In this document: piece by piece, positions 1 to 64,000 of the stretch | Numbering within the stretch: position 1 is the first letter of the stretch | How the letters are laid out: each line of letters opens with the position of its first letter | Program-made: the position numbers and the translations under genes | The notes under the pieces: model-generated | The model's database searches: none | What the model was told of the DNA's origin: nothing | The model's input: only the letters and a program-made list of their open reading frames with translations | NCBI RefSeq assembly: GCF_022846255.1 | Contig: NZ_AP025682.1 | Reading direction: 5' to 3' (one strand) | DNA from: Escherichia coli | Lineage (GTDB): Bacteria > Pseudomonadota > Gammaproteobacteria > Enterobacterales > Enterobacteriaceae | Length of the DNA: 64,000 bases

Positions 1-759
1 GCCGTTGTGCTGGTGGGTAGTAACCCTGCATCGCAAATTTATGTCGCAAGCAAACGCAAGGCTTGTGAAGAAGTCGGGTTCGTCTCCCGCTCTTACGACC
101 TCCCGGAAACCACCAGCGAAGCGGAGCTGCTGGAGCTTATCGATACGCTGAATGCCGACAACACCATTGATGGCATTCTGGTTCAACTGCCGTTACCGGC
201 GGGTATTGATAACGTCAAAGTGCTGGAACGTATACACCCGGACAAAGACGTAGACGGTTTCCATCCTTATAACGTCGGTCGCCTGTGCCAGCGCGCGCCG
301 CGTCTGCGTCCCTGCACCCCGCGCGGTATTGTCACGCTGCTTGAGCGTTACAACATTGATACCTTCGGCCTCAACGCCGTGGTGATTGGCGCATCGAATA
401 TCGTTGGCCGCCCGATGAGCATGGAACTGCTACTGGCAGGTTGCACCACCACCGTGACTCACCGTTTCACTAAAAATCTGCGTCACCACGTAGAAAATGC
501 CGATCTACTGATCGTTGCCGTCGGCAAGCCGGGCTTTATTCCTGGTGACTGGATCAAAGAAGGCGCAATTGTGATTGATGTCGGCATCAACCGTCTGGAA
601 AATGGCAAAGTTGTGGGCGACGTCGTGTTTGAAGACGCGGCTAAACGCGCCTCATACATTACGCCTGTTCCGGGCGGCGTTGGCCCGATGACGGTTGCCA
701 CGCTGATTGAAAACACGCTACAGGCGTGCGTTGAATATCATGATCCACAGGGTGAGTAA
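1..759 (+). CDS. folD: Bifunctional methylenetetrahydrofolate dehydrogenase/cyclohydrolase FolD; 5' end truncated by window edge
   Basis: ORF 7..759 translation matches the FolD C-terminal ~250 aa ([22 protein letters not shown] motifs); frame stays open to position 1. Confidence 0.95.
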
Positions 760-760
760 C

Positions 761-973
761 ATGGCGACATTTTCTTTAGGTAAACATCCGCACGTTGAGC
801 TGTGCGACTTGCTGAAACTGGAAGGCTGGAGCGAAAGCGGCGCGCAGGCGAAAATCGCGATAGCAGAAGGCCAGGTGAAAGTCGACGGTGCGGTTGAAAC
901 GCGCAAACGCTGCAAAATCGTCGCCGGTCAGACAGTGAGTTTTGCAGGTCACAGCGTACAGGTTGTTGCCTGA
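761..973 (+). CDS. ybcJ: S4-like RNA-binding protein YbcJ
   Basis: ATG at 761 gives MATFSLGKHPHVELCDLLKLEGW..., 70 aa; the ORF-track upstream extension (707) overlaps folD and is unlikely. Confidence 0.85.
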   Translation: MATFSLGKHPHVELCDLLKLEGWSESGAQAKIAIAEGQVKVDGAVETRKRCKIVAGQTVSFAGHSVQVVA

Positions 974-981
974 TCCCTTTC

Positions 982-1013
982 CCGGCCTGTAACAACAGGC
1001 CGGTTCTCTTTTC
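982..1013 (+). terminator. Rho-independent terminator after folD-ybcJ
   Basis: Inverted repeat ccggcctgt/acaggccgg followed by a T-rich run. Confidence 0.5.
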
Positions 1014-1080
1014 AGACTGTTGCCCTCTACGCCCCGTTCATCCATGCTGATAGCATCGACATTTTGCCGAAGCGACCATC

Positions 1081-1602
1081 ATGCCAACCGTTATTACGCA
1101 CGCCGCCGTTCCCCTTTGCATTGCTTTAGGGTTGGGTTCGAAAGTCATCCCTCCGCGCCTGTTATTTGCCGGAATCATCCTGGCGATGCTGCCCGATGCC
1201 GACGTCTTGTCGTTTAAATTTGGCGTTGCTTACGGCAATGTTTTTGGTCATCGCGGGTTTACCCATTCGCTGGTGTTTGCGTTTGTTGTCCCGCTGTTAT
1301 GTGCGCTGATTGGACGCCGATGGTTCAGGGCTGGGCTGATTCGCTGCTGGCTGTTTTTAACCGTCTCGTTGCTATCGCACAGCTTGCTGGATTCGGTAAC
1401 CACTGGCGGTAAAGGCGTTGGCTGGCTGTGGCCGTGGTCAGATGAACGCTTTTTCGCCCCCTGGCAGGTGATTAAAGTCGCGCCGTTTGCATTGTCTCGT
1501 TACACCACAGCGTACGGGCATCAGGTGATTATTTCTGAATTGATGTGGGTGTGGTTGCCGGGGATGCTACTGATGGGAATGTTGTGGTGGCGCAGACGAT
1601 AA
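1081..1602 (+). CDS. ybcI: Inner-membrane metal-dependent hydrolase family protein YbcI (DUF457)
   Basis: 173 aa hydrophobic ORF at the conserved position between ybcJ and cysS. Confidence 0.9.
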   Translation: MPTVITHAAVPLCIALGLGSKVIPPRLLFAGIILAMLPDADVLSFKFGVAYGNVFGHRGFTHSLVFAFVVPLLCALIGRRWFRAGLIRCWLFLTVSLLSHSLLDSVTTGGKGVGWLWPWSDERFFAPWQVIKVAPFALSRYTTAYGHQVIISELMWVWLPGMLLMGMLWWRRR

Positions 1603-1626
1603 CCGGATGCGAAAACTCGCATCCGG
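1603..1626. terminator. Bidirectional hairpin between convergent ybcI and cysS
   Basis: ccggatgcg-aaaact-cgcatccgg perfect inverted repeat between the two stop codons. Confidence 0.5.
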
Positions 1627-1637
1627 CAATTGCGCAA

Positions 1638-3023
1638 TTACTTACGACGCCAGGTGGTCCCTTGTGGGCCATCTTCCAGCACGATCCCCATCTCGTTAAG
1701 ACGGTCACGCGCCGCATCTGCCGCCGCCCAGTCTTTCGCTTTACGGGCATCCAGACGCTGTTGAATTAACGCTTCAATCTCAGCCACTTCGCTGTCGTCT
1801 GCCTGCGCGCCGCTTTGCAGGAACGCTTCTGGTTCTTGCTCCAGCAGGCCCAATACGGCGGAAAGTTTACGCAGATGAGACGCCATTGCGTTCGCCGCTG
1901 CCATATCTTCTGCTTTCAGACGGTTCACTTCACGGGCCATATCAAACAGCACGGAATAGGCTTCCGGGGTGTTGAAATCGTCGTCCATCGCTTCAATAAA
2001 GCGCGCTTCAAACGCTTCGCCACCGGCAGGCGCAACAGTTTTATCTGTGCCGCGCAGCGCAGTGTAGAGACGCTCCAGCGCCGCACGCGCCTGCTTCAGG
2101 TTCTCTTCGCTGTAGTTCAGCTGGCTGCGATAGTGGCCCGACATCAGGAAGTAACGCACGGTTTCAGCATCGTAGTATTTCAGCACATCGCGCACGGTAA
2201 AGAAGTTACCCAGCGATTTGGACATCTTCTCGCGGTCAACCATCACCATTCCGGAGTGCATCCAGTAGTTCACATACTGACCATCATGGGCACAGGTGGA
2301 CTGCGCGATTTCGTTTTCGTGGTGCGGGAACATCAGGTCAGAACCGCCGCCGTGGATATCAAAGTGGTTACCCAGCTGCTTGCAGTTCATTGCCGAACAT
2401 TCAATGTGCCAGCCAGGACGGCCCGCGCCCCACGGAGACGGCCAGCTCGGTTCGCCCTCTTTCGACATCTTCCACAGAACGAAGTCCATCGGGTTGCGTT
2501 TGTCGTCGACCACGTCAACGCGCGCGCCTGCCTGCAGCTGGTCGAGATCCTGACGCGACAGCACGCCATATGTCGGATCGGTCGGTACGTCAAACATCAC
2601 GTCGCCGTTGTCCGCCACATAAGCGTGACCTTTGGCGATCAGTTGTTCAGTGAGTTCAATAATTTCTGCGATATGGTGCGTCGCGCGCGGCTCCATATCC
2701 GGGCGCAAAATGTTCAACGCATCAAAATCTTTATGCATTTCGGCGATCATGCGATCCACCAGCGCCACAAAGCTTTCGCCATTTTCATTGGCGCGTTTGA
2801 TGATTTTGTCGTCGATATCAGTAATGTTGCGCACATACTTCAGCTTATAGCCGAGGAAACGCAGGTAGCGCGCGACCACGTCAAAGGCAACAAAGGTACG
2901 CCCGTGACCGATATGACAGAGATCGTAAACGGTGATTCCACACACGTACATGCCGACTTCCCCGGCGTGAATAGGCTTAAATTCCTCTTTTTGGCGTGTC
3001 AGAGTATTGAAGATTTTTAGCAT
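1638..3023 (-). CDS. cysS: Cysteine--tRNA ligase
   Basis: 461 aa; class I aaRS HIGH (CHIGHGRT) and KMSKS motifs present in the translation. Confidence 0.97.
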
Positions 3024-3196
3024 CGAAGATTCCGTTTAGACATGTGTGGGTAATTGAGTTGCGTATAATACCCATATTTCCCGCGCGAATCAGCATACAT
3101 TGCGTGATGATCCGATCGTGCGGTTATGCTATAACACCACCCTATATATGACCCGAACCGGGTTGAAGCACCAATCAAACGGAACAGGATGCAAAA

Positions 3197-3691
3197 ATGG
3201 TTACTTTCCACACCAATCACGGCGATATTGTCATCAAAACTTTTGACGATAAAGCACCTGAAACAGTTAAAAACTTCCTGGACTACTGCCGCGAAGGTTT
3301 TTACAACAACACCATTTTCCACCGTGTAATCAACGGCTTTATGATTCAGGGCGGCGGTTTTGAGCCGGGCATGAAACAAAAAACCACCAAAGACCCGATC
3401 AAAAACGAAGCCAATAACGGTCTGAAAAATACCCGTGGTACGCTGGCAATGGCCCGTACTCAGGCACCGCACTCTGCAACTGCACAGTTCTTCATCAACG
3501 TGGTTGATAACGACTTCCTGAACTTCTCTGGCGAAAGCCTGCAAGGTTGGGGTTACTGCGTGTTTGCTGAAGTGGTTGAAGGCATGGACGTGGTAGACAA
3601 AATCAAAGGTGTTGCAACCGGTCGTAGCGGTATGCACCAGGACGTGCCAAAAGAAGACGTTATCATTGAAAGCGTGACCGTTAGCGAGTAA
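3197..3691 (+). CDS. ppiB: Peptidyl-prolyl cis-trans isomerase B (cyclophilin)
   Basis: 164 aa [27 protein letters not shown]... cyclophilin fold. Confidence 0.97.
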
Positions 3692-3693
3692 TC

Positions 3694-4416
3694 GTGGCGA
3701 CACTCTTTATTGCAGATCTTCATCTCTGCGCGGAAGAACCGGCGATCACCGCCGGTTTTCTGCGTTTTTTAGCGGGGGAGGCCCGCAAGGCCGATGCGCT
3801 GTATATTCTTGGCGATCTGTTTGAAGCCTGGATCGGCGACGACGATCCCAACCCGCTCCATCGCCAGATGGCGGCAGCGATCAAAGCGGTGTCCGATTCC
3901 GGCGTTCCCTGTTATTTCATTCATGGCAACCGTGATTTTCTGCTCGGCAAACGCTTTGCCCGTGAAAGCGGCATGACGTTATTGCCGGAAGAAAAGGTGC
4001 TCGAACTTTATGGTCGTCGGGTGTTGATTATGCATGGCGACACGCTGTGCACCGATGACGCGGGTTATCAGGCTTTTCGTGCCAAAGTCCACAAACCCTG
4101 GCTGCAAACGCTATTCCTCGCCCTGCCGTTGTTTGTGCGCAAACGCATTGCCGCGCGAATGCGCGCGAACAGTAAAGAAGCCAACAGCAGTAAATCGCTG
4201 GCGATCATGGACGTTAACCAAAACGCGGTGGTCAGTGCGATGGAAAAACATCAGGTGCAATGGCTGATTCACGGGCATACCCATCGCCCGGCAGTACATG
4301 AACTTATCGCCAATCAGCAACCTGCTTTCCGCGTCGTGCTGGGTGCCTGGCATACGGAAGGTTCAATGGTGAAAGTCACGGCGGATGACGTTGAGCTGAT
4401 TCATTTTCCGTTTTAA
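3694..4416 (+). CDS. lpxH: UDP-2,3-diacylglucosamine pyrophosphohydrolase LpxH
   Basis: 240 aa calcineurin-like phosphoesterase (DLHL, GNRD, GHTH motifs); GTG start 3 nt after the ppiB stop. Confidence 0.93.
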
Positions 4417-4445
4417 ATACCCGCAACTTTGCTGATTTCACAGCC

Positions 4446-4461
4446 ACGCAACCGTTTTCCT
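4446..4461 (+). promoter_or_regulatory. Candidate PurR operator upstream of purEK
   Basis: acgcaaccgttttcct resembles the PurR box consensus (aCGCAAACGTTTtCnT) and lies ~70 nt upstream of the purE start. Confidence 0.5.
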
Positions 4462-4532
4462 TGCTCTCTTTCCGTGCTATTCTCTGTGCCCTCTAAAGCC
4501 GAGAGTTGTGCACCACAGGAGTTTTAAGACGC

Positions 4533-5042
4533 ATGTCTTCCCGCAATAATCCGGCGCGTGTCGCCATCGTGATGGGGTCCAAAAGCGACTGGGCTACCAT
4601 GCAGTTCGCCGCCGAAATCTTCGAAATCCTGAATGTCCCGCACCACGTTGAAGTGGTTTCTGCTCACCGCACCCCCGATAAACTGTTCAGCTTCGCCGAA
4701 AGCGCCGAAGAGAACGGTTATCAGGTGATTATTGCGGGCGCAGGCGGCGCAGCGCACCTGCCTGGCATGATTGCCGCCAAAACGCTGGTGCCGGTGCTGG
4801 GCGTGCCAGTACAGAGCGCCGCACTGAGCGGTGTCGATAGCCTCTACTCCATCGTACAAATGCCGCGCGGCATTCCGGTGGGTACGCTGGCGATTGGTAA
4901 AGCTGGCGCGGCAAACGCGGCGTTACTGGCAGCACAAATTCTTGCGACTCATGATAAAGAACTGCACCAGCGTCTGAATGAATGGCGCAAAGCACAAACT
5001 GATGAAGTGCTGGAAAACCCGGACCCGCGAGGTGCGGCATGA
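4533..5042 (+). CDS. purE: N5-carboxyaminoimidazole ribonucleotide mutase PurE
   Basis: [20 protein letters not shown]...; ATG at 4533 (the ORF-track start at 4506 is an upstream extension). Confidence 0.93.
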
Positions 5043-6106
5043 AACAGGTTTGCGTCCTCGGTAACGGGCAGTTAGGCCGTATGCTGCGTCAGGCAGGCGA
5101 ACCGTTAGGCATTGCTGTCTGGCCAGTCGGGCTGGACGCTGAACCGGCGGCGGTGCCTTTTCAACAAAGCGTGATTACCGCTGAGATAGAACGCTGGCCG
5201 GAAACCGCATTAACCCGCGAGCTGGCGCGCCATCCGGCCTTTGTGAACCGCGATGTGTTCCCGATTATTGCTGACCGTCTGACTCAGAAGCAGCTTTTCG
5301 ATAAGCTCCACCTGCCGACCGCACCGTGGCAGTTACTTTCCGAACACAGCGAGTGGCCTGCGGTGTTTGATCGTTTAGGTGAGCTGGCGATTGTTAAACG
5401 TCGCACTGGTGGCTATGACGGACGCGGTCAATGGCGTTTACGCGCCGATGAAACCGAACAGTTACCGGCTGAATGCTACGGCGAATGTATTGTCGAGCAG
5501 GGCATAAACTTCTCAGGTGAAGTGTCGCTGGTTGGCGCGCGCGGCTTTGATGGCAGCACCGTGTTTTATCCGCTGACGCATAACCTGCATCAGAACGGCA
5601 TTTTGCGCACCAGCGTCGCTTTCCCGCAGGCCAATGCACAGCAACAGGCGCAAGCTGAAGAGATGTTGTCGGCGATTATGCAGGAGCTGAGCTATGTGGG
5701 CGTGATGGCGATGGAGTGTTTTGTCACCCCACAAGGTCTGCTGATCAACGAACTGGCTCCGCGTGTGCATAACAGCGGTCACTGGACGCAAAACGGTGCC
5801 AGCATCAGCCAGTTTGAGCTACATCTGCGGGCAATTACCGATCTGCCGTTACCGCAACCAGTAGTGAATAATCCGTCGGTGATGATCAATCTGATTGGTA
5901 GCGATCTGAATTATGACTGGCTGAAACTGCCGCTTGTGCATCTGCACTGGTACGACAAAGAAGTCCGTCCGGGCCGTAAAGTGGGGCATTTGAATTTGAC
6001 CGACAGCGACACATCGCGTCTGACCGCGACGCTGGAAGCCTTAATCCCACTGCTGCCGCCGGAGTATGCCAGCGGCGTGATGTGGGCGCAGAGCAAGTTC
6101 AGTTAA
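5039..6106 (+). CDS. purK: N5-carboxyaminoimidazole ribonucleotide synthase PurK
   Basis: 355 aa ATP-grasp protein; start overlaps the purE stop (ATGA). Confidence 0.95.
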
Positions 6107-6123
6107 TTGATGCTCATTTTCTT

Positions 6124-6309
6124 GCCGGATGCGGCGTGAACGCCTTATCCGGCCTACCGTTCCAACACCGCCTGTAGGCCTGATAAGATGCGCCAGCATC
6201 GCATCAGGCATGGTGTGCCGATTGCCGCATGCGGCGTGAACGCCTTATCCGGCCTACCGTTCCAACACCGACTGTAGGCCTGATAAGACGCGCCAGCATC
6301 GCATCAGGC
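6124..6309. repeat. REP/BIME cluster; two tandem ~100 bp units
   Basis: gccggatgcggcgtgaacgccttatccggcctac and its inverted partner gtaggcctgataaga...gcatcaggc occur twice in tandem. Confidence 0.8.
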
Positions 6310-6338
6310 TAGATGTGCCAATTGCCTGGTGCCCATCA

Positions 6339-7232
6339 CTACAGCGAAATACAAGTCCCCGCTTCGCCCGCCAGCGTCTCTTCAATCCGCGATAACGCCC
6401 CAATCCACGCGGGTTTACCACGGCTTCTGACATAGCCACTCACCGCCGTTACCTTCGGCCCCATCGAACCATCGGCTTTGGCAAATGGCGCTAACTCATC
6501 CGGTGTGGCATGGCGAATGGCACGTTGCTGCGGCGTTCCCCAGTTTTCATATACCGCATCAGCATCGGTGAGGATCACCAGTCCATCGGCATTAATCTGC
6601 TCGGCGAGCAACGCAGCGGCGAGATCTTTATCAATCACCGCTTCACTCCCTGCCCCGTCTTCCGTCACAGGCACACCGCCGCCGCCACTGCAAATCACCA
6701 CATGCCCCTCTTTGAGCAACAACTCGATGGCTTCGCTGTCGAGAATTTTACGCGGTTGCGGAGACGCCACCACCCGGCGTAAATATTTACCATCACGTTT
6801 CATCTGCCAGCCGTAAGCCGCTTCCAGTGCCTCTTGTTCTTCTGGCTGATAAACCGGACCAATAAATTTCTCTGGCTGTAAAAACGCCGGATCATCAGGC
6901 GAAACCTCAATGCGCGTCAGCACCGTCGTGACAGGCGGCATCTGCGGCTGTGCGCTCAAGCTCTGCGCCAGCATATAGCCAATCATCCCCTGGCTTTCCG
7001 CCACCAGTACATCCAGCGGATACGGTTCTACCTCTTTCCACGCCAGATTCTGTAACGCCAGCAGCCCCACCTGCGGTCCGTTGCCGTGAACAATCGCCAG
7101 CCGATAAGAACGGGCCAGGCGCGCCAGCGCGGGTACAGCACTGGCAATATTGCGATATTGATTTTTTGCCGTCAGCGCCTCACCGCGCTGGAGTAAGGCG
7201 TTGCCCCCAAGAGCCACAACCAGTGTTTTCAT
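6339..7232 (-). CDS. ybcF: Carbamate kinase-like protein (allantoin/oxamate pathway)
   Basis: [18 protein letters not shown]... amino-acid kinase family; ATG at 7230-7232 (the ORF-track start at 7346 is an upstream extension). Confidence 0.9.
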
Positions 7233-8044
7233 GGTTTCCCTTGTAATAATTGTTGGCCAAGCCAGAACCCCAGCAGCGTATCGGCCCCTGACGTATGCCC
7301 CAGCGCCAGCAGCGAATCGATCGCCGCTGCGGTACGTTTCGGGCAACTCAGAGCATGAACAAAGTGCAGGAGTGGCGAGGCGAAATATCCTTGCGCGGCA
7401 TAACGTAAATAACTGACGCTCACCGCAGTGGTAACGAGTTGAAGATTGTCGGAACAGGCAAAAAACGGGCGACCGGAGCGCGCATCTAAAGCACCATAAT
7501 ACCAGGCCGCCAGCAGCATTCCGCTCAGCGTGTCATCATGACTTGGCGTTAATCCGGGGCCTTTACCCAGCCAGTGCCGCCAGTCGGTCTTAACGCCATT
7601 GAGCGCGGCCTGAAAACAGTGACGAAACTGGCGTAATTCAGCAGGCAGCGGATCGCTTGCCGCCAATGCCAGTGGCCCGAAAAGCCCGGTTTCCTCCGCG
7701 CGTTGCATCCATGCAACGGCAAGCGGTTGAGGATGCGCAGGCGGCGTAATACGTAGCAAACAATAACGCTGTGGCTGTTTAACCGTGAAACGCCCGAGAC
7801 GAATCCCTTGTGCCACAACCTGTGGTCGTTCATTGCCGCATAATCCACCGCATAACGCATCGAATTGCGCGCGGCGAAGCACCCATCCGCCGGGGCCGAA
7901 ACCACTCCCCTGACGATGCAGCGTTAACAGTTCGCCGCTTTCCGTCATCAGGTTAATCGCCCGCCGCCACACTCCCGCTAACCGCCAGGACTGGCGATAA
8001 TTCGGTGCGCTACGGCTGGCAAGTAGAGGATGGATGATCGTCAT
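7229..8044 (-). CDS. ylbF: YlbF, DUF2877 protein of the fdrA-ylbE-ylbF-ybcF operon
   Basis: [20 protein letters not shown]..., 271 aa; ATG at 8042-8044; stop overlaps the ybcF start. Confidence 0.85.
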
Positions 8045-8054
8045 TGTGCGTTCC

Positions 8055-9314
8055 TCAACCAATCCCCATGCTTTCAGCCAGTGCTTCCAGCGCCTGTTCA
8101 AAGCACGCCAGCGGTGCCCGCACGGTGCCTGCGCCAATCTGCCCGATCCCCGCCTCTTTATGGGCGATACCGGTATTGATGAGTGGCGTAATGCCGGTTT
8201 CTACCACGCGACGAATGTCCAGCCCCAGGCACGCCCCCTGGAAATCCCAGCCGGGGATCTGCAATTGCATATTGCGTTCAAGGTAAATTTCCGCCATCTC
8301 TTCAGATACCGCTCTGGCCGCTTCCATGCCACCCGCACCGACAAAGCGCGTTACGCCAGGCGCTGCGATCATTGCCGCACCTCCGATACCAAAGGTTTCG
8401 GTAATCGCGCTATCGCCCATATCCGGGTTCGCCTGCTCCTGCGAGAAGCCGGTGAAAAACAGACCTTGCGGAGTGTTTACAGGCGCAGTAAACCAGCGTT
8501 CACCCAGCCCGCTTACCCGAATCCCGAACATATTGCCGTTGCGGGTCATAGCCGTAACGATGCTGCCTGCGCGGATCATCGCGCCTGCATCCATCGCCGC
8601 CTTGCAGTAGGCCATCGCGAGATTGAGGAAGAACTGATCGGTCACGCTGAGGAAATCCATCACTTCGGCGATGTGCTGTTTATCATGATCGAGGCGAGCA
8701 ATTTGTGGGGCCAGCGCACGCATTAACAGTGCAGAGGAAGCAATATTGCGTTGATGGAACTCATCGCCCATGGTAATGCCCTGCGCCATCATTGCCGTGA
8801 GATCGATACCGCGCTCCATGCGCCCCAGCGCCGCGCTTAATACTGGCATTAACACATCGCGCATCCAGCGATGGCGAGTCAGGACATCTTCGCCGTAAGC
8901 GCCAAAACGCATCACTTTGCCGATACCTTCGTTGAGGTTGCAGTACGCCCGGTTGCCGTCGGTCACGTTCTCGACCACCAGCATCGGCATACTGGCAGAA
9001 GTAATGCCACCCATTGGCCCGACGGCATTCACATGGTGACAAGGAATGAAGTTCACTTCCCCCTGCTCCAGTATTGCCAGCGCCTGCGCTTCATCTTTCG
9101 CCCAGCCTTCGAACAGACATGCGCCCACGCACGCCCCTTTCATGGGTCCGGTCATCTCCTGCCAGCGCATTGGCGGCCCGGCGTGAAGCAGTGTTTTGCC
9201 CTTGTTTAGTTCGCTGATAAGTGAAGAAGCCGGTTGCACATCCAGCCAGTGTGGACGAGCGCGACGAATTTGTTCGATAACCGCAGCATTGGCTTGCGCC
9301 ACTGATGTAAACAT
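8055..9314 (-). CDS. ylbE: YlbE, DUF1116 protein; intact 419 aa
   Basis: Uninterrupted 419 aa ORF between fdrA and ylbF. Confidence 0.85.
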
Positions 9315-9323
9315 GGGAACCCC

Positions 9324-10991
9324 TTATTGCAAACGTTCTAATAAACGAGCCAGTTTTTTATTGCCGCCGGCGACTGGCGACCATTGGTAATGCACAACCG
9401 GTTTGCTGGCGCTTTGTAGCTCCAGCGCAAAGCTGCGTAATCCGATGTTAATCACGGCGACGTTTTCCAGTAATGACGGTGTGTGTTGCTGTGTGGCAGG
9501 CGAGAGCGGATGAATTAATGCCGCCGCCAGCAAGGTGGCTTCCGGTAGCGAACTCACTACCGCGATCCCCGCATCTTCCAGCGTGGCAATTTGCTGCGAG
9601 CGACATTGCGGATCACGTTCAGTGCCTGTCACCGTGGCAATGGCATACAGTGGTTGATTGTCTGAACGCGCGGCACAGGCTTTTTGCCAGGCGCTCACCA
9701 GCGAGGCGGCAGGATCGGCGGTCGCACCGAAGCCAATCACGACATCAAGCAGCAACACGCGCACTTGCGGTTTAGCGCCGAGATCGGCAATTAACAGGTT
9801 GCGTAAGGTCGGGTCGATCATCGGATGGGGACGCCCGACGGTGTAAAAATCATCGCCCAGGTCGAGGATCTGATGTCCGTCGGCGTCCAGCATCATGCCA
9901 TGTTGATGGGTATCGTCGGCTTCCACGCCAAGGTGTCCGGCAAGTAATCCCGCCGCTTCAGCAGCCAGCGTACCGCCGGTATACAAACCGCAAATAAATC
10001 CGCTGCTGACAGGCGCTATCGCGTTACGTCGCGCAGTGACGCGTGAAAGCAGACAAGCCAGACGAGCGGCCTCATCCAGCGAGGAGGCAAACCAGACATT
10101 CTCGTCGCGGGCCACCGCTGGGGTATAACCTAAAAACAGCGCCACCGTCGGTTTGCCAGTTGCTTTCATGGCATTAACAATTTTCAGACGCACAGTTTCG
10201 GCAGGTGGTTTTGAAACAAATGCCAGCACTTCGCTTTTCTCGTCTGCACTGAGCATTTCCAGCGCCGTTAGCGCACTGATGCCGCCCACTTCACGGCTGA
10301 GATCGCGCCCGCCAAGACCAATCGCGTGAGTAATTCCCTCCCCTGCCAGCGCAATCTGTGAGCACAGCTCCTGAATCCCGGTACCGGAAGCGCCTATGAC
10401 GCCAATGTTGCCTTCCGGCATCACGTTAGCAAAAGCCAGCGGCGTGGCGGCAATCATCGACGTACCGCAGTCTGGCCCCATCACCAGCAAGCCTTTTTCC
10501 CGCGCGCGCGTTTTAAGTTGGATTTCATCTTCCAGCGTGACGTTATCGGAGAACATCATCACGTTGAGGTTGCGATCCAGCGCCTGGTTCGCCAGCTCCG
10601 CCGCATACTCACCAGCCACTGAAATCAGCGCCAGATTGGCATCGGGTAATTTCTGACTGGCACTGTCCCAGCGACGCACCTGCGTCAACGCCTGGCTGCT
10701 GCCTGAACCCTGCGCCAGTTGTTTTAGCGCCTCTTCAAGCTGCTGCATAACCGCCTGCGCGATCCCCGCATCCGCCGCTTCGCTACGAATTGCCACGCAA
10801 ATATCGTTCGGCGTGGCGTTATTAAAATCGTCATGCCAGAAACCTGTAGTATCTAATAACGCTTTATTGGCGGGCGTACCCATCATTACGGAAACATCAT
10901 CAACATTTTCTGATTCGCTGAGTTTTCGTGAAATAATCATTAAACTGACCGAATCCTGAAAACACCCTTTTTTAATAAAGGCGTGGATCAT
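9324..10991 (-). CDS. fdrA: FdrA, succinyl-CoA-ligase-alpha-like protein
   Basis: 555 aa with CoA-binding/ligase-like Gly-rich segments; ATG at 10989-10991. Confidence 0.9.
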   Translation of the reverse strand: MIHAFIKKGCFQDSVSLMIISRKLSESENVDDVSVMMGTPANKALLDTTGFWHDDFNNATPNDICVAIRSEAADAGIAQAVMQQLEEALKQLAQGSGSSQALTQVRRWDSASQKLPDANLALISVAGEYAAELANQALDRNLNVMMFSDNVTLEDEIQLKTRAREKGLLVMGPDCGTSMIAATPLAFANVMPEGNIGVIGASGTGIQELCSQIALAGEGITHAIGLGGRDLSREVGGISALTALEMLSADEKSEVLAFVSKPPAETVRLKIVNAMKATGKPTVALFLGYTPAVARDENVWFASSLDEAARLACLLSRVTARRNAIAPVSSGFICGLYTGGTLAAEAAGLLAGHLGVEADDTHQHGMMLDADGHQILDLGDDFYTVGRPHPMIDPTLRNLLIADLGAKPQVRVLLLDVVIGFGATADPAASLVSAWQKACAARSDNQPLYAIATVTGTERDPQCRSQQIATLEDAGIAVVSSLPEATLLAAALIHPLSPATQQHTPSLLENVAVINIGLRSFALELQSASKPVVHYQWSPVAGGNKKLARLLERLQ

Positions 10992-11307
10992 AACAACTCC
11001 TTAAAAATTGCACCCATGGCAATTGCACGAGCAGTGTTAATGTGGCGATTACGGTATCGATGACAACGAGTAAATAAGGTGATGAATATCACACGTGGAT
11101 TATTAACAAAAGAATTCAAATAACCGCCAGACTATTACGCGTTATTTTTTAATAAGCATGGTTGTTTTAAAAACCAGGTTAAAAGCACGAAGATTATCAA
11201 ATAAATTCTAACTATATTTTTTTGCCTGTCTGGATCACATAATCCAGATATTTTCCCTGTATGTTAATTGCAGTCATGCTTCACACCGTCGTTAAAAAGG
11301 AAGACAG

Positions 11308-12357
11308 ATGAAAATCAGTCGGGAAACACTCCACCAGCTAATCGAGAATAAACTCTGCCAGGCTGGGTTAAAACGTGAGCACGCTGCAACCGTGGCTGAA
11401 GTATTGGTTTACGCCGATGCCAGAGGGATCCACTCTCATGGCGCGGTGCGCGTTGAATACTACGCCGAACGCATTTCAAAAGGCGGCACCAACCGCGAAC
11501 CGGAGTTTCGTCTTGAGGAAACCGGACCGTGCTCGGCAATTTTACATGCCGACAATGCCGCCGGACAGGTCGCGGCGAAAATGGGTATGGAACATGCCAT
11601 CAAAACCGCCCAGCAAAAAGGCGTTGCGGTGGTCGGTATCAGCCGGATGGGTCACAGCGGCGCAATCTCTTATTTTGTGCAGCAGGCTGCCCGCGCCGGA
11701 TTGATTGGCATTTCGCTGTGCCAGTCCGATCCAATGGTGGTGCCGTTTGGCGGCGCGGAAATTTACTACGGCACTAACCCACTGGCCTTTGCCGCGCCGG
11801 GAGAAGGCGACGAGATCCTTACCTTTGATATGGCGACTACCGTACAGGCATGGGGAAAAGTGCTCGACGCCCGCTCGCGCAATATGTCTATCCCGGATAC
11901 CTGGGCAGTCGATAAAAACGGTGCACCAACAACCGATCCGTTCGCGGTACATGCTCTGCTCCCCGCCGCTGGGCCGAAAGGGTATGGCCTGATGATGATG
12001 ATTGACGTCCTCTCAGGCGTCTTACTCGGCTTACCGTTCGGGCGACAGGTTAGTTCGATGTATGACGATTTACACGCCGGGCGTAATTTGGGGCAATTAC
12101 ATATAGTTATTAACCCGAACTTTTTCTCCTCCAGCGAATTATTCCGTCAACATCTTAGCCAGACCATGCGCGAATTAAATACCATTACCCCCGCGCCCGG
12201 TTTTAATCAGGTTTATTATCCCGGACAGGATCAGGATATTAAACAACGCAAAGCCGCCGTCGAAGGCATCGAAATTGTTGATGATATTTACCAGTATTTA
12301 ATTTCCGACGCGCTTTATAACACGTCATACGAAACGAAAAATCCCTTTGCGCAATAA
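11308..12357 (+). CDS. allD: Ureidoglycolate dehydrogenase
   Basis: 349 aa MKISRETLHQLIENKL... (Ldh_2 family); RBS aaggaag upstream. Confidence 0.93.
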   Translation: MKISRETLHQLIENKLCQAGLKREHAATVAEVLVYADARGIHSHGAVRVEYYAERISKGGTNREPEFRLEETGPCSAILHADNAAGQVAAKMGMEHAIKTAQQKGVAVVGISRMGHSGAISYFVQQAARAGLIGISLCQSDPMVVPFGGAEIYYGTNPLAFAAPGEGDEILTFDMATTVQAWGKVLDARSRNMSIPDTWAVDKNGAPTTDPFAVHALLPAAGPKGYGLMMMIDVLSGVLLGLPFGRQVSSMYDDLHAGRNLGQLHIVINPNFFSSSELFRQHLSQTMRELNTITPAPGFNQVYYPGQDQDIKQRKAAVEGIEIVDDIYQYLISDALYNTSYETKNPFAQ

Positions 12358-12378
12358 TTATTGAGACAGGACTTTCTT

Positions 12379-13614
12379 ATGATTACACATTTCCGTCAAG
12401 CTATAGAAGAAACGCTGCCCTGGCTTTCCTCTTTTGGCGCTGACCCAGCGGGTGGGATGACCCGTTTACTTTATTCGCCGGAATGGCTGGAAACCCAGCA
12501 GCAGTTTAAAAAAAGAATGGCAGCAAGCGGGCTGGAAACACGTTTCGATGAAGTGGGGAATTTATACGGTCGCCTGAGTGGCACCGAATATCCACAGGAA
12601 GTGGTTCTGAGCGGTTCGCATATCGATACCGTGGTTAACGGCGGTAACCTCGACGGGCAATTCGGTGCGCTGGCGGCGTGGCTGGCAATTGACTGGCTGA
12701 AAACGCAATACGGCGCGCCGTTACGTACGGTCGAAGTGGTGGCGATGGCAGAAGAAGAAGGCAGCCGCTTCCCGTATGTCTTCTGGGGCAGTAAAAATAT
12801 CTTTGGGCTGGCGAATCCTGACGACGTGCGGAATATCTGTGATGCCAAAGGAAATAGTTTTGTCGATGCGATGAAGGCTTGCGGATTTACTCTGCCGAAC
12901 GCCCCACTAACTCCGCGTCAGGATATTAAAGCCTTTGTCGAACTGCATATCGAACAGGGCTGTGTGCTGGAAAGTAATGGGCAGTCAATTGGCGTGGTGA
13001 ATGCAATTGTCGGGCAACGTCGCTATACGGTGACGCTGAACGGTGAATCAAACCATGCAGGCACCACGCCGATGGGTTATCGTCGTGATACGGTTTACGC
13101 TTTCAGTCGCATTTGCCATCAGTCTGTCGAAAAAGCGAAAAAGATGGGCGACCCGCTGGTTCTGACCTTTGGCAAAGTAGAGCCGCGCCCGAATACGGTG
13201 AATGTAGTGCCGGGTAAAACCACGTTCACCATTGATTGTCGTCATACCGATGCTACCGTGCTGCGCGATTTCACCCAACAGTTAGAAAACGACATGCGGG
13301 CGATTTGCGATGAAATGGATATTGGTATTGATATCGATTTATGGATGGACGAAGAACCCGTGCCGATGAATAAGGAGCTGGTCGCCACCCTGACAGAATT
13401 GTGTGAAAGCGAAAAACTGAATTACCGGGTGATGCACAGTGGTGCCGGGCACGACGCGCAAATTTTCGCGCCTCGCGTGCCGACCTGCATGATTTTCATT
13501 CCCAGCATCAACGGGATCAGCCATAACCCGGCGGAACGCACCAATATTACCGACCTTGCCGAAGGGGTCAAAACGTTGGCACTCATGCTTTATCAACTTG
13601 CCTGGCAGAAATAA
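12379..13614 (+). CDS. allC: Allantoate amidohydrolase
   Basis: MITHFRQAIEETLPW... M20 peptidase family; ATG at 12379 preferred over the in-frame upstream ATG at 12361. Confidence 0.9.
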   Translation: MITHFRQAIEETLPWLSSFGADPAGGMTRLLYSPEWLETQQQFKKRMAASGLETRFDEVGNLYGRLSGTEYPQEVVLSGSHIDTVVNGGNLDGQFGALAAWLAIDWLKTQYGAPLRTVEVVAMAEEEGSRFPYVFWGSKNIFGLANPDDVRNICDAKGNSFVDAMKACGFTLPNAPLTPRQDIKAFVELHIEQGCVLESNGQSIGVVNAIVGQRRYTVTLNGESNHAGTTPMGYRRDTVYAFSRICHQSVEKAKKMGDPLVLTFGKVEPRPNTVNVVPGKTTFTIDCRHTDATVLRDFTQQLENDMRAICDEMDIGIDIDLWMDEEPVPMNKELVATLTELCESEKLNYRVMHSGAGHDAQIFAPRVPTCMIFIPSINGISHNPAERTNITDLAEGVKTLALMLYQLAWQK

Positions 13615-13624
13615 GGAGTTATAA

Positions 13625-14410
13625 ATGGGATATTTAAATAACGTCACCGGTTACCGCGAAGATTTACTGGCTAACCGTGCGATTGTTAAACACGGTAATT
13701 TCGCACTGTTAACACCAGACGGTCTGGTAAAAAATATTATTCCGGGCTTTGAAAATTGTGACGCGACAATCCTCTCCACGCCAAAGCTGGGTGCCTCTTT
13801 TGTTGATTATCTGGTCACACTGCATCAAAACGGCGGCAACCAACAGGGTTTCGGTGGCGAAGGCATTGAAACGTTCCTGTATGTGATCTCTGGAAATATC
13901 ACTGCCAAAGCCGAAGGGAAAACATTTACCTTAAGTGAAGGTGGCTATCTTTATTGCCCGCCAGGCTCCTTAATGACGTTTGTTAACGCCCAGGCCGAAG
14001 ACAGCCAAATCTTTTTATATAAGCGTCGCTATATTCCGGTAGAAGGTCATGCGCCGTGGCTGGTTTCTGGCAATGCCAGCGAACTGGAACGCATTCATTA
14101 TGAAGGCATGGACGATGTTATTCTGCTGGATTTTCTGCCCAAAGAGTTAGGTTTTGATATGAACATGCATATCCTCTCTTTTGCACCAGGTGCCAGCCAC
14201 GGTTATATCGAAACCCACGTTCAGGAACACGGTGCCTATATTCTTTCCGGTCAGGGGGTTTATAACCTCGACAATAACTGGATCCCGGTGAAAAAAGGCG
14301 ATTACATCTTTATGGGCGCTTATTCTTTACAGGCTGGTTATGGCGTAGGGCGTGGTGAAGCGTTCAGCTATATTTACTCGAAAGATTGCAACCGCGACGT
14401 AGAGATTTAA
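13625..14410 (+). CDS. allE: (S)-ureidoglycine aminohydrolase (cupin)
   Basis: 261 aa bicupin protein directly downstream of allC. Confidence 0.9.
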   Translation: MGYLNNVTGYREDLLANRAIVKHGNFALLTPDGLVKNIIPGFENCDATILSTPKLGASFVDYLVTLHQNGGNQQGFGGEGIETFLYVISGNITAKAEGKTFTLSEGGYLYCPPGSLMTFVNAQAEDSQIFLYKRRYIPVEGHAPWLVSGNASELERIHYEGMDDVILLDFLPKELGFDMNMHILSFAPGASHGYIETHVQEHGAYILSGQGVYNLDNNWIPVKKGDYIFMGAYSLQAGYGVGRGEAFSYIYSKDCNRDVEI

Positions 14411-14452
14411 GTCATACCACTCGCCTGATTATTTTTAGCTATGTTGGATTTT

Positions 14453-14479
14453 GCCACGGTTTATACCGTGGCTTTTTTT
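14453..14479 (+). terminator. Rho-independent terminator of the allDCE operon
   Basis: gccacggt-ttat-accgtggc hairpin followed by TTTTTTT. Confidence 0.55.
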
Positions 14480-14494
14480 GTAGTCAATTCAGGT

Positions 14495-14521
14495 AAAAAA
14501 AGATGCGATATAAATCGCATC
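14495..14521 (-). terminator. Rho-independent terminator after glxK
   Basis: On the minus strand: gatgcgat-ttat-atcgcatc followed by a T-run (A-run on the plus strand). Confidence 0.5.
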
Positions 14522-14538
14522 CGCTTTAAAGGTAATAG

Positions 14539-15684
14539 TCAGTTTTTAATTCCCTGACCTATTTTAATGGCGCAGGCAATATTTCGCGCACTGTTGAAGA
14601 GATTGGTTTCACCGCTGGCGAGCACTTCGGCTAAAGGTGCCAGACGTGGCAAAATGCTGAATACCGCATCAATGCCGTACTGGTGCACCACTTCCACGCC
14701 ATCACCCAATACGCCAGCAATCCCAATCACCGGGACATTAAACTGCTTCGCCACCGACGCCACGCCCAGCGGAGCTTTACCGCCTGCCGTTTGCGAGTCG
14801 ATGCGCCCTTCCCCGGTGATCACCAGTGCTGCACCCTGCACCGCCTGCGCCAGATTGACCGCATTCAACACAATCTCAATACCCGGTTTAATATCCGCAT
14901 TGAGGAATACCGCCGCCGCAATGCCCATACCGCCCGCAGCGCCGCCGCCCGCCATCTGGCAGACATTAATTTCAGTTTGCTGTTGTAAAACACGGGCGTA
15001 ATTTTGCAGCCCCTGTTCCAGTTCTTCGACCATTTCCGGCGTTGCCCCTTTTTGCGGACCAAACACCGCCGCCGCGCCGCGTGCCCCTACCAGCGGGTTA
15101 TCAACATCACATGCTACTTCAATATGGCAGTTCGCCAGACGCGGATCGCATTCATCCATCTCAATGCTTGCCACGCGCGCTAAATTGCCGCCGTTAGCCG
15201 CCAGCACCTGACCGTCAGCATCAAGGAAACGCACACCGAGCGCCTGCGCCATGCCCATACCGCCGTCGACCGTCGCACTGCCGCCAATGCCGAGAATAAT
15301 ATGGCGAATGCCGTTATCCAGCGCATGGCGAATTAACTCCCCCGTACCAAAACTGGAGGCCAGCAACGGATTACGCTTTTCAGGCGCGACCAGCATCAGG
15401 CCACTTGCTGCCGCCATCTCAATCACCGCCGTTTTCCCGTCGCCGGTAATGCCATAAAAAGCTTTCACTTTTTCGCCCATCGGCCCGCAGACTTCAAGCT
15501 TCACGATGTTACCGTCCGTCGCGGCGACCATCGCCTCCACCGTCCCTTCGCCGCCATCCGCTATCGGCAAACAGATATAGTGCGCATCGGGAAAGAGGGT
15601 CGAAAACCCGGCTTTAATTGCCTGACAACATTTTTCTGCACTTAAGCTCTCTTTAAAAGAGTCTGGCGCAATGACAATCTTCAT
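14539..15684 (-). CDS. glxK: Glycerate 2-kinase
   Basis: [18 protein letters not shown]... glycerate kinase family; ATG at 15682-15684 (the ORF track begins at an upstream TTG). Confidence 0.92.
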
Positions 15685-15705
15685 TATCAATCCTTTTTCA
15701 ACAAA

Positions 15706-17013
15706 TTATTCGATGCGTTCCCACGGAATAAGGTTATCCATAAGAACAGCCAGTAAAATTCCGACCAGTAAGCCGTTACTGAGCAGAGGACGAAGCGTTA
15801 ATGGAAGGTCTTGCAGATACACAGGCGGTAATGCCATTAAAAATATGCCGACAAATAACGGCAATGCGAGTCGATAAATATTGCGAGCGGTAAACGTTAT
15901 TTGCTGGCTAAACACCAGCGCGGAAAAGAGTAAAGGCAGATAAGAAACCAGCATGACCGCACTACTCACGGGTAAAGGGATACTGCAAAACAGTCGCGTG
16001 AGTGCCGGAACCAGCGCCACCAGCAGGCAAATAACGCTGCCATAAATAAACGAACGCCGCGTGTAATCGCCAGTCTGGGTTAATAAACCAATGGATGAAA
16101 CAAACGGTGAAAATGGAATTACCGCCAGCGGCACGGTTATCAGTGTCATAAATCCGGTCGCCACAAAGCTGCGACGATAACGCGTATTCCCCGCGCCCTG
16201 CTGCGGATAAAAAACATCCGTGCCCCGAATCGCACCGTAGGTATTGCTGATATTTACCAGACCTGTAATCACCGCCGTCAGAATAATCCCCGGCGACAAA
16301 GCACCGCCACTGCCGAGCGGGAACCACTGCCAGTGCAACTCACCGGAGAGCGAATGCGAAGAAGGAAAGCAAAAGTACCACAACAACCAGCCGGTTATCG
16401 TACCGACCAGCAGGCCGTAACGGGCAAAACGTTGTGGCAGGAAAATAATCATCGCCAGTACCAGGCACATCACCGCCACCGAGAGCGCGAACGGCGGTAA
16501 TTGAATTTTAAAATTCGGGTCGGCTATGCCAAACGGCAGCCCGAGCATACCTTTGAAAAAGATAGTGGTCAGTTGCGCACCCAGCATCAACATAAACAAG
16601 ACCATCACCGACGGCGTAAATAACCGTGCCAGGCGATGGCCTAATCCGCTAAAACCAATCAACATCGTCAGCACGCCGGAGAGCGCAATCCCCACCGCCA
16701 GACTGGTAGCGATATCGTTGATCGGTGTCCCGCGCGATGCTTCGCCAAGGGTGATAGTCAGGATGGTTCCCCACCACAGGCCGCCCGGCCCCTCCATAAT
16801 AGCGCGACGATGACCGCAGAACGCCTGAGCGAAGCAGGCCAGTGCGGTAGCAAGAAAAGCATATTGCGTGAGCGTAAGCAGGCTACTTTGCGGCAACTGA
16901 AAAGCAGAAAGTAGCGTAGGAGGAACCACAACCGTGTTGCAAAAAATAAAGAAAAACCACTGAAATCCTGATAACAGGCTTTCGCGGCCCACTGCAAAAT
17001 TGAACATAAACAC
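15706..17013 (-). CDS. ybbY: Putative purine/nucleobase permease YbbY
   Basis: 435 aa polytopic membrane protein at the conserved position in the gcl operon. Confidence 0.88.
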   Translation of the reverse strand: MFMFNFAVGRESLLSGFQWFFFIFCNTVVVPPTLLSAFQLPQSSLLTLTQYAFLATALACFAQAFCGHRRAIMEGPGGLWWGTILTITLGEASRGTPINDIATSLAVGIALSGVLTMLIGFSGLGHRLARLFTPSVMVLFMLMLGAQLTTIFFKGMLGLPFGIADPNFKIQLPPFALSVAVMCLVLAMIIFLPQRFARYGLLVGTITGWLLWYFCFPSSHSLSGELHWQWFPLGSGGALSPGIILTAVITGLVNISNTYGAIRGTDVFYPQQGAGNTRYRRSFVATGFMTLITVPLAVIPFSPFVSSIGLLTQTGDYTRRSFIYGSVICLLVALVPALTRLFCSIPLPVSSAVMLVSYLPLLFSALVFSQQITFTARNIYRLALPLFVGIFLMALPPVYLQDLPLTLRPLLSNGLLVGILLAVLMDNLIPWERIE

Positions 17014-17062
17014 ACCTTAACCGGAGAATGCCCGCCACAAGGACGGGCATTGCAGGGCCAGA

Positions 17063-18424
17063 TTACTGCTGATGTTTAAGGATAAATTGACCTTTCGGCG
17101 CAACAGGGAAGCCCTGTTCGATATCGTAAATCACATCACCACGTAAGATGGTTTTCGTGATACGCGCGCCAATAGTACGGCCAACATACGGGCTGACTTT
17201 GTGGCGATATTCCAGATCGTCATTGGTAAGAACATAGCTGCTATTCGGCTGAATGAAGACGAAGTCGGCATCTTTTCCTGGGGCGATACGGCCTTTTTGC
17301 TGCAGACCGAAAATATCTGCTGCGTTAGTCGCCATTAATTTGCCGAACATTGGCAGAGACATTCCGCGTTTCTGTACCGCTTCATCGAACATCACGTCCA
17401 TGCAGCTTTGCAGACCAGCGATACCGCCCCACGCTTTCATGATGTTACCGGCTTTCATTTCCGGCGGGCATGGAGAGTGGTCGGAAACCAGGCAGTCTAT
17501 TTCACCGTTAAACAGTTTTTCCCACATGCCTTTCTGGTTTTCCAGATCGCGGATCGGCGGTGAACACTTCGCCAGAGTACCGATTTCTTCGAACTGATCG
17601 GTATCCAGCACAAAGTAATGCGGGCAGGATTCACAAGTAACATCCTGACCTTCCTGACGTGCACGAGTCACTTCCTCAACACCTTCCGGGCTGCTGACGT
17701 GGCAAACGTGCAGACGGCAACCAGCGACTTTCGCCAGGTACAGTACGCGGCGAATCGCTTCCACTTCGGTAAATACCGGACGCGAAGCCACATAGTCATG
17801 GGCAGTTACGCGACCTTCACGCTTCGCTTCTTCGCCCAGTGCGTCACAGATCAGCGCGTTTTCGCAGTGCACCAGCACCGGCTGGCCTAGTTCACCCAGC
17901 TTCTGCGCGCCTTTGAAGAATTGCCAGTCATTGACGTCACGGAAGTCGTTGTCGATACCGCGATCGCCACAGGTCGCAACGAAGCATTTGAAACCGACAA
18001 CACCCACTTCATCCAACTCATGCAGACGGTCAATGTTGTAAGACACCAGGCCACCGAGTTGTGCCGCATCGATAGTCAGCTTTCCTTTAGCGGCATCGAA
18101 CTTCAGTTCAATTGAGGCGCGGTCAACCGTTGCAGGCAGCTGGTTGAGCGGCATTTCGATCATGGTGGTGATACCACCTTTTGCTGCTGCGCGAGTACCG
18201 GTTTCATAACCTTCCCAGTGGCTGCGACCCGGTTCAGAAATATGGGTGTGCGCATCAACCATGCCCGGCGAAACCACCAGACCAGACGCATCCATAACGT
18301 CTTTTGCATCGCCCAGATCCTGGCCGATAGCAGCAATTTTTCCGTCTTTAACGGCGATATCTACAACGCGAGCTTCGTTTTCTAAAATAACGGTGCCGTT
18401 TTTAATGATTAAATCAAAAGACAT
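17063..18424 (-). CDS. allB: Allantoinase
   Basis: 453 aa cyclic amidohydrolase with metal-binding DAHTH motif. Confidence 0.95.
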
Positions 18425-18483
18425 AACAAACTCCTTGTAAAATACAGATTGGTTTTTAACTCAATGTTCAATATCGTGATTAA

Positions 18484-19938
18484 TTAACCTATGGTTTTTT
18501 GTTCTCCTGTTTTTTCTGCTGTTGTACGTTTCTTTAATAAGGCGTAGGCCGCAAAGGCGACGATGACGCCGACAAACCATGAAACACGTGATAACGGTTC
18601 CATAAAGGGAATAAACTTACCGCCAAGAGATAAAATAACGGCCACCAGAGTTACTGAAAACGCGGTGAGGTTAAAACCGTTATCGTAATATTTATAATCG
18701 CCAGGTGCGGTGTACAGTTCATCAAGATTAATTTGCCCACGCATCACCACAAAATAATGCGCCATCATCACACCAATTACCGGACCAAGCATTCCGCCGA
18801 TAATATCGAGGAACAGATAAATACTGTCCTGATTTTCCATTAATTTCCACGGGCAGATCAGCAGGCTGATAATACTGGCAATCAGTACGCCGTTTTTATA
18901 GGTCAGTTTCGTCGGTGCAATGGCGGCAATCTGATAACCAGCCGGAATAATATTACCGGTGGCGTTAGTAGAGATAGTCGTCATCAGAATAACCAGTACC
19001 GCAAAGAACGAGGCGAACAGGCTGTCCCAACGCTGAACAATATCCAGCACGTTCCAGGTGTCAGCGCCGTAATGAATACTGGCTCCGGCAATAATACATA
19101 CCCCGGCGACCGCAAACAGAATATAGGCCACAACTAAACCCAGCGTTTGCCCCAGCGCCTGCTCACGAAACGAGTGGGCGTTTTGCGTAAAGTCGGATGC
19201 GCTCACCGCCGGTGCCGCCCAGACCGCAACCACCGCGTTTATCACCACCAGAAACAGGAAGCCACTGTTTTCTGCTTTCTGAATACCGCCCGGAATGTAG
19301 TCAAAGATTGGACCGATCCCGACCAGCGAAATCGCCCAAATCGCCATACCGCCGAAAACGATATAGATGCACGGGTTAAGAATGGCAGTGAATTTATTTA
19401 AAACTTTTCCGCCGCCAAAACCAATACCAACGTTAACCAGCCAGAAGAGTAAAAAAGTAATTAATCCCGGTAGAGAAAGGCCTAACAGCGTGAAATCGCC
19501 ACCGAGAGTCAAAAATCCCGGCCAGATTTTGCCAATCAGAATCAAGCAGGCCAGTGACCCCGCGTAACATTGCAGGCCAAACCACATAATGGCAGCAATA
19601 CCGCCTCTTAATAATCCGGGAAACAGTGCACCACGTACGCCGTAAGAAGCACGCAGGATCATGGCAAACGGTACGCCGTATTTACTGCCCGCAGCACCGT
19701 TTAATACCATTACCGCGGCAATGAAAAAGGCACTGAGGATAATTGCCAGCATAATACTAAAGGTAGACAAGCCGAGAATAAAAAAGCCGCCAACCATCAC
19801 ATAATTGGGAACGTTATGAACCGAACCCATCCATAAGGTAAAATAGTTAAATGTTTTCCAGGTCCGCTGACTTTGCGTTTTCGGCAGTAGATCTTCGCTA
19901 TAGCCGCGTTGCTGGAATAGTTTTCTCTGATGTTCCAT
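18484..19938 (-). CDS. ybbW: Allantoin permease (NCS1 family)
   Basis: 484 aa 12-TM transporter, MEHQRKLFQQRGYSEDLLPK... Confidence 0.92.
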   Translation of the reverse strand: MEHQRKLFQQRGYSEDLLPKTQSQRTWKTFNYFTLWMGSVHNVPNYVMVGGFFILGLSTFSIMLAIILSAFFIAAVMVLNGAAGSKYGVPFAMILRASYGVRGALFPGLLRGGIAAIMWFGLQCYAGSLACLILIGKIWPGFLTLGGDFTLLGLSLPGLITFLLFWLVNVGIGFGGGKVLNKFTAILNPCIYIVFGGMAIWAISLVGIGPIFDYIPGGIQKAENSGFLFLVVINAVVAVWAAPAVSASDFTQNAHSFREQALGQTLGLVVAYILFAVAGVCIIAGASIHYGADTWNVLDIVQRWDSLFASFFAVLVILMTTISTNATGNIIPAGYQIAAIAPTKLTYKNGVLIASIISLLICPWKLMENQDSIYLFLDIIGGMLGPVIGVMMAHYFVVMRGQINLDELYTAPGDYKYYDNGFNLTAFSVTLVAVILSLGGKFIPFMEPLSRVSWFVGVIVAFAAYALLKKRTTAEKTGEQKTIG

Positions 19939-20107
19939 AAATCCCTCTTAATTTCACGTATCGAATAACGTTGTTTTAATCTAGCTATGAGGAACAAATA
20001 AAATAAAAATATTATTTTTAATACTGAAGCAACATCTTTGGCTGCTTTCTTTTTTTAATATTGCTGGCCGATTCATTTTCTGATATCGGCCATTTTTATT
20101 GCGGGTA

Positions 20108-20986
20108 TCAGGCCAGTTTATGGTTAGCCATTAATTCCAGCGCCTGCACTAATGCAGAGTGATCCAACTGGCTGCCACCGTTTGCCGCACAGGTATTAAA
20201 CAATTCCTGGCAGGTCGCGGTGTTTGGCAGGTTCAGCGCCAGTGCTTTCGCACTTTGCAGTGCCAGGTTGAGATCTTTCTGGTGCAGCGCAATTTTGAAA
20301 CCTGGATTAAAGGTGCGTTTAATCATGCGCTCACCGTGAACTTCCAGAATACGTGAGGAAGCAAAGCCGCCCATCAGCGCCTGGCGCACACATACCGGGT
20401 CCGCACCGGCTTTTGAAGCAAACAACAAGGCTTCAGAAACCGCTTCAATATTGAGCGCCACGATAATCTGATTTGCCACTTTGCAGGTTTGACCGTCGCC
20501 GTTACCGCCCACGAGAGTGATATTTTTACCGAGCAGTTCAAACAGCGGTTTTACACGTTCAAATACTGCTTCATCACCGCCAACCATAATCGATAACGTC
20601 CCTTCACGCGCGCCGATTTCACCGCCGGAGACTGGCGCATCGAGATAATCGCCGCCCAGTTCATTCACCTGACGAGCGAAACGTTTAGTTTCAATCGGGG
20701 AAATGGAGCTCATATCAACAATGGTTTTGCCCTTCAGCGAGGCTTTGGTACAACCATTTTCACCAAACAGAACGTCTTCAACCTGCGGTGTATCCGGCAC
20801 CATAATAAAAATGATGTCCGATGCATCTGTTACCTGGCGCGCAGTTTCAACACTAACGGCGCCCAGTAACAGTAATTCATCAGCAACCGGACCAATGGTT
20901 GTGACATGCAGTTGATGACCGGCACGCGCCAGATTAATGGCCATCGGTGTACCCATAATGCCTAAGCCAATAAATCCCAGTTTCAT
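20108..20986 (-). CDS. glxR: Tartronate semialdehyde reductase 2
   Basis: 292 aa with NAD-binding GLGIMG motif. Confidence 0.95.
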   Translation of the reverse strand: MKLGFIGLGIMGTPMAINLARAGHQLHVTTIGPVADELLLLGAVSVETARQVTDASDIIFIMVPDTPQVEDVLFGENGCTKASLKGKTIVDMSSISPIETKRFARQVNELGGDYLDAPVSGGEIGAREGTLSIMVGGDEAVFERVKPLFELLGKNITLVGGNGDGQTCKVANQIIVALNIEAVSEALLFASKAGADPVCVRQALMGGFASSRILEVHGERMIKRTFNPGFKIALHQKDLNLALQSAKALALNLPNTATCQELFNTCAANGGSQLDHSALVQALELMANHKLA

Positions 20987-21085
20987 AATTAACCTCTTTT
21001 AAATTTCGCTTTTCCTGAATTCAGACAACACGATCCCCTGCCAACTTAGCGGCCTAAAAAAGCATTGTCTGAATAGCGTTACGTT

Positions 21086-21862
21086 TTAACGGTACGGATC
21101 CATCCAGCCTAAACCGGCTTCCGTGGTGGTTTGGGGTTTATATTCACAGCCAACCCAACCGTTGTAGTCAGAATTTTCAATTACCGTAAAGAGATATTCG
21201 TAATTAATTTCTCCGGTTCCCGGTTCGCCGCGATGCGGATTATCAGCGATTTGCAGGTGACCAATTTTATCGGCCCACTGAGTCATGGTATTAGTTAATT
21301 CACCTTCCATCCGCTGCATGTGATAAATGTCATACTGAATTTTCAAATTGCAGCAACCAACATCGTCAATCAGTTTCAGTGCCTGCCGGGTTCCGGTGAG
21401 ATGGAAACCAGGAATATCAAAATGGTTGATAGGTTCAATCAGTAATAAAATATCTTCTTTCATCAGCATATTCGCGGCATAACGCAGGTTTTCTACAAGC
21501 GTTGCGTGAATCTGTTCACTGCTGAAACCAGCTGGCATTTTACCGACCAGACAGTTAATTTTTTTATTACCCAGCGCACGAGCATAACGAATAGCTGCTG
21601 CTACGCCATCCCGAAACTCTTCTTCACGGCCAGGAATACAGGCAATACCCCGCTCGCCCACCGCCCAGTCACCTGCCGGTAAATTGTGCAGCGTATGTTC
21701 GAGTTTATTACTCGCCAGCACCTGTTTTAATTCTTCAATGTCGTAGTCATAAGGGAACATAAATTCAACGCCGCGAAAACCACACTGCGCAGCTTTCTCA
21801 AAACGGGCGAGAAAATCATATTCACCAAATAACATCGATAAATTAGCAGAGAAACGTAACAT
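21086..21862 (-). CDS. hyi: Hydroxypyruvate isomerase
   Basis: 258 aa xylose-isomerase-like TIM barrel protein. Confidence 0.95.
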   Translation of the reverse strand: MLRFSANLSMLFGEYDFLARFEKAAQCGFRGVEFMFPYDYDIEELKQVLASNKLEHTLHNLPAGDWAVGERGIACIPGREEEFRDGVAAAIRYARALGNKKINCLVGKMPAGFSSEQIHATLVENLRYAANMLMKEDILLLIEPINHFDIPGFHLTGTRQALKLIDDVGCCNLKIQYDIYHMQRMEGELTNTMTQWADKIGHLQIADNPHRGEPGTGEINYEYLFTVIENSDYNGWVGCEYKPQTTTEAGLGWMDPYR

Positions 21863-21874
21863 TATTTATCTCCC

Positions 21875-23656
21875 TTATTCATAGTGCATGAAACAGGTTT
21901 CAGTCGGTGCGTCCGCTGCGTTATCGGCGATATCTTCAAATTCCATGACGTTATCCAGTTCACTGCCCATCGAAATATTGGTCACACGCTCGAGAATAAC
22001 TTCCACGACTACCGGTACCCGATATTGCGCCATTAAGACTTTCGCCTGTTCAAAGGCTGGTGCAATATCTTCCGGTTTGAAAACGCGAATTGCTTTACAA
22101 CCTAAACCTTCCGCTACTTTTACGTGGTCGACGCCGTAACCGTTCACTTCGCTGGAGTTGATATTCTCGAAAGCGAGTTGCACGCAGTAGTCCATGTCAA
22201 AGGCGCGTTGTGACTGACGAATCAGGCCGAGATAGGCGTTATTCACCAGCACATGGATGTACGGAATGTTGAACTGCGCGCCAACGGCTAACTCTTCAAT
22301 CAGGAACTGGAAGTCGAAGTCACCGGAAATCGCCACCACATTGCGCTCTGGATCAGCGGCACACACGCCCAGCGCCGCCGGAATGGTCCAGCCCAACGGG
22401 CCTGCCTGCCCACAGTTGATCCAGTGGCGGTCTTTAAAGACATGCAGCATTTGTGCCGCAGCGATTTGTGACAGACCAATGGTGGTGACATAACAAACAT
22501 CGCGACCAAAGGCTTTGTTCATCTCTTCATACACGCGCTGCGGTTTCACCGGCACGTTGTCGAAGTGGGTTTTGCGCAGCAAAGTGCGTTTGCGCTGCTG
22601 GCAGTCGGCGACCCATTCTTTACGACACGGCAGACGACCCGCTTTTTGCATCTCCTGCGCCACTTCAACCAGTAGTGTCAGCGCCGCTTTAGCATCAGAG
22701 ACAATGCCGAGATCCGGACACAGCACGCGGCCAATTTGCGTCGGCTCAATATCGATATGAACGATTTTGCGCCCTTCGGTGTATTTCTCTACCGAACCGG
22801 TATGACGGTTAGCAAAACGGTTACCGATACCAAACACCATGTCGGACGCCAGTAGCGTTGCGTTACCGTAACGATGCGCGGTTTGCAGACCCACCATCCC
22901 GGCCATCAGTTCATGATCGTCGGGAATACAGCCCCAGCCCATCAGCGTTGGGATCACCGGAACGCTGGTCAGTTCAGCAAACTGTTGTAACAGTGCAGCT
23001 GCGTCAGCATTAATTACCCCGCCCCCGGCAACAATCACCGGACGTTCGGCCTGGATTAACATTTCTACAGCTTTTTCGATCTGCATACGGCTGGCAGCAG
23101 GTTTGTAGACCGGCAGCGGTTCGTACATGTCAGGATCAAACTCGATTTCCGCAACCTGAACGTCGAACGGTAAATCCACCAGTACCGGACCCGGACGACC
23201 AGAACGCATCAGGTGAAATGCCTGTTGCAGCACGCGAGGCACCAGCGCCGCTTCACGAACTGTAACCGCCATTTTGCTGACCGGTTTAGCAATTGCTTCA
23301 ATATCAACGGCCTGGAAATCTTCTTTATGCAGACGGGCGCGCGGAGCCTGGCCGGTAATACACAGAATAGGAATGGAATCAGCAGAAGCGGAATAGAGCG
23401 CGGTGATCATGTCCGTGCCCGCAGGACCGGAAGTCCCCAGACATACGCCGATATTCCCTGCCGTTGCGCGGGTATAACCTTCCGCCATGTGCGAAGCACC
23501 TTCCACATGACGCGCCAGAATGTGACGAATACCGCCGTGCTTACGCATCGCTGAGTAGAACGGATTGATTGCAGCTCCCGGAACGCCGAAGGCGGTGGTG
23601 ATACCTTCTTTCTCCAGCACATACATTGCCGCGTCAACGGCTCTCATTTTTGCCAT
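21875..23656 (-). CDS. gcl: Glyoxylate carboligase (tartronate-semialdehyde synthase)
   Basis: [27 protein letters not shown]... ThDP enzyme; ATG at 23654-23656 with gaggtagg RBS (the ORF track is over-extended to 23746). Confidence 0.95.
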
Positions 23657-23676
23657 TTTATTCCTACCTCTATTAA

Positions 23677-23693
23677 TTGGAAAAATTTTCCAA
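23677..23693. promoter_or_regulatory. AllR operator in the gcl promoter
   Basis: Palindrome ttggaaaaattttccaa between allR and gcl. Confidence 0.7.
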
Positions 23694-23708
23694 CTTTCAA
23701 ATTTTGTC

Positions 23709-23733
23709 AAAAAAACCCGCTCCGCAGAGCGGG
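23709..23733 (-). terminator. Rho-independent terminator after allR
   Basis: On the minus strand: cccgctc-tgcg-gagcggg followed by a T-run. Confidence 0.6.
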
Positions 23734-23745
23734 ATGCGACAGACA

Positions 23746-24561
23746 CTATGGATGTGCTTTCAGTCCCAACGCCGTGCTGATATCGCGGGCGGTGTCTCTG
23801 ACCAGCTCACCCTGGCTGACAAAACGATCTTCTGTCAGTCTTGATGAAGGCCCGGAGATGGAGATAGCGGCAACAACACTACCTACATCATCGTAAATTG
23901 CTGAAGCTATACAATTCAGGCCGACAACATGCTCTTCTTTATCTACGGTATAGCCCAGTTCACGCGCTTGTTCCAGGTCCTTCAGCAAGGTGGGCATATC
24001 CACAAGCGTCGTTGGCGTAAACTGCTGCAAACCGGTTTGCAGAATGATGCTCATCAACTCTTCTTCCGCCAGCGGATAAAGCAGCGCCTTGCCCGCTCCG
24101 GAAGCATGCAGCGGCAGACGACTGCCCAGCGGCGCACACATTCTGACCATCGATTTACACTCTAACTGACCAATTAATACCGCTTCATTGCCGTTACGGA
24201 TCGCGACATTGACCGTTTCGCCGGAAAGTAACATCAGGCGGCGCATAAACGGCCCGGCGACGGAGAGGACATCGCGGTTATGGATGTACGCTGCACCGAC
24301 GTTAAAGACACCTAATCCTATATGCCACCAGCCTAACTGACTGTCCTGATAGACAAAATCCGCTGCCTGTAAAACCTTCAGCAAGCGAAAGGTCGTGGAG
24401 AGCGGCAAATCCAGATTGAGAGAGATATCGCTAACCGACGAACTTCCCCCACTTTTTTCCAGATATTGCAGAATCGCAATTCCCCGCTCTAACGCCTGTG
24501 CACCCTTCTGTGCCACAGGCTCCGCCTGTCCTGGCCTGCCGCGCCGTCTAACTTCCGTCAT
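23746..24561 (-). CDS. allR: IclR-family repressor of the allantoin regulon
   Basis: 271 aa with N-terminal HTH and IclR effector domain. Confidence 0.95.
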
Positions 24562-24638
24562 ACCTACGTTAACTCCGACCTACAAATGAGCATAAACAAT
24601 GAACAATTCGTTTATCTTATGCAAGTCGGTTGCAGGCG

Positions 24639-25121
24639 TCACGCAAAACAGAGTTCCTGTTCAGGAATACTTTCAACATCACAGTTGTCACTGCCGCCGC
24701 GATCGATGGTCAGAAAATCGGTGACGCGCTGCCAGGCGAAAAGTGGGTGATGCCAGACGTTACGATGGTAATTCACTCCCTGTTCGCCATTGGTAATAAA
24801 CGCCCGCAGGGTTGACAGGTCTGGTTTGTCGTCACCTAACGCCACCACCACCACAAACACTTCACCTTTCATCGGGATAAACGCCTGTGTACCCAGCGGA
24901 TGACGTTCGAGTTCGTGAATAGTCAGCGGCAGATTCGCCGGTTGCGCGCGGTTAATGCTGATAAGCGTACGGTCTTGCTCAAGAATCTCAACCAGCGCCA
25001 AATCGTGGTAACGCTCCACCAGTCCATTGTTAATATGGAAAAAATCCCGTTTCTGCGTTTCGATTACGTCGCCATAAGCACTAAAGGCTTCCTGACTTAA
25101 CGGTAATACCTGAAGTTTCAT
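24639..25121 (-). CDS. allA: Ureidoglycolate lyase
   Basis: 160 aa [21 protein letters not shown]... Confidence 0.95.
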
Positions 25122-25226
25122 CTTTTTGTCCTTGTAACATAATTCCGTTCAACCACCGCCGACCGGTCAGCTTGGTTTCAATAACAGGCAATCTAAAACC
25201 TTAAGAGAACAACATCAATACAAAAG

Positions 25227-25243
25227 TTGGAATATTTTTCCAA
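25227..25243. promoter_or_regulatory. AllR operator in the allA-allS divergent region
   Basis: Palindrome ttggaatatttttccaa, nearly identical to the gcl operator. Confidence 0.65.
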
Positions 25244-25350
25244 AACTAGATTTAGTCCACAAATTGAACAGGGTTATCATGTAAAAATACTGATAAATCA
25301 GAGGATAAGAAAATCACGCAACTTGCGGATTTAAAAGGGGATACCTGAAG

Positions 25351-26277
25351 ATGTTCGATCCAGAAACCTTGCGGACTTTCATTGCGGTTGCTGAAACAGG
25401 AAGTTTTTCAAAAGCGGCAGAACGATTATGTAAAACCACGGCGACGATCAGTTATCGCATTAAACTTCTGGAAGAGAATACCGGAGTGGCGCTGTTTTTC
25501 CGCACGACTCGCAGCGTGACGTTGACGGCGGCTGGCGAGCATCTACTTTGTCAGGCCAGAGACTGGCTGAGCTGGCTGGAAAGTATGCCCAGCGAGTTAC
25601 AACAGGTGAATGATGGCGTGGAACGCCAAGTGAATATCGTCATCAACAACCTGCTCTATAACCCCCAGGCCGTTGCCAGGCTGCTGGCGTGGCTAAATGA
25701 ACGTTACCCGTTTACCCAATTTCACATCTCCCGACAAATCTATATGGGCGTCTGGGACTCGCTATTGTACGAAGGTTTTTCACTGGCTATCGGCGTCACG
25801 GGAACCGAGGCGCTGGCAAATACCTTTAGTCTTGATCCCTTAGGATCGGTGCAATGGCGCTTTGTCATGGCGGCGGAGCATCCGCTGGCGAACGTTGAAG
25901 AGCCGCTAACAGAAGCACAGTTGCGGCGCTTTCCGGCGGTCAATATTGAAGACAGCGCCCGCACCTTAACCAAACGCGTCGCCTGGCGATTGCCGGGGCA
26001 AAAAGAGATTATTGTTCCCGATATGGAAACGAAAATCGCCGCCCATCTGGCGGGCGTTGGCATTGGTTTTTTGCCAAAATCACTTTGCCAGTCAATGATC
26101 GATAATCAACAACTGGTCAGCCGGGTAATCCCAACGATGCGCCCTCCTTCGCCATTGAGTCTGGCATGGCGCAAATTTGGCAGCGGCAAAGCGGTAGAAG
26201 ATATTGTGACCTTGTTTACCCAGCGCAGGCCGGAAATCAGCGGATTTTTAGAAATTTTCGGCAACCCACGCAGTTAA
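25351..26277 (+). CDS. allS: LysR-family activator of allDCE
   Basis: 308 aa with LysR HTH at the N-terminus; divergent from allA. Confidence 0.93.
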
Positions 26278-26330
26278 AAATCAAGTTTCCTTGCGCGTTG
26301 GCGCGTAAAATAGCGCGCAAGCTGATTTGA

Positions 26331-27440
<1,110 letters not shown>

Positions 27441-27466
27441 TGGGGGATTCTGTGCACGCTGTTCAT

Positions 27467-27668
27467 GCCGGATGCGGCGTGAACGCCTTATCCAGCCTAC
27501 AGGTGAGTGCTGTTTCGTAGGCATGATAAGACGCGCCTGCGTCGCATCTGGCATCGGCGCACAACTGCCAGATGCGGCGTAAACGCCTTATCCGGCCTAC
27601 ACAATCTTGCAAAATCAATATATTGCTCGATCCTCGTAGGCCTGATAAGCGAAGCGCATCAGGCAATC
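27467..27668. repeat. REP/BIME cluster
   Basis: Several gccggatgcggcgt(g/a)aacgccttatccggcctac-type palindromic units in alternating orientation. Confidence 0.8.
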
Positions 27669-27680
27669 TAACGCCTGTCA

Positions 27681-30095
27681 TCATCCCGCAAACTGCCTGA
27701 ACAGCGCCTTACCCTTAACCAGTCGCGCACCCAGCCAGCCGCCGCAAAGCGACAGCAGCAGCGCACCGCTGCACGGCAGAACAATCCACAATCGCCAGTC
27801 TGGCTCCCACGGGAAATCAAACACTTTCGATTGCAGTACCGCCAGTGCCGTTTCCGCACCAATTGCGGCCACCAGGCCAGAAACAAACCCGATCATGGCG
27901 AACTCACACCACAATGTCGTGCGCAGTAGTTTTTTCCCCGCACCGAGTGTGCGCCACACCACCAGCTCCTGATGACGCTGACGCATTCCCACCTGCACCT
28001 GTGCCAGCAACAGCAACATACCGCAGGCGGTGACCAGCACCACCATCACTTCCAGCGCCCGACTTACCTGCTCCAGCACCTGACCGACCTGTTTTAAAAT
28101 CGCGCCAATGTCTAACAGGCTAATGGTAGGGAACTGGCGGTTGAGTTGCGTCAACATGCCGTTGCCATTCTCCCAGCGGAAACTGGTAAGCCAGCTCTGC
28201 GGTTGCCCGTCTAATGCCCCTTCCGGGAAAATAAAATAGAAATTAGGCCGCAGACTTTCCCAGTCCACTTTGCGCAGGCTGGTCACTTTAGCGCGGAACT
28301 CCTGGGTATCGCCCATAAAGGTGACTGTATCGCCGAGGCCAACGTTTAAGCGTTTCGCCAGCCCCTCTTCCATCGACACTTCATCGGCTTTTGGCGGCCA
28401 GTTACCGGCGACAATCGGATTATGATCGGGCCGCGTATTTTGCCAGGTAAGATTGAGTTCGCGGTTAAGCGCCTCATCTTCATTGCCTTCTGTCGGCTTG
28501 TCGTTAATCGCCGTCAGTCGCGCCCGCACCACCGGATAAAATGATTCCGGGACTATCTGATGTTCCGCGAGGAACGTTTTTAGCGGCGTAACCTGTTCTG
28601 TGGCGATGTTGATTAAAAAGTAGTTCGGGCTTTCTGGCGGTAGCTGCTGTTGCCAGCGGTCGAGCAGATCGCCACGCAATACCAGCAACAGCGCCAGCAG
28701 CATAAAGGAGAGCGAAAATGCCGAAAGCTGGCTTAACGTTGACCACGGCTGACGTAACAGGCGGCTAACCGCCAGGCGCAGAGGTAGCGATTTCAGCGTC
28801 ATGCGGCGAAGTACATTCAGCAGCATCCAGCCCAGCACACCGCACAGCAAAGCCAGTACTACCGCGCCCGCCAGCACCGCCCAGAGCAGCATACTGCCGC
28901 CCATTAATCCGGCGAGCAGCAGCACAACCACCACACTGACAATCGGCAGATAAAACTTCAGCGGCCAGACGTTCGCGACCACATCATTACGCAATACGCG
29001 TAAAGGCTGCGTTGCCAGCAACAAGCGGTACGGTCGTAGCCCCACCAGCAGCGAGATGACCGTCATGGTGCCCAGCGCCCACAGCCACGGCCAGAGGCTG
29101 GCTGGCGGTAGTGCAGCAGGCAGAACGGGCTTGAGCAGCACCATCAACACGTTTTCGAACAACAGGCCTATCGCCCCACCGGTAACGGCTGAAAGCGTCA
29201 GCACCATCAACCACTGACCGACGATTAGCTTACGCAGTTGCGCTCGCCCTGCCCCCAGCGTTTTGAGGATCGCCACCAGATCGTAGCGACTGCGACAGTA
29301 ATGATTCATCGCTACCGCCACCGCTGCCACTGCCAGCAGCAAGGTCAGAAGCGCCGAAAGTAGCAGGAACTGTTGCGAACGTTCCATCGAGCGCCCCAGC
29401 GCGCCTTCGTCCTGTTCCAGACCGTACCAGCGTTGTTCGGGTTTAAGCTGGGGTAACAACCATTTCTCATAGCCGTCGAGCTGGTTCTCGTTGCCGCCGA
29501 ATTTATAGCGCCAGGTGACCCGACTTCCCGGCTGCACGGCTCCGGTTTTATCAACATCCGCCAGATTCATCATCAGGCGTGGGGCTATCTGGAAAGGATT
29601 AAAACCGGAATCCGGTTCCTGAATCACTTCTCCGGCAATCCGCAAGGTGGCATCGCCCACGTCAATGGTGTCGCCCGTTTTCAGGTTAAGCAGTGCCATC
29701 AGGCGTGGGGCCAGCAATACGCTGCCCGCCTGTGGTTTCAGGCCAGGGGGATTGGTTTGCAGATCGCCATACATCGGGTAGATATCATCCACCGCTTTGA
29801 CGTTCGCCAGTTGCGGCGTATCGCCCGCAAAAGTCATCGTGGCGAAAGTCAGCTGCTTGCCGACTTTCAGGCCGCGCTTTTGCGCTTCCTCCAGCCATGC
29901 TTGCGGCACTTCGCGCGAACTGCGCAACGCCCGATCGCCCGCCATAAACTCCCGGCTTTGCTGGCTTAAGCCCTTCTCCATGCGATCGCTGATGTTGCCC
30001 AGCGCCAGCACGCAGGCCACCGCCAGGCTTAGCGCCAGCCAGACAATTAACAGCGACGGCGAGCGCCATTCGCGCCAGAACCAACGTGCAATCAT
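27681..30095 (-). CDS. ybbP: ABC transporter permease (FtsX-like, two permease domains)
   Basis: 804 aa polytopic protein; start overlaps the ybbA stop (ATGA). Confidence 0.9.
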   Translation of the reverse strand: MIARWFWREWRSPSLLIVWLALSLAVACVLALGNISDRMEKGLSQQSREFMAGDRALRSSREVPQAWLEEAQKRGLKVGKQLTFATMTFAGDTPQLANVKAVDDIYPMYGDLQTNPPGLKPQAGSVLLAPRLMALLNLKTGDTIDVGDATLRIAGEVIQEPDSGFNPFQIAPRLMMNLADVDKTGAVQPGSRVTWRYKFGGNENQLDGYEKWLLPQLKPEQRWYGLEQDEGALGRSMERSQQFLLLSALLTLLLAVAAVAVAMNHYCRSRYDLVAILKTLGAGRAQLRKLIVGQWLMVLTLSAVTGGAIGLLFENVLMVLLKPVLPAALPPASLWPWLWALGTMTVISLLVGLRPYRLLLATQPLRVLRNDVVANVWPLKFYLPIVSVVVVLLLAGLMGGSMLLWAVLAGAVVLALLCGVLGWMLLNVLRRMTLKSLPLRLAVSRLLRQPWSTLSQLSAFSLSFMLLALLLVLRGDLLDRWQQQLPPESPNYFLINIATEQVTPLKTFLAEHQIVPESFYPVVRARLTAINDKPTEGNEDEALNRELNLTWQNTRPDHNPIVAGNWPPKADEVSMEEGLAKRLNVGLGDTVTFMGDTQEFRAKVTSLRKVDWESLRPNFYFIFPEGALDGQPQSWLTSFRWENGNGMLTQLNRQFPTISLLDIGAILKQVGQVLEQVSRALEVMVVLVTACGMLLLLAQVQVGMRQRHQELVVWRTLGAGKKLLRTTLWCEFAMIGFVSGLVAAIGAETALAVLQSKVFDFPWEPDWRLWIVLPCSGALLLSLCGGWLGARLVKGKALFRQFAG

Positions 30096-30778
30096 GCTTC
30101 CTCCTGCAACTGCCCGTTCACCAGCCGTAAGCAGCGGTCACAGCGTGCCGCCAGTTGCAGGTCGTGGGTCACCATAATCAACGTGGTGCCATGTTCACGG
30201 TTGAGGGAAAACAGCAGGTCGGCAATTTTATCGCCCGTCTGGCGGTCAAGGTTGCCGGTGGGTTCGTCGGCAAACAGCACATCAGGCCGACCGTTAAAGG
30301 CACGCGCCAGCGCCACTCGTTGCTGTTCGCCGCCGGAAAGCTGTGCCGGAAGATGATCAAGACGTTTACCCAGCCCTAACTGTTCGAGCAACGCTTTCGC
30401 CCCGTTACGACTTTCTGCGCTACTCTCACCACGCAGCAGCGCCGGAAGCTCGACGTTTTCCAGCGCGTTAAGGGTAGGAATTAACATAAATGACTGAAAA
30501 ACAAAGCCTACGTGCTTCGCGCGCAACTTTGCCCGCGCTTCTTCGTCCATATTATGTAGCGGTTGTCCCACCAGATTTACTTCGCCACTGCTGCCGTCAT
30601 CCAGTCCGGCGAGGATCGCCAGCAACGTTGACTTACCCGATCCCGACTCGCCCACCAGCGCGATGGTCTCGCCACGTTTGACAACCAGCTCAACTCCGGT
30701 GAGGATGGAGAGTTCATGCTCCCCCTGACCGACGGACTTCTTAAGATGATGAACTTCAACAATGTTTTCCGCTGGCAT
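30092..30778 (-). CDS. ybbA: ABC transporter ATP-binding protein
   Basis: 228 aa with Walker A GESGSGKST, signature LSGGEQQR and Walker B. Confidence 0.92.
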   Translation of the reverse strand: MPAENIVEVHHLKKSVGQGEHELSILTGVELVVKRGETIALVGESGSGKSTLLAILAGLDDGSSGEVNLVGQPLHNMDEEARAKLRAKHVGFVFQSFMLIPTLNALENVELPALLRGESSAESRNGAKALLEQLGLGKRLDHLPAQLSGGEQQRVALARAFNGRPDVLFADEPTGNLDRQTGDKIADLLFSLNREHGTTLIMVTHDLQLAARCDRCLRLVNGQLQEEA

Positions 30779-31372
30779 TTGCCCTTCCTGTTCCTGGTCC
30801 TGTTAACCTTCCGTGCCGCCGCAGCGGACACGTTATTGATTCTGGGTGATAGCCTGAGCGCCGGGTATCGAATGTCTGCTAGCGCGGCCTGGCCTGCCTT
30901 GTTGAATGATAAGTGGCAGAGTAAAACGTCGGTAGTCAATGCCAGCATCAGCGGCGACACCTCGCAACAAGGGCTGGCGCGCCTTCCGGCTCTGCTGAAA
31001 CAGCATCAGCCGCGCTGGGTGCTGGTAGAACTGGGCGGCAATGACGGTTTGCGTGGTTTTCAGCCACAACAAACCGAGCAAACGCTGCGCCAGATATTGC
31101 AGGATGTCAAAGCCGCCAACGCTGAACCATTGTTAATGCAAATACGTCTGCCTGCAAACTATGGTCGCCGTTATAATGAAGCCTTTAGCGCCATTTACCC
31201 CAAACTCGCCAAAGAGTTTGATGTTCCGCTGCTGCCCTTTTTTATGGAAGAGGTCTACCTCAAACCACAATGGATGCAGGATGACGGTATTCATCCCAAC
31301 CGCGACGCCCAGCCGTTTATTGCCGACTGGATGGCGAAGCAGTTGCAGCCTTTAGTAAATCATGACTCATAA
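30746..31372 (+). CDS. tesA: Periplasmic thioesterase I / lysophospholipase L1 (SGNH hydrolase)
   Basis: MMNFNNVFRWHLPFLFLVLL signal peptide followed by the GDSLS motif; ATG at 30746. Confidence 0.93.
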   Translation: MMNFNNVFRWHLPFLFLVLLTFRAAAADTLLILGDSLSAGYRMSASAAWPALLNDKWQSKTSVVNASISGDTSQQGLARLPALLKQHQPRWVLVELGGNDGLRGFQPQQTEQTLRQILQDVKAANAEPLLMQIRLPANYGRRYNEAFSAIYPKLAKEFDVPLLPFFMEEVYLKPQWMQDDGIHPNRDAQPFIADWMAKQLQPLVNHDS

Positions 31373-32171
31373 AGCAACGGAGATCCTGACAGGTAAAGTT
31401 ATGCAAAAATCGGTCTTAATTACCGGATGTTCCAGTGGAATTGGCCTGGAAAGCGCGCTCGAATTAAAACGCCAGGGTTTTCATGTGCTGGCAGGTTGCC
31501 GGAAACCGGATGATGTTGAGCGCATGAACAGCATGGGATTTACCGGCGTGTTGATCGATCTGGATTCACCAGAAAGTGTTGATCGCGCAGCCGACGAAGT
31601 GATCGCCCTGACCGATAATTGTCTGTATGGGATCTTTAACAATGCCGGATTCGGCATGTATGGCCCCCTTTCCACCATCAGCCGTGCGCAGATGGAACAG
31701 CAGTTTTCCGCCAACTTTTTCGGCGCACACCAGCTCACCATGCGCCTGTTACCCGCGATGTTGCCGCACGGTGAAGGGCGTATTGTGATGACCTCATCGG
31801 TGATGGGATTAATCTCCACACCGGGTCGTGGCGCTTACGCGGCCAGTAAATATGCGCTGGAGGCGTGGTCAGACGCACTGCGCATGGAGCTGCGCCACAG
31901 CGGAATTAAAGTCAGCCTGATCGAACCTGGTCCCATTCGTACTCGCTTCACCGACAACGTCAACCAGACGCAAAGTGATAAACCAGTCGAAAATCCCGGC
32001 ATCGCTGCCCGCTTTACGTTGGGACCGGAAGCGGTGGTCGACAAAGTGCGCCATGCTTTTATTAGCGAGAAGCCGAAGATGCGCTATCCGGTAACGCTGG
32101 TGACCTGGGCAGTAATGGTGCTTAAGCGCCTGCTGCCGGGGCGCGTGATGGACAAAATATTGCAGGGGTGA
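31362..32171 (+). CDS. ybbO: Short-chain dehydrogenase/reductase YbbO
   Basis: 269 aa with TGCSSGIG cofactor-binding motif and YAASK active site. Confidence 0.9.
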   Translation: MTHKATEILTGKVMQKSVLITGCSSGIGLESALELKRQGFHVLAGCRKPDDVERMNSMGFTGVLIDLDSPESVDRAADEVIALTDNCLYGIFNNAGFGMYGPLSTISRAQMEQQFSANFFGAHQLTMRLLPAMLPHGEGRIVMTSSVMGLISTPGRGAYAASKYALEAWSDALRMELRHSGIKVSLIEPGPIRTRFTDNVNQTQSDKPVENPGIAARFTLGPEAVVDKVRHAFISEKPKMRYPVTLVTWAVMVLKRLLPGRVMDKILQG

Positions 32172-32189
32172 GTTGAAGCGCGCGCTTAA

Positions 32190-33086
<897 letters not shown>

Positions 33087-33113
33087 TTTTCCGTTGAAAT
33101 GCGATGTGCTGGT

Positions 33114-33262
33114 TTGTAGGCCTGATAAGACGCGCCAGCGTCGCATCAGGCATCCGCACATAGCCGCCGGATGCGGCGTGAACGCCTTATCCGGCCTACC
33201 AAACCGTGCTAATTCAATACATTGCAGGTGCCATGTAGGTCTGATTAGACGCATCAGGCATC
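33114..33262. repeat. REP/BIME cluster
   Basis: gtaggcctgataagacgcgccagcgtcgcatcaggc and gccggatgcggcgtgaacgccttatccggcctac units. Confidence 0.8.
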
Positions 33263-33265
33263 GCA

Positions 33266-34045
33266 TTATTTCTTCTTCAATTGCGTCACCACCAACTGGT
33301 GGCGCGAATTATAAAATTTACGATAGGTTAAATAGCAGGCAATAATGGTCGACAGGCTGGCAGTTGAGAGCAGCATAAAGGTCACCATAATCTGATATTT
33401 AATCGCCTTCACCGGATCAATCCCGGCAAATATCAGCCCGGACATCATTCCTGGTAAACTCACTAAGCCAACCGTTTTTGCTGAATCGACCGTCGGAATT
33501 AAAGCCGCGCGAATACTGTCGCGAATCAATATCGCTGAAGCCTGTTTCGGCGTCGCGCCAAGACTCAGTTTCTCCTGAATCTGTTGCTGTTCGCTAATCA
33601 CGCGTTGCCCTAAATTGTTGTAACACAACCCCACCGCTACCATGGCGTTACCGGCTATCATCCCGGCGATAGGGATCACCTGCATCGGGATAAATTCAAT
33701 CGACCCTGAGAGAATCAGCACCGCCAGGGTAATTCCCGCCCCGACCGTAATGGCAATAAACGATGAGATAAAAGCTTTAGCAATATATTTACTGCGTTTT
33801 TGCGCGTTCCACGCCGCATTAAAGCAGATAAATAACACCATCAATAATGTCAGGCTGGCATCATCCACGCTGAAAATATACTTCAGCACATAGCCGACAA
33901 TAATCAGCTGAATTATCGCGCGCCCGACGCTCCAGAGAATATCTTTCTCCAGCGCCAGTTTTTCTTTATGGCTAATTAAGATTGCCACCACCACCAGCAT
34001 TAATGCCAGTGCCAATGATTCGTTAGTAATATTATGCGAGTTCAT
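33266..34045 (-). CDS. fetB: Iron export ABC transporter permease FetB
   Basis: MNSHNITNESLALALMLVVVAIL... polytopic; ATG at 34043-34045. Confidence 0.88.
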   Translation of the reverse strand: MNSHNITNESLALALMLVVVAILISHKEKLALEKDILWSVGRAIIQLIIVGYVLKYIFSVDDASLTLLMVLFICFNAAWNAQKRSKYIAKAFISSFIAITVGAGITLAVLILSGSIEFIPMQVIPIAGMIAGNAMVAVGLCYNNLGQRVISEQQQIQEKLSLGATPKQASAILIRDSIRAALIPTVDSAKTVGLVSLPGMMSGLIFAGIDPVKAIKYQIMVTFMLLSTASLSTIIACYLTYRKFYNSRHQLVVTQLKKK

Positions 34046-34709
34046 AGCGTGCTTCCTGCATTTCTCCGGCATGCGGTTGCAGTGTAATCACTTTATCCGC
34101 ATGATTAATTTCGTCTTTATCGTGTGTCACCCACAGCACGGCAATATTTTGCTCGTGCACATAACGATGGATCATCTCATTAACGTTATGTTTATTACTT
34201 TCATCCAGCGCACTGGTGATTTCATCCAGCAATAAAACCTTCGGCATAAATTGCAGGTTACGAATCAATGAGATGCGTTGTTTTTCACCCCCAGATAGCT
34301 CGGCGATATTTTTCGTCAAAATGGTGTCCGGCAAAGCGAAGCGTTCGAGAAAATCGAGAAAAATGGCTGGGTCAGGCTGCTGGTTACGGATCTGCCAGGG
34401 AAAGATCAGATTATCGTATACCGTATCGCCAAACAGCGTCGGCGTCTGGGCGCAGTAAGAGACTTGCTGGCGGTAGATTTCTGGCTTTAGTGTGCTGACA
34501 TCCTCACCTTCAAACAGTAACGTTCCGCTGGTTGGGCTGATCAATGAAGCAACTATTTTTAGCAGCGTACTTTTGCCACAACCAGAAGGACCGGTAATTA
34601 ACTTAAATTCGCCAGCACGCAGCGAAAAATTGATGTTATTAAGAATCTTCGCATCACCCGCCAGATATCCTACGTTTTGTAGCTGAAGCAAAGGACTATT
34701 TTCCTGCAT
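34032..34709 (-). CDS. fetA: Iron export ABC transporter ATPase FetA
   Basis: Walker A GPSGCGKST and signature LSGGEKQR; overlaps the fetB start. Confidence 0.9.
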   Translation of the reverse strand: MQENSPLLQLQNVGYLAGDAKILNNINFSLRAGEFKLITGPSGCGKSTLLKIVASLISPTSGTLLFEGEDVSTLKPEIYRQQVSYCAQTPTLFGDTVYDNLIFPWQIRNQQPDPAIFLDFLERFALPDTILTKNIAELSGGEKQRISLIRNLQFMPKVLLLDEITSALDESNKHNVNEMIHRYVHEQNIAVLWVTHDKDEINHADKVITLQPHAGEMQEARYELA

Positions 34710-34854
34710 CACTGTTCCCTTTTTCTGATTTTTACTAAAAACAGTTTATCCTTCGCAGGAATAAGGGGGAACTCTCTTTCAGTAATCAGGTATAATTTGT
34801 TTAATCAAGCAGCAATTTTGCTGATTATGGACGGTACAACAGGAGGTTTTTCCG

Positions 34855-35772
34855 ATGCTTATCTTTATCCCTATTCTCATTTTTGTCGCGCTGGTCATTG
34901 TTGGCGCGGGCGTCAAAATCGTGCCGCAGGGCTATCAGTGGACAGTAGAGCGTTTTGGTCGCTATACCAAAACGTTACAGCCAGGTCTAAGCCTGGTGGT
35001 GCCCTTTATGGATCGCATTGGTCGCAAGATCAATATGATGGAGCAAGTGCTCGACATCCCTTCCCAGGAAGTTATCTCGAAAGATAACGCCAACGTTACC
35101 ATCGACGCCGTGTGCTTTATTCAGGTGATTGATGCCCCGCGCGCCGCCTATGAAGTCAGCAATCTGGAGCTGGCGATCATCAACCTGACCATGACTAACA
35201 TCCGTACCGTGTTGGGTTCAATGGAACTTGACGAAATGCTCTCTCAGCGCGACAGCATCAACTCACGCCTGCTGCGTATTGTCGATGAAGCCACTAACCC
35301 GTGGGGGATTAAAGTCACCCGTATTGAAATTCGCGACGTGCGCCCACCGGCAGAGCTTATCTCTTCAATGAACGCGCAGATGAAAGCGGAACGTACCAAA
35401 CGCGCTTACATCCTTGAAGCGGAAGGGATCCGTCAGGCGGAAATCCTCAAAGCCGAAGGTGAAAAACAGTCGCAAATCCTGAAAGCGGAAGGTGAACGTC
35501 AGTCGGCATTCTTACAGGCCGAAGCGCGTGAACGTTCTGCCGAAGCGGAAGCCCGCGCCACCAAAATGGTGTCTGAAGCCATTGCCTCCGGCGATATTCA
35601 GGCGGTGAACTACTTCGTAGCACAGAAATACACCGAAGCGTTACAGCAGATCGGTTCCTCCAGTAACAGCAAAGTAGTGATGATGCCATTAGAGGCCAGC
35701 AGCCTGATGGGGTCGATTGCCGGGATTGCCGAGCTGGTGAAAGACAGCGCCAACAAACGGACTCAGCCATGA
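34855..35772 (+). CDS. qmcA: SPFH/stomatin-family protease QmcA
   Basis: 305 aa with N-terminal TM segment and band-7 domain. Confidence 0.93.
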
Positions 35773-36227
35773 TGGAGTTAATGGTCGTTCATCCACATAT
35801 TTTCTGGCTCAGTCTCGGCGGGTTGCTGCTGGCAGCCGAGATGCTGGGCGGAAATGGTTATTTGTTGTGGAGCGGCGTGGCAGCGGTGATTACCGGTCTG
35901 GTGGTCTGGCTGGTGCCGCTGGGTTGGGAGTGGCAAGGGGTGATGTTTGCCATTCTGACACTGCTCGCCGCCTGGTTGTGGTGGAAATGGCTGTCGCGGC
36001 GGGTGCGCGAACAAAAGCACAGCGATAGTCATTTAAACCAGCGCGGGCAGCAGCTGATTGGCCGACGTTTTGTGCTGGAATCTCCGCTGGTCAACGGGCG
36101 CGGTCATATGCGCGTCGGTGACAGTTCATGGCCTGTCAGCGCCAGCGAGGATCTCGGTGCAGGTACGCATGTTGAAGTCATTGCGATAGAAGGGATAACG
36201 CTGATCATCCGTGCGGTCATCGCCTGA
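35769..36227 (+). CDS. ybbJ: NfeD-like membrane protein YbbJ
   Basis: 152 aa; start overlaps the qmcA stop (coupled SPFH/NfeD pair). Confidence 0.9.
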
Positions 36228-36312
36228 TGCGACGCTGACGCGTCTTATCATGCCTACAAAATATGCCCGAATCGTAGGCCAGATAAGGCGCTTGCGCCGC
36301 ATCCGGCATATA
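36222..36312. repeat. REP element pair
   Basis: gcctgatgcgacgctgacgcgtcttatcatgcctac ... gtaggccagataaggcgcttgcgccgcatccggc. Confidence 0.75.
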
Positions 36313-36329
36313 GCCGAGTAGAGGCAAAA

Positions 36330-36692
36330 TTACTCTTCCCGGCCTTTACCCATACTTTTTTGGTCTTCATCCGGATAGTGTTTTTTTAGATATTCCAGGA
36401 CGTTTTTATTGACCTTGTGTTGGGTATACACCCACCCTTTCCAGTAATCAGGTTGGTCCAGGTAAACTTCTGGCGGAATGGTGAAATCAGAAAGCGTTAA
36501 CCATTCGGCTAACAGATCGGGGTTTCGTTTCTGGATCAACTGCAACAGCATGATCAGCGACATGGCAGAGGCAGGAGCCGTACTATCGCCGCTTAAATAC
36601 TTCCACACTGTCGACCGGTTCGAACGAAAAAGGATCGGTAGCAATGCCCGGTCCAGATTCATTTCATTAAAAATCTTCTCAAATTCATTCAT
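36330..36692 (-). CDS. Hypothetical 120-aa protein, possible Cro/C1-like HTH; not recognised as a K-12 gene
   Basis: Clean ORF with caggaaa RBS 7 nt upstream of the ATG; the segment RSTVWKYLSGDSTAPASAMSLIMLLQL resembles an XRE-type recognition helix; divergent from the adhesin gene. Confidence 0.55.
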   Translation of the reverse strand: MNEFEKIFNEMNLDRALLPILFRSNRSTVWKYLSGDSTAPASAMSLIMLLQLIQKRNPDLLAEWLTLSDFTIPPEVYLDQPDYWKGWVYTQHKVNKNVLEYLKKHYPDEDQKSMGKGREE

Positions 36693-37057
36693 TTAAATTT
36701 CCTGCCTGGCGTAAACCTCTTAAAAATTGAGATTTATCAAAGAAACGCATTTTAGCACACATCAGGAACCGCTTCACGTTTAGTCCAGAAACAGAATTTA
36801 TTTCGCTTATCAAAACAAGTCTTTACTCTTTTTTACATTGAAAGAGCACGAAATAATTTCCTTTTTTATTTATATAAGAAACTATTTTTGTTTCTTATTG
36901 GTGGTGTTTACGCTTACACAATACAAAAATGCGCTTTACATCACACAAATGGCGGCGTAGATTTCGATCAAATTGCAACGCAGTTTATTTCTTAAAACAA
37001 TATTATTTGTTTCTTATAGAAACATTAATGCGACTTATTTTGAACAAGAGAAAATGA

Positions 37058-38074
37058 ATGAAAACTGTAAACGTAGCTTTACTGGCACTCATAATTTCAG
37101 CAACATCCAGCCCTGTTGTTTTAGCTGGTGATACCATTGAAGCGGCGGCAACAGAGCTTTCAGCCATTAACTCCGGCATGTCGCAATCGGAGATTGAGCA
37201 GAAGATTACCCGCTTTTTAGAACGCACAGACAACAGCCCCGCTGCGTATACCTATTTGACTGAACATCACTACATCCCTTCTGAAACACCTGATACCACT
37301 CAGACTCCCACTGTCCAGACAGATCCTGACGCAGGACAAAAAACCGTTGCCGCTACAGGTGATGTACAGACAACCGCCCGTTATCAGAGCATGATCAACG
37401 CCCGACAGTCTGCGGTAACTGACGCCCAGCAAACGCAAATTACAGAGCAACAGGCGCAGATCGTAGCCACACAAAAAACGCTCGCCGCGACTGGAGATAC
37501 GCAAAATACCGCGCATTATCAGGAGATGATTAATGCCAGGCTGGCGGCTCAAAATGAGGCTAATCAGCGCACTACCACGGAACAAGGGCAGAAAATGAAT
37601 GCACTGACAACCGATGTGGCAGCACAACAGCAAAAAGAAAGGGCTCAATACGATAAACAAATGCAAAGTCTGGCGCAGAAGTCTGTCCAGGCACATGAAC
37701 AAATTGACAGCCTGTCACAAGACGTAACCCAAACGCATCAGCAGTTAAGCAACACGCAAAAACGAGTAGCGGATAATAGCCAACAGATTACTACGCTCAA
37801 TAACCATTTCAGTTCGCTGAAAAACGAAGTTGAGGACAACCGTAAAGAAGCCAATGCGGGAACTGCATCAGCCATCGCTATCGCCTCACAACCACAGGTG
37901 AAAACCGGTGACGTGATGATGGTGTCAGCGGGAGCGGGAACGTTCAACGGTGAATCTGCGGTGTCTGTAGGAACATCTTTTAATGCCGGAACGCATACGG
38001 TACTTAAAGCAGGTATTTCTGCGGATACACAATCTGATTTCGGTGCGGGTGTCGGCGTGGGATATTCGTTCTAA
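37058..38074 (+). CDS. Short head-less trimeric autotransporter adhesin (type Vc, YadA-like C-terminal anchor)
   Basis: Signal peptide MKTVNVALLALIISATSSPVVLA|GD; Q/T-rich coiled-coil stalk with a 45-aa tandem repeat; C-terminus ...SAVSVGTSFNAGTHTVLKAGISADTQSDFGAGVGVGYSF fits the 4-strand YadA anchor ending in an aromatic residue. Confidence 0.75.
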   Translation: MKTVNVALLALIISATSSPVVLAGDTIEAAATELSAINSGMSQSEIEQKITRFLERTDNSPAAYTYLTEHHYIPSETPDTTQTPTVQTDPDAGQKTVAATGDVQTTARYQSMINARQSAVTDAQQTQITEQQAQIVATQKTLAATGDTQNTAHYQEMINARLAAQNEANQRTTTEQGQKMNALTTDVAAQQQKERAQYDKQMQSLAQKSVQAHEQIDSLSQDVTQTHQQLSNTQKRVADNSQQITTLNNHFSSLKNEVEDNRKEANAGTASAIAIASQPQVKTGDVMMVSAGAGTFNGESAVSVGTSFNAGTHTVLKAGISADTQSDFGAGVGVGYSF

Positions 38075-38127
38075 TTTTAACAGCAATTTCTTATTCGCAA
38101 TTTTCCGCACATTATTTAAGGTTAACA

Positions 38128-38550
38128 ATGATGAATAGCTCCATTAAATCGTTTTCCCTGCTGGCGGTTATATTACTGGCTGGCTGTAGCTCACCCGCTT
38201 CCCGCATCGCAGATTGCCAGGCGCAGGGCGTCAGTCATGACACCTGTTACCTCGCAGAACAGCAGCGTCAGTCGGCTATTTTAAGTGCATCCGAAGCGCA
38301 GGCATTTAAAAATGCAGATGCCGCACAACATGCCCAGGCGGCAAAGAAAGCCATTTATAAAGGATTTGGCATGACCTTTAGAATGAGCAGTAAAAACTTT
38401 GCTTATCTCAATGATTCATTATGTGCAATTGATGAAGACAATAAAGATGCCACTGTTTATCAGTCAGGTCTGTATAACGTCATTGTTTATCACCATACGG
38501 GAAAAGTCGCCTTAATGAAGGAAGGTCAGTTTGTGGGTTATTTAAAATGA
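38128..38550 (+). CDS. Hypothetical lipoprotein (lipobox LLAGC, +2 Ser)
   Basis: MMNSSIKSFSLLAVILLAG|C signal/lipobox; aagg RBS; lies 53 nt downstream of the adhesin gene on the same strand. Confidence 0.65.
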   Translation: MMNSSIKSFSLLAVILLAGCSSPASRIADCQAQGVSHDTCYLAEQQRQSAILSASEAQAFKNADAAQHAQAAKKAIYKGFGMTFRMSSKNFAYLNDSLCAIDEDNKDATVYQSGLYNVIVYHHTGKVALMKEGQFVGYLK

Positions 38551-38750
38551 AGGAGCAAAGGAAAATCCCCCTGACGCATATTATGATTATCGGTGCGTTT
38601 ATTTTTGCCTTCTTGCAAGTGGTGTTATTAGCCTCCCTGGTTCACGCTGTGAATGTTAACAACGAAATCCAGGAAGGCTTATTTCAGTCGGGGCGCATTA
38701 TGGTAGAAAGTTTGCAGCATATTCTTTCGGTGCAAACGGAGATTAACTGA
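38547..38750 (+). CDS. Hypothetical 67-aa single-pass membrane protein
   Basis: Start overlaps the lipoprotein stop (ATGA); one hydrophobic helix IMIIGAFIFAFLQVVLLASLV; stop lies 3 nt from the cueR stop. Confidence 0.5.
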   Translation: MKEQRKIPLTHIMIIGAFIFAFLQVVLLASLVHAVNVNNEIQEGLFQSGRIMVESLQHILSVQTEIN

Positions 38751-38753
38751 TTT

Positions 38754-39161
38754 TCACCCCGCCCGATGATGACAGCAGCCGGAGAGATTTTCGATAATCG
38801 GGCAGTCGGCGCTGTCATCGCCAGGGCAGGCATTCGCCAGCGCCAGTAGCTGGTTGCGCATGGATTGCAGTTCTTCGATATGCCGTTCGATCTCCGCCAC
38901 CTTCTCCAGCGTACGACGTTTGACGTCGGCACTATGACGCTGCGGATCGTTAAACAGATTCACCAGTTCGCCGCTCTCCTCCAGGTTAAAGCCCACCTGG
39001 CGTGCCTGGCGCAGTAAGGTCAGTTCGTTGAGATGCTGCTGCGTGTAGGTGCGATAACCGTTTTCGCTGCGCATCGGCGGCGTCACCAGCCCCTTCTCTT
39101 CATAGAAGCGAATGGCTTTGCTGGTCAGGCCGGTAATTTTTGCTACATCGCTAATGTTCAT
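38754..39161 (-). CDS. cueR: MerR-family Cu(I)-responsive regulator CueR
   Basis: 135 aa with N-terminal MerR HTH and C-terminal metal-binding Cys residues. Confidence 0.95.
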
Positions 39162-39285
39162 CGTTCGCGCAACGCCTCCTGTGCTTTGTTAAAGGGTTTC
39201 AACAAATATTCAAGCACGTTTTTTTGCCAGTGCGAATATCGACCGCCACCACAATAATACAGGAAGTACTGCGCACAGAGAGATG

Positions 39286-40578
39286 TTATACGGTTTTATT
39301 GCGCTTCATGACCATTGCCACAATAAGGCTGAGTAAGATTGCACCAATAATCCATATCAACGCACGGCTGCCCTGGGACCACAGGCTGTAGATAAAGCCA
39401 ACGATCACCAACAACATCACCAACGTACCAACGATAAGAATCGGCAACGAGGCGTGAATATCATGACGTAGGCGGATCGCCACCACAAACACCGCCAGAT
39501 AGCAGATCAAAAAGGTGGCGCTGGCAACGCTGGCGAGTGAGCCTAAATTCAGCGCCGCCGTCATCAGCATAATCAGCACCACGACAATGATGTTGCCCCA
39601 GGTACTCTGCCGCCACAGGGATTTATTCATTAGCTTCGGCAGTTCGCGTTCGCTGCCCATGTTGTCCATGATGTTAAACACGGCGAACAGGTTCGCGTTA
39701 ATGGCTGAAGCCGTCGCCAGTAAAGCGCCGATGACGACGATCACATAACCCACATGCCCGAGCAGCGGAGAAGCAGCCTGCGCTACGGCGGTATCGGCAT
39801 ATTTTTCTAACTCTAATGCCGATACATCGCTAAGCAAAACCAGCGCCAGCGAGATATAAAGCAACGTGGTAACGCCAATCGCCACCAGAAACGCCCGTGG
39901 CATTATGACCTCCGGATCTTTCACTTTATCCGCCGCGTTCGCCATCATGCCAAAGCCCGCATAGGCAAGGAAGGTTATCCCGATACAGGAGAAGAACGCC
40001 CCGGAGCTGGGGGGCGCAGAAACGGAAATATGCGCCGGTTGCAGCGACCAGACACCGGCAATAATCAGCAATAACAGGATCATCATTTTAATTCCGACGA
40101 GGATCACTTCCAGCCGCCCTACCGCATGGTTGCTTAAGGAGTTGAAAAGCGTCATCACCGCAATGATCCCCAACGCGTAGAGCAAAATAAGGTGCTCCTC
40201 CTGGCTGCCTTCATGCAAAAACTGCACGGCATAAGCGCCAAAAGCACGGGCGACCATGGCGATACTCACCGCCAGCGTCAACAGGTACAATAACGAGAGC
40301 GCCAGCGAAAAAACGCCGTTGCCTAATCCGCGACGAAAGAAGTCGATAATACCGCCATTGCTGGGATAGCTCGCCCCCAGACGCGCATAGGCATAACCGG
40401 AAAACATCGCCACAATACCGCCAAAAGCAAAGGCGACCCAGGTCGAGGCTTCCATTAGCAACGCAGCCTGCCCCAGCAGCGCGAAGATCCCCGCCCCCAC
40501 CATTGCCCCAATGCCGATGGAAACGACGTTCCATAGACCGAGGGGTTTGTTACCGTTATTACCTTCCGTGTTCATCAT
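39286..40578 (-). CDS. ybaT: APC-family amino-acid permease YbaT
   Basis: 430 aa 12-TM transporter downstream of glsA. Confidence 0.9.
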   Translation of the reverse strand: MMNTEGNNGNKPLGLWNVVSIGIGAMVGAGIFALLGQAALLMEASTWVAFAFGGIVAMFSGYAYARLGASYPSNGGIIDFFRRGLGNGVFSLALSLLYLLTLAVSIAMVARAFGAYAVQFLHEGSQEEHLILLYALGIIAVMTLFNSLSNHAVGRLEVILVGIKMMILLLLIIAGVWSLQPAHISVSAPPSSGAFFSCIGITFLAYAGFGMMANAADKVKDPEVIMPRAFLVAIGVTTLLYISLALVLLSDVSALELEKYADTAVAQAASPLLGHVGYVIVVIGALLATASAINANLFAVFNIMDNMGSERELPKLMNKSLWRQSTWGNIIVVVLIMLMTAALNLGSLASVASATFLICYLAVFVVAIRLRHDIHASLPILIVGTLVMLLVIVGFIYSLWSQGSRALIWIIGAILLSLIVAMVMKRNKTV

Positions 40579-40580
40579 GA

Positions 40581-41513
40581 TCAGCCCTTAAACACGTTAT
40601 AGCCGAGTTGCTTAGCGACCGATGCCACCATTTTTTGACCGCGAACACTGTTGCCTTCTTCGTCCAGCGGTGGTGAAAACGCGGCAATTCCCATCACGCC
40701 AGGAACGACCGCCAGAATACCGCCACCTACACCGCTTTTGCCCGGTAAACCAACGCGATACGCCCAGTCACCGGAGCGACCATACAGCCCTTCCATCATC
40801 ATTTCGGCCAGAATGTACGGCACATTGTCGGCCTGAAGAACGCGTTTATGCGTCAGCGGATTCACACCACCCGCCGCCAGCGTCGCGCCAAGCGTTGCCA
40901 GTTCAATAGTATTGATGAGCGTGGAGCACTGACGGGTGTACACGTCACAGGCTTCCATTGCATCACAATAGAGATATCCGGCGGAGTACAGCAGCCAGGC
41001 AATGGCCCGGTTATGGAAGTTGGTTGTTTGTTCCGACTGGTTGACTTCATCAGAGAGCGCTACCTGCTCACCAGCCAGTTGTTGTTGGATATGTAAAATT
41101 CGCTGCCAGCGTTGTTCAGTATTTTCAGCGTTAATCAGGCTGGTGGTGGCAATAGCGCCAGCATTTACCAGTGGCGAAAGCGGTTTGCCGCCATGCAACT
41201 CTAAGGCGATAACTGAGTTAAAGGGCAATCCGGTCGGGTCAGCGCCAACTTTGTCCTGTACCGTCTGCGGGCCGACATCTTCTAACGCAAGGGCTAACGT
41301 ACAGACTTTCGAGATGGATTCCAGCGCAAAGCGGTAATCACTGTCACCCGCACTATAGACGTTGCCATCGCTGGTCACGATAGCCACTGCCGCCAGTTGA
41401 CCAGGGACATTCGCCAGAAAGGGAATGTAATCGGCATTTTGTCCGCCGTTAAGTGAGTGAAATTGGGTGTAAGCCTGATCCACTGCCTGCTGTAATTTGT
41501 TTGCATCTAACAT
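40581..41513 (-). CDS. glsA: Glutaminase 1
   Basis: 310 aa serine-dependent glutaminase family. Confidence 0.92.
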   Translation of the reverse strand: MLDANKLQQAVDQAYTQFHSLNGGQNADYIPFLANVPGQLAAVAIVTSDGNVYSAGDSDYRFALESISKVCTLALALEDVGPQTVQDKVGADPTGLPFNSVIALELHGGKPLSPLVNAGAIATTSLINAENTEQRWQRILHIQQQLAGEQVALSDEVNQSEQTTNFHNRAIAWLLYSAGYLYCDAMEACDVYTRQCSTLINTIELATLGATLAAGGVNPLTHKRVLQADNVPYILAEMMMEGLYGRSGDWAYRVGLPGKSGVGGGILAVVPGVMGIAAFSPPLDEEGNSVRGQKMVASVAKQLGYNVFKG

Positions 41514-41704
41514 CTTTTGTTAACTCCTTTTTATAGATGCGGGAGGTAATTCCTCACCCCGGTGCCGATTTTCATGCATCCTGATTTAACTTAGCACCCG
41601 CAACTTAACTACAGGAAAACAAAGAGATAAATGTCTAATCCTGATGCAAATCGAGCCGATTTTTTAATCTTTACGGACTTTTACCCGCCTGGTTTATTAA
41701 TTTC

Positions 41705-41735
41705 TTGACCTTCCCCTTGCTGGAAGGTTTAACTT
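41705..41735 (+). promoter_or_regulatory. copA promoter with CueR operator
   Basis: -35 ttgacc followed by the dyad ccttcc-ccttgct-ggaagg in an extended spacer typical of MerR-type promoters. Confidence 0.75.
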
Positions 41736-41774
41736 TTATCACAGCCAGTCAAAACTGTCTTAAAGGAGTGTTTT

Positions 41775-44279
41775 ATGTCACAAACTATCGACCTGACCCT
41801 GGACGGCCTATCCTGCGGTCACTGCGTTAAACGCGTGAAAGAAAGTCTCGAACAGCGCCCGGATGTTGAACAGGCGGATGTGTCTATCACTGAAGCGCAC
41901 GTTACCGGGACTGCCAGTGCAGAACAGCTGATCGAAACCATCAAACAAGCGGGTTATGACGCATCTGTAAGCCACCCAAAGGCTAAACCGCTGGCGGAGT
42001 CATCAATCCCGTCGGAAGCACTGACAGCGGTTTCTGAGGCGCTTCCGGCAGCGACCGCCGATGACGATGACAGCCAGCAGTTGCTGCTGAGCGGCATGAG
42101 CTGCGCCAGCTGTGTCACCCGCGTACAAAATGCGTTGCAAAGCGTACCGGGCGTCACTCAGGCACGGGTAAACCTGGCGGAGCGTACTGCGCTGGTGATG
42201 GGCAGTGCCTCCCCACAAGATTTAGTGCAGGCGGTGGAAAAAGCGGGCTACGGCGCGGAAGCGATTGAAGATGACGCTAAACGCCGCGAGCGCCAGCAAG
42301 AAACCGCCGTCGCTACGATGAAGCGCTTCCGCTGGCAGGCAATTGTCGCGCTGGCGGTGGGTATCCCGGTGATGGTCTGGGGGATGATCGGCGATAACAT
42401 GATGGTCACCGCTGACAACCGCAGCCTGTGGTTAGTTATCGGCCTGATAACCCTGGCGGTAATGGTTTTCGCCGGCGGGCATTTTTACCGCAGCGCATGG
42501 AAAAGCCTGCTGAACGGTGCGGCGACGATGGATACGCTGGTGGCGCTGGGAACGGGTGTTGCGTGGCTCTATTCGATGAGCGTCAACCTGTGGCCGCAGT
42601 GGTTCCCGATGGAAGCACGGCATCTTTACTATGAAGCCAGTGCGATGATTATCGGTCTGATTAATCTCGGTCATATGCTGGAAGCGCGCGCACGTCAGCG
42701 TTCTTCAAAGGCGCTGGAGAAATTACTCGATTTAACTCCGCCGACGGCGCGCCTGGTTACTGACGAAGGTGAAAAAAGCGTGCCGCTGGCGGAAGTGCAG
42801 CCAGGTATGTTGCTGCGCCTGACGACCGGCGATCGCGTACCGGTAGATGGTGAGATCACCCAGGGCGAAGCGTGGCTGGATGAAGCGATGCTGACGGGCG
42901 AACCTATACCGCAGCAAAAAGGCGAAGGCGATAGCGTCCATGCCGGGACAGTGGTGCAGGACGGTAGCGTGTTGTTTCGCGCCAGTGCGGTTGGCAGCCA
43001 TACTACGCTGTCGCGGATTATTCGTATGGTGCGCCAGGCCCAGAGCAGTAAGCCAGAAATCGGTCAGCTGGCGGATAAAATCTCAGCCGTATTTGTGCCG
43101 GTAGTGGTGGTGATTGCGCTGATCAGTGCGGCAATCTGGTATTTCTTTGGTCCGGCACCGCAGATTGTCTATACCCTGGTGATTGCCACCACGGTGCTAA
43201 TTATTGCCTGTCCGTGTGCGCTGGGGCTGGCGACGCCGATGTCGATTATTTCGGGCGTCGGGCGGGCGGCTGAGTTTGGCGTGCTGGTACGGGACGCCGA
43301 CGCGCTGCAACGCGCCAGTACGCTCGATACCGTAGTGTTCGATAAAACCGGGACGCTGACCGAAGGGAAGCCGCAGGTTGTCGCAGTAAAAACATTTGCT
43401 GATATTGATGAAGCGCAAGCATTGCGTCTGGCGGCGGCGCTGGAGCAAGGTTCCAGCCACCCTCTGGCACGGGCGATCCTCGATAAAGCAGGTGATATGC
43501 AGCTACCGCAGGTCAACGGTTTCCGCACATTGCGCGGGCTGGGCGTGAGCGGTGAAGCTGAAGGTCATGCGTTATTGCTGGGCAATCAGGCGCTGTTAAA
43601 TGACCAACAGGTCGATACCAAAGCAATTGAAGCAGATATTTCAGCTCAGGCATCGCAAGGGGCAACGCCTGTGCTGCTGGCGGTTGACGGGAAAGCGGTA
43701 GCCCTGCTGGCTGTACGCGATCCGTTGCGTAGTGATAGCGTGGCGGCGCTGCAACGCCTGCATAAAGCGGGATATCGCCTGGTGATGCTAACCGGGGATA
43801 ACCCGACCACCGCCAATGCGATCGCTAAAGAAGCAGGGATTGATGAGGTGATAGCCGGCGTGCTGCCGGACGGTAAAGCCGAAGCGATCAAACGTCTGCA
43901 AAGTGAAGGACGTCAGGTAGCAATGGTGGGCGACGGCATTAACGATGCGCCAGCGCTGGCTCAGGCGGATGTCGGTATTGCGATGGGTGGCGGCAGTGAT
44001 GTTGCCATTGAAACCGCGGCGATTACCCTGATGCGCCATAGCCTGATGGGTGTTGCGGATGCGCTCGCAATTTCCCGCGCAACGCTGCGCAACATGAAGC
44101 AGAACCTGCTCGGTGCGTTTATCTACAACAGTATCGGTATTCCGGTCGCCGCCGGTATTTTGTGGCCGTTCACCGGTACGCTGCTTAACCCGGTGGTTGC
44201 CGGAGCGGCAATGGCGCTCTCGTCGATTACCGTAGTGAGTAACGCCAACCGATTGCTGCGGTTTAAACCGAAGGAATGA
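41775..44279 (+). CDS. copA: Cu(I)-exporting P1B-type ATPase
   Basis: 834 aa with two N-terminal GxxCxxC metal-binding domains, CPC, DKTGT and GDGINDAP motifs. Confidence 0.97.
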
Positions 44280-44707
44280 TTGGTATTTACTTAATGCGTT
44301 TGTGAGATCCAGTTCTTGTTGCGCTCCTTTTATGAGTAATGCCATATAAAGTGACTGGCGCAAGGAGCGCGCAGGGGGCGGCCAATCGCCGCCGCCCCCT
44401 GCACCCCCGGGCTCTGGCGAACAAAATCGCCGCTGCGCGGTACCCTCGGCTTATCCCTTGCGGCTACCGGGTCGGGCGCGAGGTAACATCCCTGTAAAAC
44501 GCGCCCTCAGCCCACATCCATGTGGGCTGCCCCGGCCTTCAGGGAACGCCTCGGCGATTTTGACGCCACCAACACCCGTGCAGTCTTTCGTTTCAAAGCA
44601 AAAACAATTTTTCGATCATATTTAAGCTACCACTGAACAAGCCTCATAACTCCATTTGCGCCATCCCTCCCCGCGCGCTAGCATGATATTTCACAAAGGG
44701 AGGTCGT

Positions 44708-45502
44708 ATGGATCTGTTGTACCGGGTAAAAACGCTTTGGGCCGCGCTGCGCGGTAATCATTACACCTGGCCTGCTATCGATATCTCTCTTCCCGGCAAT
44801 CGCCATTTTCATCTGATTGGCAGTATTCATATGGGCAGCCACGATATGGCTCCCCTGCCCACCCGTTTGCTCAAAAAGCTCAAAAACGCCGATGCGCTGA
44901 TCGTCGAGGCGGATGTTTCCACCAGCGATACGCCTTTTGCTAATTTGCCTGCCTGCGAGGCGCTGGAAGAGCGCATTAGCGAGGAGCAATTACAAAACCT
45001 GCAGCACATTAGCCAGGAGATGGGCATTTCTCCGTCGCTCTTTTCTACCCAACCGCTGTGGCAAATCGCGATGGTTCTTCAGGCGACGCAGGCGCAAAAA
45101 CTGGGGCTGCGGGCAGAATACGGTATCGATTACCAGCTATTGCAGGCGGCGAAGCAACAACATAAACCCGTGATTGAACTGGAAGGGGCAGAAAACCAGA
45201 TTGCCATGTTGCTCCAGCTCCCTGACAACGGACTGGCGCTGCTGGACGATACGCTGACCCACTGGCACACCAATGCACGGTTGCTGCAACAAATGATGAG
45301 CTGGTGGCTGAATGCGCCGCCGCAAAATAATGAAATAACGCTGCCTAATACGTTCAGTCAGTCGCTGTACGATGTGCTGATGCATCAGCGAAATCTCGCC
45401 TGGCGGGACAAATTATGCGCCATGCCGCCGGGGCGCTATGTGGTCGCAGTCGGTGCACTACACCTGTATGGAGAAGGGAATTTGCCGCAGATGTTGCGCT
45501 AA
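44708..45502 (+). CDS. ybaP: TraB-family protein YbaP
   Basis: 264 aa MDLLYRVKTLWAALRGNHYTWPAIDISLPGN...; strong RBS aagggagg. Confidence 0.9.
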   Translation: MDLLYRVKTLWAALRGNHYTWPAIDISLPGNRHFHLIGSIHMGSHDMAPLPTRLLKKLKNADALIVEADVSTSDTPFANLPACEALEERISEEQLQNLQHISQEMGISPSLFSTQPLWQIAMVLQATQAQKLGLRAEYGIDYQLLQAAKQQHKPVIELEGAENQIAMLLQLPDNGLALLDDTLTHWHTNARLLQQMMSWWLNAPPQNNEITLPNTFSQSLYDVLMHQRNLAWRDKLCAMPPGRYVVAVGALHLYGEGNLPQMLR

Positions 45503-45584
45503 AAAAATGGCCAATATCGCTATTGGCCCGTCAAAGAGGAATTTCATATTTTTATTATTATGCCGTCACTTTAAGCGACGGTGT
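45501..45584 (-). ncRNA. chiX: ChiX (MicM/SroB) small regulatory RNA
   Basis: Minus-strand sequence acaccgtcgcttaaagtgacgg...ttgacgggccaatagcgatattggccattttttt matches the remembered ChiX sequence, including the terminator hairpin and U-tail, in the ybaP-ybaK spacer. Confidence 0.8.
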
Positions 45585-45705
45585 AACTCGATTGTCGCTC
45601 AATCTCACCATCCTGCCAATACTCTTAGGCAAGATGACTCTTTTTTTTGGACCGCCATCAGGCGTATGCTTGCTTCGTTTTTTTGTTTAAGGCAGGAAAA
45701 TTACC

Positions 45706-46185
45706 ATGACACCCGCAGTTAAATTACTCGAAAAAAACAAGATTTCGTTTCAAATCCATACCTACGAGCACGATCCGGCTGAAACCAATTTTGGCGATGA
45801 AGTCGTCAAAAAATTAGGTTTGAATCCGGATCAGGTCTACAAAACGCTGCTGGTCGCAGTGAACGGTGATATGAAACACCTTGCCGTGGCCGTTACGCCG
45901 GTTGCAGGTCAACTGGATCTTAAAAAAGTAGCAAAAGCGCTGGGTGCCAAGAAAGTTGAGATGGCCGATCCGATGGCCGCGCAGCGTTCAACGGGATACC
46001 TGGTTGGGGGGATTAGCCCACTGGGGCAGAAAAAACGTCTGCCAACGATTATCGACGCCCCCGCACAAGAATTTGCCACTATTTATGTTTCCGGCGGCAA
46101 GCGCGGACTGGATATCGAACTGGCGGCAGGCGACCTGGCAAAGATCCTCGATGCCAAATTTGCTGATATCGCCCGCCGCGATTAA
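45706..46185 (+). CDS. ybaK: Cys-tRNA(Pro)/Cys-tRNA(Cys) deacylase YbaK
   Basis: 159 aa [23 protein letters not shown]... Confidence 0.93.
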
Positions 46186-46190
46186 GCATT

Positions 46191-46214
46191 GTGCCGGATG
46201 CAAATATCCGGCAC
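46191..46214. terminator. Bidirectional hairpin between convergent ybaK and ushA
   Basis: gtgccggat-gcaaat-atccggcac inverted repeat. Confidence 0.5.
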
Positions 46215-46221
46215 TTTCGGA

Positions 46222-47874
46222 TTACTGCCAGCTCACCTCACCTTTCGGTTCATAGACACTCACATCCAGCGGCGAGCTCTTCTGGATATACGCTTTCAGC
46301 ACTTCGGCATCAATAAAGCCGGTATTCACATAGCCCGGTTTGTTATCAAGGCGCGGATAGCCATCACCGCCGGTGGCATTGAAGTTTAATGTCGCCATAC
46401 GATAAGTTTTCGCCGGATCGACCGGTTCGCCTTTGATTTTAAGGTCGTCCAGTTTGCCGCCTTTCGCCACAAAGCTAACGTTAGCAAATTGCGGGTAGGC
46501 ACCTGAATCTGGCTTCATCTGCGCGACGGCGGTCAGGTAATCAATCACCTCTTTCCCGGTCATGTCGGCATACACCACCACATTGCCGAATGGCTGCACT
46601 TTCAGCACGTTTTTATAGCTGATATCGCCTGCTTCGATAGAATCACGAATTCCGCCTCCACTCATCACCGCAAAGTCAGCACCAGTGCGATCCATTTGGG
46701 CTGCCAGAATCAACCGCCCCATATTGGTCTGTACAAAACGCACTTTGTCACGATCGCCTTCCAGACGACCATTGGTTTCGCCTATTTTCACGTCCAGCTG
46801 CGCTTTGCCTTTGTTCTGGAACGGCGATAACAGCGAGATCATTTGCTGGTTTTCAGCGATTTCAGGAGTGTAAAGCACGCGCTCGCTTTTCCCGTCTTCC
46901 CAGGTCACTTTCTTCTTCAGGTTCACCGGAATCAGCTGGTAGTTAACCATTTTCATTTCGCCATTACGAAACTCAAAATCAGCCCGTCCCACGTATTTGC
47001 CCCACTCATGCGCCTGCACAATCCAGATGCCGTTTTGTTGATCCGGTTTGCATGGCGTACCCGGCACGTAATCGACCTGTTTTTTATTTTCTGCCGCCAT
47101 ACAGACTGGATCTTGCGAGTGACCTCCGACGATCATCGCCAGCGATCCGGCAGGCAGCGCGCGCGCCATCTCCACATCGCCCGGTGCGTTAGAGCCGTGC
47201 TCACCATTGTCGTAATGCCCCATATGGGTCGCCGCGATAATAATGTCTGGCTTTTCTGTCTGTTGCAGCTCCTGAATCACCAGCTTCGCTTCATCGGCGG
47301 GCTTACGGAACTCAATATCGGTGAAGTTTTCTGGGTTGCCTAACTTCGCTGTATCATCCGTCGTCAGGCCAATAACGGCAATTTTCAGATCCTGACGCTT
47401 AAACAGCGCCCATGGTTTAAACAGGCGCTCGCCGGTACTTTTCTGGTAGATATTGGCAGAAAGTAACGGGAACTTTGCCCACTTTTCCTGCTGGCGTAAT
47501 ACGGTGAGCGGGTTATCAAATTCATGATTACCGATTGCCATCGCATCGTAGCCCACCAGATTCATGCCGCGAAAATCAGGTTCGGCATCCTGTAAGTCAG
47601 ACTCGGGCACGCCAGTGTTAATGTCGCCACCGGAAAGTAGCAGCACGCTACCGCCTTCAGCCGCAACCTCTTTGCGGATACCATCCACCAGCGTTTTTTG
47701 CGCCGCCAGACCATATTCGCCATATTCATTGCGCCAAAAATGCCCATGATGATCATTGGTATGCAGAACTGTAATTTTGTAGGTTTTATCCTGCTCATAC
47801 GCCAGAGCAGCTTCACTCGCCAGTGTAAATGTGGTTAACAGTGCTAACGCCACGCCCCGCTGCAATAATTTCAT
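46222..47874 (-). CDS. ushA: Periplasmic UDP-sugar hydrolase / 5'-nucleotidase
   Basis: 550 aa with signal peptide and metallophosphatase motifs. Confidence 0.95.
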   Translation of the reverse strand: MKLLQRGVALALLTTFTLASEAALAYEQDKTYKITVLHTNDHHGHFWRNEYGEYGLAAQKTLVDGIRKEVAAEGGSVLLLSGGDINTGVPESDLQDAEPDFRGMNLVGYDAMAIGNHEFDNPLTVLRQQEKWAKFPLLSANIYQKSTGERLFKPWALFKRQDLKIAVIGLTTDDTAKLGNPENFTDIEFRKPADEAKLVIQELQQTEKPDIIIAATHMGHYDNGEHGSNAPGDVEMARALPAGSLAMIVGGHSQDPVCMAAENKKQVDYVPGTPCKPDQQNGIWIVQAHEWGKYVGRADFEFRNGEMKMVNYQLIPVNLKKKVTWEDGKSERVLYTPEIAENQQMISLLSPFQNKGKAQLDVKIGETNGRLEGDRDKVRFVQTNMGRLILAAQMDRTGADFAVMSGGGIRDSIEAGDISYKNVLKVQPFGNVVVYADMTGKEVIDYLTAVAQMKPDSGAYPQFANVSFVAKGGKLDDLKIKGEPVDPAKTYRMATLNFNATGGDGYPRLDNKPGYVNTGFIDAEVLKAYIQKSSPLDVSVYEPKGEVSWQ

Positions 47875-48091
47875 ACTTCTCTCCCTGACCTGATTTCAAC
47901 GTGTTGAAAAATAGTATGACGCGACATCATAGACAAGTCTGCGTCCGGTGAAGATAAATCTGCATCCAGATTAGAAATTCTGTATTCAGCGTTGAGACTT
48001 CCTTCAGGCGACGCATACAGGTATGTTAGTCGGGTAATAATCACAAATAAGATCATTCTTTACATCGCAACCCTGAAAAAGTGACTTTCCT

Positions 48092-49312
48092 ATGGCAATG
48101 AGTGAACAAACCCAGCCTGTGGCGGGCGCGACTGCGTCAACGACCAAGGCCCGAACATCGTTTGGTATTTTAGGTGCTATCAGCCTCTCACATCTGCTGA
48201 ACGACATGATCCAATCGCTGATTCTGGCGATTTATCCGCTGCTTCAGTCCGAATTTTCTCTGACATTTATGCAGATTGGCATGATAACCCTCACCTTCCA
48301 GCTCGCCTCTTCGCTACTGCAACCAGTGGTCGGCTACTGGACCGATAAATATCCGATGCCGTGGTCGTTGCCAATTGGCATGTGCTTTACCTTAAGTGGT
48401 CTGGTGCTGCTGGCGCTGGCGGGCAGTTTCGGCGCAGTTCTGCTGGCAGCGGCGCTGGTCGGTACCGGTTCATCGGTCTTTCATCCGGAATCTTCTCGCG
48501 TGGCCCGTATGGCTTCCGGCGGGCGTCATGGCCTGGCGCAATCTATATTTCAGGTCGGCGGCAACTTTGGCAGTTCCCTGGGCCCCTTGCTGGCGGCGGT
48601 GATTATCGCGCCTTATGGCAAAGGCAACGTTGCCTGGTTTGTGCTTGCGGCACTGCTGGCGATCGTGGTGTTGGCGCAAATCAGCCGTTGGTACTCGGCA
48701 CAGCACCGAATGAATAAAGGAAAACCCAAAGCGACGATTATCAATCCACTGCCGCGCAATAAAGTTGTTCTGGCGGTCAGCATTCTGTTAATCCTCATTT
48801 TCTCGAAATATTTCTATATGGCGAGCATCAGCAGCTATTACACCTTTTATCTGATGCAAAAATTCGGATTATCTATCCAGAATGCTCAGCTTCATTTGTT
48901 TGCCTTCCTGTTTGCCGTTGCGGCAGGTACGGTGATTGGCGGGCCTGTAGGGGATAAAATTGGACGGAAATATGTGATTTGGGGCTCTATCCTCGGCGTT
49001 GCGCCGTTTACGCTGATTTTACCCTACGCCAGCCTGCACTGGACGGGGGTTTTAACGGTGATTATTGGATTTATCCTCGCTTCGGCATTCTCTGCCATTC
49101 TGGTCTATGCCCAGGAGCTGCTTCCGGGACGTATCGGTATGGTTTCTGGACTATTTTTCGGTTTTGCTTTCGGCATGGGAGGTCTGGGGGCGGCAGTTCT
49201 GGGGCTTATCGCCGACCACACCAGCATAGAGTTAGTCTATAAAATCTGTGCTTTCCTGCCACTATTGGGGATGTTGACCATATTCCTGCCTGATAACCGG
49301 CATAAAGACTGA
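48092..49312 (+). CDS. fsr: Fosmidomycin-resistance MFS transporter
   Basis: 406 aa 12-TM MFS protein divergent from ushA. Confidence 0.92.
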   Translation: MAMSEQTQPVAGATASTTKARTSFGILGAISLSHLLNDMIQSLILAIYPLLQSEFSLTFMQIGMITLTFQLASSLLQPVVGYWTDKYPMPWSLPIGMCFTLSGLVLLALAGSFGAVLLAAALVGTGSSVFHPESSRVARMASGGRHGLAQSIFQVGGNFGSSLGPLLAAVIIAPYGKGNVAWFVLAALLAIVVLAQISRWYSAQHRMNKGKPKATIINPLPRNKVVLAVSILLILIFSKYFYMASISSYYTFYLMQKFGLSIQNAQLHLFAFLFAVAAGTVIGGPVGDKIGRKYVIWGSILGVAPFTLILPYASLHWTGVLTVIIGFILASAFSAILVYAQELLPGRIGMVSGLFFGFAFGMGGLGAAVLGLIADHTSIELVYKICAFLPLLGMLTIFLPDNRHKD

Positions 49313-49319
49313 TTTCATT

Positions 49320-49352
49320 GCAGCCAAAGGCAAACTTTGGCTGCATCGTTTT
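49320..49352 (+). terminator. Rho-independent terminator after fsr
   Basis: gcagccaaag-gcaaac-tttggctgc hairpin followed by atcgtttt. Confidence 0.5.
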
Positions 49353-49550
49353 ACAGTCGCCATAAGCCTTTCCTCTGTTAAACCGCCTTCTGTTTTCCGA
49401 TCCGTGCTTTTTTTTGCAGCTAATTCCATTTTTCTGCAAAATTCAACAATTATTCATAAACATCATCAATGAAATTGTCATAAACTATTACCTGTAATTT
49501 TGGTTTTCCCGGCCAAAAATGGACAATAACCACCAGGAAAAGGAGACGGA

Positions 49551-51227
49551 ATGCATCACGCCACCCCGCTTATCACCACCATTGTTGGCGGCCTTGTGCT
49601 CGCCTTTATCCTCGGCATGCTGGCCAATAAACTACGTATTTCTCCTCTGGTGGGATATCTGTTAGCGGGTGTGCTGGCAGGACCATTCACTCCGGGCTTT
49701 GTTGCCGATACCAAGCTTGCGCCGGAACTGGCTGAACTGGGCGTTATTTTGCTGATGTTCGGCGTCGGTTTGCATTTTTCGCTCAAGGATTTGATGGCGG
49801 TAAAGTCCATCGCCATTCCCGGCGCGATCGCCCAGATAGCCGTGGCGACGCTGCTGGGTATGGCGCTCTCCGCCGTGCTGGGCTGGTCGTTAATGACCGG
49901 TATCGTGTTCGGCTTATGTCTTTCCACCGCCAGTACCGTGGTGTTACTGCGCGCACTTGAAGAACGGCAATTAATTGACAGTCAGCGTGGGCAAATCGCC
50001 ATCGGTTGGTTGATTGTGGAAGACCTGGTGATGGTCCTGACGCTGGTATTGCTACCCGCGGTAGCAGGAATGATGGAACAGGGCGATGTGGGCTTTGCCA
50101 CTCTTGCAGTCGATATGGGGATCACCATCGGCAAGGTGATCGCATTTATCGCCATTATGATGCTGGTAGGTCGCCGTCTGGTGCCGTGGATTATGGCACG
50201 CAGCGCAGCAACCGGTTCCCGCGAGCTGTTTACCCTGTCGGTGCTGGCGCTGGCGTTAGGGATTGCCTTTGGTGCGGTAGAGCTGTTTGATGTCTCCTTT
50301 GCACTCGGTGCGTTCTTTGCCGGGATGGTACTGAACGAGTCTGAACTGAGTCACCGTGCCGCCCACGATACGCTGCCATTGCGCGACGCGTTTGCGGTGC
50401 TGTTTTTTGTCTCCGTCGGGATGTTGTTTGATCCGTTAATTCTGATTCAGCAACCGCTGGCAGTGCTGGCGACGCTGGCGATTATTCTGTTTGGTAAGTC
50501 GTTAGCCGCGTTTTTCCTGGTGCGACTGTTTGGTCACTCCCAACGTACGGCATTAACTATCGCCGCCAGCCTGGCGCAAATTGGTGAGTTCGCGTTTATC
50601 CTGGCGGGACTGGGCATGGCGCTGGATCTATTGCCGCAAGCCGGGCAGAACCTGGTACTGGCAGGGGCGATTTTGTCGATTATGCTCAACCCGGTCCTGT
50701 TTGCGCTGCTGGAGAAATATCTGGCGAAGACCGAAACGCTGGAAGAGCAGACGCTGGAAGAGGCTATCGAAGAAGAGAAGCAGATCCCAGTGGATATTTG
50801 CAACCATGCGCTACTGGTAGGTTACGGTCGTGTAGGCAGCCTGCTGGGGGAGAAATTGCTCGCCTCTGATATTCCGCTGGTGGTGATTGAGACGTCACGA
50901 ACCCGTGTTGATGAACTGCGAGAGCGCGGGGTCCGCGCAGTATTGGGCAATGCGGCGAACGAAGAAATTATGCAACTGGCGCATCTGGAATGTGCTAAAT
51001 GGCTGATCCTGACGATTCCCAACGGTTATGAAGCGGGCGAGATTGTGGCATCTGCCCGCGCGAAAAATCCGGATATTGAGATTATCGCCCGCGCCCATTA
51101 TGACGATGAAGTGGCGTATATCACCGAACGTGGTGCAAATCAGGTAGTGATGGGTGAGCGTGAAATTGCCCGTACTATGCTGGAACTGCTGGAAACGCCA
51201 CCGGCGGGTGAGGTGGTGACGAGGTAA
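49551..51227 (+). CDS. ybaL: CPA2-family cation/proton antiporter with C-terminal RCK/TrkA-N domain
   Basis: 558 aa; N-terminal Na+/H+ exchanger membrane domain and C-terminal NAD-binding-like domain (VGYGRVG). Confidence 0.92.
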   Translation: MHHATPLITTIVGGLVLAFILGMLANKLRISPLVGYLLAGVLAGPFTPGFVADTKLAPELAELGVILLMFGVGLHFSLKDLMAVKSIAIPGAIAQIAVATLLGMALSAVLGWSLMTGIVFGLCLSTASTVVLLRALEERQLIDSQRGQIAIGWLIVEDLVMVLTLVLLPAVAGMMEQGDVGFATLAVDMGITIGKVIAFIAIMMLVGRRLVPWIMARSAATGSRELFTLSVLALALGIAFGAVELFDVSFALGAFFAGMVLNESELSHRAAHDTLPLRDAFAVLFFVSVGMLFDPLILIQQPLAVLATLAIILFGKSLAAFFLVRLFGHSQRTALTIAASLAQIGEFAFILAGLGMALDLLPQAGQNLVLAGAILSIMLNPVLFALLEKYLAKTETLEEQTLEEAIEEEKQIPVDICNHALLVGYGRVGSLLGEKLLASDIPLVVIETSRTRVDELRERGVRAVLGNAANEEIMQLAHLECAKWLILTIPNGYEAGEIVASARAKNPDIEIIARAHYDDEVAYITERGANQVVMGEREIARTMLELLETPPAGEVVTR

Positions 51228-51242
51228 AACATTGATTCCATT

Positions 51243-51278
51243 GCCGGATGCGATGCTGACGCATCTTATCCGGCCTAC
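51243..51278. repeat. REP element
   Basis: gccggatgcgatgctgacgcatcttatccggcctac palindromic unit. Confidence 0.7.
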
Positions 51279-51310
51279 GGATGCCATCGTCGTCCGGCCT
51301 GGTCGATAAC

Positions 51311-52615
51311 TTAACGATCCCAGTAAGACTCTTCCAGGCTGTCTTCACGCTCCGGCAAGCCGCGCGTTAAACGAGGTGAATGCTGGTTCAGTACCTGATA
51401 GCTCACACGGTTAGCATATTTACACACCTGCGCTAACGATGAATAAGTTAACCAGGTGAATTTATGTTTGCTGGAGTTTGGTACGTTGCTACGGTGGTAG
51501 CTGTTGGCGGTAATGTCATGCAGCAACGCTGCCAGTGCGCCATCCCCTGCTCCATTAGTGTTCATGATTTTTTCCGGCCCGCCCATGTACGGCGCAATGT
51601 GCGAATAGACACGCAGCGGATTCTGGCAATCCTTGTGGCGCATGGCGCGGCTAAACTCATACTGGTTAAATTCCGCTATAGCACCCGGCAGCAGCGGATG
51701 CTGGGTTTTACGTTTCGCTTCGTCTTCGGTAAAGCCTGCCATATACAAGCCGATTGGCCCGGCGGTGCACAGCACCAGATCTACCCAGTCCAGCGCCTTG
51801 TCAGATGCCAACAACGGATCGCTTTCTCCGGTCAACGCTTCGGCTTCATCTTCGTTCATCGCAAGGATAGAGACGTGGTCTTTGAGGAATTGCTGCCACC
51901 ACTGCGGATTCTCGGCAATGACAAACTTGGTGCCCAGCGTCAGCACCACCGGTACGTTATATTTCTTCGCGTACTCAATGGCTTTCATGGTTGCTTCCGG
52001 CATGGGTTCACCCGGCTTGCAACGCACCAGATAAGAGGTGAGAACCAGTGCCGAGGCTCCGGCAATCACATCTTCCGGAATACTTTCAGCCCGCAGCTGG
52101 TTCATGTGGCCGGGGCTGATAGCAAAGGTACGTTCCCCGGACTCGCCAATCAGCGTAAAGCAACGACCAATTGGGCCATCCACGCCTTGTAGATAGTTAA
52201 GATCGGTACGGCTGGAGGTGTTACACAGGTAACGATAGGCATAGCTGCCAATTTCAATATTGCTGCACATGACGCCCAGCAGCACCGAACGGTCGTCCGC
52301 GAGCACCGAGTAGTTGTGCATGGTGTTACCAATGGTGCCACCCGCAAACTGATGGGTAATCAGGTTTTTCTGTTTTAGTTCCTGATAAAGCGCTTCGGCA
52401 ACGTCATCCTCAATCACCAATGAATGCCCGGCGCTTAATCCATAACGCTCAATGAATTCATCATCCACTTTCGCTTCAATATCGACCAGCGTTTGATCGA
52501 TACCCACTACCCAGGCGGCGCTGGTTTCGTTTTCTGGCTGGAATTGCTGAAGCAGCGGATCGCGTGCATTTACGGGGAAGTAATGTTTGGATTTACGTTT
52601 ACCGGGAAATTTCAT
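51311..52615 (-). CDS. gsk: Inosine-guanosine kinase
   Basis: 434 aa PfkB-family kinase. Confidence 0.95.
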   Translation of the reverse strand: MKFPGKRKSKHYFPVNARDPLLQQFQPENETSAAWVVGIDQTLVDIEAKVDDEFIERYGLSAGHSLVIEDDVAEALYQELKQKNLITHQFAGGTIGNTMHNYSVLADDRSVLLGVMCSNIEIGSYAYRYLCNTSSRTDLNYLQGVDGPIGRCFTLIGESGERTFAISPGHMNQLRAESIPEDVIAGASALVLTSYLVRCKPGEPMPEATMKAIEYAKKYNVPVVLTLGTKFVIAENPQWWQQFLKDHVSILAMNEDEAEALTGESDPLLASDKALDWVDLVLCTAGPIGLYMAGFTEDEAKRKTQHPLLPGAIAEFNQYEFSRAMRHKDCQNPLRVYSHIAPYMGGPEKIMNTNGAGDGALAALLHDITANSYHRSNVPNSSKHKFTWLTYSSLAQVCKYANRVSYQVLNQHSPRLTRGLPEREDSLEESYWDR

Positions 52616-52766
52616 GGTTGTTTTTACGGGTGGTTAACTGAGCGGCGAATGTTAACACAATCTGACGGGAGCGCGCGAGACGCAGCCAGTTTCAATATCA
52701 GCAGGCGGGATCGCATTTTCATGGCAGTGGTTCCTTACAATGACGTAATTTGAAAGGAGTTTTTGC

Positions 52767-53735
52767 ATGAAGCCGGAAAACAAATTACCCGTTCTGGACC
52801 TTATCTCTGCTGAAATGAAGACCGTTGTGAATACTCTTCAGCCGGATTTACCGCCCTGGCCTGCAACGGGAACGATTGCTGAGCAACGACAGTATTACAC
52901 GCTTGAGCGCCGATTCTGGAATGTGGGCGCTCCAGAAATGGCAACCAGAGCTTACAGGGTTCCAACAAAATATGGGCAGGTGAAAACACGTATCTTTTAT
53001 CCGCAGCCAGATAGCCCGGCGACGCTATTTTATTTGCATGGAGGCGGTTTTATTCTCGGCAATCTCGATACCCACGATCGCATCATGCGCCTGCTGGCAA
53101 GCTACAGCCAATGTACGGTGATTGGCATTGATTACACCCTTTCACCTGAAGCGCGTTTTCCGCAAGCGATAGAGGAAATTGTGGCTGCCTGTTGTTATTT
53201 CCACCAGCAGGCGGAGGATTATCAAATCAATATGTCCCGCATTGGTTTTGCTGGTGATTCCGCAGGTGCCATGCTGGCGCTCGCCAGTGCGTTGTGGTTG
53301 CGCGATAAACAGATCGATTGCGGTAAAGTTGCGGGCGTTTTGCTGTGGTATGGGCTTTACGGATTACGGGATTCCGTGACTCGTCGTCTGTTGGGTGGTG
53401 TCTGGGATGGCTTAACGCAACAGGATTTGCAGATGTATGAAGAGGCATATTTAAGCAACGACGCGGACCGCGAGTCGCCATATTACTGCCTGTTTAATAA
53501 TGATCTCACTCGAAATGTGCCGCCCTGTTATATCGCCGGGGCGGAGTTCGATCCACTGCTGGATGACAGCCGTCTGCTTTACCAGACGTTAGCGGCACAC
53601 CAGCAACCTTGTGAGTTCAAACTCTACCCAGGCACGCTGCACGCCTTTTTGCATTATTCACGGATGATGAAAACCGCCGACGATGCTCTACGCGACGGTG
53701 CTCGATTCTTTAGCGATAGGCTGCAACAAGATTAG
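52767..53735 (+). CDS. aes: Acetyl esterase (HSL family alpha/beta hydrolase)
   Basis: HGGGF oxyanion motif and GDSAG nucleophile elbow. Confidence 0.93.
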
Positions 53736-54672
53736 CCATCATTTCGATATGCTCCGGTGTAGCATTAAGCGCCGGAATATATTCGTATTTTTTCCCGCCA
53801 GCGCCGAGGAAGACTTCACGGTTTTGCTCGGCAATCTCTTCCAGCGTCTCCAGACAATCCGCAGCAAAGCCCGGGCACATCACCTGAATATGACCCACGC
53901 CTTTTTCTCCGAGCATTTTCAGCGTTTCGTCGGTATAAGGCATCAGCCAGGGTTCCCGGCCAAAGCGCGACTGAAAGGTCATCATCACTTTTTCCGGTGC
54001 CATCTCCAGTGCGGAAGCGAGTTCGCGAGTTGTTGTGCGGCAACGTTGCGGGTAATCATCGCCTTCATCTGCATAACGCTGGGGAATGCCATGATAAGAG
54101 AGCAACAGCAGATCCGGTTCGCCATGTTTGGCAAAAGAAGCACGTACGCTGTTCGCCAGTGCATTAATATAATCGTGGTTATCGGCGTAATCACGAATAA
54201 ACGATATCCCCGGAATGCTACGTTTGCGCGCCAGAATGCGTGCCAGTTCATCCCATACCGCACCGACCGTTGAACAGGAGTATTGCGGATAAAGCGGCAG
54301 CACCACAATATGATCTACATGCTCTGCCAGAAGTTCATCTACGGCGCTTTCCAGTGATGGCGAGCCGTAGCTCATTCCCAGCGCTACGGGCGTCTCCGGT
54401 AAACGTTGTGCCAGCGCCTGCTGTTGCTGGTGGCTGTAAACCATCAGTGGCGAGCCACCTTCCATCCAGACAGAAGCATACAGCTTCGCCACACGCGGCG
54501 AGCGCAGTGGCAAAATCACGCCGCGCAGCAATGGCCACCATAACAACCGTGAGGTATCAACCACACGTCTGTCGCTTAAAAATTGTTTCAGATAGCGTTT
54601 TACCGCTTCAGGTGTGGGGGCATCGGGCGTCCCCAGGTTTGCCAGCAGGATACCGGTTTTAGTCTGACGCAT
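53710..54672 (-). CDS. hemH: Ferrochelatase
   Basis: 320 aa; 3' end overlaps the aes 3' end by 26 nt (convergent). Confidence 0.95.
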
Positions 54673-54819
54673 TACCGCCTCTTATCGATTCAACTTGTTG
54701 ATAATTGTAGCGGAAAAGTGAAGAAGAAGAACTAATTGCTGTGAGAGGTATTGCCTGAGGAGGATGAGCAGACCTGCCCGAAAGCAGATCTGCCCGAGAG
54801 CAGATCTGCGGCGGCTTGA

Positions 54820-55536
<717 letters not shown>

Positions 55537-55612
55537 TCAAGAAAGGCACCTGAGGCTGAAACGGTTAATGGCAAGATAATTTGCGGAAAGTGCAGATGAA
55601 GAAAAGAAAAAT

Positions 55613-55638
55613 GCCGGATGACACGAAGGTCATCCGGC
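55613..55638 (-). terminator. Rho-independent terminator after htpG
   Basis: gccggatgac-acgaag-gtcatccggc hairpin followed by a T-rich tract on the minus strand. Confidence 0.5.
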
Positions 55639-55644
55639 ATGACA

Positions 55645-57519
55645 TCAGGAAACCAGCAGCTGGTTCATACGACGAATAAACAGGTTCGGATCTTCCAGCG
55701 TACCGCGTTCTGCCAGCAGCGCCTGATCCAGCAGCAGTTCTACCCACTCGCTGAACTTCGCTTCATCTTCAGTATCCGCCGCACGTTTCACCAGTACGTG
55801 ATCCGGGTTCAGTTCGAAGATGTATTTCACTTCTGGCACTTTCTGGCCCGCCGCAGCGAACAGTTTCGCCATCTGAGTGCTCATTTCGTCCGCGTCGGTC
55901 GAAACGATCGCTGGCGTATCGGTCAGACGGTGAGTCAGACGGACATCTTTCACGCGCTCGCCGAGCAGGGCTTTCACACGGTCGATGAACGGAGTCAGTG
56001 CTTTCTCCGCTTCTTTCGCGCTCTCATCAACTTCGTCAGCCAGTTTTTCCAGCGACTCGTCAACTTTAGACACAGACTGGAACGGTTTACCGTCGAACTC
56101 AGTCAGATAGTTCATCATCCACTCATCGATGCGGTCGGAAAGCAGCAGAACTTCGATGCCTTTCTTACGCAGCAGTTCCAGGTGCGGGCTGCTCTTCGCT
56201 GCCGCGTAACTGTCTGCGGTGATATAGTAGATTTTCTCCTGCCCTTCTTTCATGCGGGAAACGTAGTCTTCCAGAGACACGGTCTGCGCAGAAGAATCGG
56301 TATGGGTAGAAGCAAAACGCAGCAGTTTGGCGATCGCTTCCTGGTTAGCGAAATCTTCCGCCGGACCTTCTTTCAGTACCAGGCCAAACTGTTGCCAGAA
56401 GGTCTGGTATTTTTCCGCGTCGTCTTTCGCCAGTTTTTCCAGCATTTGCAGCACACGCTTGGTCAGCGCATTGCGCAGGTTACGCGTTACCGTGCTGTCC
56501 TGGAGGATTTCACGGGAAACGTTCAGCGGCAGATCGCTGGAGTCAATCAGACCACGCACGAAGCGCAGATAGTTCGGCATGAACTGTTCTGCGTCGTCCA
56601 TGATGAACACACGCTGAACATACAGTTTCAGGCCGTGTTTATGATCGCGGTTCCACATATCCCACGGAGCCTGGGACGGGATGTACAGCAGGCTGGTGTA
56701 CTCCTGCTTACCTTCAACGCGGTTGTGGCTCCAGGTCAGCGGATCGTTAAAGTCGTGGGCGATGTGTTTGTAGAACTCTTTGTACTCTTCATCGGTGATT
56801 TCCGACTTGTTACGAGTCCATAGCGCCTGCGCTTTGTTGATTTTCTCCCAGGAGATAACGGTTTCGCCGTCTTTCTCTTCGCGTTTTTCGATCTCTACCG
56901 GCAGCGCGATATGGTCGGAGTATTTGCTGATGATGGAACGCACGCGCCAGTCATCGAGGAACTCGTCTTCGCCTTCACGCAGATGCAGGGTGATTTCAGT
57001 ACCACGATCTTCTTTGGTGATGTCGGCAACGGTGTATTCACCTTCACCAGCCGATTCCCAGAAAACACCGTTTTCTGGTTTTTCGCCTGCCGCGCGAGTA
57101 CGCACGGTCACTTTGTCGGCCACGATAAACGCAGAGTAGAAACCAACACCAAACTGACCGATCAGCTGGCTGTCTTTCGCCTGGTCAGAACCCAGGGATT
57201 CGAGGAATGATTTGGTGCCGGATTTAGCGATAGTCCCCAGATGGTCAATCACTTCGTCGCGGGTCATCCCCACGCCGTTATCGGAGATGGTCAGCGTGCG
57301 CTTGTCTTTATCGAAAGAGACACGAACGCGTAGTTCACCATCACCTTCGTACAGGTCCGGGTTAGAGAGCGCGCGGAAACGCAGCTTGTCCGCCGCATCG
57401 GAGGCGTTAGAGATAAGCTCACGCAGGAAGATTTCTTTATTGGAATAGAGAGAATGGATCATCAGGTGCAGAAGCTGCTTCACTTCTGACTGAAAACCAC
57501 GAGTTTCTTGTCCTTTCAT
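55645..57519 (-). CDS. htpG: Hsp90-family chaperone HtpG
   Basis: 624 aa with GHKL ATPase N-domain. Confidence 0.97.
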
Positions 57520-57570
57520 GTAGGTCTACCTCAATAATGCCATTTTAAGGTTAAAAACAGGATGAGGGAG

Positions 57571-57599
57571 AGATGGGGACAAGGGGGAATAATTTCAAG
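57571..57599 (-). promoter_or_regulatory. Sigma-32 heat-shock promoter of htpG
   Basis: Minus strand reads CTTGAAA-(13 nt)-CCCCATCT, matching the sigma-32 -35/-10 consensus upstream of htpG. Confidence 0.7.
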
Positions 57600-57628
57600 C
57601 GAGAGCAGGTGATCCTGCTCTCGTTTGC

Positions 57629-58233
57629 TTAAAAACGAATCTTATGACGCCCGGCAAGGGAGTGTGACAGCGTGGTGCCATCGACCATTTCCAGTTCGCC
57701 GCCAACCGGTACGCCATGAGCGATTCGGCTGGCTTCCACGTCATATTGCGCGCAAAGCTCGGCAATGTAGTTAGCGGTAGCTTCACCTTCAACCGTGGGG
57801 TTGGTGGCGAGGATCACTTCAGTGATTTTTTCCTCTGCCAGACGCTGTTCCAGACGATCAAGCCCGATATCATCCGGACCGATGCCGTCCAGCGGTGACA
57901 GGTGCCCCATCAACACAAAATAACGGCCTGAAAACTGCCCCGTCTGCTCAATGGCGTAGATGTCCGCCGGACTCTCCACCACGCAGATTTGACCGTTTTC
58001 CTGACGACGCGGATTCGAACAGATGTTACATACTTCCTGTTCGGTGAAAGTGCGGCAATCGGCGCAGTGGCCGATTTCCGACATCGCCCGGGTGAGCGCC
58101 TGCGCCAGACGCATCCCGCCGCTACGATCGCGCTGAAGCAGCGTGAACGCCATACGCTGCGCCGACTTCGGGCCAACGCCCGGCAGACAGCGCAGTGCTT
58201 CCATAAGCTGTGTTAACAGCGGGCTGGTTTGCA

Positions 58234-58234
<1 letters not shown>
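57629..58234 (-). CDS. recR: Recombination protein RecR
   Basis: 201 aa with C4 zinc finger CxxC...CxxC and Toprim domain. Confidence 0.95.
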
Positions 58235-58578
<344 letters not shown>

Positions 58579-58615
58579 TCACGTTAAGGATGACGAACGT
58601 AAGCTGTGCTTACGA

Positions 58616-60547
58616 TCAAATGGGGCGGATACTGTCTTCATCCAGCTCCGCATCGAAGAACCGACGCAGGGTCTGAATATTATTATCCGCAATAATGGAC
58701 TCGCGCGCCTGCGCAAGTTTTTCTTCGTATATCGCCTGACGCCATTCCAGCGGCGTACGCACCGCGGGATTATCATCTTCAACGATAGTCAGTTCAACCG
58801 TTGAACCTTTTAACGTGCTCAACGCTTCAGCCAGTTTTTGCTGTGCACCGCGGTTGTTCAAATGCCGCTGAGAGGAGCGCAAATGCAGACATACTGCGTT
58901 GTCGCTCTCCTCTTTCCAGGCATTTAACGCCACCTGTTCGACCAGTTTTGGTAGCGAAAGTTGACTCACCTGTGCCGCCCACGGGTCGCGCTCAATGGCT
59001 TCTGCCGCCAGCTTCGCCGCCAGTTCCGGCGTTTTTTCATGTTCCAGCGCTTTTTTCAGCGCCTTCGGCGTGGCGACCACTTCTTTTTGCTGCATCACTG
59101 GAGTGGTCGCCTTCCAGCGATACGCTTCTTTTTTAGCTGGCGCTTTTTCCAGCGCCGATGGCACCGGGCGCGCCTGAACACGATCGGTGACCGAAGCCAG
59201 TCTTTCCAGCGCAGCGTTATTCACCGGCCGCGCGCGGGTAGCGGCTGCCGGTTCACTCTTTTTTGCTTTGGTTGCTCCCTGCACGCGCTGCAACTGCTGG
59301 CGCGCCGCCAGCACCTGGCTGGTGGTTTCCGGGAGCGGTACAGTCGGTGCCTGCTGCGGCGCTGATTGCGGTTGCGGCGGCACCTGTGTTGGCGTCATTA
59401 CTGCCGTTGGCGCGACGGGCGCAAAGGACTGGCGTGGCACTTCTGGCTCAGGCAGCGGCATACGCGGATGGAACGCCAGCGCGCGAAGCAGCGTCATCTC
59501 AACGCCCATACGGCGGTCTGGCGCATACGGTAATTCTTTGCGACCAATCAACAGCGTCTGATAGTAAAGCTGAATATCCGTCGGCGGTATGGTGCGCGCC
59601 AGTTCACGCATCCGCAGCTCGATGGCAGCCATATCGTTGCCAAGTGCAGCAGGCGAAAGTTGTACCATCGCAATACGATGCAACAGACCGAGCATTTCCA
59701 CCAGCAACGCTTCCCACTCGATACCACGGGCAGCGGCTTCATTAATCAGCGCCATTACGCGCTCGCCGTTGGCCTCGACCATCGCTTCAACCAGCGACAG
59801 CGCCTGATCATCGTCAAGCGTACCCAGCATCGCACTGACCGCCTGGGTTGAAACCTGGCCGTCACCGCTGGCAATCGCCTGGTCGGTCAGACTTAAGGCA
59901 TCTCGCAGGCTGCCTTCAGCGGCGCGTGCCAACAATTGCAGCGCCCGCGGCTCGTGAGCGATATGTTCTTCGTTGAGGATGTGCTCAAGCTGATGGCGAA
60001 TTTGCTCGACATCCAGCGCCTTGAGATGAAATTGCAGACAGCGTGACAAAATCGTCACCGGCAATTTCTGCGGATCGGTCGTCGCCAGCAAAAACTTAAC
60101 GTGCTCTGGCGGCTCTTCAAGGGTTTTTAACAGTGCGTTAAAGCTGTGGCGCGACAGCATATGCACTTCGTCGATCAGATAAACTTTGAAACGACCACGC
60201 GCCGGAGCGTACTGGACGTTATCCAGCAGGTCGCGAGTGTCTTCAACTTTAGTGCGCGAGGCGGCGTCGATTTCAATCAGATCGACAAAGCGCCCCTGCT
60301 CGATTTCACGACAGTTATCGCACACGCCGCACGGCGTCGCGGTAATGCCGGTTTCGCAGTTTAGCCCCTTCGCCAGCAGTCGGGCGATAGAGGTTTTTCC
60401 GACGCCACGGGTACCGGAAAAAAGATAAGCATGATGAATACGCCCTAACGACAAGCCGTTCGCCAGTGCGGTCAGCACATGTTCCTGGCCGACGACGTCA
60501 GCAAAGGTTTGTGGGCGCCATTTTCGGGCTAAGACCTGATAACTCAT
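58616..60547 (-). CDS. dnaX: DNA polymerase III subunits tau and gamma
   Basis: MSYQVLARKWRPQTFADVVGQEHV... AAA+ clamp-loader subunit; ATG at 60545-60547. Confidence 0.95.
   Translation of the reverse strand: MSYQVLARKWRPQTFADVVGQEHVLTALANGLSLGRIHHAYLFSGTRGVGKTSIARLLAKGLNCETGITATPCGVCDNCREIEQGRFVDLIEIDAASRTKVEDTRDLLDNVQYAPARGRFKVYLIDEVHMLSRHSFNALLKTLEEPPEHVKFLLATTDPQKLPVTILSRCLQFHLKALDVEQIRHQLEHILNEEHIAHEPRALQLLARAAEGSLRDALSLTDQAIASGDGQVSTQAVSAMLGTLDDDQALSLVEAMVEANGERVMALINEAAARGIEWEALLVEMLGLLHRIAMVQLSPAALGNDMAAIELRMRELARTIPPTDIQLYYQTLLIGRKELPYAPDRRMGVEMTLLRALAFHPRMPLPEPEVPRQSFAPVAPTAVMTPTQVPPQPQSAPQQAPTVPLPETTSQVLAARQQLQRVQGATKAKKSEPAAATRARPVNNAALERLASVTDRVQARPVPSALEKAPAKKEAYRWKATTPVMQQKEVVATPKALKKALEHEKTPELAAKLAAEAIERDPWAAQVSQLSLPKLVEQVALNAWKEESDNAVCLHLRSSQRHLNNRGAQQKLAEALSTLKGSTVELTIVEDDNPAVRTPLEWRQAIYEEKLAQARESIIADNNIQTLRRFFDAELDEDSIRPI
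59224..59264 (-). promoter_or_regulatory. dnaX programmed -1 ribosomal frameshift site (slippery heptamer plus downstream stem-loop)
   Basis: mRNA-sense A AAA AAG (plus-strand cttttttg at 59258-59264) at about codon 428, followed in the mRNA by a GC-rich hairpin (59224-59250) and a -1 frame stop after KKE. Confidence 0.8.
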
Positions 60548-60675
60548 TGGCAGGCTCTGAAACACTGGAAGGTGGATTCACGAAGGGGTAATGCTAACAC
60601 AGCCCCGTCAGAACGGCGAGGCTGAATGCACATCTTGTGCTGTCCGTAGCGTGGGCAGCACAAGACTGGCGATAA

Positions 60676-61227
60676 TTAATGGCCCGGGAACGGAACAAGG
60701 CTGTAGCTGGTAATGCCCTGTTTTTCGAGACGCTGTTCGCCGCCGAGATCGAACAGGTTGATAATGAACGCAGCATCAGCCACTTCACCACCCAGACGAC
60801 GGATCAGTTTAACGGTCGCTTCGATAGTGCCGCCGGTTGCCAGCAGGTCGTCCACCACCAGAACTTTGTCGCCCGGTTTGATGGCATCAACGTGGATTTC
60901 CAGCTGATCGGTGCCGTATTCCAGGTCGTAAGTTTCACTGATGGTTTCACGCGGCAGTTTGCCCGGTTTACGGACCGGCACAAAGCCAACGCCCAGACCC
61001 AGAGCTACCGGAGCGCCAAACAAGAAGCCACGCGCTTCGGTGCCGACAACTTTGGTAATGCCCGCATTTTTGTAACGCTCAACCAGCAAGTCGATGCTGA
61101 GAGCGTAAGCTTTCGGGTCTTCCAGTAAGCTGGTGACATCGCGGAAAAGAATGCCGGGTTTTGGGTAGTCCTGAATGCTTTTGATGCTATTTTTGAGATA
61201 CTCAAGCTGCTGTGCAGTCGCGGTCAT
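60676..61227 (-). CDS. apt: Adenine phosphoribosyltransferase
   Basis: [32 protein letters not shown]...; ATG at 61225-61227. Confidence 0.95.
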
Positions 61228-61379
61228 AAGTGTATGCCTGCTTGTTACGGTGGTACTCACGGCGCGTTTTAAACGTATCAAAAGTAACAGTTGTTTAACC
61301 TTTGACCGCCTGCGCCTGTGCTCGAAAACGCCAGAATGTACTGGCTGTACGCAATAATTGCAACTGCGATTGTTGTGCT

Positions 61380-61757
61380 TCAGTGCTTTTCTTGCTTTTC
61401 ATCAATCACCGGAATTCGCCACATATAGAAAAGCAAACAGGCGAGAATTACCAGCAACATGATGCGCACCCATGGCATCTGGACGAACCACAGAGAAATG
61501 GCAAACGTGAGCAAAATAAGCAAAATCGCCCGCGGTTTGACGCCGCGCGGCATCGCATGATGTTTCTGCCAGAAACGTAGATAGCTGCCAAACCATGAGC
61601 GGTACAGCAACCAGGCATGAAAGCGCGGGGAAGAACGGGCAAAGCACCAGGCCGCCAGCAGGATAAACGGCGTCGTCGGTAATACCGGTAATACCACGCC
61701 CAGCGTACCCAGCACTACCGCCAGCCAGCCAATGATGATTAAAATGATTCGTTGCAT
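61380..61757 (-). CDS. ybaN: Inner membrane protein YbaN (DUF454)
   Basis: 125 aa hydrophobic ORF divergent from priC. Confidence 0.88.
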
Positions 61758-61826
61758 ATTGAGTGTTGTCAGCTTACAGAGTTGCTACTTTAGCATAACA
61801 ATTATCATTTTCATTGAGGTCTTATC

Positions 61827-62354
61827 GTGAAAACCGCCCTGCTGCTGGAAAAACTGGAAGGACAGCTCGCCACGCTGCGCCAGCGTTGTGCCCCGGTAGC
61901 GCAATTTGCCACGCTAAGTGCCCGCTTTGACAGGCACCTTTTTCAGACCCGTGCGACAACACTACAGGCTTGTCTCGATGAGGCGGGCGATAACCTAGCT
62001 GCGCTTCGTCATGCGGTTGAGCAACAGCAACTGCCGCAAGTCGCCTGGCTGGCAGAACATCTGGCGGCGCAACTGGAAGCCATCGCGCGTGAAGCCACAG
62101 CCTGGTCGCTACGCGAGTGGGACAGCGCGCCACCAAAAATTGCCCGCTGGCAGCGTAAACGTATTCAGCATCAGGATTTTGAGCGGCGGCTACGTGAGAT
62201 GGTAACCGAACGTCGAGCCCGCCTGGCGCGGGTGACCGATCTCGTGGAACAGCAAACGCTGCATCGTGAAGTGGAAGCCTATGAAGCGCGCCTGGCACGC
62301 TGCCGCCATGCGCTGGAAAAAATCGAAAACAGGTTAGCGCGTTTAACCCGCTAG
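61827..62354 (+). CDS. priC: Primosomal replication protein N'' (PriC)
   Basis: 175 aa Arg/Gln-rich basic protein at the conserved locus. Confidence 0.9.
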
Positions 62355-62367
62355 CAATGGAGAGAGT

Positions 62368-62529
62368 ATGTCACTGGAAAATGCCCCTGACGATGTCAAA
62401 CTGGCTGTCGATTTGATTGTGCTGCTGGAAGAAAATCAGATCCCAGCGCGCACCGTGCTGCGCGCGCTGGATATTGTAAAACGCGATTATGAAAAGAAAT
62501 TAACGCGCGATGATGAGGCGGAAAAGTGA
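62368..62529 (+). CDS. ybaM: Small protein YbaM (DUF2496), 53 aa
   Basis: ATG at 62368 with ggagag RBS gives [53 protein letters not shown]; below the ORF-track length cutoff. Confidence 0.75.
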
Positions 62530-62583
62530 AAAATAAATGGGGCCGCTAAATGTCCCCTAAGATTGCGGGCAAACGCAAAACTG

Positions 62584-62680
62584 CCTGATGCGCTACGCTT
62601 ATCAGGCCTACACCGCTCCTGCAATATATTGAATTCTTGCGGTTTCGTAGGCCGGATAAGGCGGTCACGCCGCATCCGGC
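62584..62680. repeat. REP element pair
   Basis: gcctgatgcgctacgcttatcaggcctac ... gtaggccggataaggcggtcacgccgcatccggc. Confidence 0.75.
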
Positions 62681-62740
62681 ATGAACAACGCGCACTTTGT
62701 CAGTAATCTCGGGGCAACTAAATGTCGCCCCCTTTGGTTA

Positions 62741-64000
62741 TTACCCAACCGCTGGTGTCGGATCGTCGCCTTTGTAGTCGCGTTTTACTTCCGTCACCTC
62801 ATCGCCCTTCTCGTTGTGCAGATGCACTTCAAGCTGGTTAAAGGCAATGTTGATGTCGTTTTCACGGCACAGCTGATCGATAGTACGGTTCAGCTCATCG
62901 ACAGTACGACTACGGTCACGCAGTTCACGCACATACAGACGCAGCTCATGATCCAACGTGCTGGCACCAAACGCCGTAAAGAAGACTTCCGGCATTGGTT
63001 CGTGCATCACCCTTGGGTGCTCAGTCGCCGCCTTCAGTAACACTTTACGCACTTTTTCCAGATCGGAGCCATAGGCCACGCCGAGACGGATCACCAGACG
63101 CGTAGTAGTGTCAGTCAACGACCAGTTGATTAGACGCTCGGTAACAAACGCTTTGTTCGGGATGATCACTTCTTTGCGATCGAAATCGGTAATCGTTGTC
63201 GCACGAATACGGATCTTACTTACCGTCCCCGAGAAGCTACCAATGGTTACCGTATCGCCAATGCGCACCGGACGTTCGAACAGAATGATCAAACCGGAGA
63301 CGAAGTTACCGAAAATTTCTTGTAAACCAAAACCAAGACCTACGGATAATGCTGCGGCCAGCCACTGGAGTTTATCCCAAGAGACGCCCAGCGATCCGAA
63401 CACCGTCATCGCACCAACGGCAATAATGATGTAGTTAAGGATGGTAGTAATGGCATACGACGCGCCCTGGCGCATATTCAGTCGCGAGAGCACCAGCACT
63501 TCCAGTAAACCAGGCAGGTTGCGAATCAACGCCCAGGCCACCATTGAGGCGATAATCGCAAACAACAGACTGCCCATGGTGACGTTTTTCACCACCGCAG
63601 CGCCAGCTTCAGTGCCGTTGTAATGCCAGAGCGTGATGCTGTCCAGATAGCTGAACACGGTGATCAAATCGGACCAAATTGCCCAGAACATGACACCGAA
63701 CAGCGCAAACATCAGCAACATGGTAATACGCAGCGTCTGCTGGTTAACCTGCTCCAGTGCAATGGTGGGTTCTTCCGGCGGTTCAGCACCTTCTGCGCCC
63801 TCTTTCACCAGATTCTGCCGACGCGCCAGCGCACGACGCCAGGCGATACGCCGCGCCGCTACGCTTAAGCCACGCAGTACTGTCTGGTACAGCAGGTTCC
63901 AGATGATCACCAAATAAACGGTTTCAATCCAACGCCCGGAGAGGCGCAGCGTGGTGTAGAAATAACCCGTGGCGGTCAGCACCATCAACGCAATCGGGAT
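62741..64000 (-). CDS. mscK: Mechanosensitive channel MscK (KefA), C-terminal part; 5' end beyond the window
   Basis: Translation contains the MscS-like channel domain; the frame continues open to the window edge. Confidence 0.9.
   Translation of the reverse strand: MPIALMVLTATGYFYTTLRLSGRWIETVYLVIIWNLLYQTVLRGLSVAARRIAWRRALARRQNLVKEGAEGAEPPEEPTIALEQVNQQTLRITMLLMFALFGVMFWAIWSDLITVFSYLDSITLWHYNGTEAGAAVVKNVTMGSLLFAIIASMVAWALIRNLPGLLEVLVLSRLNMRQGASYAITTILNYIIIAVGAMTVFGSLGVSWDKLQWLAAALSVGLGFGLQEIFGNFVSGLIILFERPVRIGDTVTIGSFSGTVSKIRIRATTITDFDRKEVIIPNKAFVTERLINWSLTDTTTRLVIRLGVAYGSDLEKVRKVLLKAATEHPRVMHEPMPEVFFTAFGASTLDHELRLYVRELRDRSRTVDELNRTIDQLCRENDINIAFNQLEVHLHNEKGDEVTEVKRDYKGDDPTPAVG

Follow-up and report, generated by a model that had tools for sequence, protein, structure and literature searches.

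The window, by which we mean the whole 64,000-nt stretch of Escherichia coli DNA that was analysed, carries a repeated tract between two convergent genes, purK on the plus strand and ybcF on the minus strand (Table 1). The stop-to-stop spacer between these genes measures 232 nt and contains the tract entirely, which places it outside genes at the 3′ ends of transcription units. An initial annotation of this DNA had described the tract as a tandem pair of composite REP (BIME) units in the purK-ybcF spacer. Tandem Repeats Finder reported 6122-6326 as one tandem array with a period of 100, 2.0 copies, 93% matches, 0 indels and a score of 361, and a repeat search of the window aligned the unit at 6122-6221 head-to-tail with the unit at 6222-6321 at 93% identity (7 mismatches). 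The best 100-nt self-match observed was 93/100, compared with a maximum of 52/100 and a mean of 44 in 200 Markov-1 surrogates of the region. These results confirmed a tandem pair of composite REP units, 2 × 100 nt with 93% identity, and the RefSeq annotation of matching E. coli genomes bore out purK and ybcF as its neighbours. The span first given for the feature, 6124-6309, runs from the first REP stem through the last REP stem; the repeated tract exceeds it by 2 nt on the left and by 12-17 nt on the right. A 61-aa ORF at 6254-6439 (-) was rejected as a gene, as it starts inside a REP and overlaps the 3′ end of ybcF out of frame. The purK-ybcF spacer has no REP feature in the curated K-12 record NC_000913.3.

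Table 1 Features of the purK-ybcF spacer and its flanking genes, in window coordinates
Feature	Coordinates	Strand	Remarks
purK CDS, N5-carboxyaminoimidazole ribonucleotide synthase	5039..6106	+	TAA stop 6104-6106; from the ORF list and the RefSeq annotation of matching genomes
Left flank TTGATGCTCATTTTC, 15 nt, from purK stop to array	6107..6121		Shared without change by all arrays that have this flank type
Repeat unit 1, 100 nt: y REP, S linker, z2 REP, internal linker	6122..6221	+	
y REP no. 1, 34 nt, GCCGGATGCGGCGTGAACGCCTTATCCGGCCTAC	6124..6157	+	Predicted RNA hairpin -21.3 kcal/mol
S linker no. 1, tail-to-tail, 16 nt, CGTTCCAACACCGCCT	6158..6173		Fits motif CGNTCCNNNACCNNNT of other BIME-2 loci
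z2 REP no. 1, 36 nt, inverted	6174..6209	-	Predicted hairpin about -20 kcal/mol on either strand
z2-l-y junction, product of the tandem arrangement	6177..6254	-	Match to Rfam naRNA4 (RF02564)
Internal linker, head-to-head, 14 nt, ATGGTGTGCCGATT	6210..6223		Shared by all multi-unit arrays
Repeat unit 2, 100 nt, with terminal linker variant at its end	6222..6321	+	
y REP no. 2, 34 nt	6224..6257	+	G-to-C at 6228 breaks a stem pair; predicted hairpin -14.4 kcal/mol
S linker no. 2, 16 nt, CGTTCCAACACCGACT	6258..6273		
z2 REP no. 2, 36 nt, inverted	6274..6309	-	
Right boundary: terminal linker TAGATGTGCCAA, degenerate truncated y-REP head TTGCCTGGTGC, flank to ybcF stop	6310..6338		
ybcF CDS, putative carbamate kinase, convergent with purK	6339..7232	-	Stop 6339-6341; from RefSeq annotation transferred from genome L001 and the ORF list

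REPs were located by a fuzzy pattern scan for REP arms, which gave 15 REPs at 7 loci across the whole 64-kb window, 4 of them in the purK-ybcF array. The period of the array is the sum of its parts (34 + 16 + 36 + 14 = 100 nt). Folding predicted a hairpin of about -14 to -21 kcal/mol for each array REP on either transcript strand, and energies of -104.1 kcal/mol (z = -4.96) for the plus strand and -108.2 kcal/mol (z = -3.71) for the minus strand of the whole spacer. The G-to-C change at 6228 in the stem of the second y REP is uncompensated and takes the predicted hairpin from -21.3 to -14.4 kcal/mol; since several other strains have this change in their first units, it is an inherited variant and not one private to the window. 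The truncated y head that follows unit 2 is homologous to TTGCCGGATGC, which stands at the same place in other alleles, and because of this head the array is bounded by short direct repeats, a layout favouring slippage. A motif scan of the region found no sigma-70-like promoter and no intrinsic terminator motif. The first REP stem begins 17 nt past the purK stop. Liang, Rudd and Deutscher are said to have reported in 2015 that REPs within 15 nt of stop codons cause ribosome stalling; the 17-nt distance makes this mechanism borderline at purK.

BIME-1 elements combine z1 and y REPs across a long, IHF-binding L linker and occur as a single copy (Ton-Hoang et al. 2012, PMC3333891), whereas BIME-2 elements combine z2 and y REPs across a short S linker and occur in multiple tandem copies, the number of which depends on the strain (PMC3333891, citing Bachellier et al. 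1994, 1997). We set the REP types from these definitions, with a BIME-1 at 62583-62680 of the window as an internal reference. This element is a classic BIME-1, composed of a 29-nt z1 REP, a 35-nt linker with the AT-rich, IHF-like core AATATATTGAATT and an inverted 34-nt y REP. Because REPs of 29 and 34 nt face each other there across a 35-nt AT-rich linker, and because the 36-nt class partners y over 16-nt linkers, REPs of 34 nt were assigned to y, those of 29 nt to z1 and those of 36 nt to z2.

Typed in this way, the purK-ybcF array consists of REPs of 34, 36, 34 and 36 nt on the +, -, + and - strands, that is, of alternating y and z2. Both 16-nt linkers, at 6158-6173 and 6258-6273, follow the S-linker motif CGNTCCNNNACCNNNT, the units stand in tandem, with two in the window and 1-7 in other strains, and their number varies from strain to strain at this same locus. 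The array thus shows all the sequence-level features that define BIME-2, and the 29-nt z1 REP and 35-nt linker of BIME-1 are both absent from 6122-6321. Two independent observations support the y/z2 typing: the junction between the units matches the naRNA4 model, which is a Z2-l-Y model, and the S-linker motif recurs in BIME-2 arrays elsewhere. In a degenerate scan of species representatives, the motif was found at other loci in E. whittamii and in another Escherichia species, one of these loci being a tandem array with the same 100-nt period. Among these representatives the exact S-linker variants gave no match, and the degenerate motif matched only other loci. A query containing the array had a median of 34 matching places per genome.

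With the BIME-2 family (Gilson, Bachellier, Hofnung; PMC3333891) the array shares alternating y/z2 REPs, the S linker, tandem pairs, a position at gene 3′ ends and a variable copy number. Nothing substantial sets it apart from that family: it is a locus-specific allele, the exact sequence of which is absent from the 5,426 complete genomes searched (best match, 98.3%). The feature is already known in kind, the tandem copies of BIME-2 and their between-strain variation in number having been published (PMC3333891). BIME-1 shares the y REP and the inverted-pair layout with the array but has z1, a 35-nt L linker and a single copy, where the purK-ybcF array is built of tandem copies with z2 and 16-nt linkers. 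In REPIN doublets, which RAYT (TnpA-REP) transposases mobilise, an inverted pair of REP hairpins is likewise the repeating unit of a dispersed, genome-wide population; these doublets disperse to new sites, whereas the change at purK-ybcF is a local, in-register change of copy number at a fixed site. The RAYT gene of K-12 sits outside the region covered by this window.

Further elements were recorded elsewhere in the window. A second REP array at 27467-27664 has a 100-nt y-to-y period and consists of y, a 16-nt linker, z2, a 14-nt linker, y, a 35-nt AT-rich linker and z1. This array, an 'atypical BIME' that is a chimera of BIME-2 and BIME-1, lies between the convergent ORFs 26346-27440 (+) and 27681-30095 (-), and its z2-l-y junction passes the naRNA4 gathering score (70 bits). 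The other REP loci are a z2-l-y pair at 33116-33199 (82.6 bits with the naRNA4 model), a z2-S-y pair at 36222-36307 and a lone 36-nt REP at 51243-51278. Rfam matches at gathering level were also obtained for the DnaX frameshift element (59219-59283, -), the STnc480 sRNA (14417-14483, -) and the sroB sRNA (45501-45584, -); matches to CRISPR-DR48 and mir-2796 were far below their gathering scores and were rejected.

We surveyed the spacer in the E. coli population with a synthetic query of flank sequence only, in which 250 nt from the 3′ end of purK were joined to 250 nt from that of ybcF, and took the span of each matching record minus 500 as the spacer length. The query matched 5,425 of the 5,426 complete E. 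coli genomes. Sampling the match ranking twice at even intervals yielded 111 distinct genomes, and about 170 of the 5,426 genomes were looked at overall. Alleles of the 100-nt family had one unit in 2 of the 111 sampled genomes, two units in 3, three units in 3 and five units in 14. Most other E. coli carried different spacer alleles of 119-204 nt: the sample contained spacers of 135-138 nt (34 genomes), 194 nt (the K-12 type, 34), 204 nt (8), 152 nt (5), 126 nt (5) and 119 nt (2), and the allele of one genome was unresolved. From the ranks at which identity drops, we estimated that about 210-275 genomes have 500-nt flanks identical to those of the window. The 60 top-ranked genomes, all with 100% identical flanks, had 1 unit (n = 31, including CFT073, Nissle 1917, 536 and ATCC 25922), 2 units (n = 8), 3 units (n = 14), 5 units (n = 6) or 7 units (n = 1). 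The initial annotation had proposed such a comparison of copy number across E. coli and had named, as the outcome that would speak against its reading, exactly two identical copies in every strain. This was found to be false, since the locus is strongly polymorphic, with 1, 2, 3, 5 or 7 units under 100% identical flanks.

Fetched sequences bore out these unit counts and showed that the alleles of 135-138 nt contain one y-S-z2 pair, in which the S linker has diverged. In K-12 MG1655 (L005 508-701) the 194-nt spacer consists of y-S-z2-l and then of a y REP that has lost ~40 nt internally and is joined to another z2; the K-12 spacer is a decayed two-unit array. The 152-nt allele, carried for instance by PE144 (L008 508-659) and BEN2908, has no REP at all, and because it makes up ~4.5% of the sampled genomes the REP element is dispensable. 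In place of REPs this allele carries an unrelated G/C-tract hairpin element, CCCTCTCCCC-ACA-GGGGCGAGGGG, which may resemble the 'Box C' repeat. In WP5-S17-ESBL-11 (L026 3251-3400), a deletion of ~7.5 kb from the ybcF stop to inside allE joins window position 6344 to 13827, and the automatic annotation starts a truncated 'allE' at an ATG within the y REP. A REP-mediated origin of this deletion was rejected, the BIME being intact and the breakpoint lying just outside it.

On a larger scale, the 12.4 kb at 101-12500 of the window had a best identity of 98.6-98.7% among the 5,426 genomes, although the array's 500-nt flanks match those of the group containing CFT073, Nissle and their relatives at 100% identity. 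The 12.4-kb region looks like a recombination mosaic, or else the lineage of the strain is unrepresented among these genomes. With this longer query, the copy-number reading in the closest genomes is confounded by an indel of ~418 nt elsewhere in the query.

The initial annotation had further taken the near-identity of the two units as a sign of recent local duplication, and this was not supported. A duplication in the window strain or its immediate ancestors would make the differences between the units later mutations. Four of the seven differences, however, lie in the last 12 nt of the unit, where an internal linker, ATGGTGTGCCGA, stands against the terminal linker, and this contrast is conserved in every multi-unit array examined (2, 3, 5 and 7 units, from several lineages). 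A single-unit allele copied afresh would give an internal linker equal to the terminal one, and none of the arrays examined had a terminal-type linker internally. The linker of the other allele family has 2 differences from the internal type and 6 from the terminal type. The three differences in the core (unit columns 7, 50 and 68) are variants common to units of other strains, and the nearest relative of each unit is found in another strain: unit 1 of the window has 1 difference from unit 3 of L011/L012 and unit 2 has 1 difference from unit 1 of L010/L017, whereas the cores of the two window units differ from each other at 3 of the 88 nt compared (3.4%), a comparison of 1 versus 3 differences that gene conversion from other genomic REPs could blur. 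The 500-nt flanks show zero differences from more than 200 genomes, against the 3.4% between the unit cores. Recent duplication would agree with the different copy numbers among genomes with identical flanks, with the absence of the window's exact allele from other complete genomes and with the occurrence of in-register duplications such as the step from 5 to 7 units by a 200-nt block, but in view of the linker contrast, the closer relatives elsewhere and the unchanged flanks we consider it improbable.

At least five distinct two-unit haplotypes were distinguished (those of the window, L001, L019, L022 and L010/L017, with L016 as a further variant), which indicates that the two-unit state arose more than once. 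It is scarcely credible that the duplication was created by faulty assembly of repetitive DNA. Short reads can lead to mis-assembly of 100-nt repeats, and BH100 and BH100N, two assemblies of one strain, do differ in copy number; the units in the window, however, are resolvable by 7 differing positions, and many independent complete genomes have two-unit arrays, which fall into several distinct haplotypes. As judged from the unit variants, the pair in the window is an old array of two already diverged units and no fresh copy.

Maps of the unit variants also bear on how copy number changes. The 7-unit array (L020) equals the 5-unit array (L014) plus one 200-nt block of two units. Both arrays display a 200-nt higher-order periodicity, in which unit variants alternate. 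No 4- or 6-unit array was present among the ~170 genomes, which may merely reflect clonal sampling. The single unit of the CFT073 type differs from the last unit of L001 only at one linker position and in having A17, a marker of first units. In the single unit of BH100N (L021), the unit-1 markers A29 and G57 are joined to the terminal linker of unit 2 of BH100 (L022), with a crossover between columns 57 and 89 and also a 1-nt deletion. Because these units are chimeras of first and last units, single-unit alleles arose by contraction, the direction of change (expansion versus contraction) being inferred from the chimeric units only. BH100, with 2 units, and BH100N, with 1 recombinant unit, are substrain assemblies of one clinical isolate, and the change from the former to the latter either took place within the strain, as a real contraction, or is an assembly artefact.

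By these comparisons of sequence, the array expands and contracts in register, by 100- or 200-nt steps between lineages. Units would be gained and lost when the 100-nt direct repeats misalign, through replication slippage or unequal sister-strand recombination, and hairpin extrusion or the REP-associated transposase TnpA-REP may help the misalignment. The finding of crossovers in different intervals, together with steps of 100 and 200 nt, fits such homology-driven misalignment. Alternatively, the REP-associated tyrosine transposase (TnpA-REP/RAYT) might itself drive the change in copy number by cleaving and rejoining at REP feet, in place of slippage or unequal recombination. BIME cleavage and strand transfer by TnpA-REP occur in vitro and models of tandem BIME amplification have been proposed (PMC3333891), and the crossover interval of one chimera (columns 17-57) takes in the CT-GTAG foot of z2. 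The crossover in BH100N, at columns 57-89, instead misses the CT-GTAG foot and lies within the z2 REP or past it, and the varied crossover intervals and the 200-nt steps fit generic homology-based misalignment. We therefore regard the transposase as an unlikely driver, though one with some chance of being right, and favour misalignment between homologous units.

The constancy of copy number in large clones indicates that the rate of change is modest: all 13 sampled genomes of the group with 99.0% flank identity had the same 533-nt, 5-unit spacer. Two further suggestions of the initial annotation were supported. The locus had been proposed as a recombination hotspot, and the recombinant units and the possible 2-to-1 change between BH100 and BH100N do fit a hotspot of recombination or slippage. 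It had also been proposed as a strain-typing marker, and it is informative at the level of lineages but not hypervariable. Bacterial VNTR or minisatellite loci as used in MLVA typing are similar in having a repeated unit, here of 100 nt and in 1 to 7 copies, and internal unit variants that can be mapped; the purK-ybcF array differs from them in that its unit comes from a dispersed palindromic family and its copy number is stable within large clones, so that its resolution is at lineage level.

Taken together, we estimate at about 85% the probability that the feature is a REP array of the BIME-2 class, with the structure (y REP - S linker - inverted z2 REP - l linker) × 2 plus a truncated y head, that it is old and minisatellite-like, gaining and losing units in register, and that its two-unit state consists of two already diverged variants and not of a fresh copy.

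The array lies in the spacer between the 3′ ends of two convergent transcription units, purEK and ylbEF-ybcF. REPs and BIMEs have a stabilising effect on the mRNA upstream of them (PMC3333891), and the 3′ ends of stable RNAs have been mapped to BIMEs, with stabilisation of the genes upstream (PMC9023263). By analogy, the REP hairpins of about -20 kcal/mol at both converging 3′ ends would block 3′-to-5′ exonucleases at the RNA level and would thereby stabilise the 3′ ends of the mRNAs or define where they lie. In vivo, BIME-2 elements are enriched in gyrase cleavage sites, mainly in y REPs and independently of transcription, cleavage being reported for only a subset of BIME-2 elements among which purK-ybcF is not named (PMC6379681). 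At the DNA level, the y REPs may likewise be gyrase binding and cleavage sites that absorb positive supercoils between the convergent genes. By comparison with these elements, we infer that the purK-ybcF BIME-2 is best read as stacks of 3′-end hairpins for both transcripts combined with a gyrase site.

The z2-l-y junction at 6177-6254 (-) matched the Rfam model naRNA4 (RF02564) over its full length (model positions 1-77), with 75.6 bits against a gathering score of 59.5. The naRNA4 model is described as Z2-l-Y and represents a product of the REP325 cluster between yjdM and yjdN (PMC4550694). The array might on this basis be primarily a gene for an naRNA4-like nucleoid RNA that condenses DNA with HU, with the duplication creating one full Z2-l-Y unit, and an RNA with two hairpins (Z2 and Y) is indeed required for HU-mediated condensation (PMC4550694). 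The number of above-threshold matches follows the number of units, with four in the 5-unit allele and none in one-unit alleles, as the z2-l-y junction needs at least two units. The model, however, also matches two other BIMEs, being above its gathering score at three different BIMEs in the window; since it matches any z2-l-y junction, a match denotes a sequence class and not a function. In addition, the published function belongs to REP325 at yjdM-yjdN (PMC4550694) and not to purK-ybcF, and many strains have one unit or no REP in the purK-ybcF spacer. An naRNA4-like gene is accordingly a very improbable reading of the array. REP325/naRNA4 (RF02564; Qian et al. 2015, PMC4550694) and the purK-ybcF array share a tandem architecture of Y-l-Z2 units and a junction above the gathering threshold, but REP325 has six units at yjdM-yjdN, whereas the array has two at purK-ybcF.

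It would be a long shot to regard the copy number itself as non-neutral. Each unit would then add a Z2-l-Y RNA module and a gyrase-preferred y REP and would tune the 3′-end stability of purEK/ybcF, the relief of supercoils or the dosage of HU-RNA, and the counts would have been fixed by selection in each lineage (five in the clone with 99.0% flank identity, one in the CFT073/Nissle group).

These results indicate that the appropriate annotation for the element is a BIME-2 REP array, not an unexplained duplication, and the element has little further importance. REP arrays are spots at which short-read assemblies and automatic gene callers can err. In E. coli, the length of the purK-ybcF spacer (119 to 732 nt) offers an inexpensive marker at the level of lineages, and the maps of its unit variants provide a small worked example of in-register expansion and contraction of BIME-2.

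Follow-up and report, generated by a model that had tools for sequence, protein, structure and literature searches.

Based on direct comparison with annotated genomes and with the literature, which settles the identity of the operon, we propose that the locus at positions 6339-10991 of the window (the whole stretch of 64,000 nucleotides of Escherichia coli DNA analyzed here, from contig NZ_AP025682.1) is almost certainly the ordinary, already characterized E. coli allFGHK operon for anaerobic allantoin breakdown, with ylbE in its intact, wild-type form. Nothing in the sequence speaks against this identification. Work in MG1655 has already characterized the operon together with its enzymes and regulators, and the coding part of the locus holds nothing new. 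In E. coli, MG1655 included, an uninterrupted ylbE of 419 aa is the wild type, because the frameshift attributed to MG1655 was a one-base fault, namely one G missing from a run of five in the pre-2013 reference, which has since been corrected.

Organization of the operon and comparison with MG1655

The four genes of the operon are:
9324..10991, minus strand: fdrA (allF), 555 aa, from ATG to TAA; oxamic transcarbamylase subunit whose fold resembles succinyl-CoA synthetase alpha
8055..9314, minus strand: ylbE (allG), 419 aa, from ATG to TGA, uninterrupted; oxamic transcarbamylase subunit
7229..8044, minus strand: ylbF (allH), 271 aa; oxamic transcarbamylase subunit
6339..7232, minus strand: ybcF (allK), 297 aa; catabolic carbamate kinase

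An ORF check places fdrA, ylbE, ylbF and ybcF all on the minus strand and wholly inside 6339-10991, with four uninterrupted reading frames and no internal stop in any of them. A preliminary description of this DNA had noted tight packing, with gaps of 9-10 nt or overlapping stop and start codons, and the ORF coordinates confirm it: fdrA and ylbE are separated by 9 nt (9323-9315), ylbE and ylbF by 10 nt (8054-8045), and the ATG of ybcF shares the four nucleotides ATGA at 7232-7229 with the stop of ylbF. Its reading of ylbE as an uninterrupted 419-aa ORF likewise stands, there being no internal stop in 9314-8055. Shine-Dalgarno-like motifs lie ahead of all four starts (AAGGAG, AAGGGG, GAGGAA and AAGGGA). 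Tight spacing like that of the allFGHK operon is typical of bacterial operons, and the spacing in the window is the normal layout of this one. Short gaps, the ATGA overlap and a Shine-Dalgarno motif for each gene would fit translational coupling, which might serve to balance the amounts of the subunits; judging from these junctions, the co-translation of the four genes put forward earlier is plausible.

Aligned with the current MG1655 genome (NC_000913.3), the operon is 4653 nt long in both, with 0 indels, 117 substitutions and 97.5% nucleotide identity. The proteins are identical in length and differ at 17 of their 1,542 residues in total (nine in FdrA, two in YlbE when compared with YP_009029994.1, and three each in YlbF and YbcF), while dN/dS between the window and MG1655 is 0.076 for fdrA, 0.033 for ylbE and 0.040 for ylbF, and lies between 0.03 and 0.08 for all four genes. 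The locus is collinear with MG1655 551,398-543,189, in the order purK-ybcF-ylbF-ylbE-fdrA-allD-allC, the four co-oriented genes adjoining allDCE and diverging from it. Gene order, lengths, spacing and neighbors (purK; allD-allC) are those of K-12 MG1655 allFGHK (b0518, b4572, b0520 and b0521), from which the window differs only by lineage-level substitutions, 15 promoter changes among them, and by a longer downstream REP cluster. The operon is found at 80% coverage or more in 5,407 of 5,426 complete E. coli genomes.

The ylbE frameshift in K-12 records

The site in question was located by aligning the window with NC_000913.3 and with the W3110 record NC_007779.1:
9059..9063, minus strand: G5 homopolymer, nucleotides 252-256 of ylbE; site of the legacy K-12 ‘frameshift’, G4 in old records

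The preliminary description had given ylbE as annotated with a frameshift in the MG1655 reference, a statement that is out of date: in NC_000913.3 the gene is intact and 1260 nt long (b4572, YP_009029994.1). Alignment with MG1655 revealed neither indels nor a stop that had been missed, and the MG1655 frameshift itself traces to the old reference. The legacy pseudogene allele (ylbE_1/ylbE_2; NC_007779.1) is the same gene at the same position as the ylbE of the window, but its run is one G shorter (G4 instead of G5); in the G4 form a stop follows after 86 codons and the remaining protein lies in another frame. This truncating allele was looked for in the window and is not there, the run at 9063-9059 being G5. 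The ylbE of the W3110 record combines G4 with a silent change at nucleotide 114. In a survey of 5,417 complete E. coli genomes, at least 3,814 match the G5 form exactly, and among the matches listed an exact G4 match occurs in four, namely the legacy record of W3110 and three K-12 assemblies that are nearly identical and of almost the same length (the band at 99% or above in the G4 search held five records, of which four were identified among the matches listed). An intact ylbE is the rule across E. coli.

Two readings would give the G4 allele biological weight. If K-12 MG1655 truly had a ylbE pseudogene, the intact gene of the window would be functionally distinct and its locus a better template for functional work, as had been suggested earlier. 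Such a view can draw on the ‘frameshifted’ label that ylbE still bears in the RefSeq record of W3110 and in three more K-12-type records, on older literature that counts ylbE among the lesions of the MG1655 reference (PMC4759930), and on the mention of a ylbE frameshift in the DH5-alpha genome announcement (PMC5105096). It is nevertheless highly improbable in light of the intact gene in NC_000913.3 and the G5 run of the independent K-12 assemblies MG1655 CP032667, C600 and ER1709. Moreover, wild-type MG1655 converts allantoin to oxamate and its delta-allG mutant does not, active AllFGH has been cloned from MG1655 DNA (PMC11326118), and published work has taken the frameshift as a probable sequencing error or a discrepancy between stock and reference (PMC3364942, PMC4404585, PMC4759930). 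As MG1655 ylbE is intact, and as MG1655 itself was the source of the purified enzyme and the parent of the deletion mutants, the window locus is no better a template.

The other reading, which is less far-fetched but which we still consider unlikely, takes G4 as a genuine mutation specific to the W3110 lineage, and perhaps to other K-12 sublines, such that K-12 would be polymorphic for functional allG. G4 does persist in the W3110 record, NCM3722 is said to have a gene ‘restored’ relative to the old reference (PMC3045373), and NEB 5-alpha has been reported with a ylbE frameshift. Yet the W3110 record also has the silent difference at nucleotide 114, and the same two ylbE sites, the G run and nucleotide 114, are those at which MG1655 stocks depart from the old reference (PMC4404585), which points to a common legacy sequence more than to a separate mutation. 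Resequencing papers present these two differences as variation seen among MG1655 stocks (PMC3364942, PMC3045373, PMC4404585, PMC4759930). Apart from W3110, the G4 records listed (CIT, LIM and CAR) have the site at the same coordinates as W3110 or adjacent ones; this, together with the 4,639,673 bp length of CIT, suggests reference-guided assembly. Furthermore, a miscall between G4 and G5 in a homopolymer is a classic sequencing error. We prefer the one-base fault in the old reference. The K-12 ‘ylbE pseudogene’ calls for caution, being a legacy annotation still carried by the W3110 record and by a few reference-like assemblies; it should not be taken for biology and gives no ground for choosing another template strain.

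Family relationships of the four proteins

FdrA matches NCBIfam NF004760 at 1038 bits (curated cut-off 433, as are those that follow) and the PDB entry 3DMY, ‘Protein fdrA’, at E=9e-303, and additionally matches the Pfam CoA_binding and Ligase_CoA domains. YlbE matches Pfam PF06545 ‘AllG’ at 326.7 bits (cut-off 27), with a homologue of solved structure in PDB 3CLQ (E=1e-111), and YlbF matches PF11392 ‘AllH’ at 102.9 bits (cut-off 25), a sequence search for a solved structure of the latter returning none. No NCBIfam model matches either YlbE or YlbF, although Pfam matches both. YbcF matches the NCBIfam carbamate kinase equivalog NF006926 at 619.6 bits (cut-off 416) and carbamate kinases in PDB, for example 8CRV at E=3e-89. 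YbcF resembles the ArcC-type kinases that serve the arginine deiminase pathway along its full length, in both equivalog models and solved structures, but sits in the allantoin cluster and not in an arc operon, and its carbamoyl phosphate comes from oxalurate while theirs comes from citrulline (PMC9843812).

FdrA, YlbE and YlbF have no Pfam or NCBIfam match to the transcarbamylase families (aspartate/ornithine carbamoyltransferase domains). With the classical transcarbamylases, namely ATCase PyrB, OTCase ArgI/ArgF and YgeW, AllFGH has in common the reaction type, reversible carbamoyl transfer to or from carbamoyl phosphate; those enzymes are unrelated in sequence to AllF, AllG and AllH, and have one catalytic chain where the AllFGH enzyme has three different subunits (PMC11326118). 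Residues ~110-290 of FdrA align weakly (E 1e-12 to 1e-4) to alpha chains of the succinyl-CoA synthetase alpha/ATP-citrate lyase family, and FdrA has the two CoA-related domains, but the NCBIfam models for the synthetase alpha chain stay far below the cut-off (53.6 against 336), and published experiments found no succinyl-CoA synthetase activity of FdrA. This domain content, the weak similarity to the synthetase alpha chain, the RefSeq name, which often is still ‘acyl-CoA synthetase FdrA’, and a role put forward in the CanOE paper would be in line with FdrA being an acyl-CoA synthetase or an oxamate:CoA ligase working downstream of some unidentified transcarbamylase, with YlbE and YlbF unrelated and of unknown function. 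We give this very little credence, given that purified AllF-AllG-AllH is itself the oxamic transcarbamylase and that all three genes are required for oxamate. The D296Y variant of FdrA, which leads to more oxamate and succinate (PMC8550087), is absent from the window, where residue 296 is D.

Function and regulation

By orthology with MG1655, AllF, AllG and AllH of the window would together constitute the oxamic transcarbamylase, converting oxalurate and phosphate to oxamate and carbamoyl phosphate, and AllK would act as the catabolic carbamate kinase, using carbamoyl phosphate and ADP to yield ATP and carbamate, and then NH3 and CO2. A single transcript, starting at a promoter between allD and allF, is expected to cover all four genes; AllS (allantoin) and ArcA (anaerobiosis) would turn this promoter on. 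In MG1655, mutants, complementation and purified AllFGH have demonstrated oxamic transcarbamylase activity and the need for each of allF, allG and allH in oxamate formation (PMC11326118); in K-12, the kinetics of YbcF and the co-transcription of the operon by RT-PCR have been reported (PMC9843812), as have reporter assays and EMSA for AllS and ArcA (PMC12535856). The preliminary description’s carbamoyl-transfer and carbamate-kinase module of allantoin catabolism is thereby established by experiment for the MG1655 orthologues (PMC11326118, PMC9843812). Consensus scans of 6050-11350 returned internal promoter-like and terminator-like matches no more often than in shuffled sequence, and are therefore uninformative on the boundaries of the operon.

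Flanking regions

Two noncoding segments border the operon:
10992..11307, no strand assigned: divergent allD/allF intergenic region with the allF promoter, 316 nt, length as in MG1655
6122..6326, no strand assigned: REP/BIME cluster, two units of ~100 nt each, lying between ybcF and purK on the downstream side of the operon

The fragments bound in K-12 span -203/-144 for AllS and -142/-83 for ArcA (PMC12535856). All 15 substitutions relative to K-12 in the allD/allF region fall within 97 nt at -200 to -104 of the allF ATG (window 11191-11095), a stretch covered by the pair of EMSA fragments (-203 to -83), with none in the other 219 nt. We considered this clustering as something unusual and rejected it: the promoter allele is present at 99% identity or above in 911 of 5,338 genomes, about one-sixth of E. 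coli, and identity among alleles declines without a break as far as that of K-12 (95.3%), which points to ordinary lineage variation. That the allele alters the strength or the conditions of induction of the oxamate branch in the genomes sharing it is conceivable, but we regard it as quite unlikely.

At the other end, Tandem Repeats Finder describes the REP/BIME cluster as two copies with a period of 100 and a 93% match, and the REP-derived Rfam family naRNA4 matches 6177-6254. The ybcF-purK intergenic region that contains it is 232 nt long in the window, compared with 194 nt in MG1655.

Organization of the operon

Re-reading the ORFs and junctions in the window bore out the coordinates and layout that the preliminary description gave for the fdrA-ylbE-ylbF-ybcF (allF-allG-allH-allK) operon, which comprises four successive ORFs on the minus strand within 6339-10991:

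10991-9324, minus strand, fdrA, 555-aa ORF
9314-8055, minus strand, ylbE, 419-aa ORF with no internal stops
8044-7229, minus strand, ylbF, 271-aa ORF
7232-6339, minus strand, ybcF, 297-aa ORF

The fdrA/ylbE junction is a 9-nt gap (TAAGGGGTTCCCATG), the ylbE/ylbF junction a 10-nt gap (TGAGGAACGCACAATG), and ylbF and ybcF overlap by 4 nt (ATGA). A Shine-Dalgarno-like motif precedes every downstream start, lying on or adjoining the stop codon of the upstream gene. The short junctions make translational coupling of these genes plausible. Between ybcF and purK lies an intergenic region (232 nt, as against 194 nt in MG1655) with two tandem REP/BIME units of ~100 nt (6122-6326, 93% match) and an Rfam naRNA4 match at 6177-6254.

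The ylbE frameshift is probably a matter of legacy records

The intact ylbE had been contrasted with a counterpart annotated as frameshifted in MG1655, and the locus was accordingly proposed as a better template for functional work; the contrast is obsolete and the proposal unsupported, as the current MG1655 record (NC_000913.3) carries an intact 1,260-nt CDS (b4572, YP_009029994.1). It is the W3110 record (NC_007779.1) in which ylbE measures 1,259 nt and is still annotated as frameshifted. Aligned, the two genes differ only by a silent G/A difference at nt 114 and by the length of a G run at nt 252-256, which has five residues in MG1655 (G5) and four in W3110 (G4). With G4, frame 0 ends after 86 codons and the remaining protein lies in another frame; these two pieces correspond to the former ylbE_1 and ylbE_2 segments. 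In the window the run is G5 (9063-9059).

When 5,417 genomes were searched for exact matches to a 64-nt probe carrying G4, the matches listed came from four: W3110, CIT, LIM and CAR. The corresponding G5 probe matched exactly in 3,814 genomes, most of the others differing by point substitutions only, and G5 is present in independent K-12 assemblies (an MG1655 re-sequence, C600 and ER1709). Since the G4 sites of CIT, LIM and CAR have coordinates equal or adjacent to that of W3110, and CIT, at 4,639,673 bp, has its ylbE marked as frameshifted, the evidence points to these three being reference-like assemblies. The G4 gene lies at 3582-4840 of the locus taken from NC_007779.1 and at 1280-2538 of the one taken from NZ_CP026028.1.

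We consider G4 in the W3110, CIT, LIM and CAR RefSeq records to be a likely legacy or reference-guided artefact propagated into public annotation. That it is instead a real mutation of the W3110 lineage is improbable, as both the shared nt-114 difference and the reference-like character of the remaining G4 records favor a legacy error. That MG1655 truly lacks a functional ylbE is refuted by the intact CDS in NC_000913.3, by the oxamate phenotypes of MG1655 mutants and the activity of purified AllF-AllG-AllH (PMC11326118). The literature agrees with the record and genome comparisons, a ylbE+ allele having been described in MG1655-type and NCM3722 strains (PMC4759930, PMC3045373). Given the intact MG1655 gene, the rarity of G4 and this agreement, the MG1655 frameshift is to be taken as a sequencing artefact, at any rate as far as the relevant reference is concerned, an outcome that the preliminary description had named as fatal to its contrast.

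Function and protein families

The locus is already known, and the functional interpretation initially offered for it, while correct, has been published for the K-12 orthologs (PMC11326118, PMC9843812). In MG1655, little or no oxamate is formed from allantoin once allF, allG or allH has been deleted, and only allFGH together restores its formation; the purified AllF-AllG-AllH proteins show oxamic transcarbamylase activity (oxalurate + Pi <-> oxamate + carbamoyl phosphate; Kim & Kim 2024, PMC11326118). YbcF/AllK is a catabolic carbamate kinase, and RT-PCR demonstrated co-transcription of all four genes (Kim & Kim 2022, PMC9843812). The allF promoter is activated by AllS and ArcA under anaerobiosis with allantoin (Kim & Kim 2025), and in EMSA the two regulators bound within the -203/-144 and -142/-83 fragments (PMC12535856). 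Based on its near-identity to K-12, the allele in the window would be expected to share these enzyme activities and co-transcription, and may share AllS/ArcA activation. The old reading of FdrA as an "acyl-CoA synthetase" is contradicted by the published biochemistry.

Profile matches comprise Pfam PF06545 "AllG" for ylbE (326.7 bits), PF11392 "AllH" for ylbF (102.9 bits), CoA_binding and Ligase_CoA together with NCBIfam NF004760 for fdrA (1038 bits, cut-off 433), and the carbamate-kinase equivalog NF006926 for ybcF (619.6 bits, cut-off 416). Neither Pfam nor NCBIfam revealed sequence resemblance to the ATCase/OTCase fold in any AllF, AllG or AllH subunit. Sequence searches of solved structures recovered FdrA itself (3DMY), a YlbE homolog (3CLQ) and several carbamate kinases matching the ybcF product, and none for YlbF.

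Conservation and the allD-allF promoter region

Of 5,426 complete E. coli genomes searched, 5,407 contain the 4,653-nt operon block at no less than 80% coverage, with its genes annotated as fdrA, ylbE, ylbF and ybcF. The window is collinear with MG1655 (folD, purEK, the operon, then allDCE and onward), and the operon is identical in length in both, with 117 substitutions and no indels. These amount to 9, 2, 3 and 3 amino acid differences in fdrA, ylbE, ylbF and ybcF, respectively; the corresponding dN/dS values (0.076, 0.033, 0.040 and 0.049) indicate strong purifying selection on all four genes, strongest on ylbE.

The allD-allF intergenic region is likewise equal in length to its MG1655 counterpart (316 nt), and its 15 substitutions are all confined to the stretch from -200 to -104 relative to the allF ATG (window 11095-11191), inside the K-12 AllS and ArcA EMSA fragments, with 116 nt and 103 nt of identical sequence on either side. 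Such clustering has a chance probability of about 5e-6 in a uniform-placement simulation. This promoter allele is nevertheless common, with matches of at least 99% identity in 911 complete genomes and a continuous gradation from there to the allele of K-12 (95.3%); it represents lineage variation and not a novelty.

Other features of the window

The ~7.3-kb MG1655 segment rhsD-ybbC-ylbH-ybbD-ylbI-ylbG (522,833-530,125) is missing from the window, being replaced between selU and ybbP (27447-27678) by REP/BIME-type repeats spanning about 230 nt, in which Rfam naRNA4 matches at 27520-27597. The MG1655 ybaQ region (508,151-508,877, 726 nt) also has no counterpart, and the copA/ybaP interval (44280-44636) holds about 360 nt of unrelated sequence with no convincing ORF. 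The STnc480 (14417-14483) and sroB/ChiX (45501-45584) sRNAs and the dnaX programmed frameshift element (59219-59283) are syntenic as expected. Between ybbJ and cueR lies a 2.5-kb insertion relative to MG1655 (36228-38753), which includes a 120-aa ORF on the opposite strand (36330-36692), a 140-aa protein whose N-terminus resembles that of a lipoprotein (38128-38550) and a hydrophobic 67-aa ORF (38547-38750), these three products having no Pfam match. It also encodes a 338-aa secreted coiled-coil protein (37058-38074) that ends in a YadA-like membrane anchor (PF03895, E=1e-11) and has the look of a short trimeric-autotransporter adhesin.

Follow-up and report, generated by a model that had tools for sequence, protein, structure and literature searches.

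The gap between mnmH and ybbP raises the question of what stands at this site in an E. coli strain that lacks the rhsD toxin element of K-12, and whether the short junction is an old arrangement or the trace of a loss. The initial annotation had stated that in K-12 the stretch between ybbP and selU holds rhsD with its associated ORFs, and had suggested that a cluster of REP palindromes may mark the ancestral empty site. We followed up these claims in the window, by which we mean the whole 64,000-nucleotide stretch of E. coli DNA that was analysed. The gap very probably represents the rhs-free form of the stretch between the convergent genes mnmH and ybbP, filled by a chimeric BIME in which a BIME-2 unit (y–S–z2) is joined to a BIME-1 unit (y–L–z1) with an IHF-consensus linker.

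Anatomy of the mnmH–ybbP gap

The gene for tRNA 2-selenouridine synthase, known as mnmH, selU or ybbB and named mnmH in the annotation of all matching E. coli records, lies on the plus strand at 26346..27440, matches NCBIfam NF008749 over its full length (751 bits) and ends in a TGA stop codon at 27438-27440. The gene for the putative ABC transporter permease YbbP lies on the minus strand at 27681..30095, also with a full-length match (NCBIfam NF041854, 1461 bits), and its stop codon is at 27681-27683, read as TCA on the plus strand. In the window, allS lies upstream of mnmH, and ybbA and tesA lie beyond ybbP. The pair is convergent, and the distance first put at about 240 bp is exactly 240 bp, from 27441 to 27680.

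Within the gap are four REP palindromes in the order y–z2–y–L–z1. The types y, z1 and z2 were assigned with the consensus sequences of the family together with the definitions in PMC3333891. The sequence begins with a 26-nt spacer between the mnmH stop codon and the first REP (27441..27466), which does not hold the segment of about 95 nt, a hairpin and a T-run (AAAAAAACCGACATGACAGTCGGTTT), seen in the other Escherichia alleles compared with it (loci L004, L006 and L003). REP 1 (27467..27500, plus strand) is of the y type (GCCGGATGCGGCGTGAACGCCTTATCCAGCCTAC) with one stem substitution. It is followed by an S-type short linker of 16 nt (27501..27516), which lies between the CTAC and GTAG feet of REP 1 and REP 2. 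REP 2 (27517..27553, minus strand) is an inverted z2 REP (reverse complement TGCCAGATGCGACGCAGGCGCGTCTTATCATGCCTAC), and, like REP 1 and REP 4, it was recognised from the sequence, the repeat finder and the foot motif. REP 3 (27567..27600, plus strand; repeat finder and foot motif) is again of the y type (GCCAGATGCGGCGTAAACGCCTTATCCGGCCTAC) and is 92% identical to REP 1. Its distance of 100 nt downstream from REP 1 equals the period of BIME-2. REP 1 and REP 2 each have a substitution in the foot, and given these they may be decaying copies.

The L linker of the BIME-1 unit takes up the next 35 nt (27601..27635). At 27613-27625 it holds AATCAATATATTG, which fits the IHF consensus (WATCAANNNNTTR), and TCAATATATTG is invariant in the L linker of five aligned Escherichia sequences, while the adjoining linker bases vary. 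The Rfam model ES036 scores below its threshold at 27601-27643 (32.6 against 37.6 bits). REP 4 (27636..27665, minus strand) is an inverted z1 REP (reverse complement TGCCTGATGCGCTTCGCTTATCAGGCCTAC) and starts, on the ybbP mRNA, 15-16 nt past the ybbP stop codon. The repeat finder recovers the REPs as the direct pairs D1 and D3 and the inverted pairs I3 and I4. The gap had been described as almost entirely REP, which holds if the linkers are counted, with the BIME span of 27467-27665 covering 199 of 240 nt (83%), and fails for the REPs alone, which make up 135 nt (56%).

Several lines of evidence were used to decide whether these are genuine REPs. A REP is defined as an imperfect palindrome of 30-40 nt with a conserved GTAG foot, or CTAC on the complement (PMC3333891). 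The four copies here are 30-37 nt long, end in CCTAC or start with GTAGG, and all lie between the two stop codons. With up to 2 mismatches allowed over the whole window, the foot motif CTTATCMGGCCTAC was found 16 times against 0.37 expected, four of them in the gap, and the junction used as a query has, as a median, at least 32-39 matches in each E. coli genome. Both strands fold into structures far more stable than shuffled sequence (z = -5.75 and -7.40), and the head-to-head z2/y pair at 27520..27597 on the minus strand matches naRNA4 (RF02564), an Rfam family of RNAs derived from REPs, with a covariance score of 70.0 bits, above the gathering score of 59.5. The excess of foot motifs, the folding scores and the naRNA4 score together indicate a real structured repeat and not a chance pattern. 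The naRNA4 model also matches two other BIME-2 units in the window (6177-6254 and 33119-33196), and since three such pairs match, the hit is generic for z2/y pairs.

REP325 is a specific multi-copy locus of K-12 whose transcripts have been studied with the protein HU. The gap resembles naRNA4/REP325 (RF02564) in its head-to-head z2/y pair, which scores above gathering; it differs from REP325 in having a single unit.

The two halves of the cluster correspond to the two BIME families. In a BIME-2, y and z2 REPs are joined by a short linker, and the tandem number varies between strains (PMC3333891). Positions 27467-27566 form one such 100-nt unit; the window and FDAARGOS_1284 have a single copy of it, WB61 and YA-1 two. 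Positions 27567-27665 form a BIME-1, with a y REP, the 35-nt linker and a z1 REP; binding of IHF is predicted for this linker, and the L linker of BIME-1 often has an IHF site (PMC3333891). Units fused in this way are called chimeric or "atypical" BIMEs in the nomenclature (PMC3333891). The cluster is like the BIMEs of Bachellier and Gilson (Ton-Hoang et al. 2012, PMC3333891) in its feet, in the IHF-consensus linker of y–L–z1 and in the 100-nt period of y–S–z2. It shows no structural difference from known BIMEs and adds one more locus to them, with its two units fused.

Other REP clusters were seen in the window. Between cnoX and fetB, at 33098-33249, there is a y REP, a z2 REP and a third, degenerate REP, with a naRNA4 score of 82.6 bits; K-12 has only about 36 bp there, with a different small hairpin, which makes this another REP presence/absence difference. 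A four-REP cluster at 6144-6287 (naRNA4, 75.6 bits) borders on the left the genes for allantoin and glyoxylate utilisation, a cluster that runs over 6107-26265, from allS to about 6.1 kb. Apart from REPs, Rfam models above their gathering scores were STnc480 (14417-14483), sroB (45501-45584) and the dnaX frameshift element (59219-59283), all on the minus strand.

The Rhs element and the age of the rhs-free allele

The gene order given for K-12 in the initial annotation proved correct. The mnmH–ybbP interval of MG1655 is 7,301 bp long, against 240 bp in the window, and the order there is allS, mnmH, ylbG', small hypothetical genes, an Rhs core fragment, ybbC, rhsD, a 430-bp stretch with 28% G+C, and ybbP. 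At the left end of this island, ylbG' is truncated and resembles an HTH transposase gene (PF13551). Homology between K-12 and the window stops about 9 nt beyond the mnmH stop codon and, on the other side, about 3 nt beyond that of ybbP, so the suggestion that this strain is not K-12-like at the junction was borne out to within about 10 nt of each stop codon. O157 has borders identical to those of K-12, with a shorter interior and an Rhs element present.

An Rhs element was taken to consist of an Rhs core ORF (YD-repeat/PAAR, about 1,400 aa), a C-terminal tip and an immunity gene. A tblastn search of the whole window with K-12 RhsD gave nothing below E = 0.18, a blastn search of it with the 7.3-kb K-12 interval gave no match, and the longest ORF in the window has 834 aa. 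In the other direction, no REP foot motif was found within the K-12 interval or at either of its borders. Because homology ends at the stop codons and the K-12 interval is free of REPs, the alignment indicates that the rhsD element occupies the whole gap and replaced it together with the REP cluster, without inserting beside the REPs.

That the site is a variable Rhs locus, as had been supposed, is on record. Jackson et al. 2009 (PMC2935791) list it in Table 3 as Rhs locus 3, ybbA..ybbB, and map the presence and absence of rhs genes on a strain tree with E. albertii, which lacks locus 3, as the outgroup. They place the gain at position 3 late, after the split from the rhs-poor pathogenic strains and by duplication of position 6, and they also describe widespread loss of rhs genes among E. 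coli strains. Table 6 of Archer et al. 2011 (PMC3032704) scores rhsD as a gene that W, K-12 and B have and that Crooks lacks. Our locus agrees with these papers in its site, in the late gain of rhsD and in the lack of rhsD in E. albertii and in some E. coli strains; where the two papers treat the locus, they give presence and absence only, with no description of the empty-site sequence, its REP content or a DinQ-like allele. A search for a link of BIMEs or REPs with the origin of the rhsD site found none among the papers covered.

Outgroups were scanned with an MnmH search of one genome per species, and YbbP was then located in the resulting loci. The convergent mnmH/ybbP pairing is kept in Escherichia, Citrobacter, Kosakonia, Kluyvera, Buttiauxella and others. 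In E. albertii NBRC 107761 the gap is 248 bp long, and its y–z2–y–L–z1 array lines up in register with that of the window, position for position. Locus L004 (NZ_JAATUR010000024.1) has the hairpin and T-run segment of about 95 nt and then y–L–z1 only, and Escherichia sp. E1V33 (L006) has a gap with a DinQ-like cassette. The y–L–z1 unit beside ybbP is thus common to all rhs-free Escherichia examined, and the full four-REP set is shared with E. albertii. Because E. albertii shares the four-REP junction in register, the REP-filled rhs-free allele appears to predate E. coli and to be older than the rhsD element, which upholds, within the genus Escherichia, the idea that the REP cluster marks an older empty site. 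The rhs-free arrangement of L004 differs from the window in the left half of the gap, and this makes the window's sequence there no more than a candidate for the exact ancestral one.

L004 is labelled E. coli SCPM-O-B-8794. Its flanks are only 92-95% identical to the window and it stands as its own species in the one-per-species collection; for these two reasons the label is probably a misnomer for a cryptic-clade Escherichia.

Gap content differs by genus. In Citrobacter and Kosakonia (L009-L013, L016, L020, L022, L024, L026) the gap holds a conserved four-gene block of 4.1-4.4 kb that resembles a MetNIQ ABC transporter, with a MetN-like ATPase carrying an NIL domain, an NlpA-type lipoprotein and a permease; the 377-aa protein of the block had no Pfam match. 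In several Buttiauxella the gap is only 65-74 bp long. As judged from these loci, the "empty" state appears ancestral for Escherichia and, given the four-gene block in Citrobacter and Kosakonia, not necessarily for the family. In a separate difference, the allantoin cluster is missing in E. albertii and in two other non-coli Escherichia loci, and the match to window positions 1-6106 lies there directly upstream of mnmH.

The history of the strain itself has to be kept apart from the history of the allele. Compared with the nearest complete genome, the window is 92% to 100% identical per kb. Identity is locally low across the 3' end of mnmH and ybbP (27000-30000, 96%) and around 51000-52000 (92%), with neighbouring kilobases at 99-100%, and the best match to the mnmH-3'/ybbP segment among complete E. 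coli genomes is at most 97.7%. This pattern is that of a recombination mosaic. An origin from an Escherichia other than E. coli was considered for the window and rejected, on the mosaic pattern and on copA, which matches complete E. coli genomes at 99.7%.

Downstream of copA, at 44278-44635, the window is without ybaQ, a gene for a HigA-like antitoxin that is present there in K-12 and FDAARGOS_1284. Its place is taken by about 270 nt of GC-rich DNA (roughly 44314-44584). This DNA is a dispersed repeat that has no annotation and a median copy number of 3 in E. coli genomes, and it lies at the copA site in only 351 of them.

Given the mosaic, the age of the allele does not prove that this lineage never carried rhsD, and the strongest rival account holds that its ancestors had rhsD as K-12 does and later deleted it down to the short junction. 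This seems unlikely to us, even though the mosaic and the widespread rhs loss reported by Jackson et al. (PMC2935791) both speak for it. The K-12-type and O157-type intervals have no REP, so a deletion could not regenerate the four-REP cluster, and the cluster in the window is co-linear with that of E. albertii. Secondary loss could have occurred only by the import of an rhs-free allele through recombination, and the allele itself would still be old. We therefore keep to the reading of the gap as an old rhs-free allele.

Distribution of alleles and other cargo

A total of 5,426 complete E. coli genomes were used to estimate how common the arrangement is. In 1,911 of them mnmH and ybbP are adjacent, which again shows the variability of the locus. 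A 70-nt probe that runs from the mnmH stop codon across the 26-nt spacer into the beginning of REP 1, with coverage of at least 80% required, found the direct junction of the window type in 584 of the 1,911, in 427 of these at an identity of at least 99%. A probe from the cassette allele found the DinQ-like cassette in the other 1,327, which are 24% of the complete genomes, and together the two classes account for exactly the 1,911. The genes are not adjacent in about 3,515 genomes (65%), a group in which K-12 and O157 were the only ones examined, both with an Rhs element. The junction of the window is the least common of the three states, though far from rare, and of the two alleles without rhs it has the lower count (584 against 1,327).

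The DinQ-like cassette, of the type I toxin class, is about 560 bp long and was delimited in E. coli YA-1 (L003, 2596-3165) and Escherichia sp. E1V33 (L006, 3232-3800), where it sits to the left of intact REPs. Its product is a 27-aa hydrophobic peptide (MKTFLDKVLIVLKALIALLELIRQFIE) annotated as DinQ in RefSeq. Two copies of CAGTCCTCATCTAGC lie upstream of the peptide gene, and a duplicated hairpin (AAAAAAACCGACATGACAGTYGGTTT) bounds the cassette. It is a diverged paralogue of the dinQ locus of K-12, which lies between gor and arsR, with 70% identity over 218 nt. A DinQ search of the window was negative, with neither the 27-aa peptide gene nor the repeated antisense-like segments upstream of it, and none of the papers covered by the literature search links dinQ with ybbP, mnmH or selU.

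A different island was seen in E. whittamii Sa2BVA5 (L005, 1071-4654). It is 3.6 kb long and encodes a 666-aa fusion of Hcp with a Tle1-like phospholipase (PF05638 and PF09994), together with two DUF2931 genes, which are taken as putative immunity genes. It ends within a few bases of both stop codons, the last mnmH codons are altered, and no REP is left in the gap. Another locus of the window with different genes in other strains is the spot between ybbJ and cueR, where a 2.5-kb segment absent from K-12 (36218-38754) contains a 338-aa ORF with a YadA-type membrane anchor (37058-38074, PF03895) and a REP pair at its left edge (36244-36287).

Escherichia thus has at least four mutually exclusive alleles at the mnmH–ybbP gap: BIME only, DinQ-like cassette with BIME, RhsD element, and Hcp–Tle1 fusion with two DUF2931 genes. 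It is conceivable, though we would call it doubtful, that the gap is a genus-wide swap site for toxin cargo.

A second rival account makes the REP cluster an integration target, with Rhs elements or islands, or an associated IS or RAYT, recognising REP/BIME DNA. Three unrelated cargoes in this gap within Escherichia, the transposase-like ylbG' (PF13551) at the left end of the K-12 island, and the specific insertion of several IS elements into REPs, described in the introduction of PMC3333891 and named in the title of PMC1525189, all fit such a role. A targeted insertion is nonetheless very unlikely here, as no REP halves lie beside the K-12 or E. whittamii islands, both of which take up nearly all the sequence between the two stop codons, and the DinQ-like cassette is bounded by its duplicated hairpin and not by REP sequence.

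Finally, that the gap encodes a product other than REPs, either a small protein, as the overlapping ORFs of 73-83 codons (27463-27684 and 27327-27554 on the minus strand, 27331-27582 on the plus strand) and a RefSeq 53-aa hypothetical protein within the REPs of WB61 could suggest, or a dedicated sRNA such as naRNA4, whose match exceeds the gathering score, is highly improbable, since the ORFs consist of REP sequence and alter with BIME copy number, the promoter scan found no sigma-70-like promoter in the gap, and the naRNA4 model matches every z2/y pair in the window and so recognises the repeat and not a specific gene.

Proposed roles and meaning of the rhs-free allele

With the gap read as an rhs-free allele filled by a chimeric BIME, its possible functions can be proposed by analogy with the REP and BIME roles listed in PMC3333891. 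The REPs would form stable hairpins at the ends of both transcripts, that of mnmH and that of ybbA-ybbP, where they may shield the mRNA 3' ends from exonucleases and damp read-through. This role would matter in the gap because no intrinsic terminator is present, a scan of 27300-27800 having found none on either strand. The L linker may serve as an IHF-binding site. DNA gyrase is known to bind and cleave the BIME-2 family in vivo (references in PMC3333891; see also PMC6379681), and the y/z2 pair could act as a gyrase target that absorbs positive supercoils between the convergent genes. The number of BIME-2 units would shift by slippage, recombination or RAYT activity. The BIME-only, DinQ-like plus BIME, and Rhs alleles would most simply pass from strain to strain when the conserved genes on either side undergo homologous recombination.

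In work attributed to Liang et al. in 2015, REPs that lie no more than about 15 nt from a stop codon are said to lower translation through ribosome stalling and tmRNA. At 15-16 nt past the ybbP stop codon, REP 4 is a borderline case for this rule, and no weight is placed on it here.

The polymorphism and polarity of the rhsD site are already published, and the rhs-free version is known, common and apparently older, which makes the finding correct but ordinary. It brings no new biology on REPs or Rhs elements and its practical value is limited. What it adds is a sequence for the rhs-free allele, recorded only as "absent" where the two papers treat the locus, and the placement of this strain outside the Rhs repertoire of the K-12/B/W/O157 type at the rhsD locus. 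If the swapping of cargo reflected recombinational exchange under balancing selection or a targeted mechanism, the BIME-only allele would be more than an empty site, namely one of the states of a polymorphism that is being maintained. The displacement by Rhs of an older BIME cluster that is shared with E. albertii supports the published late gain of rhsD.

Follow-up and report, generated by a model that had tools for sequence, protein, structure and literature searches.

The coding sequences of tesA and ybbA run head to head into each other and share 30-33 nt. In all likelihood, this overlap is genuine and evolutionarily fixed, and it is the best overall explanation of the evidence assembled here. 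The window, a 64,000-nucleotide stretch of Escherichia coli DNA, shows two adjacent plus-strand ATGs for tesA (30746-30748 and 30749-30751, read directly from the sequence), and the CAT at 30776-30778 is the minus-strand ATG of ybbA. At the junction, the plus strand reads ...CTTAAG ATG ATG AAC TTC AAC AAT GTT TTC CGC TGG CAT TTG.... Counted from ATG 30746, the shared coding stretch is 33 nt; counted from ATG 30749, it is 30 nt. The codons of the two genes are in register: position 1 of either gene faces position 3 of the other. The translation of the plus frame (MMNFNNVFRWHLPFLFLVLLTFRAAAADTLLILGDS...) is that of TesA, a reading frame of 208 aa, and the minus frame from 30778 (MPAENIVEVHHLKKSVGQGEH...GESGSGKS...) is that of YbbA, 228 aa. 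With 33 nt shared by 5' coding ends on opposite strands, tesA and ybbA form a divergent overlapping gene pair. The coordinates of all features are collected in Table 1.

The same arrangement is found in E. coli K-12 MG1655, with nothing different: the segment 30670-30800 is identical in the two sequences, and the K-12 annotation, with tesA (b0494) at 519139..519765 on the minus strand and ybbA (b0495) at 519733..520419 on the plus strand, already contains the 33-nt overlap. The window as a whole is 95-99% identical to E. coli chromosomes in 5,418 of 5,426 complete genomes. In a PGAP-annotated genome, tesA starts at the second ATG, leaving an overlap of 30 nt. An earlier note, made from the letters of the window, had placed the first 11 codons of both genes on opposite strands of the same 33 bp, and the open reading frames and the K-12 annotation agree with it. 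The overlap itself is, hence, already annotated and published, and the current understanding of the locus is unchanged. The additions made here are its conservation among 80 species, the constraint imposed by dual coding, a predicted tesA promoter inside ybbA and a near-zero spacer that characterizes the whole family.

Table 1. Features of the tesA-ybbA junction and its surroundings (positions in the window).
Feature	Position	Strand	Details
Head-to-head coding overlap	30746..30778	both	tesA codons 1-11 (MMNFNNVFRWH) against ybbA codons 1-11 (MPAENIVEVHH)
Universally conserved core of the overlap	30749-30778	both	30 nt; ATGs invariant among Enterobacteriaceae
tesA CDS	30746..31372	+	208-aa pre-protein (207 aa from ATG 30749); open reading frame, K-12 and PGAP annotation
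ybbA CDS	30092..30778	-	228 aa; ATPase subunit of the YbbAP type VII ABC transporter
ybbP	27681..30095	-	permease partner of ybbA; 4-nt overlap with the ybbA stop; ybbA-ybbP operon
ybbO	31362..32171	+	11-nt overlap with the tesA stop; putative tesA-ybbO operon
Conserved region upstream of the tesA start, CTGACCGACGGACTTCTTAAG	30725..30745	+	21 nt, inside ybbA codons 12-18
Predicted sigma-70 promoter of tesA	30678..30706	+	-35 TTGACA 30678-30683, 17-nt spacer, -10 GAGGAT 30701-30706; ybbA codons 25-34
ybbA Shine-Dalgarno (SD), AGGAAGGG	30782-30789	-	inside tesA codons 13-15; 3 nt from the ATG
In-frame TTG, tesA codon 12	30779..30781	+	used by some gene callers as a non-overlapping start; judged not to be a start
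Alternative upstream in-frame tesA ATG	30716..30718	+	strong SD-like GGAGAG at 30707-30712 (Escherichia-specific, without conservation beyond that group); pre-TesA would have 218 aa and the overlap 63 nt; considered unlikely

With the two same-strand overlaps (30092-30095 and 31362-31372), the four genes that make up both divergent operons are linked in one chain of coding overlaps. The locus has the composition of a YbbAP-TesA system, with a MacB/LolD-like ATPase and an FtsX-type permease beside a periplasmic SGNH (GDSL) hydrolase. YbbA matches the 9ge6, 9ge7 and 9ge8 chains across residues 1-228, and TesA matches 9ge8_T and 1ivn. All TesA chains in the PDB begin at residue 26-28, in line with a signal peptide of residues 1-26 and A27 as the first mature residue. 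On the tesA side, the overlap thus specifies nothing but the n-region of this signal peptide, which is cleaved off before residue A27 of the mature protein.

Conservation was followed at the same locus in 80 Enterobacteriaceae species from ~18 genera, which provide 78 distinct sequences for the start columns. The ybbA ATG (30776-30778) and the second tesA ATG (30749) are unchanged in 78 of 78, and the first tesA ATG (30746) is replaced by ACG in 16 of 78, so the universally conserved overlap is the one of 30 nt. Of the 33 columns of the overlap, 27 are conserved at 97% or more in the Enterobacteriaceae alignment. The conservation in other enterics, proposed earlier as a check, is thereby confirmed. 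Two members of the set deserve a remark on their own. The locus titled 'Chryseobacterium sp. 18061' (L058, CACSKA010000001.1, 2501-3124) carries an Enterobacteriaceae-type tesA/ybbA pair with 88% TesA identity, and its start-codon pattern is that of 'Citrobacter sp. 18056' (L063) from the same project; this assembly is probably mislabelled or contaminated. In Citrobacter amalonaticus AUH_CA_2023_1 (L042), a 1-base insertion in a C-run (CTCCCCCC) at the homologue of ~30719-30724 frameshifts ybbA in this assembly only, most likely through a homopolymer sequencing error rather than in a pseudogene.

The imprint of two superimposed reading frames is visible at the synonymous sites. Within the overlap, their conservation reaches 0.963 for ybbA (codons 2-11) and 0.959 for tesA (codons 2-11), against a background of 0.664 and 0.693, respectively. 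None of 100,000 random draws attained either value, and every contiguous background window falls below both. To the left of the overlap, species vary almost only at ybbA wobble positions and, to the right, only at tesA wobble positions. General codon effects at 5' ends were considered as an explanation for this lack of synonymous change and rejected: in the non-overlapping neighbour cnoX, taken as a control, codons 2-11 reach just 0.815, compared with ~0.96 here (codons 12-18 of cnoX are at 0.645 and its background is at 0.709). Since the synonymous sites are frozen in each frame, above the level of this control, the alignment indicates that both frames are translated and that both are under purifying selection through the overlap.

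The exact start of tesA differs between databases, where TesA is found with 194, 197, 204, 207, 208 and 218 aa. The 204- and 207-aa versions correspond to a start at the second ATG, the 208-aa version to the first ATG and the 218-aa version to ATG 30716; those of 194 and 197 aa begin with MPFLF at the in-frame TTG 30779, flush against the ybbA ATG. Conflicting starts are even carried by the same genomes (P0070 vs. P0011, P0089 vs. P0019; 197/194 aa vs. 208/204 aa). The overlap could, therefore, be regarded as an annotation artefact, in which the true start of one gene lies further downstream (TTG 30779 for tesA, an internal codon for ybbA) and the proteins are made without any overlap. This reading draws on the MPFLF entries of some pipelines and the exact abutment of the TTG on the ybbA ATG, on the weak SD of the annotated tesA ATGs and on the cleavage of the signal peptide, by which mature TesA offers no direct evidence on its start. 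However, the codon at 30779 encodes L in 68, W (TGG) in 6 and V (GTG) in 4 of the 78 sequences, so that it is not a start in at least six species; it also lacks an SD (-1.5 kcal/mol), and a protein begun there would have a signal peptide without an n-region. ATG 30749, on the contrary, is invariant in all 78, and the wobble positions of both frames are frozen throughout the overlap. As for ybbA, no canonical start codon follows 30778 until a GTG at V42, just before the Walker A motif. Homology of YbbA with the solved NBDs of LolD and MacB sets in at residues 4-9 (aligned with their residues 3-8), and a downstream start would thus truncate the fold. A downstream start of either gene had been named in advance as the result that would remove the overlap; the comparative evidence and the constraints of fold and signal peptide speak against it, and the artefact is extremely improbable.

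The opposite deviation, a longer overlap confined to Escherichia, in which tesA initiates at least partly at ATG 30716, is very unlikely as well, although it has a better ribosome-binding signal on its side. A strong SD-like sequence, GAGGATGGAGAG, lies 3 nt upstream of this ATG; its energy of -7.9 kcal/mol ranks at about the 1st percentile among random positions. The frame between 30716 and 30746 is open in 80 of 81 sequences, and several database entries use the 218-aa start. Against it, the codon itself varies (ATG 42, GTG 28, CTG 9, TTG 2) in the manner of a free ybbA wobble position, and it indeed stands opposite a His/Gln wobble site of ybbA; it was rejected as a conserved tesA start on this ground. 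GGAG and a start codon occur together in only 10 of 81 sequences, the tesA-frame residues at 30716-30724 vary freely (P/T/S, L/F/I), and the n-regions of distant homologues are short (2-8 residues). If the predicted promoter described below is right, the transcription start site (TSS) at ~30713 would, moreover, be downstream of that SD. Judged on sequence comparison, both annotated starts, with their overlap of 30-33 nt, qualify as real translation starts and not as over-extended reading frames. In the full-text literature searched, and in the supplements of three genome-wide TSS or N-terminomics studies, no experimentally mapped transcription or translation start was found for tesA or ybbA.

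Because the starts overlap, the ribosome-binding site (RBS) and the promoter of each gene come to lie inside the other gene. On the tesA side, the conserved region directly upstream of the start probably represents the translation-initiation region: ybbA wobble sites over 30725-30745 are conserved at 0.933, a value reached by none of 100,000 random draws. The SD of tesA is nevertheless weak (duplex of -3.2 kcal/mol). Conservation is high again over ybbA codons 24-34 (0.895 at wobble sites, again 0 of 100,000 random draws), and codons 19-23, between these two blocks, are at background (0.62). The predicted sigma-70 promoter of tesA, within the second block, is the top plus-strand site of this kind in a weighted scan of a 1.3-kb region and is found at the same position in 81 of 81 sequences, 55 of which have AAGGAT as the -10 element. 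Two invariant, 4-fold-degenerate valine wobble sites fall within TTGACA; the predicted -10 element matches the consensus at 3 of 6 positions. Transcription would start at ~30713 and leave a leader of ~33 nt. A scan for strict consensus promoters in 30400-31100 returned no sites and did not report the predicted tesA promoter. No inverted repeats or operator-like palindromes were seen in 30640-30900, and no Rfam family was matched in 30400-31100 at E <= 1.

On the ybbA side, the SD is clearer: the anti-SD duplex has an energy of -7.0 kcal/mol, beyond the 5th percentile of random positions. The tesA wobble sites of codons 12-19 are moderately conserved (0.835, p ~0.012), and the background level is regained from codon 20. 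The search for a ybbA promoter covered 500 nt upstream in the 81 sequences and gave no sigma-70-like site at a conserved position; the best candidate, ~300 nt upstream, is present in 41 of 81. The expectation of the earlier note that promoters and RBSs of both genes are embedded in the partner's coding sequence follows from the overlapping starts and holds: the ybbA SD lies in tesA and the predicted tesA promoter lies in ybbA. Of a face-to-face promoter pair, one half, the tesA promoter conserved in 81 of 81, is predicted, and no convincing conserved sigma-70 site for ybbA was found within tesA.

The layout extends beyond the enterics. A distant set of 13 TesA representatives (41-70% identity) was compiled, with the starts inspected by hand where the DNA could be examined. 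In 12 of the 13, a divergent ABC ATPase and an FtsX-type permease are kept next door; one distant locus (L093) is too short to judge, and its upstream gene is on the same strand. The genes at the related loci carry the Pfam domains ABC_tran, FtsX and Lipase_GDSL. Among 11 distinct distant arrangements, the start-to-start distances are -33, -8, -2, -2, 0, +13, +17, +25, +52, +64 and +70 nt. The coding overlap of the enterics is, thus, the extreme end of a family-wide divergent tesA/ybbAP layout with almost no spacer. As such spacers leave no room for two separate promoters with leaders, the overlap of the 5' transcripts would be a property of the whole family. In many distant TesA homologues (P0134-P0270, lengths of 230-315 aa), the predicted protein has 30-100 additional N-terminal residues; here, the start may have been set too far upstream, in the antisense of the divergent ABC gene, which would be the opposite annotation error.

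As to its origin, the overlap most likely arose by loss of the spacer and migration of the start codons into N-terminal regions that tolerate sequence change, and would later have been frozen by dual coding. The tolerant regions would be the n-region of the TesA signal peptide and the short tail of YbbA that precedes its first strand. The DNA of the overlap specifies the TesA n-region on one strand and, on the other, the YbbA N-terminal tail with the start of the first beta-strand.

The overlap has consequences for the transcripts, since the overlapping CDS starts require the 5' ends of the tesA and ybbA transcripts to be antisense to each other. If tesA is transcribed from ~30713 and ybbA from beyond 30790, at least ~78 nt of the two RNAs, with both RBSs, would be complementary. 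The transcripts would start face to face, and each polymerase would have to cross the other promoter. Interference by polymerase collision or promoter occlusion, and the formation of an RNA duplex, are, from this geometry, physically possible at tesA-ybbA, in keeping with the interference or antisense coupling that the earlier note predicted; any regulatory effect is probably modest. An RNA-seq survey of 2025 (ExcludonFinder, PMC12288877) counts tesA-ybbA among only 16 divergent excludons of E. coli MG1655, each present in 50% or more of the 58 RNA-seq samples. Because the CDSs themselves overlap, such a coverage-based call is nearly automatic and is silent on regulation. The tesA and ybbA operons have also been described to 'partially overlap', with products that form one complex (PMC12646458); in that work, the co-location of the genes was taken as evidence for a physical YbbAP-TesA complex, which was then solved. 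In the literature searched, no report was found of reciprocal expression of tesA and ybbA or of either gene affecting the other.

It could, nevertheless, be argued that selection actively maintains the overlap as a regulatory module, a true excludon by which tesA-ybbO and ybbAP are expressed in a mutually exclusive manner or in a tightly controlled ratio. The RNA-seq listing as a divergent excludon, the near-zero spacer kept in 11 distant lineages beyond the enterics, the conserved blocks outside of the coding overlap (ybbA codons 12-18 and 24-34), which show embedded signals, and the presence of both RBSs in the complementary RNA segment are all compatible with such a role. The products, however, cooperate in one complex, which argues for co-expression, and mutually exclusive expression fits poorly with this. 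The predicted tesA signals are weak (3 of 6 positions in the -10 element, an SD of -3.2 kcal/mol), so that transcription is probably modest, and interference requires a strong promoter according to established models. The spacer, ranging from -33 to +70 nt, also shows that no particular overlap is required. A regulatory module of this kind is, on balance, unlikely. The broader proposal, that the near-zero or negative tesA-ybbAP spacer (seen down to homologues of ~40% identity) is a selected module for bidirectional control, is quite improbable; if it were true, face-to-face promoters located in each other's first ~35 codons, together with mutually antisense 5' ends over both RBSs, would set the ratio or the timing at which hydrolase and transporter are made for the YbbAP-TesA complex. 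A genuine coding overlap fixed by dual coding remains the preferred explanation.

Comparison with known systems helps to place this locus. Face-to-face promoter pairs, such as pR/pL of coliphage 186, are known to cause transcriptional interference. The likeness lies in promoters that fire toward each other over a short interval, each polymerase crossing the other promoter. In coliphage 186, both TSSs are mapped and one of the promoters is strong; at tesA-ybbA, on the contrary, the tesA promoter is predicted only, no ybbA promoter was found, and expression of both genes is probably weak. Same-strand overlaps of 4 nt (ATGA), like that of ybbA/ybbP, are co-directional, are carried by one mRNA and allow coupling by termination-reinitiation. 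The head-to-head overlap of tesA/ybbA, unlike these, involves two mRNAs, and translational coupling is impossible. With the divergent excludons (PMC12288877), the pair shares the divergent orientation of neighbours and the overlap of 5' transcripts. Most excludons, however, overlap through long UTRs and often join neighbours with opposing functions, whereas tesA and ybbA share coding sequence itself and encode partners of the same complex.

No class of gene overlap is rarer in bacteria than the head-to-head coding overlap, and such cases are frequently written off as errors in the choice of start codon. Of 663 adjacent gene pairs with an overlap in E. coli, 2 were divergent vs. 586 co-oriented (Huvet & Stumpf, PMC4161906). 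Gene callers that do not allow 5'-5' overlaps will place the tesA start wrongly, which probably accounts for the 197- and 194-aa database entries. The rules of Prodigal disallow 5'-5' overlaps on opposite strands, which is consistent with these TesA versions.

The shared 5' ends also matter in practice: deleting or editing the start region of one gene damages the first codons, the RBS or the promoter of the other, and the engineering of TesA at its native locus, as well as the interpretation of tesA and ybbA knockouts, are affected. The tesA-ybbA overlap is real and ancient, and it joins genes whose products have recently been shown to form one envelope machine. The locus is, therefore, a clean natural case in which to ask whether the divergent excludon layout regulates functional partners.

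Follow-up and report, generated by a model that had tools for sequence, protein, structure and literature searches.

Trimeric autotransporters of Escherichia coli such as UpaG and EhaG are known to be repressed by H-NS. In the gal operon the GalR operators lie on both sides of the transcription start, OE at -60.5 and OI at +53.5. Here we describe the divergent control region of a trimeric autotransporter operon, which was analysed within a window of 64,000 nucleotides from E. coli (contig NZ_AP025682.1). The locus is O-island 29 (OI-29) of EHEC O157:H7, where the adhesin gene is z0639/ECs0548 and the divergently oriented gene for a 120-aa protein is z0640. OI-29 is absent from K-12 (PMC5826968). 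Of 5426 complete E. coli genomes, 1413 (26%) contain the spacer between the two genes (36693-37057). The adhesin operon is carried by about a quarter of E. coli genomes, O157:H7 and numerous ExPEC strains among them. The insertion points of the island differ between genera.

The gene z0639 (37058..38074, plus strand), also known as gmrA, encodes a 338-aa YadA-family trimeric autotransporter with signal peptide, coiled-coil stalk and C-terminal anchor. Residues 279-338 match the Pfam model YadA_anchor above the cut-off (1.1e-11), the C-terminus matches the PDB anchors of AtaA and Hia at about 1e-6, and the hydrophobic N-terminus, read from the translation, ends with VLA-GD. All three hallmarks of the YadA family are present. 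RefSeq annotates the gene as trimeric autotransporter, and it has been listed as a 'Saa-like protein' (PMC2323221). However, the same gene was published as a transcription factor, the 'transcriptional activator GmrA', for which effects on fliA and on motility were reported; the primer used to delete gmrA has its end at the ATG of the gene at 37058. Nothing DNA-binding could be found in the product beyond a chance match of the coiled-coil type to TMF_DNA_bd (E = 0.15). Judged by its sequence, the assignment as a transcription factor is probably wrong. In the literature searched, no paper was found which mentions GmrA together with 'trimeric autotransporter'. The sole predicted HTH protein encoded on OI-29 is the uncharacterised neighbour Z0640.

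The adhesin gene is followed by its co-transcribed partners (38128..38750, plus strand), which encode a 140-aa lipoprotein (z0638) and a 67-aa membrane protein. Both genes also follow the adhesin gene in several other genera, and at one locus (L028) the lipoprotein gene is retained without the adhesin gene. A sequence search for kinship of the z0638 lipoprotein to a solved chaperone gave no result.

The z0640 homologue (36330..36692, minus strand), to which the z0640 deletion primer maps, encodes a 120-aa protein of an orphan family with 23 representatives among 1.8 billion proteins. An AF2 model built from close homologues only was unusable (pLDDT 59), and a broader alignment was used instead (pLDDT 90.5). 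The resulting model is a predicted five-helix bundle of the XRE-type fold, with an HTH formed by helices 2 and 3 (residues 15-22 and 26-34). When the model was compared to the PDB with Foldseek, HigA2 was the best match to its N-terminal 65 residues (2.4 A over 63 columns, probability 0.99); its E value is weak (0.28), but the matches are consistent. Nearly all top matches are XRE-type HTH domains, among them those of P2 C, Aca2, controller proteins, lambda cI and MqsA. The best HTH model of Pfam for Z0640 itself is MqsA_antitoxin with 13.5 bits (E = 0.08; cut-off 30), and relatives of Z0640 match the HTH part of MqsA (2.4e-5), Xre-like-HTH (3.7e-5) and HTH_3 (2.5e-4). A sequence-profile search of the PDB yielded only matches with E about 1.

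The family falls into the clade of Z0640 (clade A) and a sister clade (clade B). At all clade-A loci examined, and at most clade-B loci, the Z0640-family gene is divergent from a gene which encodes a YadA anchor or has the size of a trimeric autotransporter gene. The divergent spacers measure 356-408 bp at ten clade-A loci, about 300 bp at L024 and 264-277 bp in clade B. A scan of genome contigs for relatives gave only four loci, and the two distant homologues P0037 and P0039, which are found in mobile-element contexts without an adhesin gene, were left out of the motif work. In E. coli, z0640 is flanked by the adhesin operon and, at its other end, by REP elements and ybbJ. A toxin-antitoxin module of the HigA/MqsA kind was rejected because no toxin gene is linked to the gene, either here or in the other genera examined.

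The spacer of 365 bp has a G+C content of 30.7%, compared to 52.6% for the whole window. The initial annotation had described it as an AT-rich control region with two dyads sharing a half-site, and all of these sequence features were recovered where it had placed them. Dyad 1 (36874..36898) reads ATAAGAAAC-TATTTTT-GTTTCTTAT; its 9-bp arms match perfectly, 7 nt separate them, and it consists of two strong half-sites placed back to back. Dyad 2 (37009..37023), GTTTC-TTATA-GAAAC, is a perfect copy of the predicted family-wide consensus operator; it can also be read with longer arms of 6-7 bp and a 3-nt spacer as (T)GTTTCT-TAT-AGAAAC(A) (37008-37024). The dyads are separated by 130 bp from centre to centre, and the two copies of GTTTCTTAT are 119 bp apart. 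A third dyad, GTTTA-GTCCA-GAAAC (36778..36792), adjoins the -35 region of the predicted z0640 promoter, and its CAGAAAC is kept across genera. Over the predicted z0640 transcription start, near 36742 on the minus strand, lies ATTTA-TCAAA-GAAAC (36732..36746), in which the strong half-site AAGAAAC has a weak partner; its GAAAC does not vary among six E. coli alleles, and 10 of the 11 spacers aligned across several genera retain it. In total, AGAAAC or its complement GTTTCT occurs six times in 365 bp (36741, 36787, 36877, 36890, 37009 and 37018). According to dinucleotide-preserving shuffles of the spacer, six occurrences of one hexamer have a P of about 0.005-0.007 and two separate dyads with a common hexamer a P of 0.004; a perfect 9-bp inverted repeat by itself is unremarkable (P = 0.05). 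A perfect GTTTC-N5-GAAAC at 61562-61576 lies inside an ORF and was judged to be due to chance, the window containing 4 such matches with 2.05 expected.

The pentamers of the two dyads are arranged in opposite order (GAAAC-N7-GTTTC in dyad 1, GTTTC-N5-GAAAC in dyad 2), and they are therefore not copies of one inverted repeat. Dyad 1 is an atypical back-to-back arrangement and not a second copy of the dyad-2 operator, and due to the opposite orientation of its half-sites it cannot be bound in the same way.

Nine non-redundant spacers were compared, which come from Escherichia, Pseudocitrobacter and Symbiopectobacterium as well as from metagenomic relatives, with protein identities down to about 45%. 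AGAAAC is the top over-represented hexamer in these diverged spacers (36 observed, 2.3 expected, z about 17), although such site counts overstate the number of independent events because sites within a clade share descent. In a position weight matrix of 50 sites, a partner TTTC is found exactly 5 nt away, at -9 to -6, in 28 of them. The common unit across genera is of the dyad-2 type, GTTTC-N5-GAAAC. With one mismatch allowed, eight of the nine spacers contain at least one dyad of the type (G/A/C)TTTC-N5-GAAA(C/T), while the ninth (L024) has only the related dyad GTTGC-N5-GCGAC. The half-site spacing is mixed, N5 being the commonest and N7 and N1 also being present, which is unusual for a rigid dimer and counts against Z0640 as the binder.

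Among the variable parts of the E. coli spacer, 2 of 20 motif positions vary as compared to 59 of 127 others (Fisher P = 0.0026). The arms of dyad 1 are kept across the E. coli alleles while its inner spacer varies; outside of E. coli its arrangement was found only in Symbiopectobacterium (L010) among the spacers compared. The right arm of dyad 2 does not vary within E. coli and hardly varies in any of the genera, and its left arm changes from GTTTC to GTTGC in E. coli alleles without a compensatory change of the right arm.

Clade B differs from clade A in the recognition helix, which reads QRSTLNKW instead of NRST[VI][WH]KY. Some of its members lie in the same chromosomal surroundings in related bacteria. 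Clade B retains the 5-N5-5 geometry, but with the half-site GT(A/C)GC...GCTAC (unit GTAGC-N5-GCTAC). The positions of the dyads are retained as well, one being close to the HTH gene and the other 25-50 bp ahead of the ATG of the adhesin gene. In 1167 bp of clade-B spacers GCTAC is found 15 times and GAAAC 4 times, whereas 3260 bp from the Z0640 clade contain 50 GAAAC and no GCTAC. Within one spacer the clade-B dyads are only marginally above chance (P about 0.04-0.06).

The shared motif in every paired spacer and the co-variation of the half-site with the recognition helix make it very likely, at the level of sequence, that the dyads are protein-binding operators. That part of the proposal of paired operators stands; the assumption of two copies of the same dyad turned out to be too simple, given the opposite orientation of the half-sites, their unlike spacing, the restriction of dyad 1 to Symbiopectobacterium outside of E. 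coli, and the presence of at least six half-sites, two of them at the regulator's own promoter. The adjacent 120-aa protein, already suggested as a candidate, appears as a credible binder owing to its modelled XRE-type HTH, its divergent pairing with the adhesin gene and the co-variation. Since the motif is conserved across spacers and co-varies with the clade, the GTTTC/GAAAC sites are most likely operators of a local regulator, and we consider it probable that this regulator is the predicted XRE-like HTH protein Z0640.

The main rival as a binder is OmpR. The GAAAC sites might be bound by a global response regulator, most plausibly OmpR, with CpxR at TTTAC-N5-TTTAC, so that adhesin expression would respond to osmolarity or envelope stress, and Z0640 would be irrelevant or act elsewhere; we regard this as unlikely. 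The canonical K-12 OmpR sites of ompF and ompC, including TTTTCTTTTTGAAACCAAAT and TTTACATTTTGAAACATCTA, follow the same TTT(A/T)C-N5-GAAAC(A/C) pattern, and 6 of the top 17 matches of a crude six-site OmpR matrix in the 64-kb window fall inside the 365-bp spacer. However, all of these score only 9-10.7 bits, below the weakest canonical site (12.9 bits), and an AT-rich composition inflates such matches. GAAAC recurs downstream of the promoter at intervals of about 22 bp in several genera, similar to the 20-21 bp of ompC and ompF, but true palindromes and both orientations are seen here, while OmpR uses tandem half-sites, and the base preceding GAAAC is A in 36 of 50 sites instead of the T of the GAAAC sites of ompF and ompC. 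In favour of OmpR, the z0639 mRNA is reported to drop when NaCl or KCl is high and when the pH departs from 7 (PMC5826968). Clade B, finally, has lost GAAAC and gained GTAGC-N5-GCTAC along with its changed recognition helix, and a universal regulator such as OmpR is disfavoured because the half-site switches together with the helix of the HTH protein. The direct repeat TTTAC-N5-TTTACA (36822..36837; GTAAA-N5-GTAAA on the minus strand) is kept across genera, and GTAAA is the third most enriched pentamer across the spacers. By its consensus this repeat is CpxR/OmpR-like.

It could also be argued that no dedicated operator exists, and that the repeats reflect composition and ancestry of AT-rich acquired DNA which H-NS coats and which IHF or Fis may bend. 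The low G+C content of the spacer (31% in a window of 53%), the presence of the island in only 26% of the complete E. coli genomes, its different insertion points in different genera and the H-NS repression of UpaG and EhaG would agree with that. But the enrichment of the hexamer (z about 17) is not reproduced by dinucleotide-preserving shuffles, a G/C-containing pentamer is kept while its AT-rich neighbours drift, and the motif switches along with the regulator clade, and we consider composition and ancestry an improbable explanation for the repeats. A coat of H-NS and specific operators can exist side by side. The spacer is AT-rich and belongs to an accessory locus, as expected for an H-NS-silenced promoter, and putative H-NS silencing, which had been proposed in the initial annotation, is plausible in view of the AT-richness and the patchy distribution of the island. 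No H-NS data for OI-29 were found in the literature searched.

The only promoter-like site reported by the promoter scan is a predicted sigma-70 promoter of the adhesin operon, TTTACA-17-TAGATT (36935..36963, plus strand), with a predicted start near 36970. It is invariant in six E. coli alleles and nearly so across genera. For z0640 an extended -10 element, TGcTAAAAT (36749..36757, minus strand), was read from the sequence, and TGnTAnnAT is present at the aligned place in most other genera; this promoter is regarded as inferred because the consensus promoter scan did not report the element. Relative to the predicted adhesin start, dyad 1 is centred at about -84, and dyad 2 covers about +39 to +53 of the predicted leader, 35 bp upstream of the adhesin ATG.

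The position of dyad 2 inside the predicted 5' leader, where it can form a 7-bp hairpin, and the folding of dyad 1 (-7.9 kcal/mol, z = -3.8) could point to a function in RNA, as leader hairpin, attenuator, terminator or small RNA. This seems very improbable to us. Dyad 1 lies upstream of the predicted adhesin promoter, the motif is found in both orientations and at the promoter of the other gene, and the left arm of dyad 2 changes without compensation in E. coli alleles (GTTTC to GTTGC). An intrinsic terminator or a structured RNA leader was rejected, as the scan of the spacer revealed no terminator-like site, the spacer has no Rfam match and the whole leader folds no better than shuffled sequences (z = -0.13).

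Further candidates were rejected as well. A Dam/OxyR-type phase switch as in Ag43 was dismissed because the spacer contains one polymorphic GATC (36966-36969), with GATT in its place in half of the six E. coli alleles. RcsAB, PhoP, CRP, Fur and IHF boxes were compared by eye with consensus sequences, and the spacings do not fit.

Regarding binding, looping, the signal and the sign of regulation, we infer the following scheme for Z0640 as the regulator of the operon. The basic unit would be the 15-bp palindrome GTTTC-N5-GAAAC, whose length fits a dimer that makes contact in two consecutive major grooves; single strong half-sites (T/A)AGAAAC with weak partners are found as well. The candidate sites at 36732-36746 and 36778-36792 flank the extended -10 promoter of z0640, so that autoregulation is predicted. 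Those at 36874-36898 (about -84) and 37009-37023 (about +46) bracket the conserved predicted adhesin promoter (36935-36963), and the bound regulator would repress the adhesin-lipoprotein operon, possibly as a roadblock in the leader. Contacts with the sites upstream, either cooperative or looped, might strengthen the block, and the AT-rich DNA around it is likely to be coated by H-NS. Repression fits the placement of the sites, some of which cover the start of the regulator gene itself and others lie downstream of the start of the adhesin operon. The distance of 130 bp between dyads 1 and 2 corresponds to 12.4 helical turns, while simple looping would prefer an integral number. Deletion of z0640 did not reproduce the phenotype of the z0639 deletion (PMC5826968), and Z0640 is therefore not an essential activator. 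The control region is an ordinary promoter-operator architecture.

Z0640 may even found a so far unrecognised family of XRE-like regulators for trimeric-autotransporter operons of Enterobacterales, whose operators co-evolve with the recognition helix. In that case Z0640 and not Z0639 ('GmrA') would be the transcription factor of OI-29, Z0639 would be an adhesin of the cell surface, and the influence on fliA and motility reported for it would be indirect; we put forward this wider proposal tentatively, as possible rather than probable. The predicted clade-specific switch of the operator would be a small natural case of regulator-operator co-evolution, which might be used for orthogonal repressor-operator pairs. 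For an accessory adhesin operon a testable control map is now available, with two promoters, four operator positions, a named candidate regulator and a predicted recognition code.

Compared to the XRE/Cro-type repressors HigA2, MqsA, C.Esp1396I and phage P2 C, Z0640 is likewise small and has the same N-terminal fold according to its model. Further likeness is seen in the candidate 15-bp palindromes with half-sites one helical turn apart, and in the several neighbouring candidate operators, one of which overlaps the regulator's own promoter. In contrast to these repressors, Z0640 has an extra helical C-terminal part of 55 residues and variable half-site spacing, and no curated family model reaches its threshold on the protein. 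Unlike the XRE antitoxins and controllers, it has no toxin or restriction-modification partner, its partner being a trimeric autotransporter operon. The gal operon with GalR, as well as the lac, ara and deo loops, resemble the locus in having one candidate site group upstream (about -84) and one in the leader (about +46). This likeness is one of site positions. Unlike in gal, the 130 bp amount to a non-integral number of turns, the two sites are differently arranged, and the regulator belongs to another family. With the OmpR sites F1-F3 of ompF and C1-C3 of ompC the spacer shares the word pattern and arrays at roughly two-turn spacing, but its sites are palindromic, occur in both orientations and also downstream of the start, have lower scores and carry A before GAAAC, and the half-site changes between clades. 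The H-NS-silenced upaG and ehaG are similar in the AT-rich region upstream of an accessory trimeric autotransporter gene and in their patchy distribution. The locus described here differs from them in having an HTH gene of its own, which is inherited along with it, and a specific motif that contains G and C.

The four-gene island lies in the E. coli chromosome between ybbJ (35769-36227) and cueR (38754-39161). It is O-island 29 (OI-29) of EHEC O157:H7 EDL933 (z0638, z0639, z0640), the subject of Yang et al. 2018 (PMC5826968). An ORF of 120 aa (z0640, minus strand, 36330-36692) is followed by a spacer of 365 bp (36693-37057), a YadA-family autotransporter gene encoding 338 aa (z0639, 37058-38074), a lipoprotein gene (140 aa, 38128-38550) and a gene for a membrane protein of 67 aa (38547-38750). 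The spacer is found in 1413 of 5426 complete E. coli genomes, O157:H7 among them, as a single copy each and with 87-100% identity. REP-type repeats with weak Rfam naRNA4 matches are present at 36202-36344, between ybbJ and z0640, and due to these elements a wider query had a median of seven matches in each E. coli genome. Genes for an HlyD-family adaptor and a type I secretion ATPase directly adjoin cueR (39158 onwards, minus strand). They belong to the RTX-type island known from O157:H7 and EAEC 042, so that cueR has an accessory island on either side in this strain.

The initial annotation described the spacer as strongly AT-rich with two copies of one inverted repeat. Its G+C content is indeed 30.7% versus 52.6% for the window, and both dyads are present, dyad 1 as ATAAGAAAC-N7-GTTTCTTAT at 36874-98 and dyad 2 as (T)GTTTCT-TAT-AGAAAC(A) at 37008-24. 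They have a hexamer in common, but their architecture is opposite, GAAAC-N7-GTTTC versus GTTTC-N5-GAAAC. A third dyad, GTTTA-GTCCA-GAAAC at 36778-92, and an extra half-site, AAGAAAC at 36740-46, had been missed. According to dinucleotide-preserving shuffles a 9-bp inverted repeat in this spacer is not rare (P = 0.05); two dyads with a common hexamer (P = 0.004) and one hexamer occurring six times (P = 0.007) are. Two more matches to GTTTC-N5-GAAAC are located in the window at 61562-61576 (perfect, inside ORFs) and 7777-7791 (one mismatch). Four matches of this type in the whole window compare to 2.05 expected, and those outside the spacer are consistent with chance. A perfect GTTTC-CATCA-GAAAC also occurs about 330 bp upstream of the ompF start codon of K-12, which is devoid of z0640 (fetched locus L026:509-523; NC_000913.3 987308-987322). 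It falls outside the F1-F3 OmpR sites.

Homologues of Z0640 with 61-83% identity are encoded in Pseudocitrobacter, Symbiopectobacterium and metagenomic Enterobacterales. Each of their genes is divergent from a YadA-anchor gene or a gene of similar size, with a spacer of 356-379 bp, and this pairing recurs for homologues of about 45% identity. The cassette of HTH, adhesin, lipoprotein and small membrane protein genes stays together and occupies different insertion points within a single neighbourhood, depending on the genus: ybbJ/cueR in E. coli, qmcA/fetA in Pseudocitrobacter and beside cnoX elsewhere. No mobility genes are visible at the loci compared (L007-L009, L012, L014 and window 36228-38753).

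Among nine non-redundant spacers from these genera the most over-represented hexamer by far is AGAAAC (36 observed versus 2.3 expected, z about 17), and GAAAC occurs 50 times versus 8.6 expected. The 50 aligned GAAAC sites have an A at -1 in 36 cases and T-T-T-C at -9 to -6, with 28 of the 50 carrying the C at -6. This makes a 15-bp palindrome, GTTTC-N5-GAAAC, the commonest unit. Eight of the nine spacers have one or more of these dyads if one mismatch is tolerated; locus L024 contains only the related GTTGC-N5-GCGAC. Downstream of the promoter, successive GAAAC sites in other genera are spaced by 22 bp (279/301/323 in L012, 286/308/330 in L016, 295/317 in L014 and 347/369 in L022), and in E. 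coli the last site of this array (37019) alone is intact. Spacings of N7 and N1 are also present, which indicates that the half-site geometry is not rigid.

Dyad 2 fits this unit without a mismatch. Its right arm does not vary in E. coli and hardly varies across all genera, and its left arm reads GTTGC in three of six E. coli alleles. The inverse arrangement of dyad 1 is shared only with Symbiopectobacterium, where the GTTTC doubles as left arm of a normal N5 dyad. The best reading of the E. coli dyad 1 is a back-to-back pair of strong half-sites, both accompanied by a degenerate partner, which gives two 15-bp sites with centres 22 bp apart. Readings at the RNA level fail: the leader fold has a z of -0.13 and a dyad-arm change is uncompensated in the E. 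coli alleles. In the spacer an Rfam search gave no match and a terminator scan found none.

The only sigma-70-like site in the scan, TTTACA-17-TAGATT on the plus strand (36935-63), is the predicted adhesin promoter. This block does not vary in E. coli and hardly varies between genera (GCTTTACATCACA...GGCGTAnATT). The adhesin transcript should start near 36970. Dyad 1 would then lie at about -84, and dyad 2, which is 35 bp upstream of the adhesin ATG, at about +46. For z0640 an extended -10, TGcTAAAAT, is predicted on the minus strand (36757-36749), and TGnTAnnAT is kept in most other genera. From this element the start is predicted inside GTTTC (36746-42), with the third dyad (36778-92) adjoining the -35 position. 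Both promoters are predictions backed by conservation. A direct repeat distinct from the GAAAC motif, TTTAC-N5-TTTACA at 36822-36837, keeps its position across most genera and might be a separate response-regulator site; read on the minus strand (GTAAA-N5-GTAAA) it matches the CpxR consensus. A lone GATC (36966-36969) just downstream of the predicted adhesin -10 is GATT in three of six E. coli alleles. A Dam-dependent phase switch is excluded, because this GATC is the single one in the spacer and is polymorphic.

Z0640 itself matches in Pfam the HTH part of MqsA only, below threshold (E = 0.08). The family is tiny: a collection of 5.8 billion proteins holds 21 clusters of it, and searching 1.8 billion proteins exhaustively with a profile yielded 23 representatives. 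Single members match XRE-type HTH models (MqsA HTH part 2.4e-5, Xre-like-HTH 3.7e-5, HTH_3 2.5e-4, HTH_26 2.9e-4). The AlphaFold model from a broad alignment is all-helical and confident (pLDDT 90.5, pTM 0.79). Nearly all of its top Foldseek matches in the PDB are XRE-type DNA-binding domains, among them HigA2, P2 C, Aca2, controller proteins, lambda cI and MqsA, with weak E-values but consistent matches. The putative recognition helix comprises residues 26-34 (RSTVWKYLS), of which R26 is invariant.

This helix reads NRST[VI][WH]KY in the Z0640 clade and QRSTLNKW in a sister clade (protein P0031 and relatives), part of which resides in the same cueR-ybbJ-qmcA neighbourhood. At most sister-clade loci an autotransporter gene is again the divergent neighbour of the HTH gene. 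A YadA anchor is present at L036; the partners at L035 and L039 are similar long proteins rich in repeats, and the retrieved DNA ends before their C-termini. One lineage (L028:2004-3342, L034) is without the adhesin gene, so that the HTH gene directly faces the lipoprotein gene, and the 350-bp spacer between them retains GTAGC-type dyads. The sister-clade spacers keep the 5-N5-5 geometry with a changed half-site: GTAGC-TGTTA-GCTAC in L039/L040, GTCGC-TAATC-GCTAC and GTCGC-TAATA-GCTAC in L036, GTCGC-TATTC-GCTAC in L035, and GGAGC-TACTA-GCTAC and GTAGC-TAATA-GCTTC in L034. Their two positions are as in the Z0640 clade, close to the HTH gene and 25-50 bp before the adhesin ATG. GCTAC occurs 15 times and GAAAC four times in 1167 bp of sister-clade spacer, versus 0 and 50 in 3260 bp of the Z0640 clade, sites within one clade being related by ancestry. 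In a single spacer the sister-clade dyads are only marginally above chance (P = 0.04-0.06).

This co-variation is the test that separates rival binders, and a half-site which switches along with the recognition helix of the adjacent regulator fits a local regulator and not a universal factor. Binding of the GAAAC sites by OmpR deserves mention, as the K-12 ompF and ompC sites have the same TTT(A/T)C-N5-GAAAC pattern, a crude matrix puts six of the 17 best matches of the 64-kb window within the spacer, and z0639 mRNA is lower at high osmolarity (PMC5826968). However, the spacer scores below every canonical OmpR site, the base preceding GAAAC differs, the spacer has palindromic sites on either side of the start, and the half-site switch between clades contradicts this assignment.

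The neighbouring gene is known under another function. The z0639 (gmrA) deletion primer of PMC5826968 ends ...GAACAAGAGAAAATGA followed by ATG and corresponds to window 37019-37060, which identifies 'GmrA' as the 338-aa ORF; the z0640 primer equals 36694-36730 in reverse complement, which makes z0640 the 120-aa ORF. Z0639 was named a transcriptional activator of fliA in that study because a CDD search gave a 'putative DNA-binding domain'. The sequence of Z0639 is that of a YadA-family trimeric autotransporter, with a hydrophobic N-terminus that resembles a signal peptide and with a coiled-coil stalk. The protein matches Pfam YadA_anchor at 1.1e-11 and the solved AtaA and Hia anchors at about 1e-6, and is annotated in RefSeq as YadA family adhesin. 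The Sakai orthologue ECs0548 was listed as 'Saa-like protein' and grouped with adhesion genes (Ogura et al. 2007, PMC2323221). The sole DNA-binding resemblance we saw is a chance coiled-coil match (TMF_DNA_bd, E = 0.15), and the claimed domain is probably a coiled-coil artefact. The analysis points to Z0640, and not the published 'GmrA', as the HTH protein of OI-29. E. coli strains differ greatly in the adhesin gene, which has annotated forms of 338, 422 and 349 aa. In several strains the annotated CDS begins 370-740 bp past the spacer (L003:2865-3601, L004:2866-3601, L005:2866-3232, L006:2866-4134), which suggests frameshifted, repeat-variable or mis-annotated alleles. In the literature searched, no paper names both GmrA and trimeric autotransporters, and for the z0639 operon there are mRNA levels but no further account of its promoter or regulation.

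The motif, its conservation, its placement relative to conserved promoter elements, the way it co-varies with the clade of the regulator, and the predicted HTH fold are computational results. We infer that Z0640 dimers bind GTTTC-N5-GAAAC. The sites at 36732-46 and 36778-92 would serve negative autoregulation of z0640. Through the leader site (37009-23), perhaps jointly with the pair at 36874-98, the adhesin-lipoprotein operon would be repressed until some signal releases Z0640. Repression is somewhat favoured over activation, because the sites sit over or downstream of starts and because deletion of z0640 failed to reproduce the z0639 phenotype (PMC5826968). The upstream sites may instead have an anti-H-NS activator role. 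From its composition the spacer is plausibly a candidate for coating by H-NS, which would be compatible with Z0640 operators. The Z0640 family is uncharacterised and without a curated model, and the literature searched describes neither its operator code nor its dedicated association with trimeric autotransporters. This is not a new kind of system, as the arrangement is a standard divergent promoter-operator architecture.

Follow-up and report, generated by a model that had tools for sequence, protein, structure and literature searches.

The gmrA gene of the Escherichia coli O157:H7 island OI-29 very probably encodes a short trimeric autotransporter and forms part of a conserved four-gene module

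Introduction

Trimeric autotransporters (TAAs, type Vc) are exported through Sec, form a trimeric 12-stranded barrel that is inserted by BAM, and let their passengers exit via the pore of that barrel. In YadA of Yersinia, the stalk is built of right-handed 15-residue repeats that give way to heptads close to the membrane. HadA of H. influenzae biogroup aegyptius, reportedly described by Serruto et al. 2009, is said to be a coiled-coil TAA with a very small head. A related layout is found in NadA of Neisseria meningitidis, which has a signal peptide, a small N-terminal head (residues 24-85 in NadA3), a long trimeric coiled coil interrupted by non-heptad insertions, and an anchor of the YadA type, and in which the receptor is bound by the head rather than by the stalk (PMC6191539). 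Within E. coli, the TAAs Saa and Eib are a few hundred residues long, show repeat-length polymorphism and are carried on plasmids or prophages. Some TAAs have a linked partner: in the SadB-SadA pair of enterobacteria, the small lipoprotein SadB helps the TAA to be displayed, and its gene is closely linked to the TAA gene and goes missing with it in adhesin-less strains (PMC3953254).

The gene analysed here resembles each of these systems in part. It is also a gene with a published function, as the 'transcriptional activator GmrA', for which we found no supporting sequence feature.

Results

The ORF lies at positions 37058-38074 of the window (the whole stretch of DNA analysed, 64,000 nucleotides of E. 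coli contig NZ_AP025682.1). Its features and those of its neighbours are as follows.

36330..36692, minus strand: 120-aa gene, Z0640 orthologue, divergent from the TAA gene; the z0640 primer maps here.
36693..37057, no strand: divergent intergenic region, AT-rich (GC about 0.35), with GTTTCT/AGAAAC repeats and the palindrome GTTTCTTATAGAAAC at 37009-37023.
37058..38074, plus strand: putative TAA gene, 338 aa plus stop, with an ATG start, AAGAG ahead of the start and an intact ORF.
37058..37126, plus strand: predicted Sec-type signal peptide, residues 1-23, MKTVNVALLALIISATSSPVVLA followed by GD (hydrophobicity scan; pattern conserved across alleles).
37127..37273, plus strand: predicted N-terminal helical tip domain, residues 24-72, conserved (AF2 monomer and allele alignment).
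37274..37339, plus strand: Pro/Thr/Asp/Gln-rich linker, residues 73-94 (T 29%, P 19%, D 14%, Q 14%).
37340..37609, plus strand: two diverged 45-aa repeats, K95-Q139 and K140-T184.
37610..37852, plus strand: stalk, residues 185-265, with a periodicity of about 3.6-3.75 passing to heptad 3.5 (sliding windows).
37853..38071, plus strand: predicted membrane anchor, residues 266-338, comprising the end of the pore helix and four beta-strands, and ending in GVGYSF.
38128..38550, plus strand: 140-aa lipoprotein gene, Z0638 orthologue, with the lipobox LLAG/C and Ser at +2.
38547..38750, plus strand: gene for a 67-aa single-pass membrane protein, its start overlapping the lipoprotein stop by 4 nt.

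The exact protein record for the product is WP_137500985.1, RefSeq calls it a 'YadA family autotransporter adhesin', and the name 'Adhesin' is also used (RefSeq and UniProt). It shares 329 of its 338 residues with WP_000859816 of O157:H7, and its sequence identifies the ORF as the orthologue of Z0639 / ECs0548 / 'gmrA' on the O157:H7 island OI-29. The gmrA deletion primers of Yang et al. 2018 are placed at 37019-37060 and 38074-38112, with their cloning and qPCR primers also on the ORF; because these primers map onto it, the published GmrA is the product of this ORF. Ten years and more before that name, in 2007, ECs0548 was entered as a 'Saa-like protein' among adhesion genes (PMC2323221), while a literature search on 'Saa-like' plus autotransporter gave no match. 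The gene is thus already known, being annotated by RefSeq in every carrier genome, listed in 2007 and named gmrA, so that the novelty implied by an earlier, sequence-only reading of this DNA has to be given up.

That reading had also taken the product to be a trimeric autotransporter, and here every in silico test applied agrees with it. The evidence comprises an anchor HMM, PDB anchors, a coiled coil that continues as far as the anchor, an aromatic residue at the C-terminus, a linked-trimer model with a 12-stranded barrel, and an anchor under purifying selection. Residues 279-338 match the Pfam family PF03895 (YadA_anchor) over its full length (model positions 1-60 of 60, E=2.6e-11) and the C-terminus reads GVGYSF, which upholds the assignment of the last ~70 residues to a YadA anchor. 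Among PDB chains, the anchors of AtaA, Hia and YadA are hit with E-values from 1.4e-6 to 0.03 (2lme of YadA at E=0.027), and a PHROG 'adhesin' family of 492 positions matches residues 95-338 at E=1.8e-21. By comparison with the O157:H7 allele, the anchor differs at 8 synonymous and 0 non-synonymous sites, and across the whole gene dN/dS is 0.09 at a dS of 0.12, with the anchor and the N-terminal domain both unchanged in amino-acid sequence. These substitution patterns indicate that the anchor is under strong purifying selection.

The AF2 monomer of the full protein left the anchor unmodelled (pLDDT below 30). The structure of the trimer was predicted with an artificial construct, in which three copies of residues 242-338 were joined by GS linkers and modelled from a shallow alignment of 12 sequences. 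Each copy folded as a helix and four strands, the three together giving a 12-stranded barrel (pTM 0.78; pLDDT 85-94 outside the linkers), and the best structural matches of the model in the PDB were 12-stranded outer-membrane barrels, namely KdgM (TM 0.79-0.80), NanC (0.61) and NalP.

Turning to the stalk, the 45-aa unit claimed to occur twice in tandem from K95 and K140 was recovered: the two copies agree at 24 of 45 residues, with a local score of 110 against 32 +/- 5.5 for shuffled sequences (z=14.2, 0/2000). Each repeat consists of three 15-residue units and starts KT(V/L)AATGD..TA(R/H)YQ.MINAR. At the DNA level the identity is 76/135 (56%), and Tandem Repeats Finder, run on the gene, found no DNA tandem repeat in the stalk; because the DNA identity is so low and the program is blind to the repeat, we regard this as an old, diverged duplication. 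The same two observations rule out a slippage-prone repeat. Variation of repeat copy number across strains, which had been suggested as a comparison to make, was not seen at this level, since the repeat is diverged and, of the 30 matches listed, the 22 that are full-length all measure exactly 1017 bp. Differences in copy number are confined to comparisons between old allele classes: of 116 full-length cluster representatives, 107 have two copies and 6 have three.

The hydrophobic periodicity of residues 95-190 is 3.75 (reached at 3.75 by 0/3000 shuffles, and at any period by 0.2-0.5%), while residues 190-276, to which the heptad is confined, have a period of 3.50 (0/2000 shuffles). This passage from 3.75 to 3.5 toward the anchor resembles the change in the YadA stalk. 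The non-heptad part, built of 15-residue units, differs in this from NadA, which has undecads. In the AF2 monomer, a helix of ~170 residues (104-276) runs into the anchor; it is broken at G146-D147 and continuous from 148 to 276, at pLDDT 81-96. A coiled coil of roughly 240 residues, as first described, is therefore borne out for the ~170-residue helix and its heptad part, but the region is made of three parts, which include a three-helix domain of ~50 residues (27-69) and the linker (about 73-103). The helix break coincides with the motif KTVAATGD (V/L-A-A-T-G-D), a loose fit to the TAA beta-layer consensus [aliphatic]-A-T-K-[polar]-[DE] (PMC4786415). A search of PDB sequences with the stalk only returned generic coiled coils (troponin, tropomyosin) and no TAA stalk structure.

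At the N-terminus, residues 1-23 combine a single Lys with a hydrophobic core, whose 11-residue Kyte-Doolittle mean reaches 2.59, and end in V-L-A ahead of G24; longer alleles have the canonical junction A-F-A/GD at the same point. These conserved features agree with the signal peptide proposed earlier, and cleavage would fall after residue 23. The tip domain that follows is present in all alleles with many invariant columns, and the AF2 monomer gives it helices at 27-34, 43-56 and 61-69 (pLDDT 76-79). No Pfam family matched residues 24-72, and no match at E<=10 was found to the Pfam YadA_head, Hep_Hag, neck or stalk families. The protein thus differs from YadA in having no YadA_head beta-roll repeats and no neck, and in being much shorter, and collagen binding is not to be assumed for it. 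The description 'head-less' is right as regards YadA-type head repeats, YadA_anchor being the only Pfam domain, but only partly right overall, because the same conserved helical domain also caps two other, distant TAAs, P0132 (633 aa) and P0129 (708 aa). As predicted from sequence and model, the architecture is that of a small tip domain, a stalk and an anchor, the layout seen in NadA. Between tip and stalk lies the linker, which is probably disordered (pLDDT below 50 across residues 77-104 of the AF2 monomer) and is the position at which the extra modules of longer alleles are inserted. This sets the tip apart from the stalk, whereas the NadA head is built on the coiled coil. The NadA3 ectodomain (24-350) is similar in size to the 338-aa protein (PMC6191539); no sequence similarity to NadA was detected, and no NadA structure was among the PDB matches at E<=1.

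Of 5426 complete E. coli genomes, 1382 (about a quarter) have a homologue, and 1027 genomes have a locus covering at least 80% of the gene. Carriers include O157:H7, O55:H7, O145:H28, UTI89, RS218, CE10 and EAEC 042; the last, a listed OI-29 carrier, is credited with two AT-2 systems (PMC2808357). OI-29 is an acquired islet flanked by ybbJ and cueR. The full-length matches (22 among the 30 listed) are 95-99% identical, and the ORF is intact in all of them, in answer to the concern that homologous loci might be frameshifted. The proteins form a modular family of 325-600 aa, in which most relatives carry one or two extra stalk modules of ~115 aa and the 338-aa form (a cluster of 1187 member sequences) is, judged by alignment, a deletion-type short allele. 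Its supposed place among the shortest TAAs holds within its own family, where it is the shortest allele class, but not beyond, since PHROG anchor families include profiles of 209 and 329 positions. HadA and DsrA are reportedly TAAs shorter than 338 aa. Shortened or partial forms occur as well: there are clusters of 227-272 aa, and strain SCU-172 has an IS1 within the islet. The likeness to Saa and Eib lies in the size and repeat-length polymorphism of those proteins, the 2007 'Saa-like' label (PMC2323221) and the PHROG match. Unlike theirs, the gene here is chromosomal, in a fixed islet; for plasmid-borne E. coli TAAs found by tblastn, identity in the C-terminal stalk and anchor is only 32-41%, and searches of plasmids and phages for Saa/Eib relatives gave distant, anchor-level matches only. 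The gene is transcribed in DMEM, at RPKM 96 (PMC5826968 Table S3).

The neighbouring genes also travel with the TAA gene. The lipoprotein gene starts 53 bp downstream of the TAA stop (the z0638 primer lies at 38550-38588), and its homologues stand together with a TAA at two further loci, L008 (49% identity) and L011 (69%). At the same loci, homologues of the 67-aa protein occupy the same position (43%, E=2e-12, in L008; 47% in L011) and homologues of the 120-aa protein adjoin the TAAs (44%, E=6e-37, and 68%). The module of an HTH-like gene, a TAA gene, a lipoprotein gene and a small membrane protein gene is thereby conserved in three genera; the contig search relied on very specific lipoprotein patterns and returned three loci, making this taxonomic range a lower bound. 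The 120-aa protein is possibly an XRE/MqsA-type HTH protein, with weak matches to MqsA_antitoxin (E=0.12) and, in one homologue, to Xre-like-HTH (E=0.047); besides these, the three neighbour genes matched no family in NCBIfam, PHROGs, PADLOC, Pfam or PDB. The intergenic region is a probable promoter/operator by its composition and repeats. It holds one weak sigma-70-like site (36935-36963), of a kind no more frequent than in shuffles. An Rfam scan of the window found nothing in or near the TAA locus.

As with SadB, the lipoprotein gene is small, sits close beside a TAA gene and is missing along with it where the adhesin is absent. It differs in lying downstream of the TAA gene rather than upstream, in having Ser at +2, which suggests sorting to the outer membrane where SadB is in the inner membrane, and in being accompanied by the 67-aa membrane protein. 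A profile built from three lipoprotein homologues, searched against the PDB, matched neither SadB nor YajI chains at E<=10.

Discussion

In our judgement the ORF very probably encodes a type Vc outer-membrane fibre that is a member of a gene module, with the motility effect ascribed to gmrA being indirect. Its domain anatomy, barrel, selection, distribution and module conservation are grounded in silico, and from these we infer export, trimerisation, surface display, a role in adhesion and the parts played by the neighbouring genes. On this account, the 23-residue signal peptide would take the chain through Sec, and the four C-terminal strands of each of three chains would combine into one 12-stranded barrel, inserted by BAM upon recognition of the terminal ...GYSF. 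The three passengers would pass out through the pore of that barrel and close up into a trimeric coiled coil with a length of roughly 20-25 nm. Nearest the membrane would stand the left-handed heptad segment (residues about 190-276), then the two 45-residue repeats, pentadecad-like in their 3.75 periodicity and marked by the conserved KTVAATGD, and then the flexible Pro/Thr linker, with the three-helix tip domain of ~50 residues outermost. The tip is most likely the ligand-binding or adhesive part. The divergent HTH-like gene would be a probable local regulator of the module, and the lipoprotein and the 67-aa membrane protein may, by analogy with SadB, be accessory or biogenesis factors. The loss of motility in gmrA mutants would then be an indirect effect of a cell-envelope protein rather than of DNA binding.

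Some observations sit uneasily with this. Deletion of OI-29 left the adherence of O157:H7 to HeLa and Caco-2 cells unchanged, and the EMSA, ChIP and motility results are not directly explained (PMC5826968). Moreover, the anchor is not modelled in the AF2 monomer, and the barrel comes from the artificial linked construct.

Two bolder readings go further, and we think them unlikely, though not negligible. In one, the four genes would form a new type Vc accessory system, in which the lipoprotein and the 67-aa protein, unrelated to SadB, are needed for display or anchoring of this TAA subfamily under control of the HTH-like protein. In the other, the gmrA motility effect would be real and envelope-derived, the surface fibre or its biogenesis feeding into fliA expression. 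An adhesin would then be positively linked to flagellar synthesis, the opposite of the usual antagonism between adhesins and motility.

Considerably less probable is the published view that the protein is a cytoplasmic activator which binds the fliA promoter via a DNA-binding domain and turns on class III flagellar genes, its signal peptide and anchor being irrelevant or misleading. The experiments behind it are substantial: delta-gmrA strains had less motility, fewer flagella and lower fliA, fliC and motA transcripts, with rescue by a gmrA plasmid; motility was lost on gmrA deletion in eight strains and gained in K-12 carrying gmrA; EMSA with competition gave a specific shift of the fliA promoter by tagged protein; and ChIP-qPCR with tagged GmrA gave 7.75-fold enrichment at the fliA promoter, and none at flhDC or rpoS (PMC5826968). 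The function has been repeated in five later papers. Against this, searches of Pfam, NCBIfam, PADLOC and PDB found no DNA-binding domain, YadA_anchor being the sole significant Pfam domain; there were only sub-threshold coiled-coil cross-matches, to TMF_DNA_bd (E=0.054), AAA_13 (E=6.9e-4), SMC (22.8 bits against a cut-off of 567), DndD and JetC. One of these may be the source of the CDD 'putative DNA-binding domain' referred to by Yang et al. 2018. At the level of sequence, a cytoplasmic location is contradicted by the conserved signal peptide and by an outer-membrane anchor under purifying selection. In addition, the EMSA protein carried His6 ahead of the full ORF including the signal peptide (the primer begins ATGAAAACTGTAAACGTAGCTTTA), and the ChIP protein carried 3xFLAG directly behind the terminal ...GYSF (PMC5826968). 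Both placements would be expected to prevent native targeting, and therefore the EMSA and ChIP experiments probably examined a mislocalised coiled-coil protein. The text of Yang et al. 2018 makes no mention of YadA or autotransporters (PMC5826968), our literature search found GmrA nowhere linked with YadA or TAAs, and neither the one functional paper on the gene nor the five later papers citing it mention the signal peptide or the canonical outer-membrane anchor, the product being treated as a horizontally acquired transcription factor. Given the export signals in the sequence, the published DNA-binding function is hard to accept.

It is more doubtful still that this is a gene in decay, which arose from the longer alleles by deletion and whose product has ceased to be displayed or to function. 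The missing ~115-aa module of most relatives, the 227-272 aa clusters, the IS1 in the SCU-172 islet and the lack of an adherence phenotype in the delta-OI-29 strain (PMC5826968) would fit decay, but the 1017-bp ORF is intact in 22/22 full-length matches among the 30 listed, coverage is high in those 1027 genomes, the low dN/dS and unchanged anchor and N-terminal domain contrast with the dS, and the gene is transcribed (PMC5826968 Table S3). The deletion is in frame and removed whole modules, as is usual for variation in TAA stalk length.

That the protein is instead a phage-derived receptor-binding or tail-fibre-like protein seems most improbable of all, for although it matches PHROG families filed under 'tail' and phage-genome proteins with a YadA-type anchor (27-42% identity), and at locus L009 a phage-like region contains a TAA that shares the tip domain, the islet between ybbJ and cueR holds no phage genes, the phage matches are confined to stalk and anchor, and for a beta-barrel-anchored protein of a phage genome, lysogenic conversion at the outer membrane is a likelier role than a place in the virion.

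As a trimeric autotransporter the gene is ordinary, and the value of this analysis is corrective. A probable surface protein of about a quarter of complete E. coli genomes is treated in the functional literature as a regulator, not an adhesin. If it is a TAA, GmrA would come off the lists of E. coli regulators and the motility phenotype would need another explanation, while the conserved linkage of the TAA gene with genes for a lipoprotein and a small membrane protein would offer a modest new lead for TAA biogenesis.

A trimeric autotransporter encoded between ybbJ and cueR

In this E. coli DNA, ybbJ (35769-36227) and cueR (38754-39161) enclose an AT-poorer islet of 2.5 kb. Within it, the observation made in the sequence-only reading was confirmed: an intact 338-aa ORF, a tandem repeat and a C-terminal anchor.

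Autotransporter gene and domain anatomy
37058-38074, +: intact ORF, 338 aa
Residues 1-23: signal peptide with one Lys, a hydrophobic core and the junction V-L-A/G-D
Residues 27-34, 43-56 and 61-69: three short helices (AF2 monomer, pLDDT 76-79)
Residues 77-104: disordered stretch (AF2 monomer)
37340-37609, +: two 45-aa units, starting at K95 and K140, 24/45 residues identical
Residues 104-145 and 148-276: long helix (AF2 monomer, pLDDT up to 96)

The HMM search proposed as a check returned YadA_anchor (PF03895) as the sole significant Pfam domain, with residues 279-338 matching the full length of the model (positions 1-60/60, E=2.6e-11); the same search found no YadA head or stalk families. 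Relatives in the PDB were anchor chains of AtaA, Hia and YadA (E=1.4e-6 to 0.027). The AF2 monomer, based on an alignment of 19 alleles, left the anchor without a model, which is what a single chain of an obligate trimer would be expected to give. We modelled the barrel in AF2 as a chain in which residues 242-338 occur three times, separated by 30-residue GS linkers, using an alignment for which the same construct was made from 11 homologues, including Hia. This artificial construct yielded a mean pLDDT of 78.5 (85-94 outside the linkers) and a pTM of 0.78, with each copy contributing one helix and four strands of 10-11 residues. Its Foldseek neighbours were 12-stranded outer-membrane barrels (KdgM, TM 0.79-0.80; NanC, 0.61; FapF; the translocators of NalP and AIDA-I). 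Taken together, the anchor match, the PDB relatives and the linked-trimer model bear out the core interpretation: the encoded protein is a trimeric autotransporter.

The tandem 45-aa unit was likewise upheld (local score 110 against 32 +/- 5.5 for shuffled sequences; z=14.2, 0/2000), with identity clustering in KT(V/L)AATGD.Q.TA(R/H)YQ.MINAR. Since the units share only 56% DNA identity and were missed by TRF as a DNA tandem repeat, the duplication is old. Hydrophobic periodicity was 3.75 across residues 95-190 (0/3000 shuffles at 3.75, with equal power at any period from 3.0 to 4.2 in 0.2-0.5% of shuffles), implying that the 45-residue repeat consists of three 15-residue units, and 3.50 across residues 190-276 (0/2000 shuffles). 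Stalk packing thus passes from pentadecad-like to heptad as it approaches the membrane, the same change that is seen in the YadA stalk.

A conserved tip domain in a modular family

The protein had been called head-less. This holds only in the sense that there is no YadA-type head, because residues 24-72 form a conserved helical tip domain, followed by a segment (residues 74-94) of 29% Thr, 19% Pro and 14% Asp. In an exhaustive search with residues 24-94, the tip domain was confined to this family and to the N-terminus of two distant autotransporters of 633 and 708 aa, which have YadA anchors of their own. The 708-aa protein is encoded in a phage-like region (L009, 1-10127) that also encodes an Acb2/Tad1-hairpin protein, a porin and several DNA methyltransferases. 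The closest known layout, with small tip, stalk and anchor, is that of NadA, whose head (residues 24-85) is the receptor-binding part (PMC6191539); the NadA structures present in the PDB gave no sequence match to our protein.

The description "minimal" also needs correcting. The 338-aa type is the shortest class of a modular family. Lengths of 325-586 aa were seen among cluster representatives, which came from E. coli, E. marmotae, E. ruysiae and cryptic clades. They share a conserved signal peptide (A-F-A/G-D at the junction in other alleles), tip domain, anchor and C-terminal stalk, and it is the middle that varies: a module of about 115 aa (RDNGQDTAIQ...TALMNGVKLSG...) occurs in 0, 1 or 2 copies, the 338-aa type having none. 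The expected variation in 45-aa repeat number was not borne out, as two KTVAATGD repeats were present in 107/116 full-length representatives (three in 6/116), and the 22 full-length matches among the 30 listed were all exactly 1017 bp. Strain ES5 has a long allele, an intact 600-aa ORF with signal peptide and tip domain (L002, 3241-5043), that is mis-annotated as short; its RefSeq CDS (WP_230047521.1, 349 aa, start 3994) is an internal start call.

A homologue was found in 1382/5426 complete E. coli genomes, always chromosomal and single-copy (two places in at most 3 genomes); in 1027, at least 80% of the gene was matched at 95-99% identity. The protein is identical to its O157:H7 orthologue at 329/338 residues (dN/dS 0.09), with 8 synonymous and 0 non-synonymous differences in the anchor and 1 and 0 in the N-terminal 94 codons. 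Against other Escherichia species, anchor dN/dS was 0.06-0.14.

A four-gene module

Together with three neighbours, the autotransporter gene forms a conserved unit of four genes.

Neighbouring genes and intergenic features
36330-36692, -: 120-aa gene (Z0640 orthologue), divergent from the autotransporter, weak HTH similarity
36693-37057: intergenic region, 365 bp, AT-rich (GC about 0.35), repeated GTTTCT/AGAAAC half-sites
36877-36895: AGAAAC-N7-GTTTCT
36984-37027: 22-bp tandem repeat
37009-37023: palindrome GTTTCTTATAGAAAC
38128-38550, +: lipoprotein gene, 140 aa, lipobox LLAG/C, Ser at +2, 53 bp past the autotransporter stop
38547-38750, +: single-pass membrane protein gene, 67 aa, whose start shares 4 nt (ATGA) with the lipoprotein stop

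Homologues of all three neighbours flank autotransporters in other Escherichia species, a Pseudocitrobacter MAG and CP174503.1, and all four genes are missing from strains that lack the autotransporter. Identities in the MAG and CP174503.1, respectively, are 68% and 44% for the 120-aa protein, 69% and 49% for the lipoprotein, and 47% and 43% for the 64-67-aa membrane protein. The MAG autotransporter (363 aa) has a different tip and one KTISAMGD repeat; CP174503.1 has two in tandem (633 and 588 aa; L008, 4001-7732) within the module, only the first bearing the tip domain.

The lipoprotein and membrane protein always accompany the autotransporter. We found no known family for the lipoprotein, whose C-terminal ~60 residues are nearly invariant across genera, and detected no relationship to SadB/YajI, a known autotransporter helper lipoprotein (PMC3953254). 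The 120-aa protein, whose homologues adjoin autotransporters in three genera, is only weakly similar to MqsA (E=0.12) and, in one homologue, to Xre-like-HTH (E=0.047). The intergenic GTTTCT/AGAAAC repeats are possible operator sites.

The gap between ybbJ and cueR is a hot spot of variation, where in some strains a 407-aa hypothetical protein replaces or joins the module (L003, 1777-3000; L002, 5843-7066). Beyond it, cueR is directly followed by ybaT in the window (38754-40578; compared with L001, 4963-7509); next to cueR, O157:H7 and ES5 have a locus for type I secretion (HlyD-family adaptor, ABC permease/ATPase), and EC12 retains only a frameshifted fragment at that place. Rfam matches elsewhere in the window (naRNA4 at 6177-6254, 27520-27597 and 33119-33196; STnc480, 14417-14483; sroB, 45501-45584; dnaX frameshift element, 59219-59283) are all ordinary for E. 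coli and have no bearing on the autotransporter.

Conflict with the published function of GmrA

As a discovery the gene is ordinary, since it is already known and annotated. In RefSeq and UniProt the identical protein is entered as "YadA family autotransporter adhesin" or "Adhesin". The islet corresponds to O-island 29 of O157:H7 (OI-29; z0638, z0639, z0640; PMC5826968), and Ogura et al. 2007 listed the orthologue, ECs0548, as a "Saa-like protein" among adhesion-related genes, found in UTI89, APEC and 8/8 O157 strains and missing in O26, O111 and O103 (PMC2323221). The EAEC 042 genome paper reported two trimeric autotransporters (PMC2808357), and Yang et al. include 042 in their list of strains carrying OI-29 (PMC5826968).

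Yang et al. 2018 named Z0639 GmrA and described a "transcriptional activator" that binds the fliA promoter and for which CDD predicts "a putative DNA-binding domain" (PMC5826968). Their primers show this to be the same ORF: gmrA-R (window 37019-37060) ends at the start codon, gmrA-03-F (38074-38112) lies directly after the stop, and on the O157 locus the two sit exactly either side of 3236-4252; the divergent 120-aa ORF and the lipoprotein gene are identified by the z0640 and z0638 primers, respectively. We found no DNA-binding domain in the protein. Apart from the anchor, searches of four libraries gave only sub-threshold matches of the Gln-rich coiled coil (residues 95-270), to TMF_DNA_bd (E=0.054, residues 203-252), AAA_13, SMC (22.8 bits; cut-off 567 bits), DndD and JetC, which illustrate that a coiled coil may pass for a DNA-associated domain. 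We suspect that one such cross-match is the domain in Figure S3B of the paper. If OI-29 does encode a DNA-binding regulator, the 120-aa gene has a better claim to that role than Z0639.

Native targeting is governed by Sec signal peptides and by the C-terminal beta-signal of outer-membrane proteins. The EMSA protein carried His6 ahead of the whole ORF with its signal peptide, and the ChIP protein 3xFLAG directly after the terminal Phe (PMC5826968), placements that, given these signals, should both block such targeting. Deletion and complementation were consistent in eight strains, with a gain of motility in K-12 (PMC5826968); these data may reflect an indirect envelope effect. The regulator assignment has been repeated in five later papers, and in the literature searched no paper naming GmrA also speaks of YadA or trimeric autotransporters. 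The interest that remains lies in this unremarked conflict with the published function of GmrA and in the conserved accessory module that accompanies the autotransporter.
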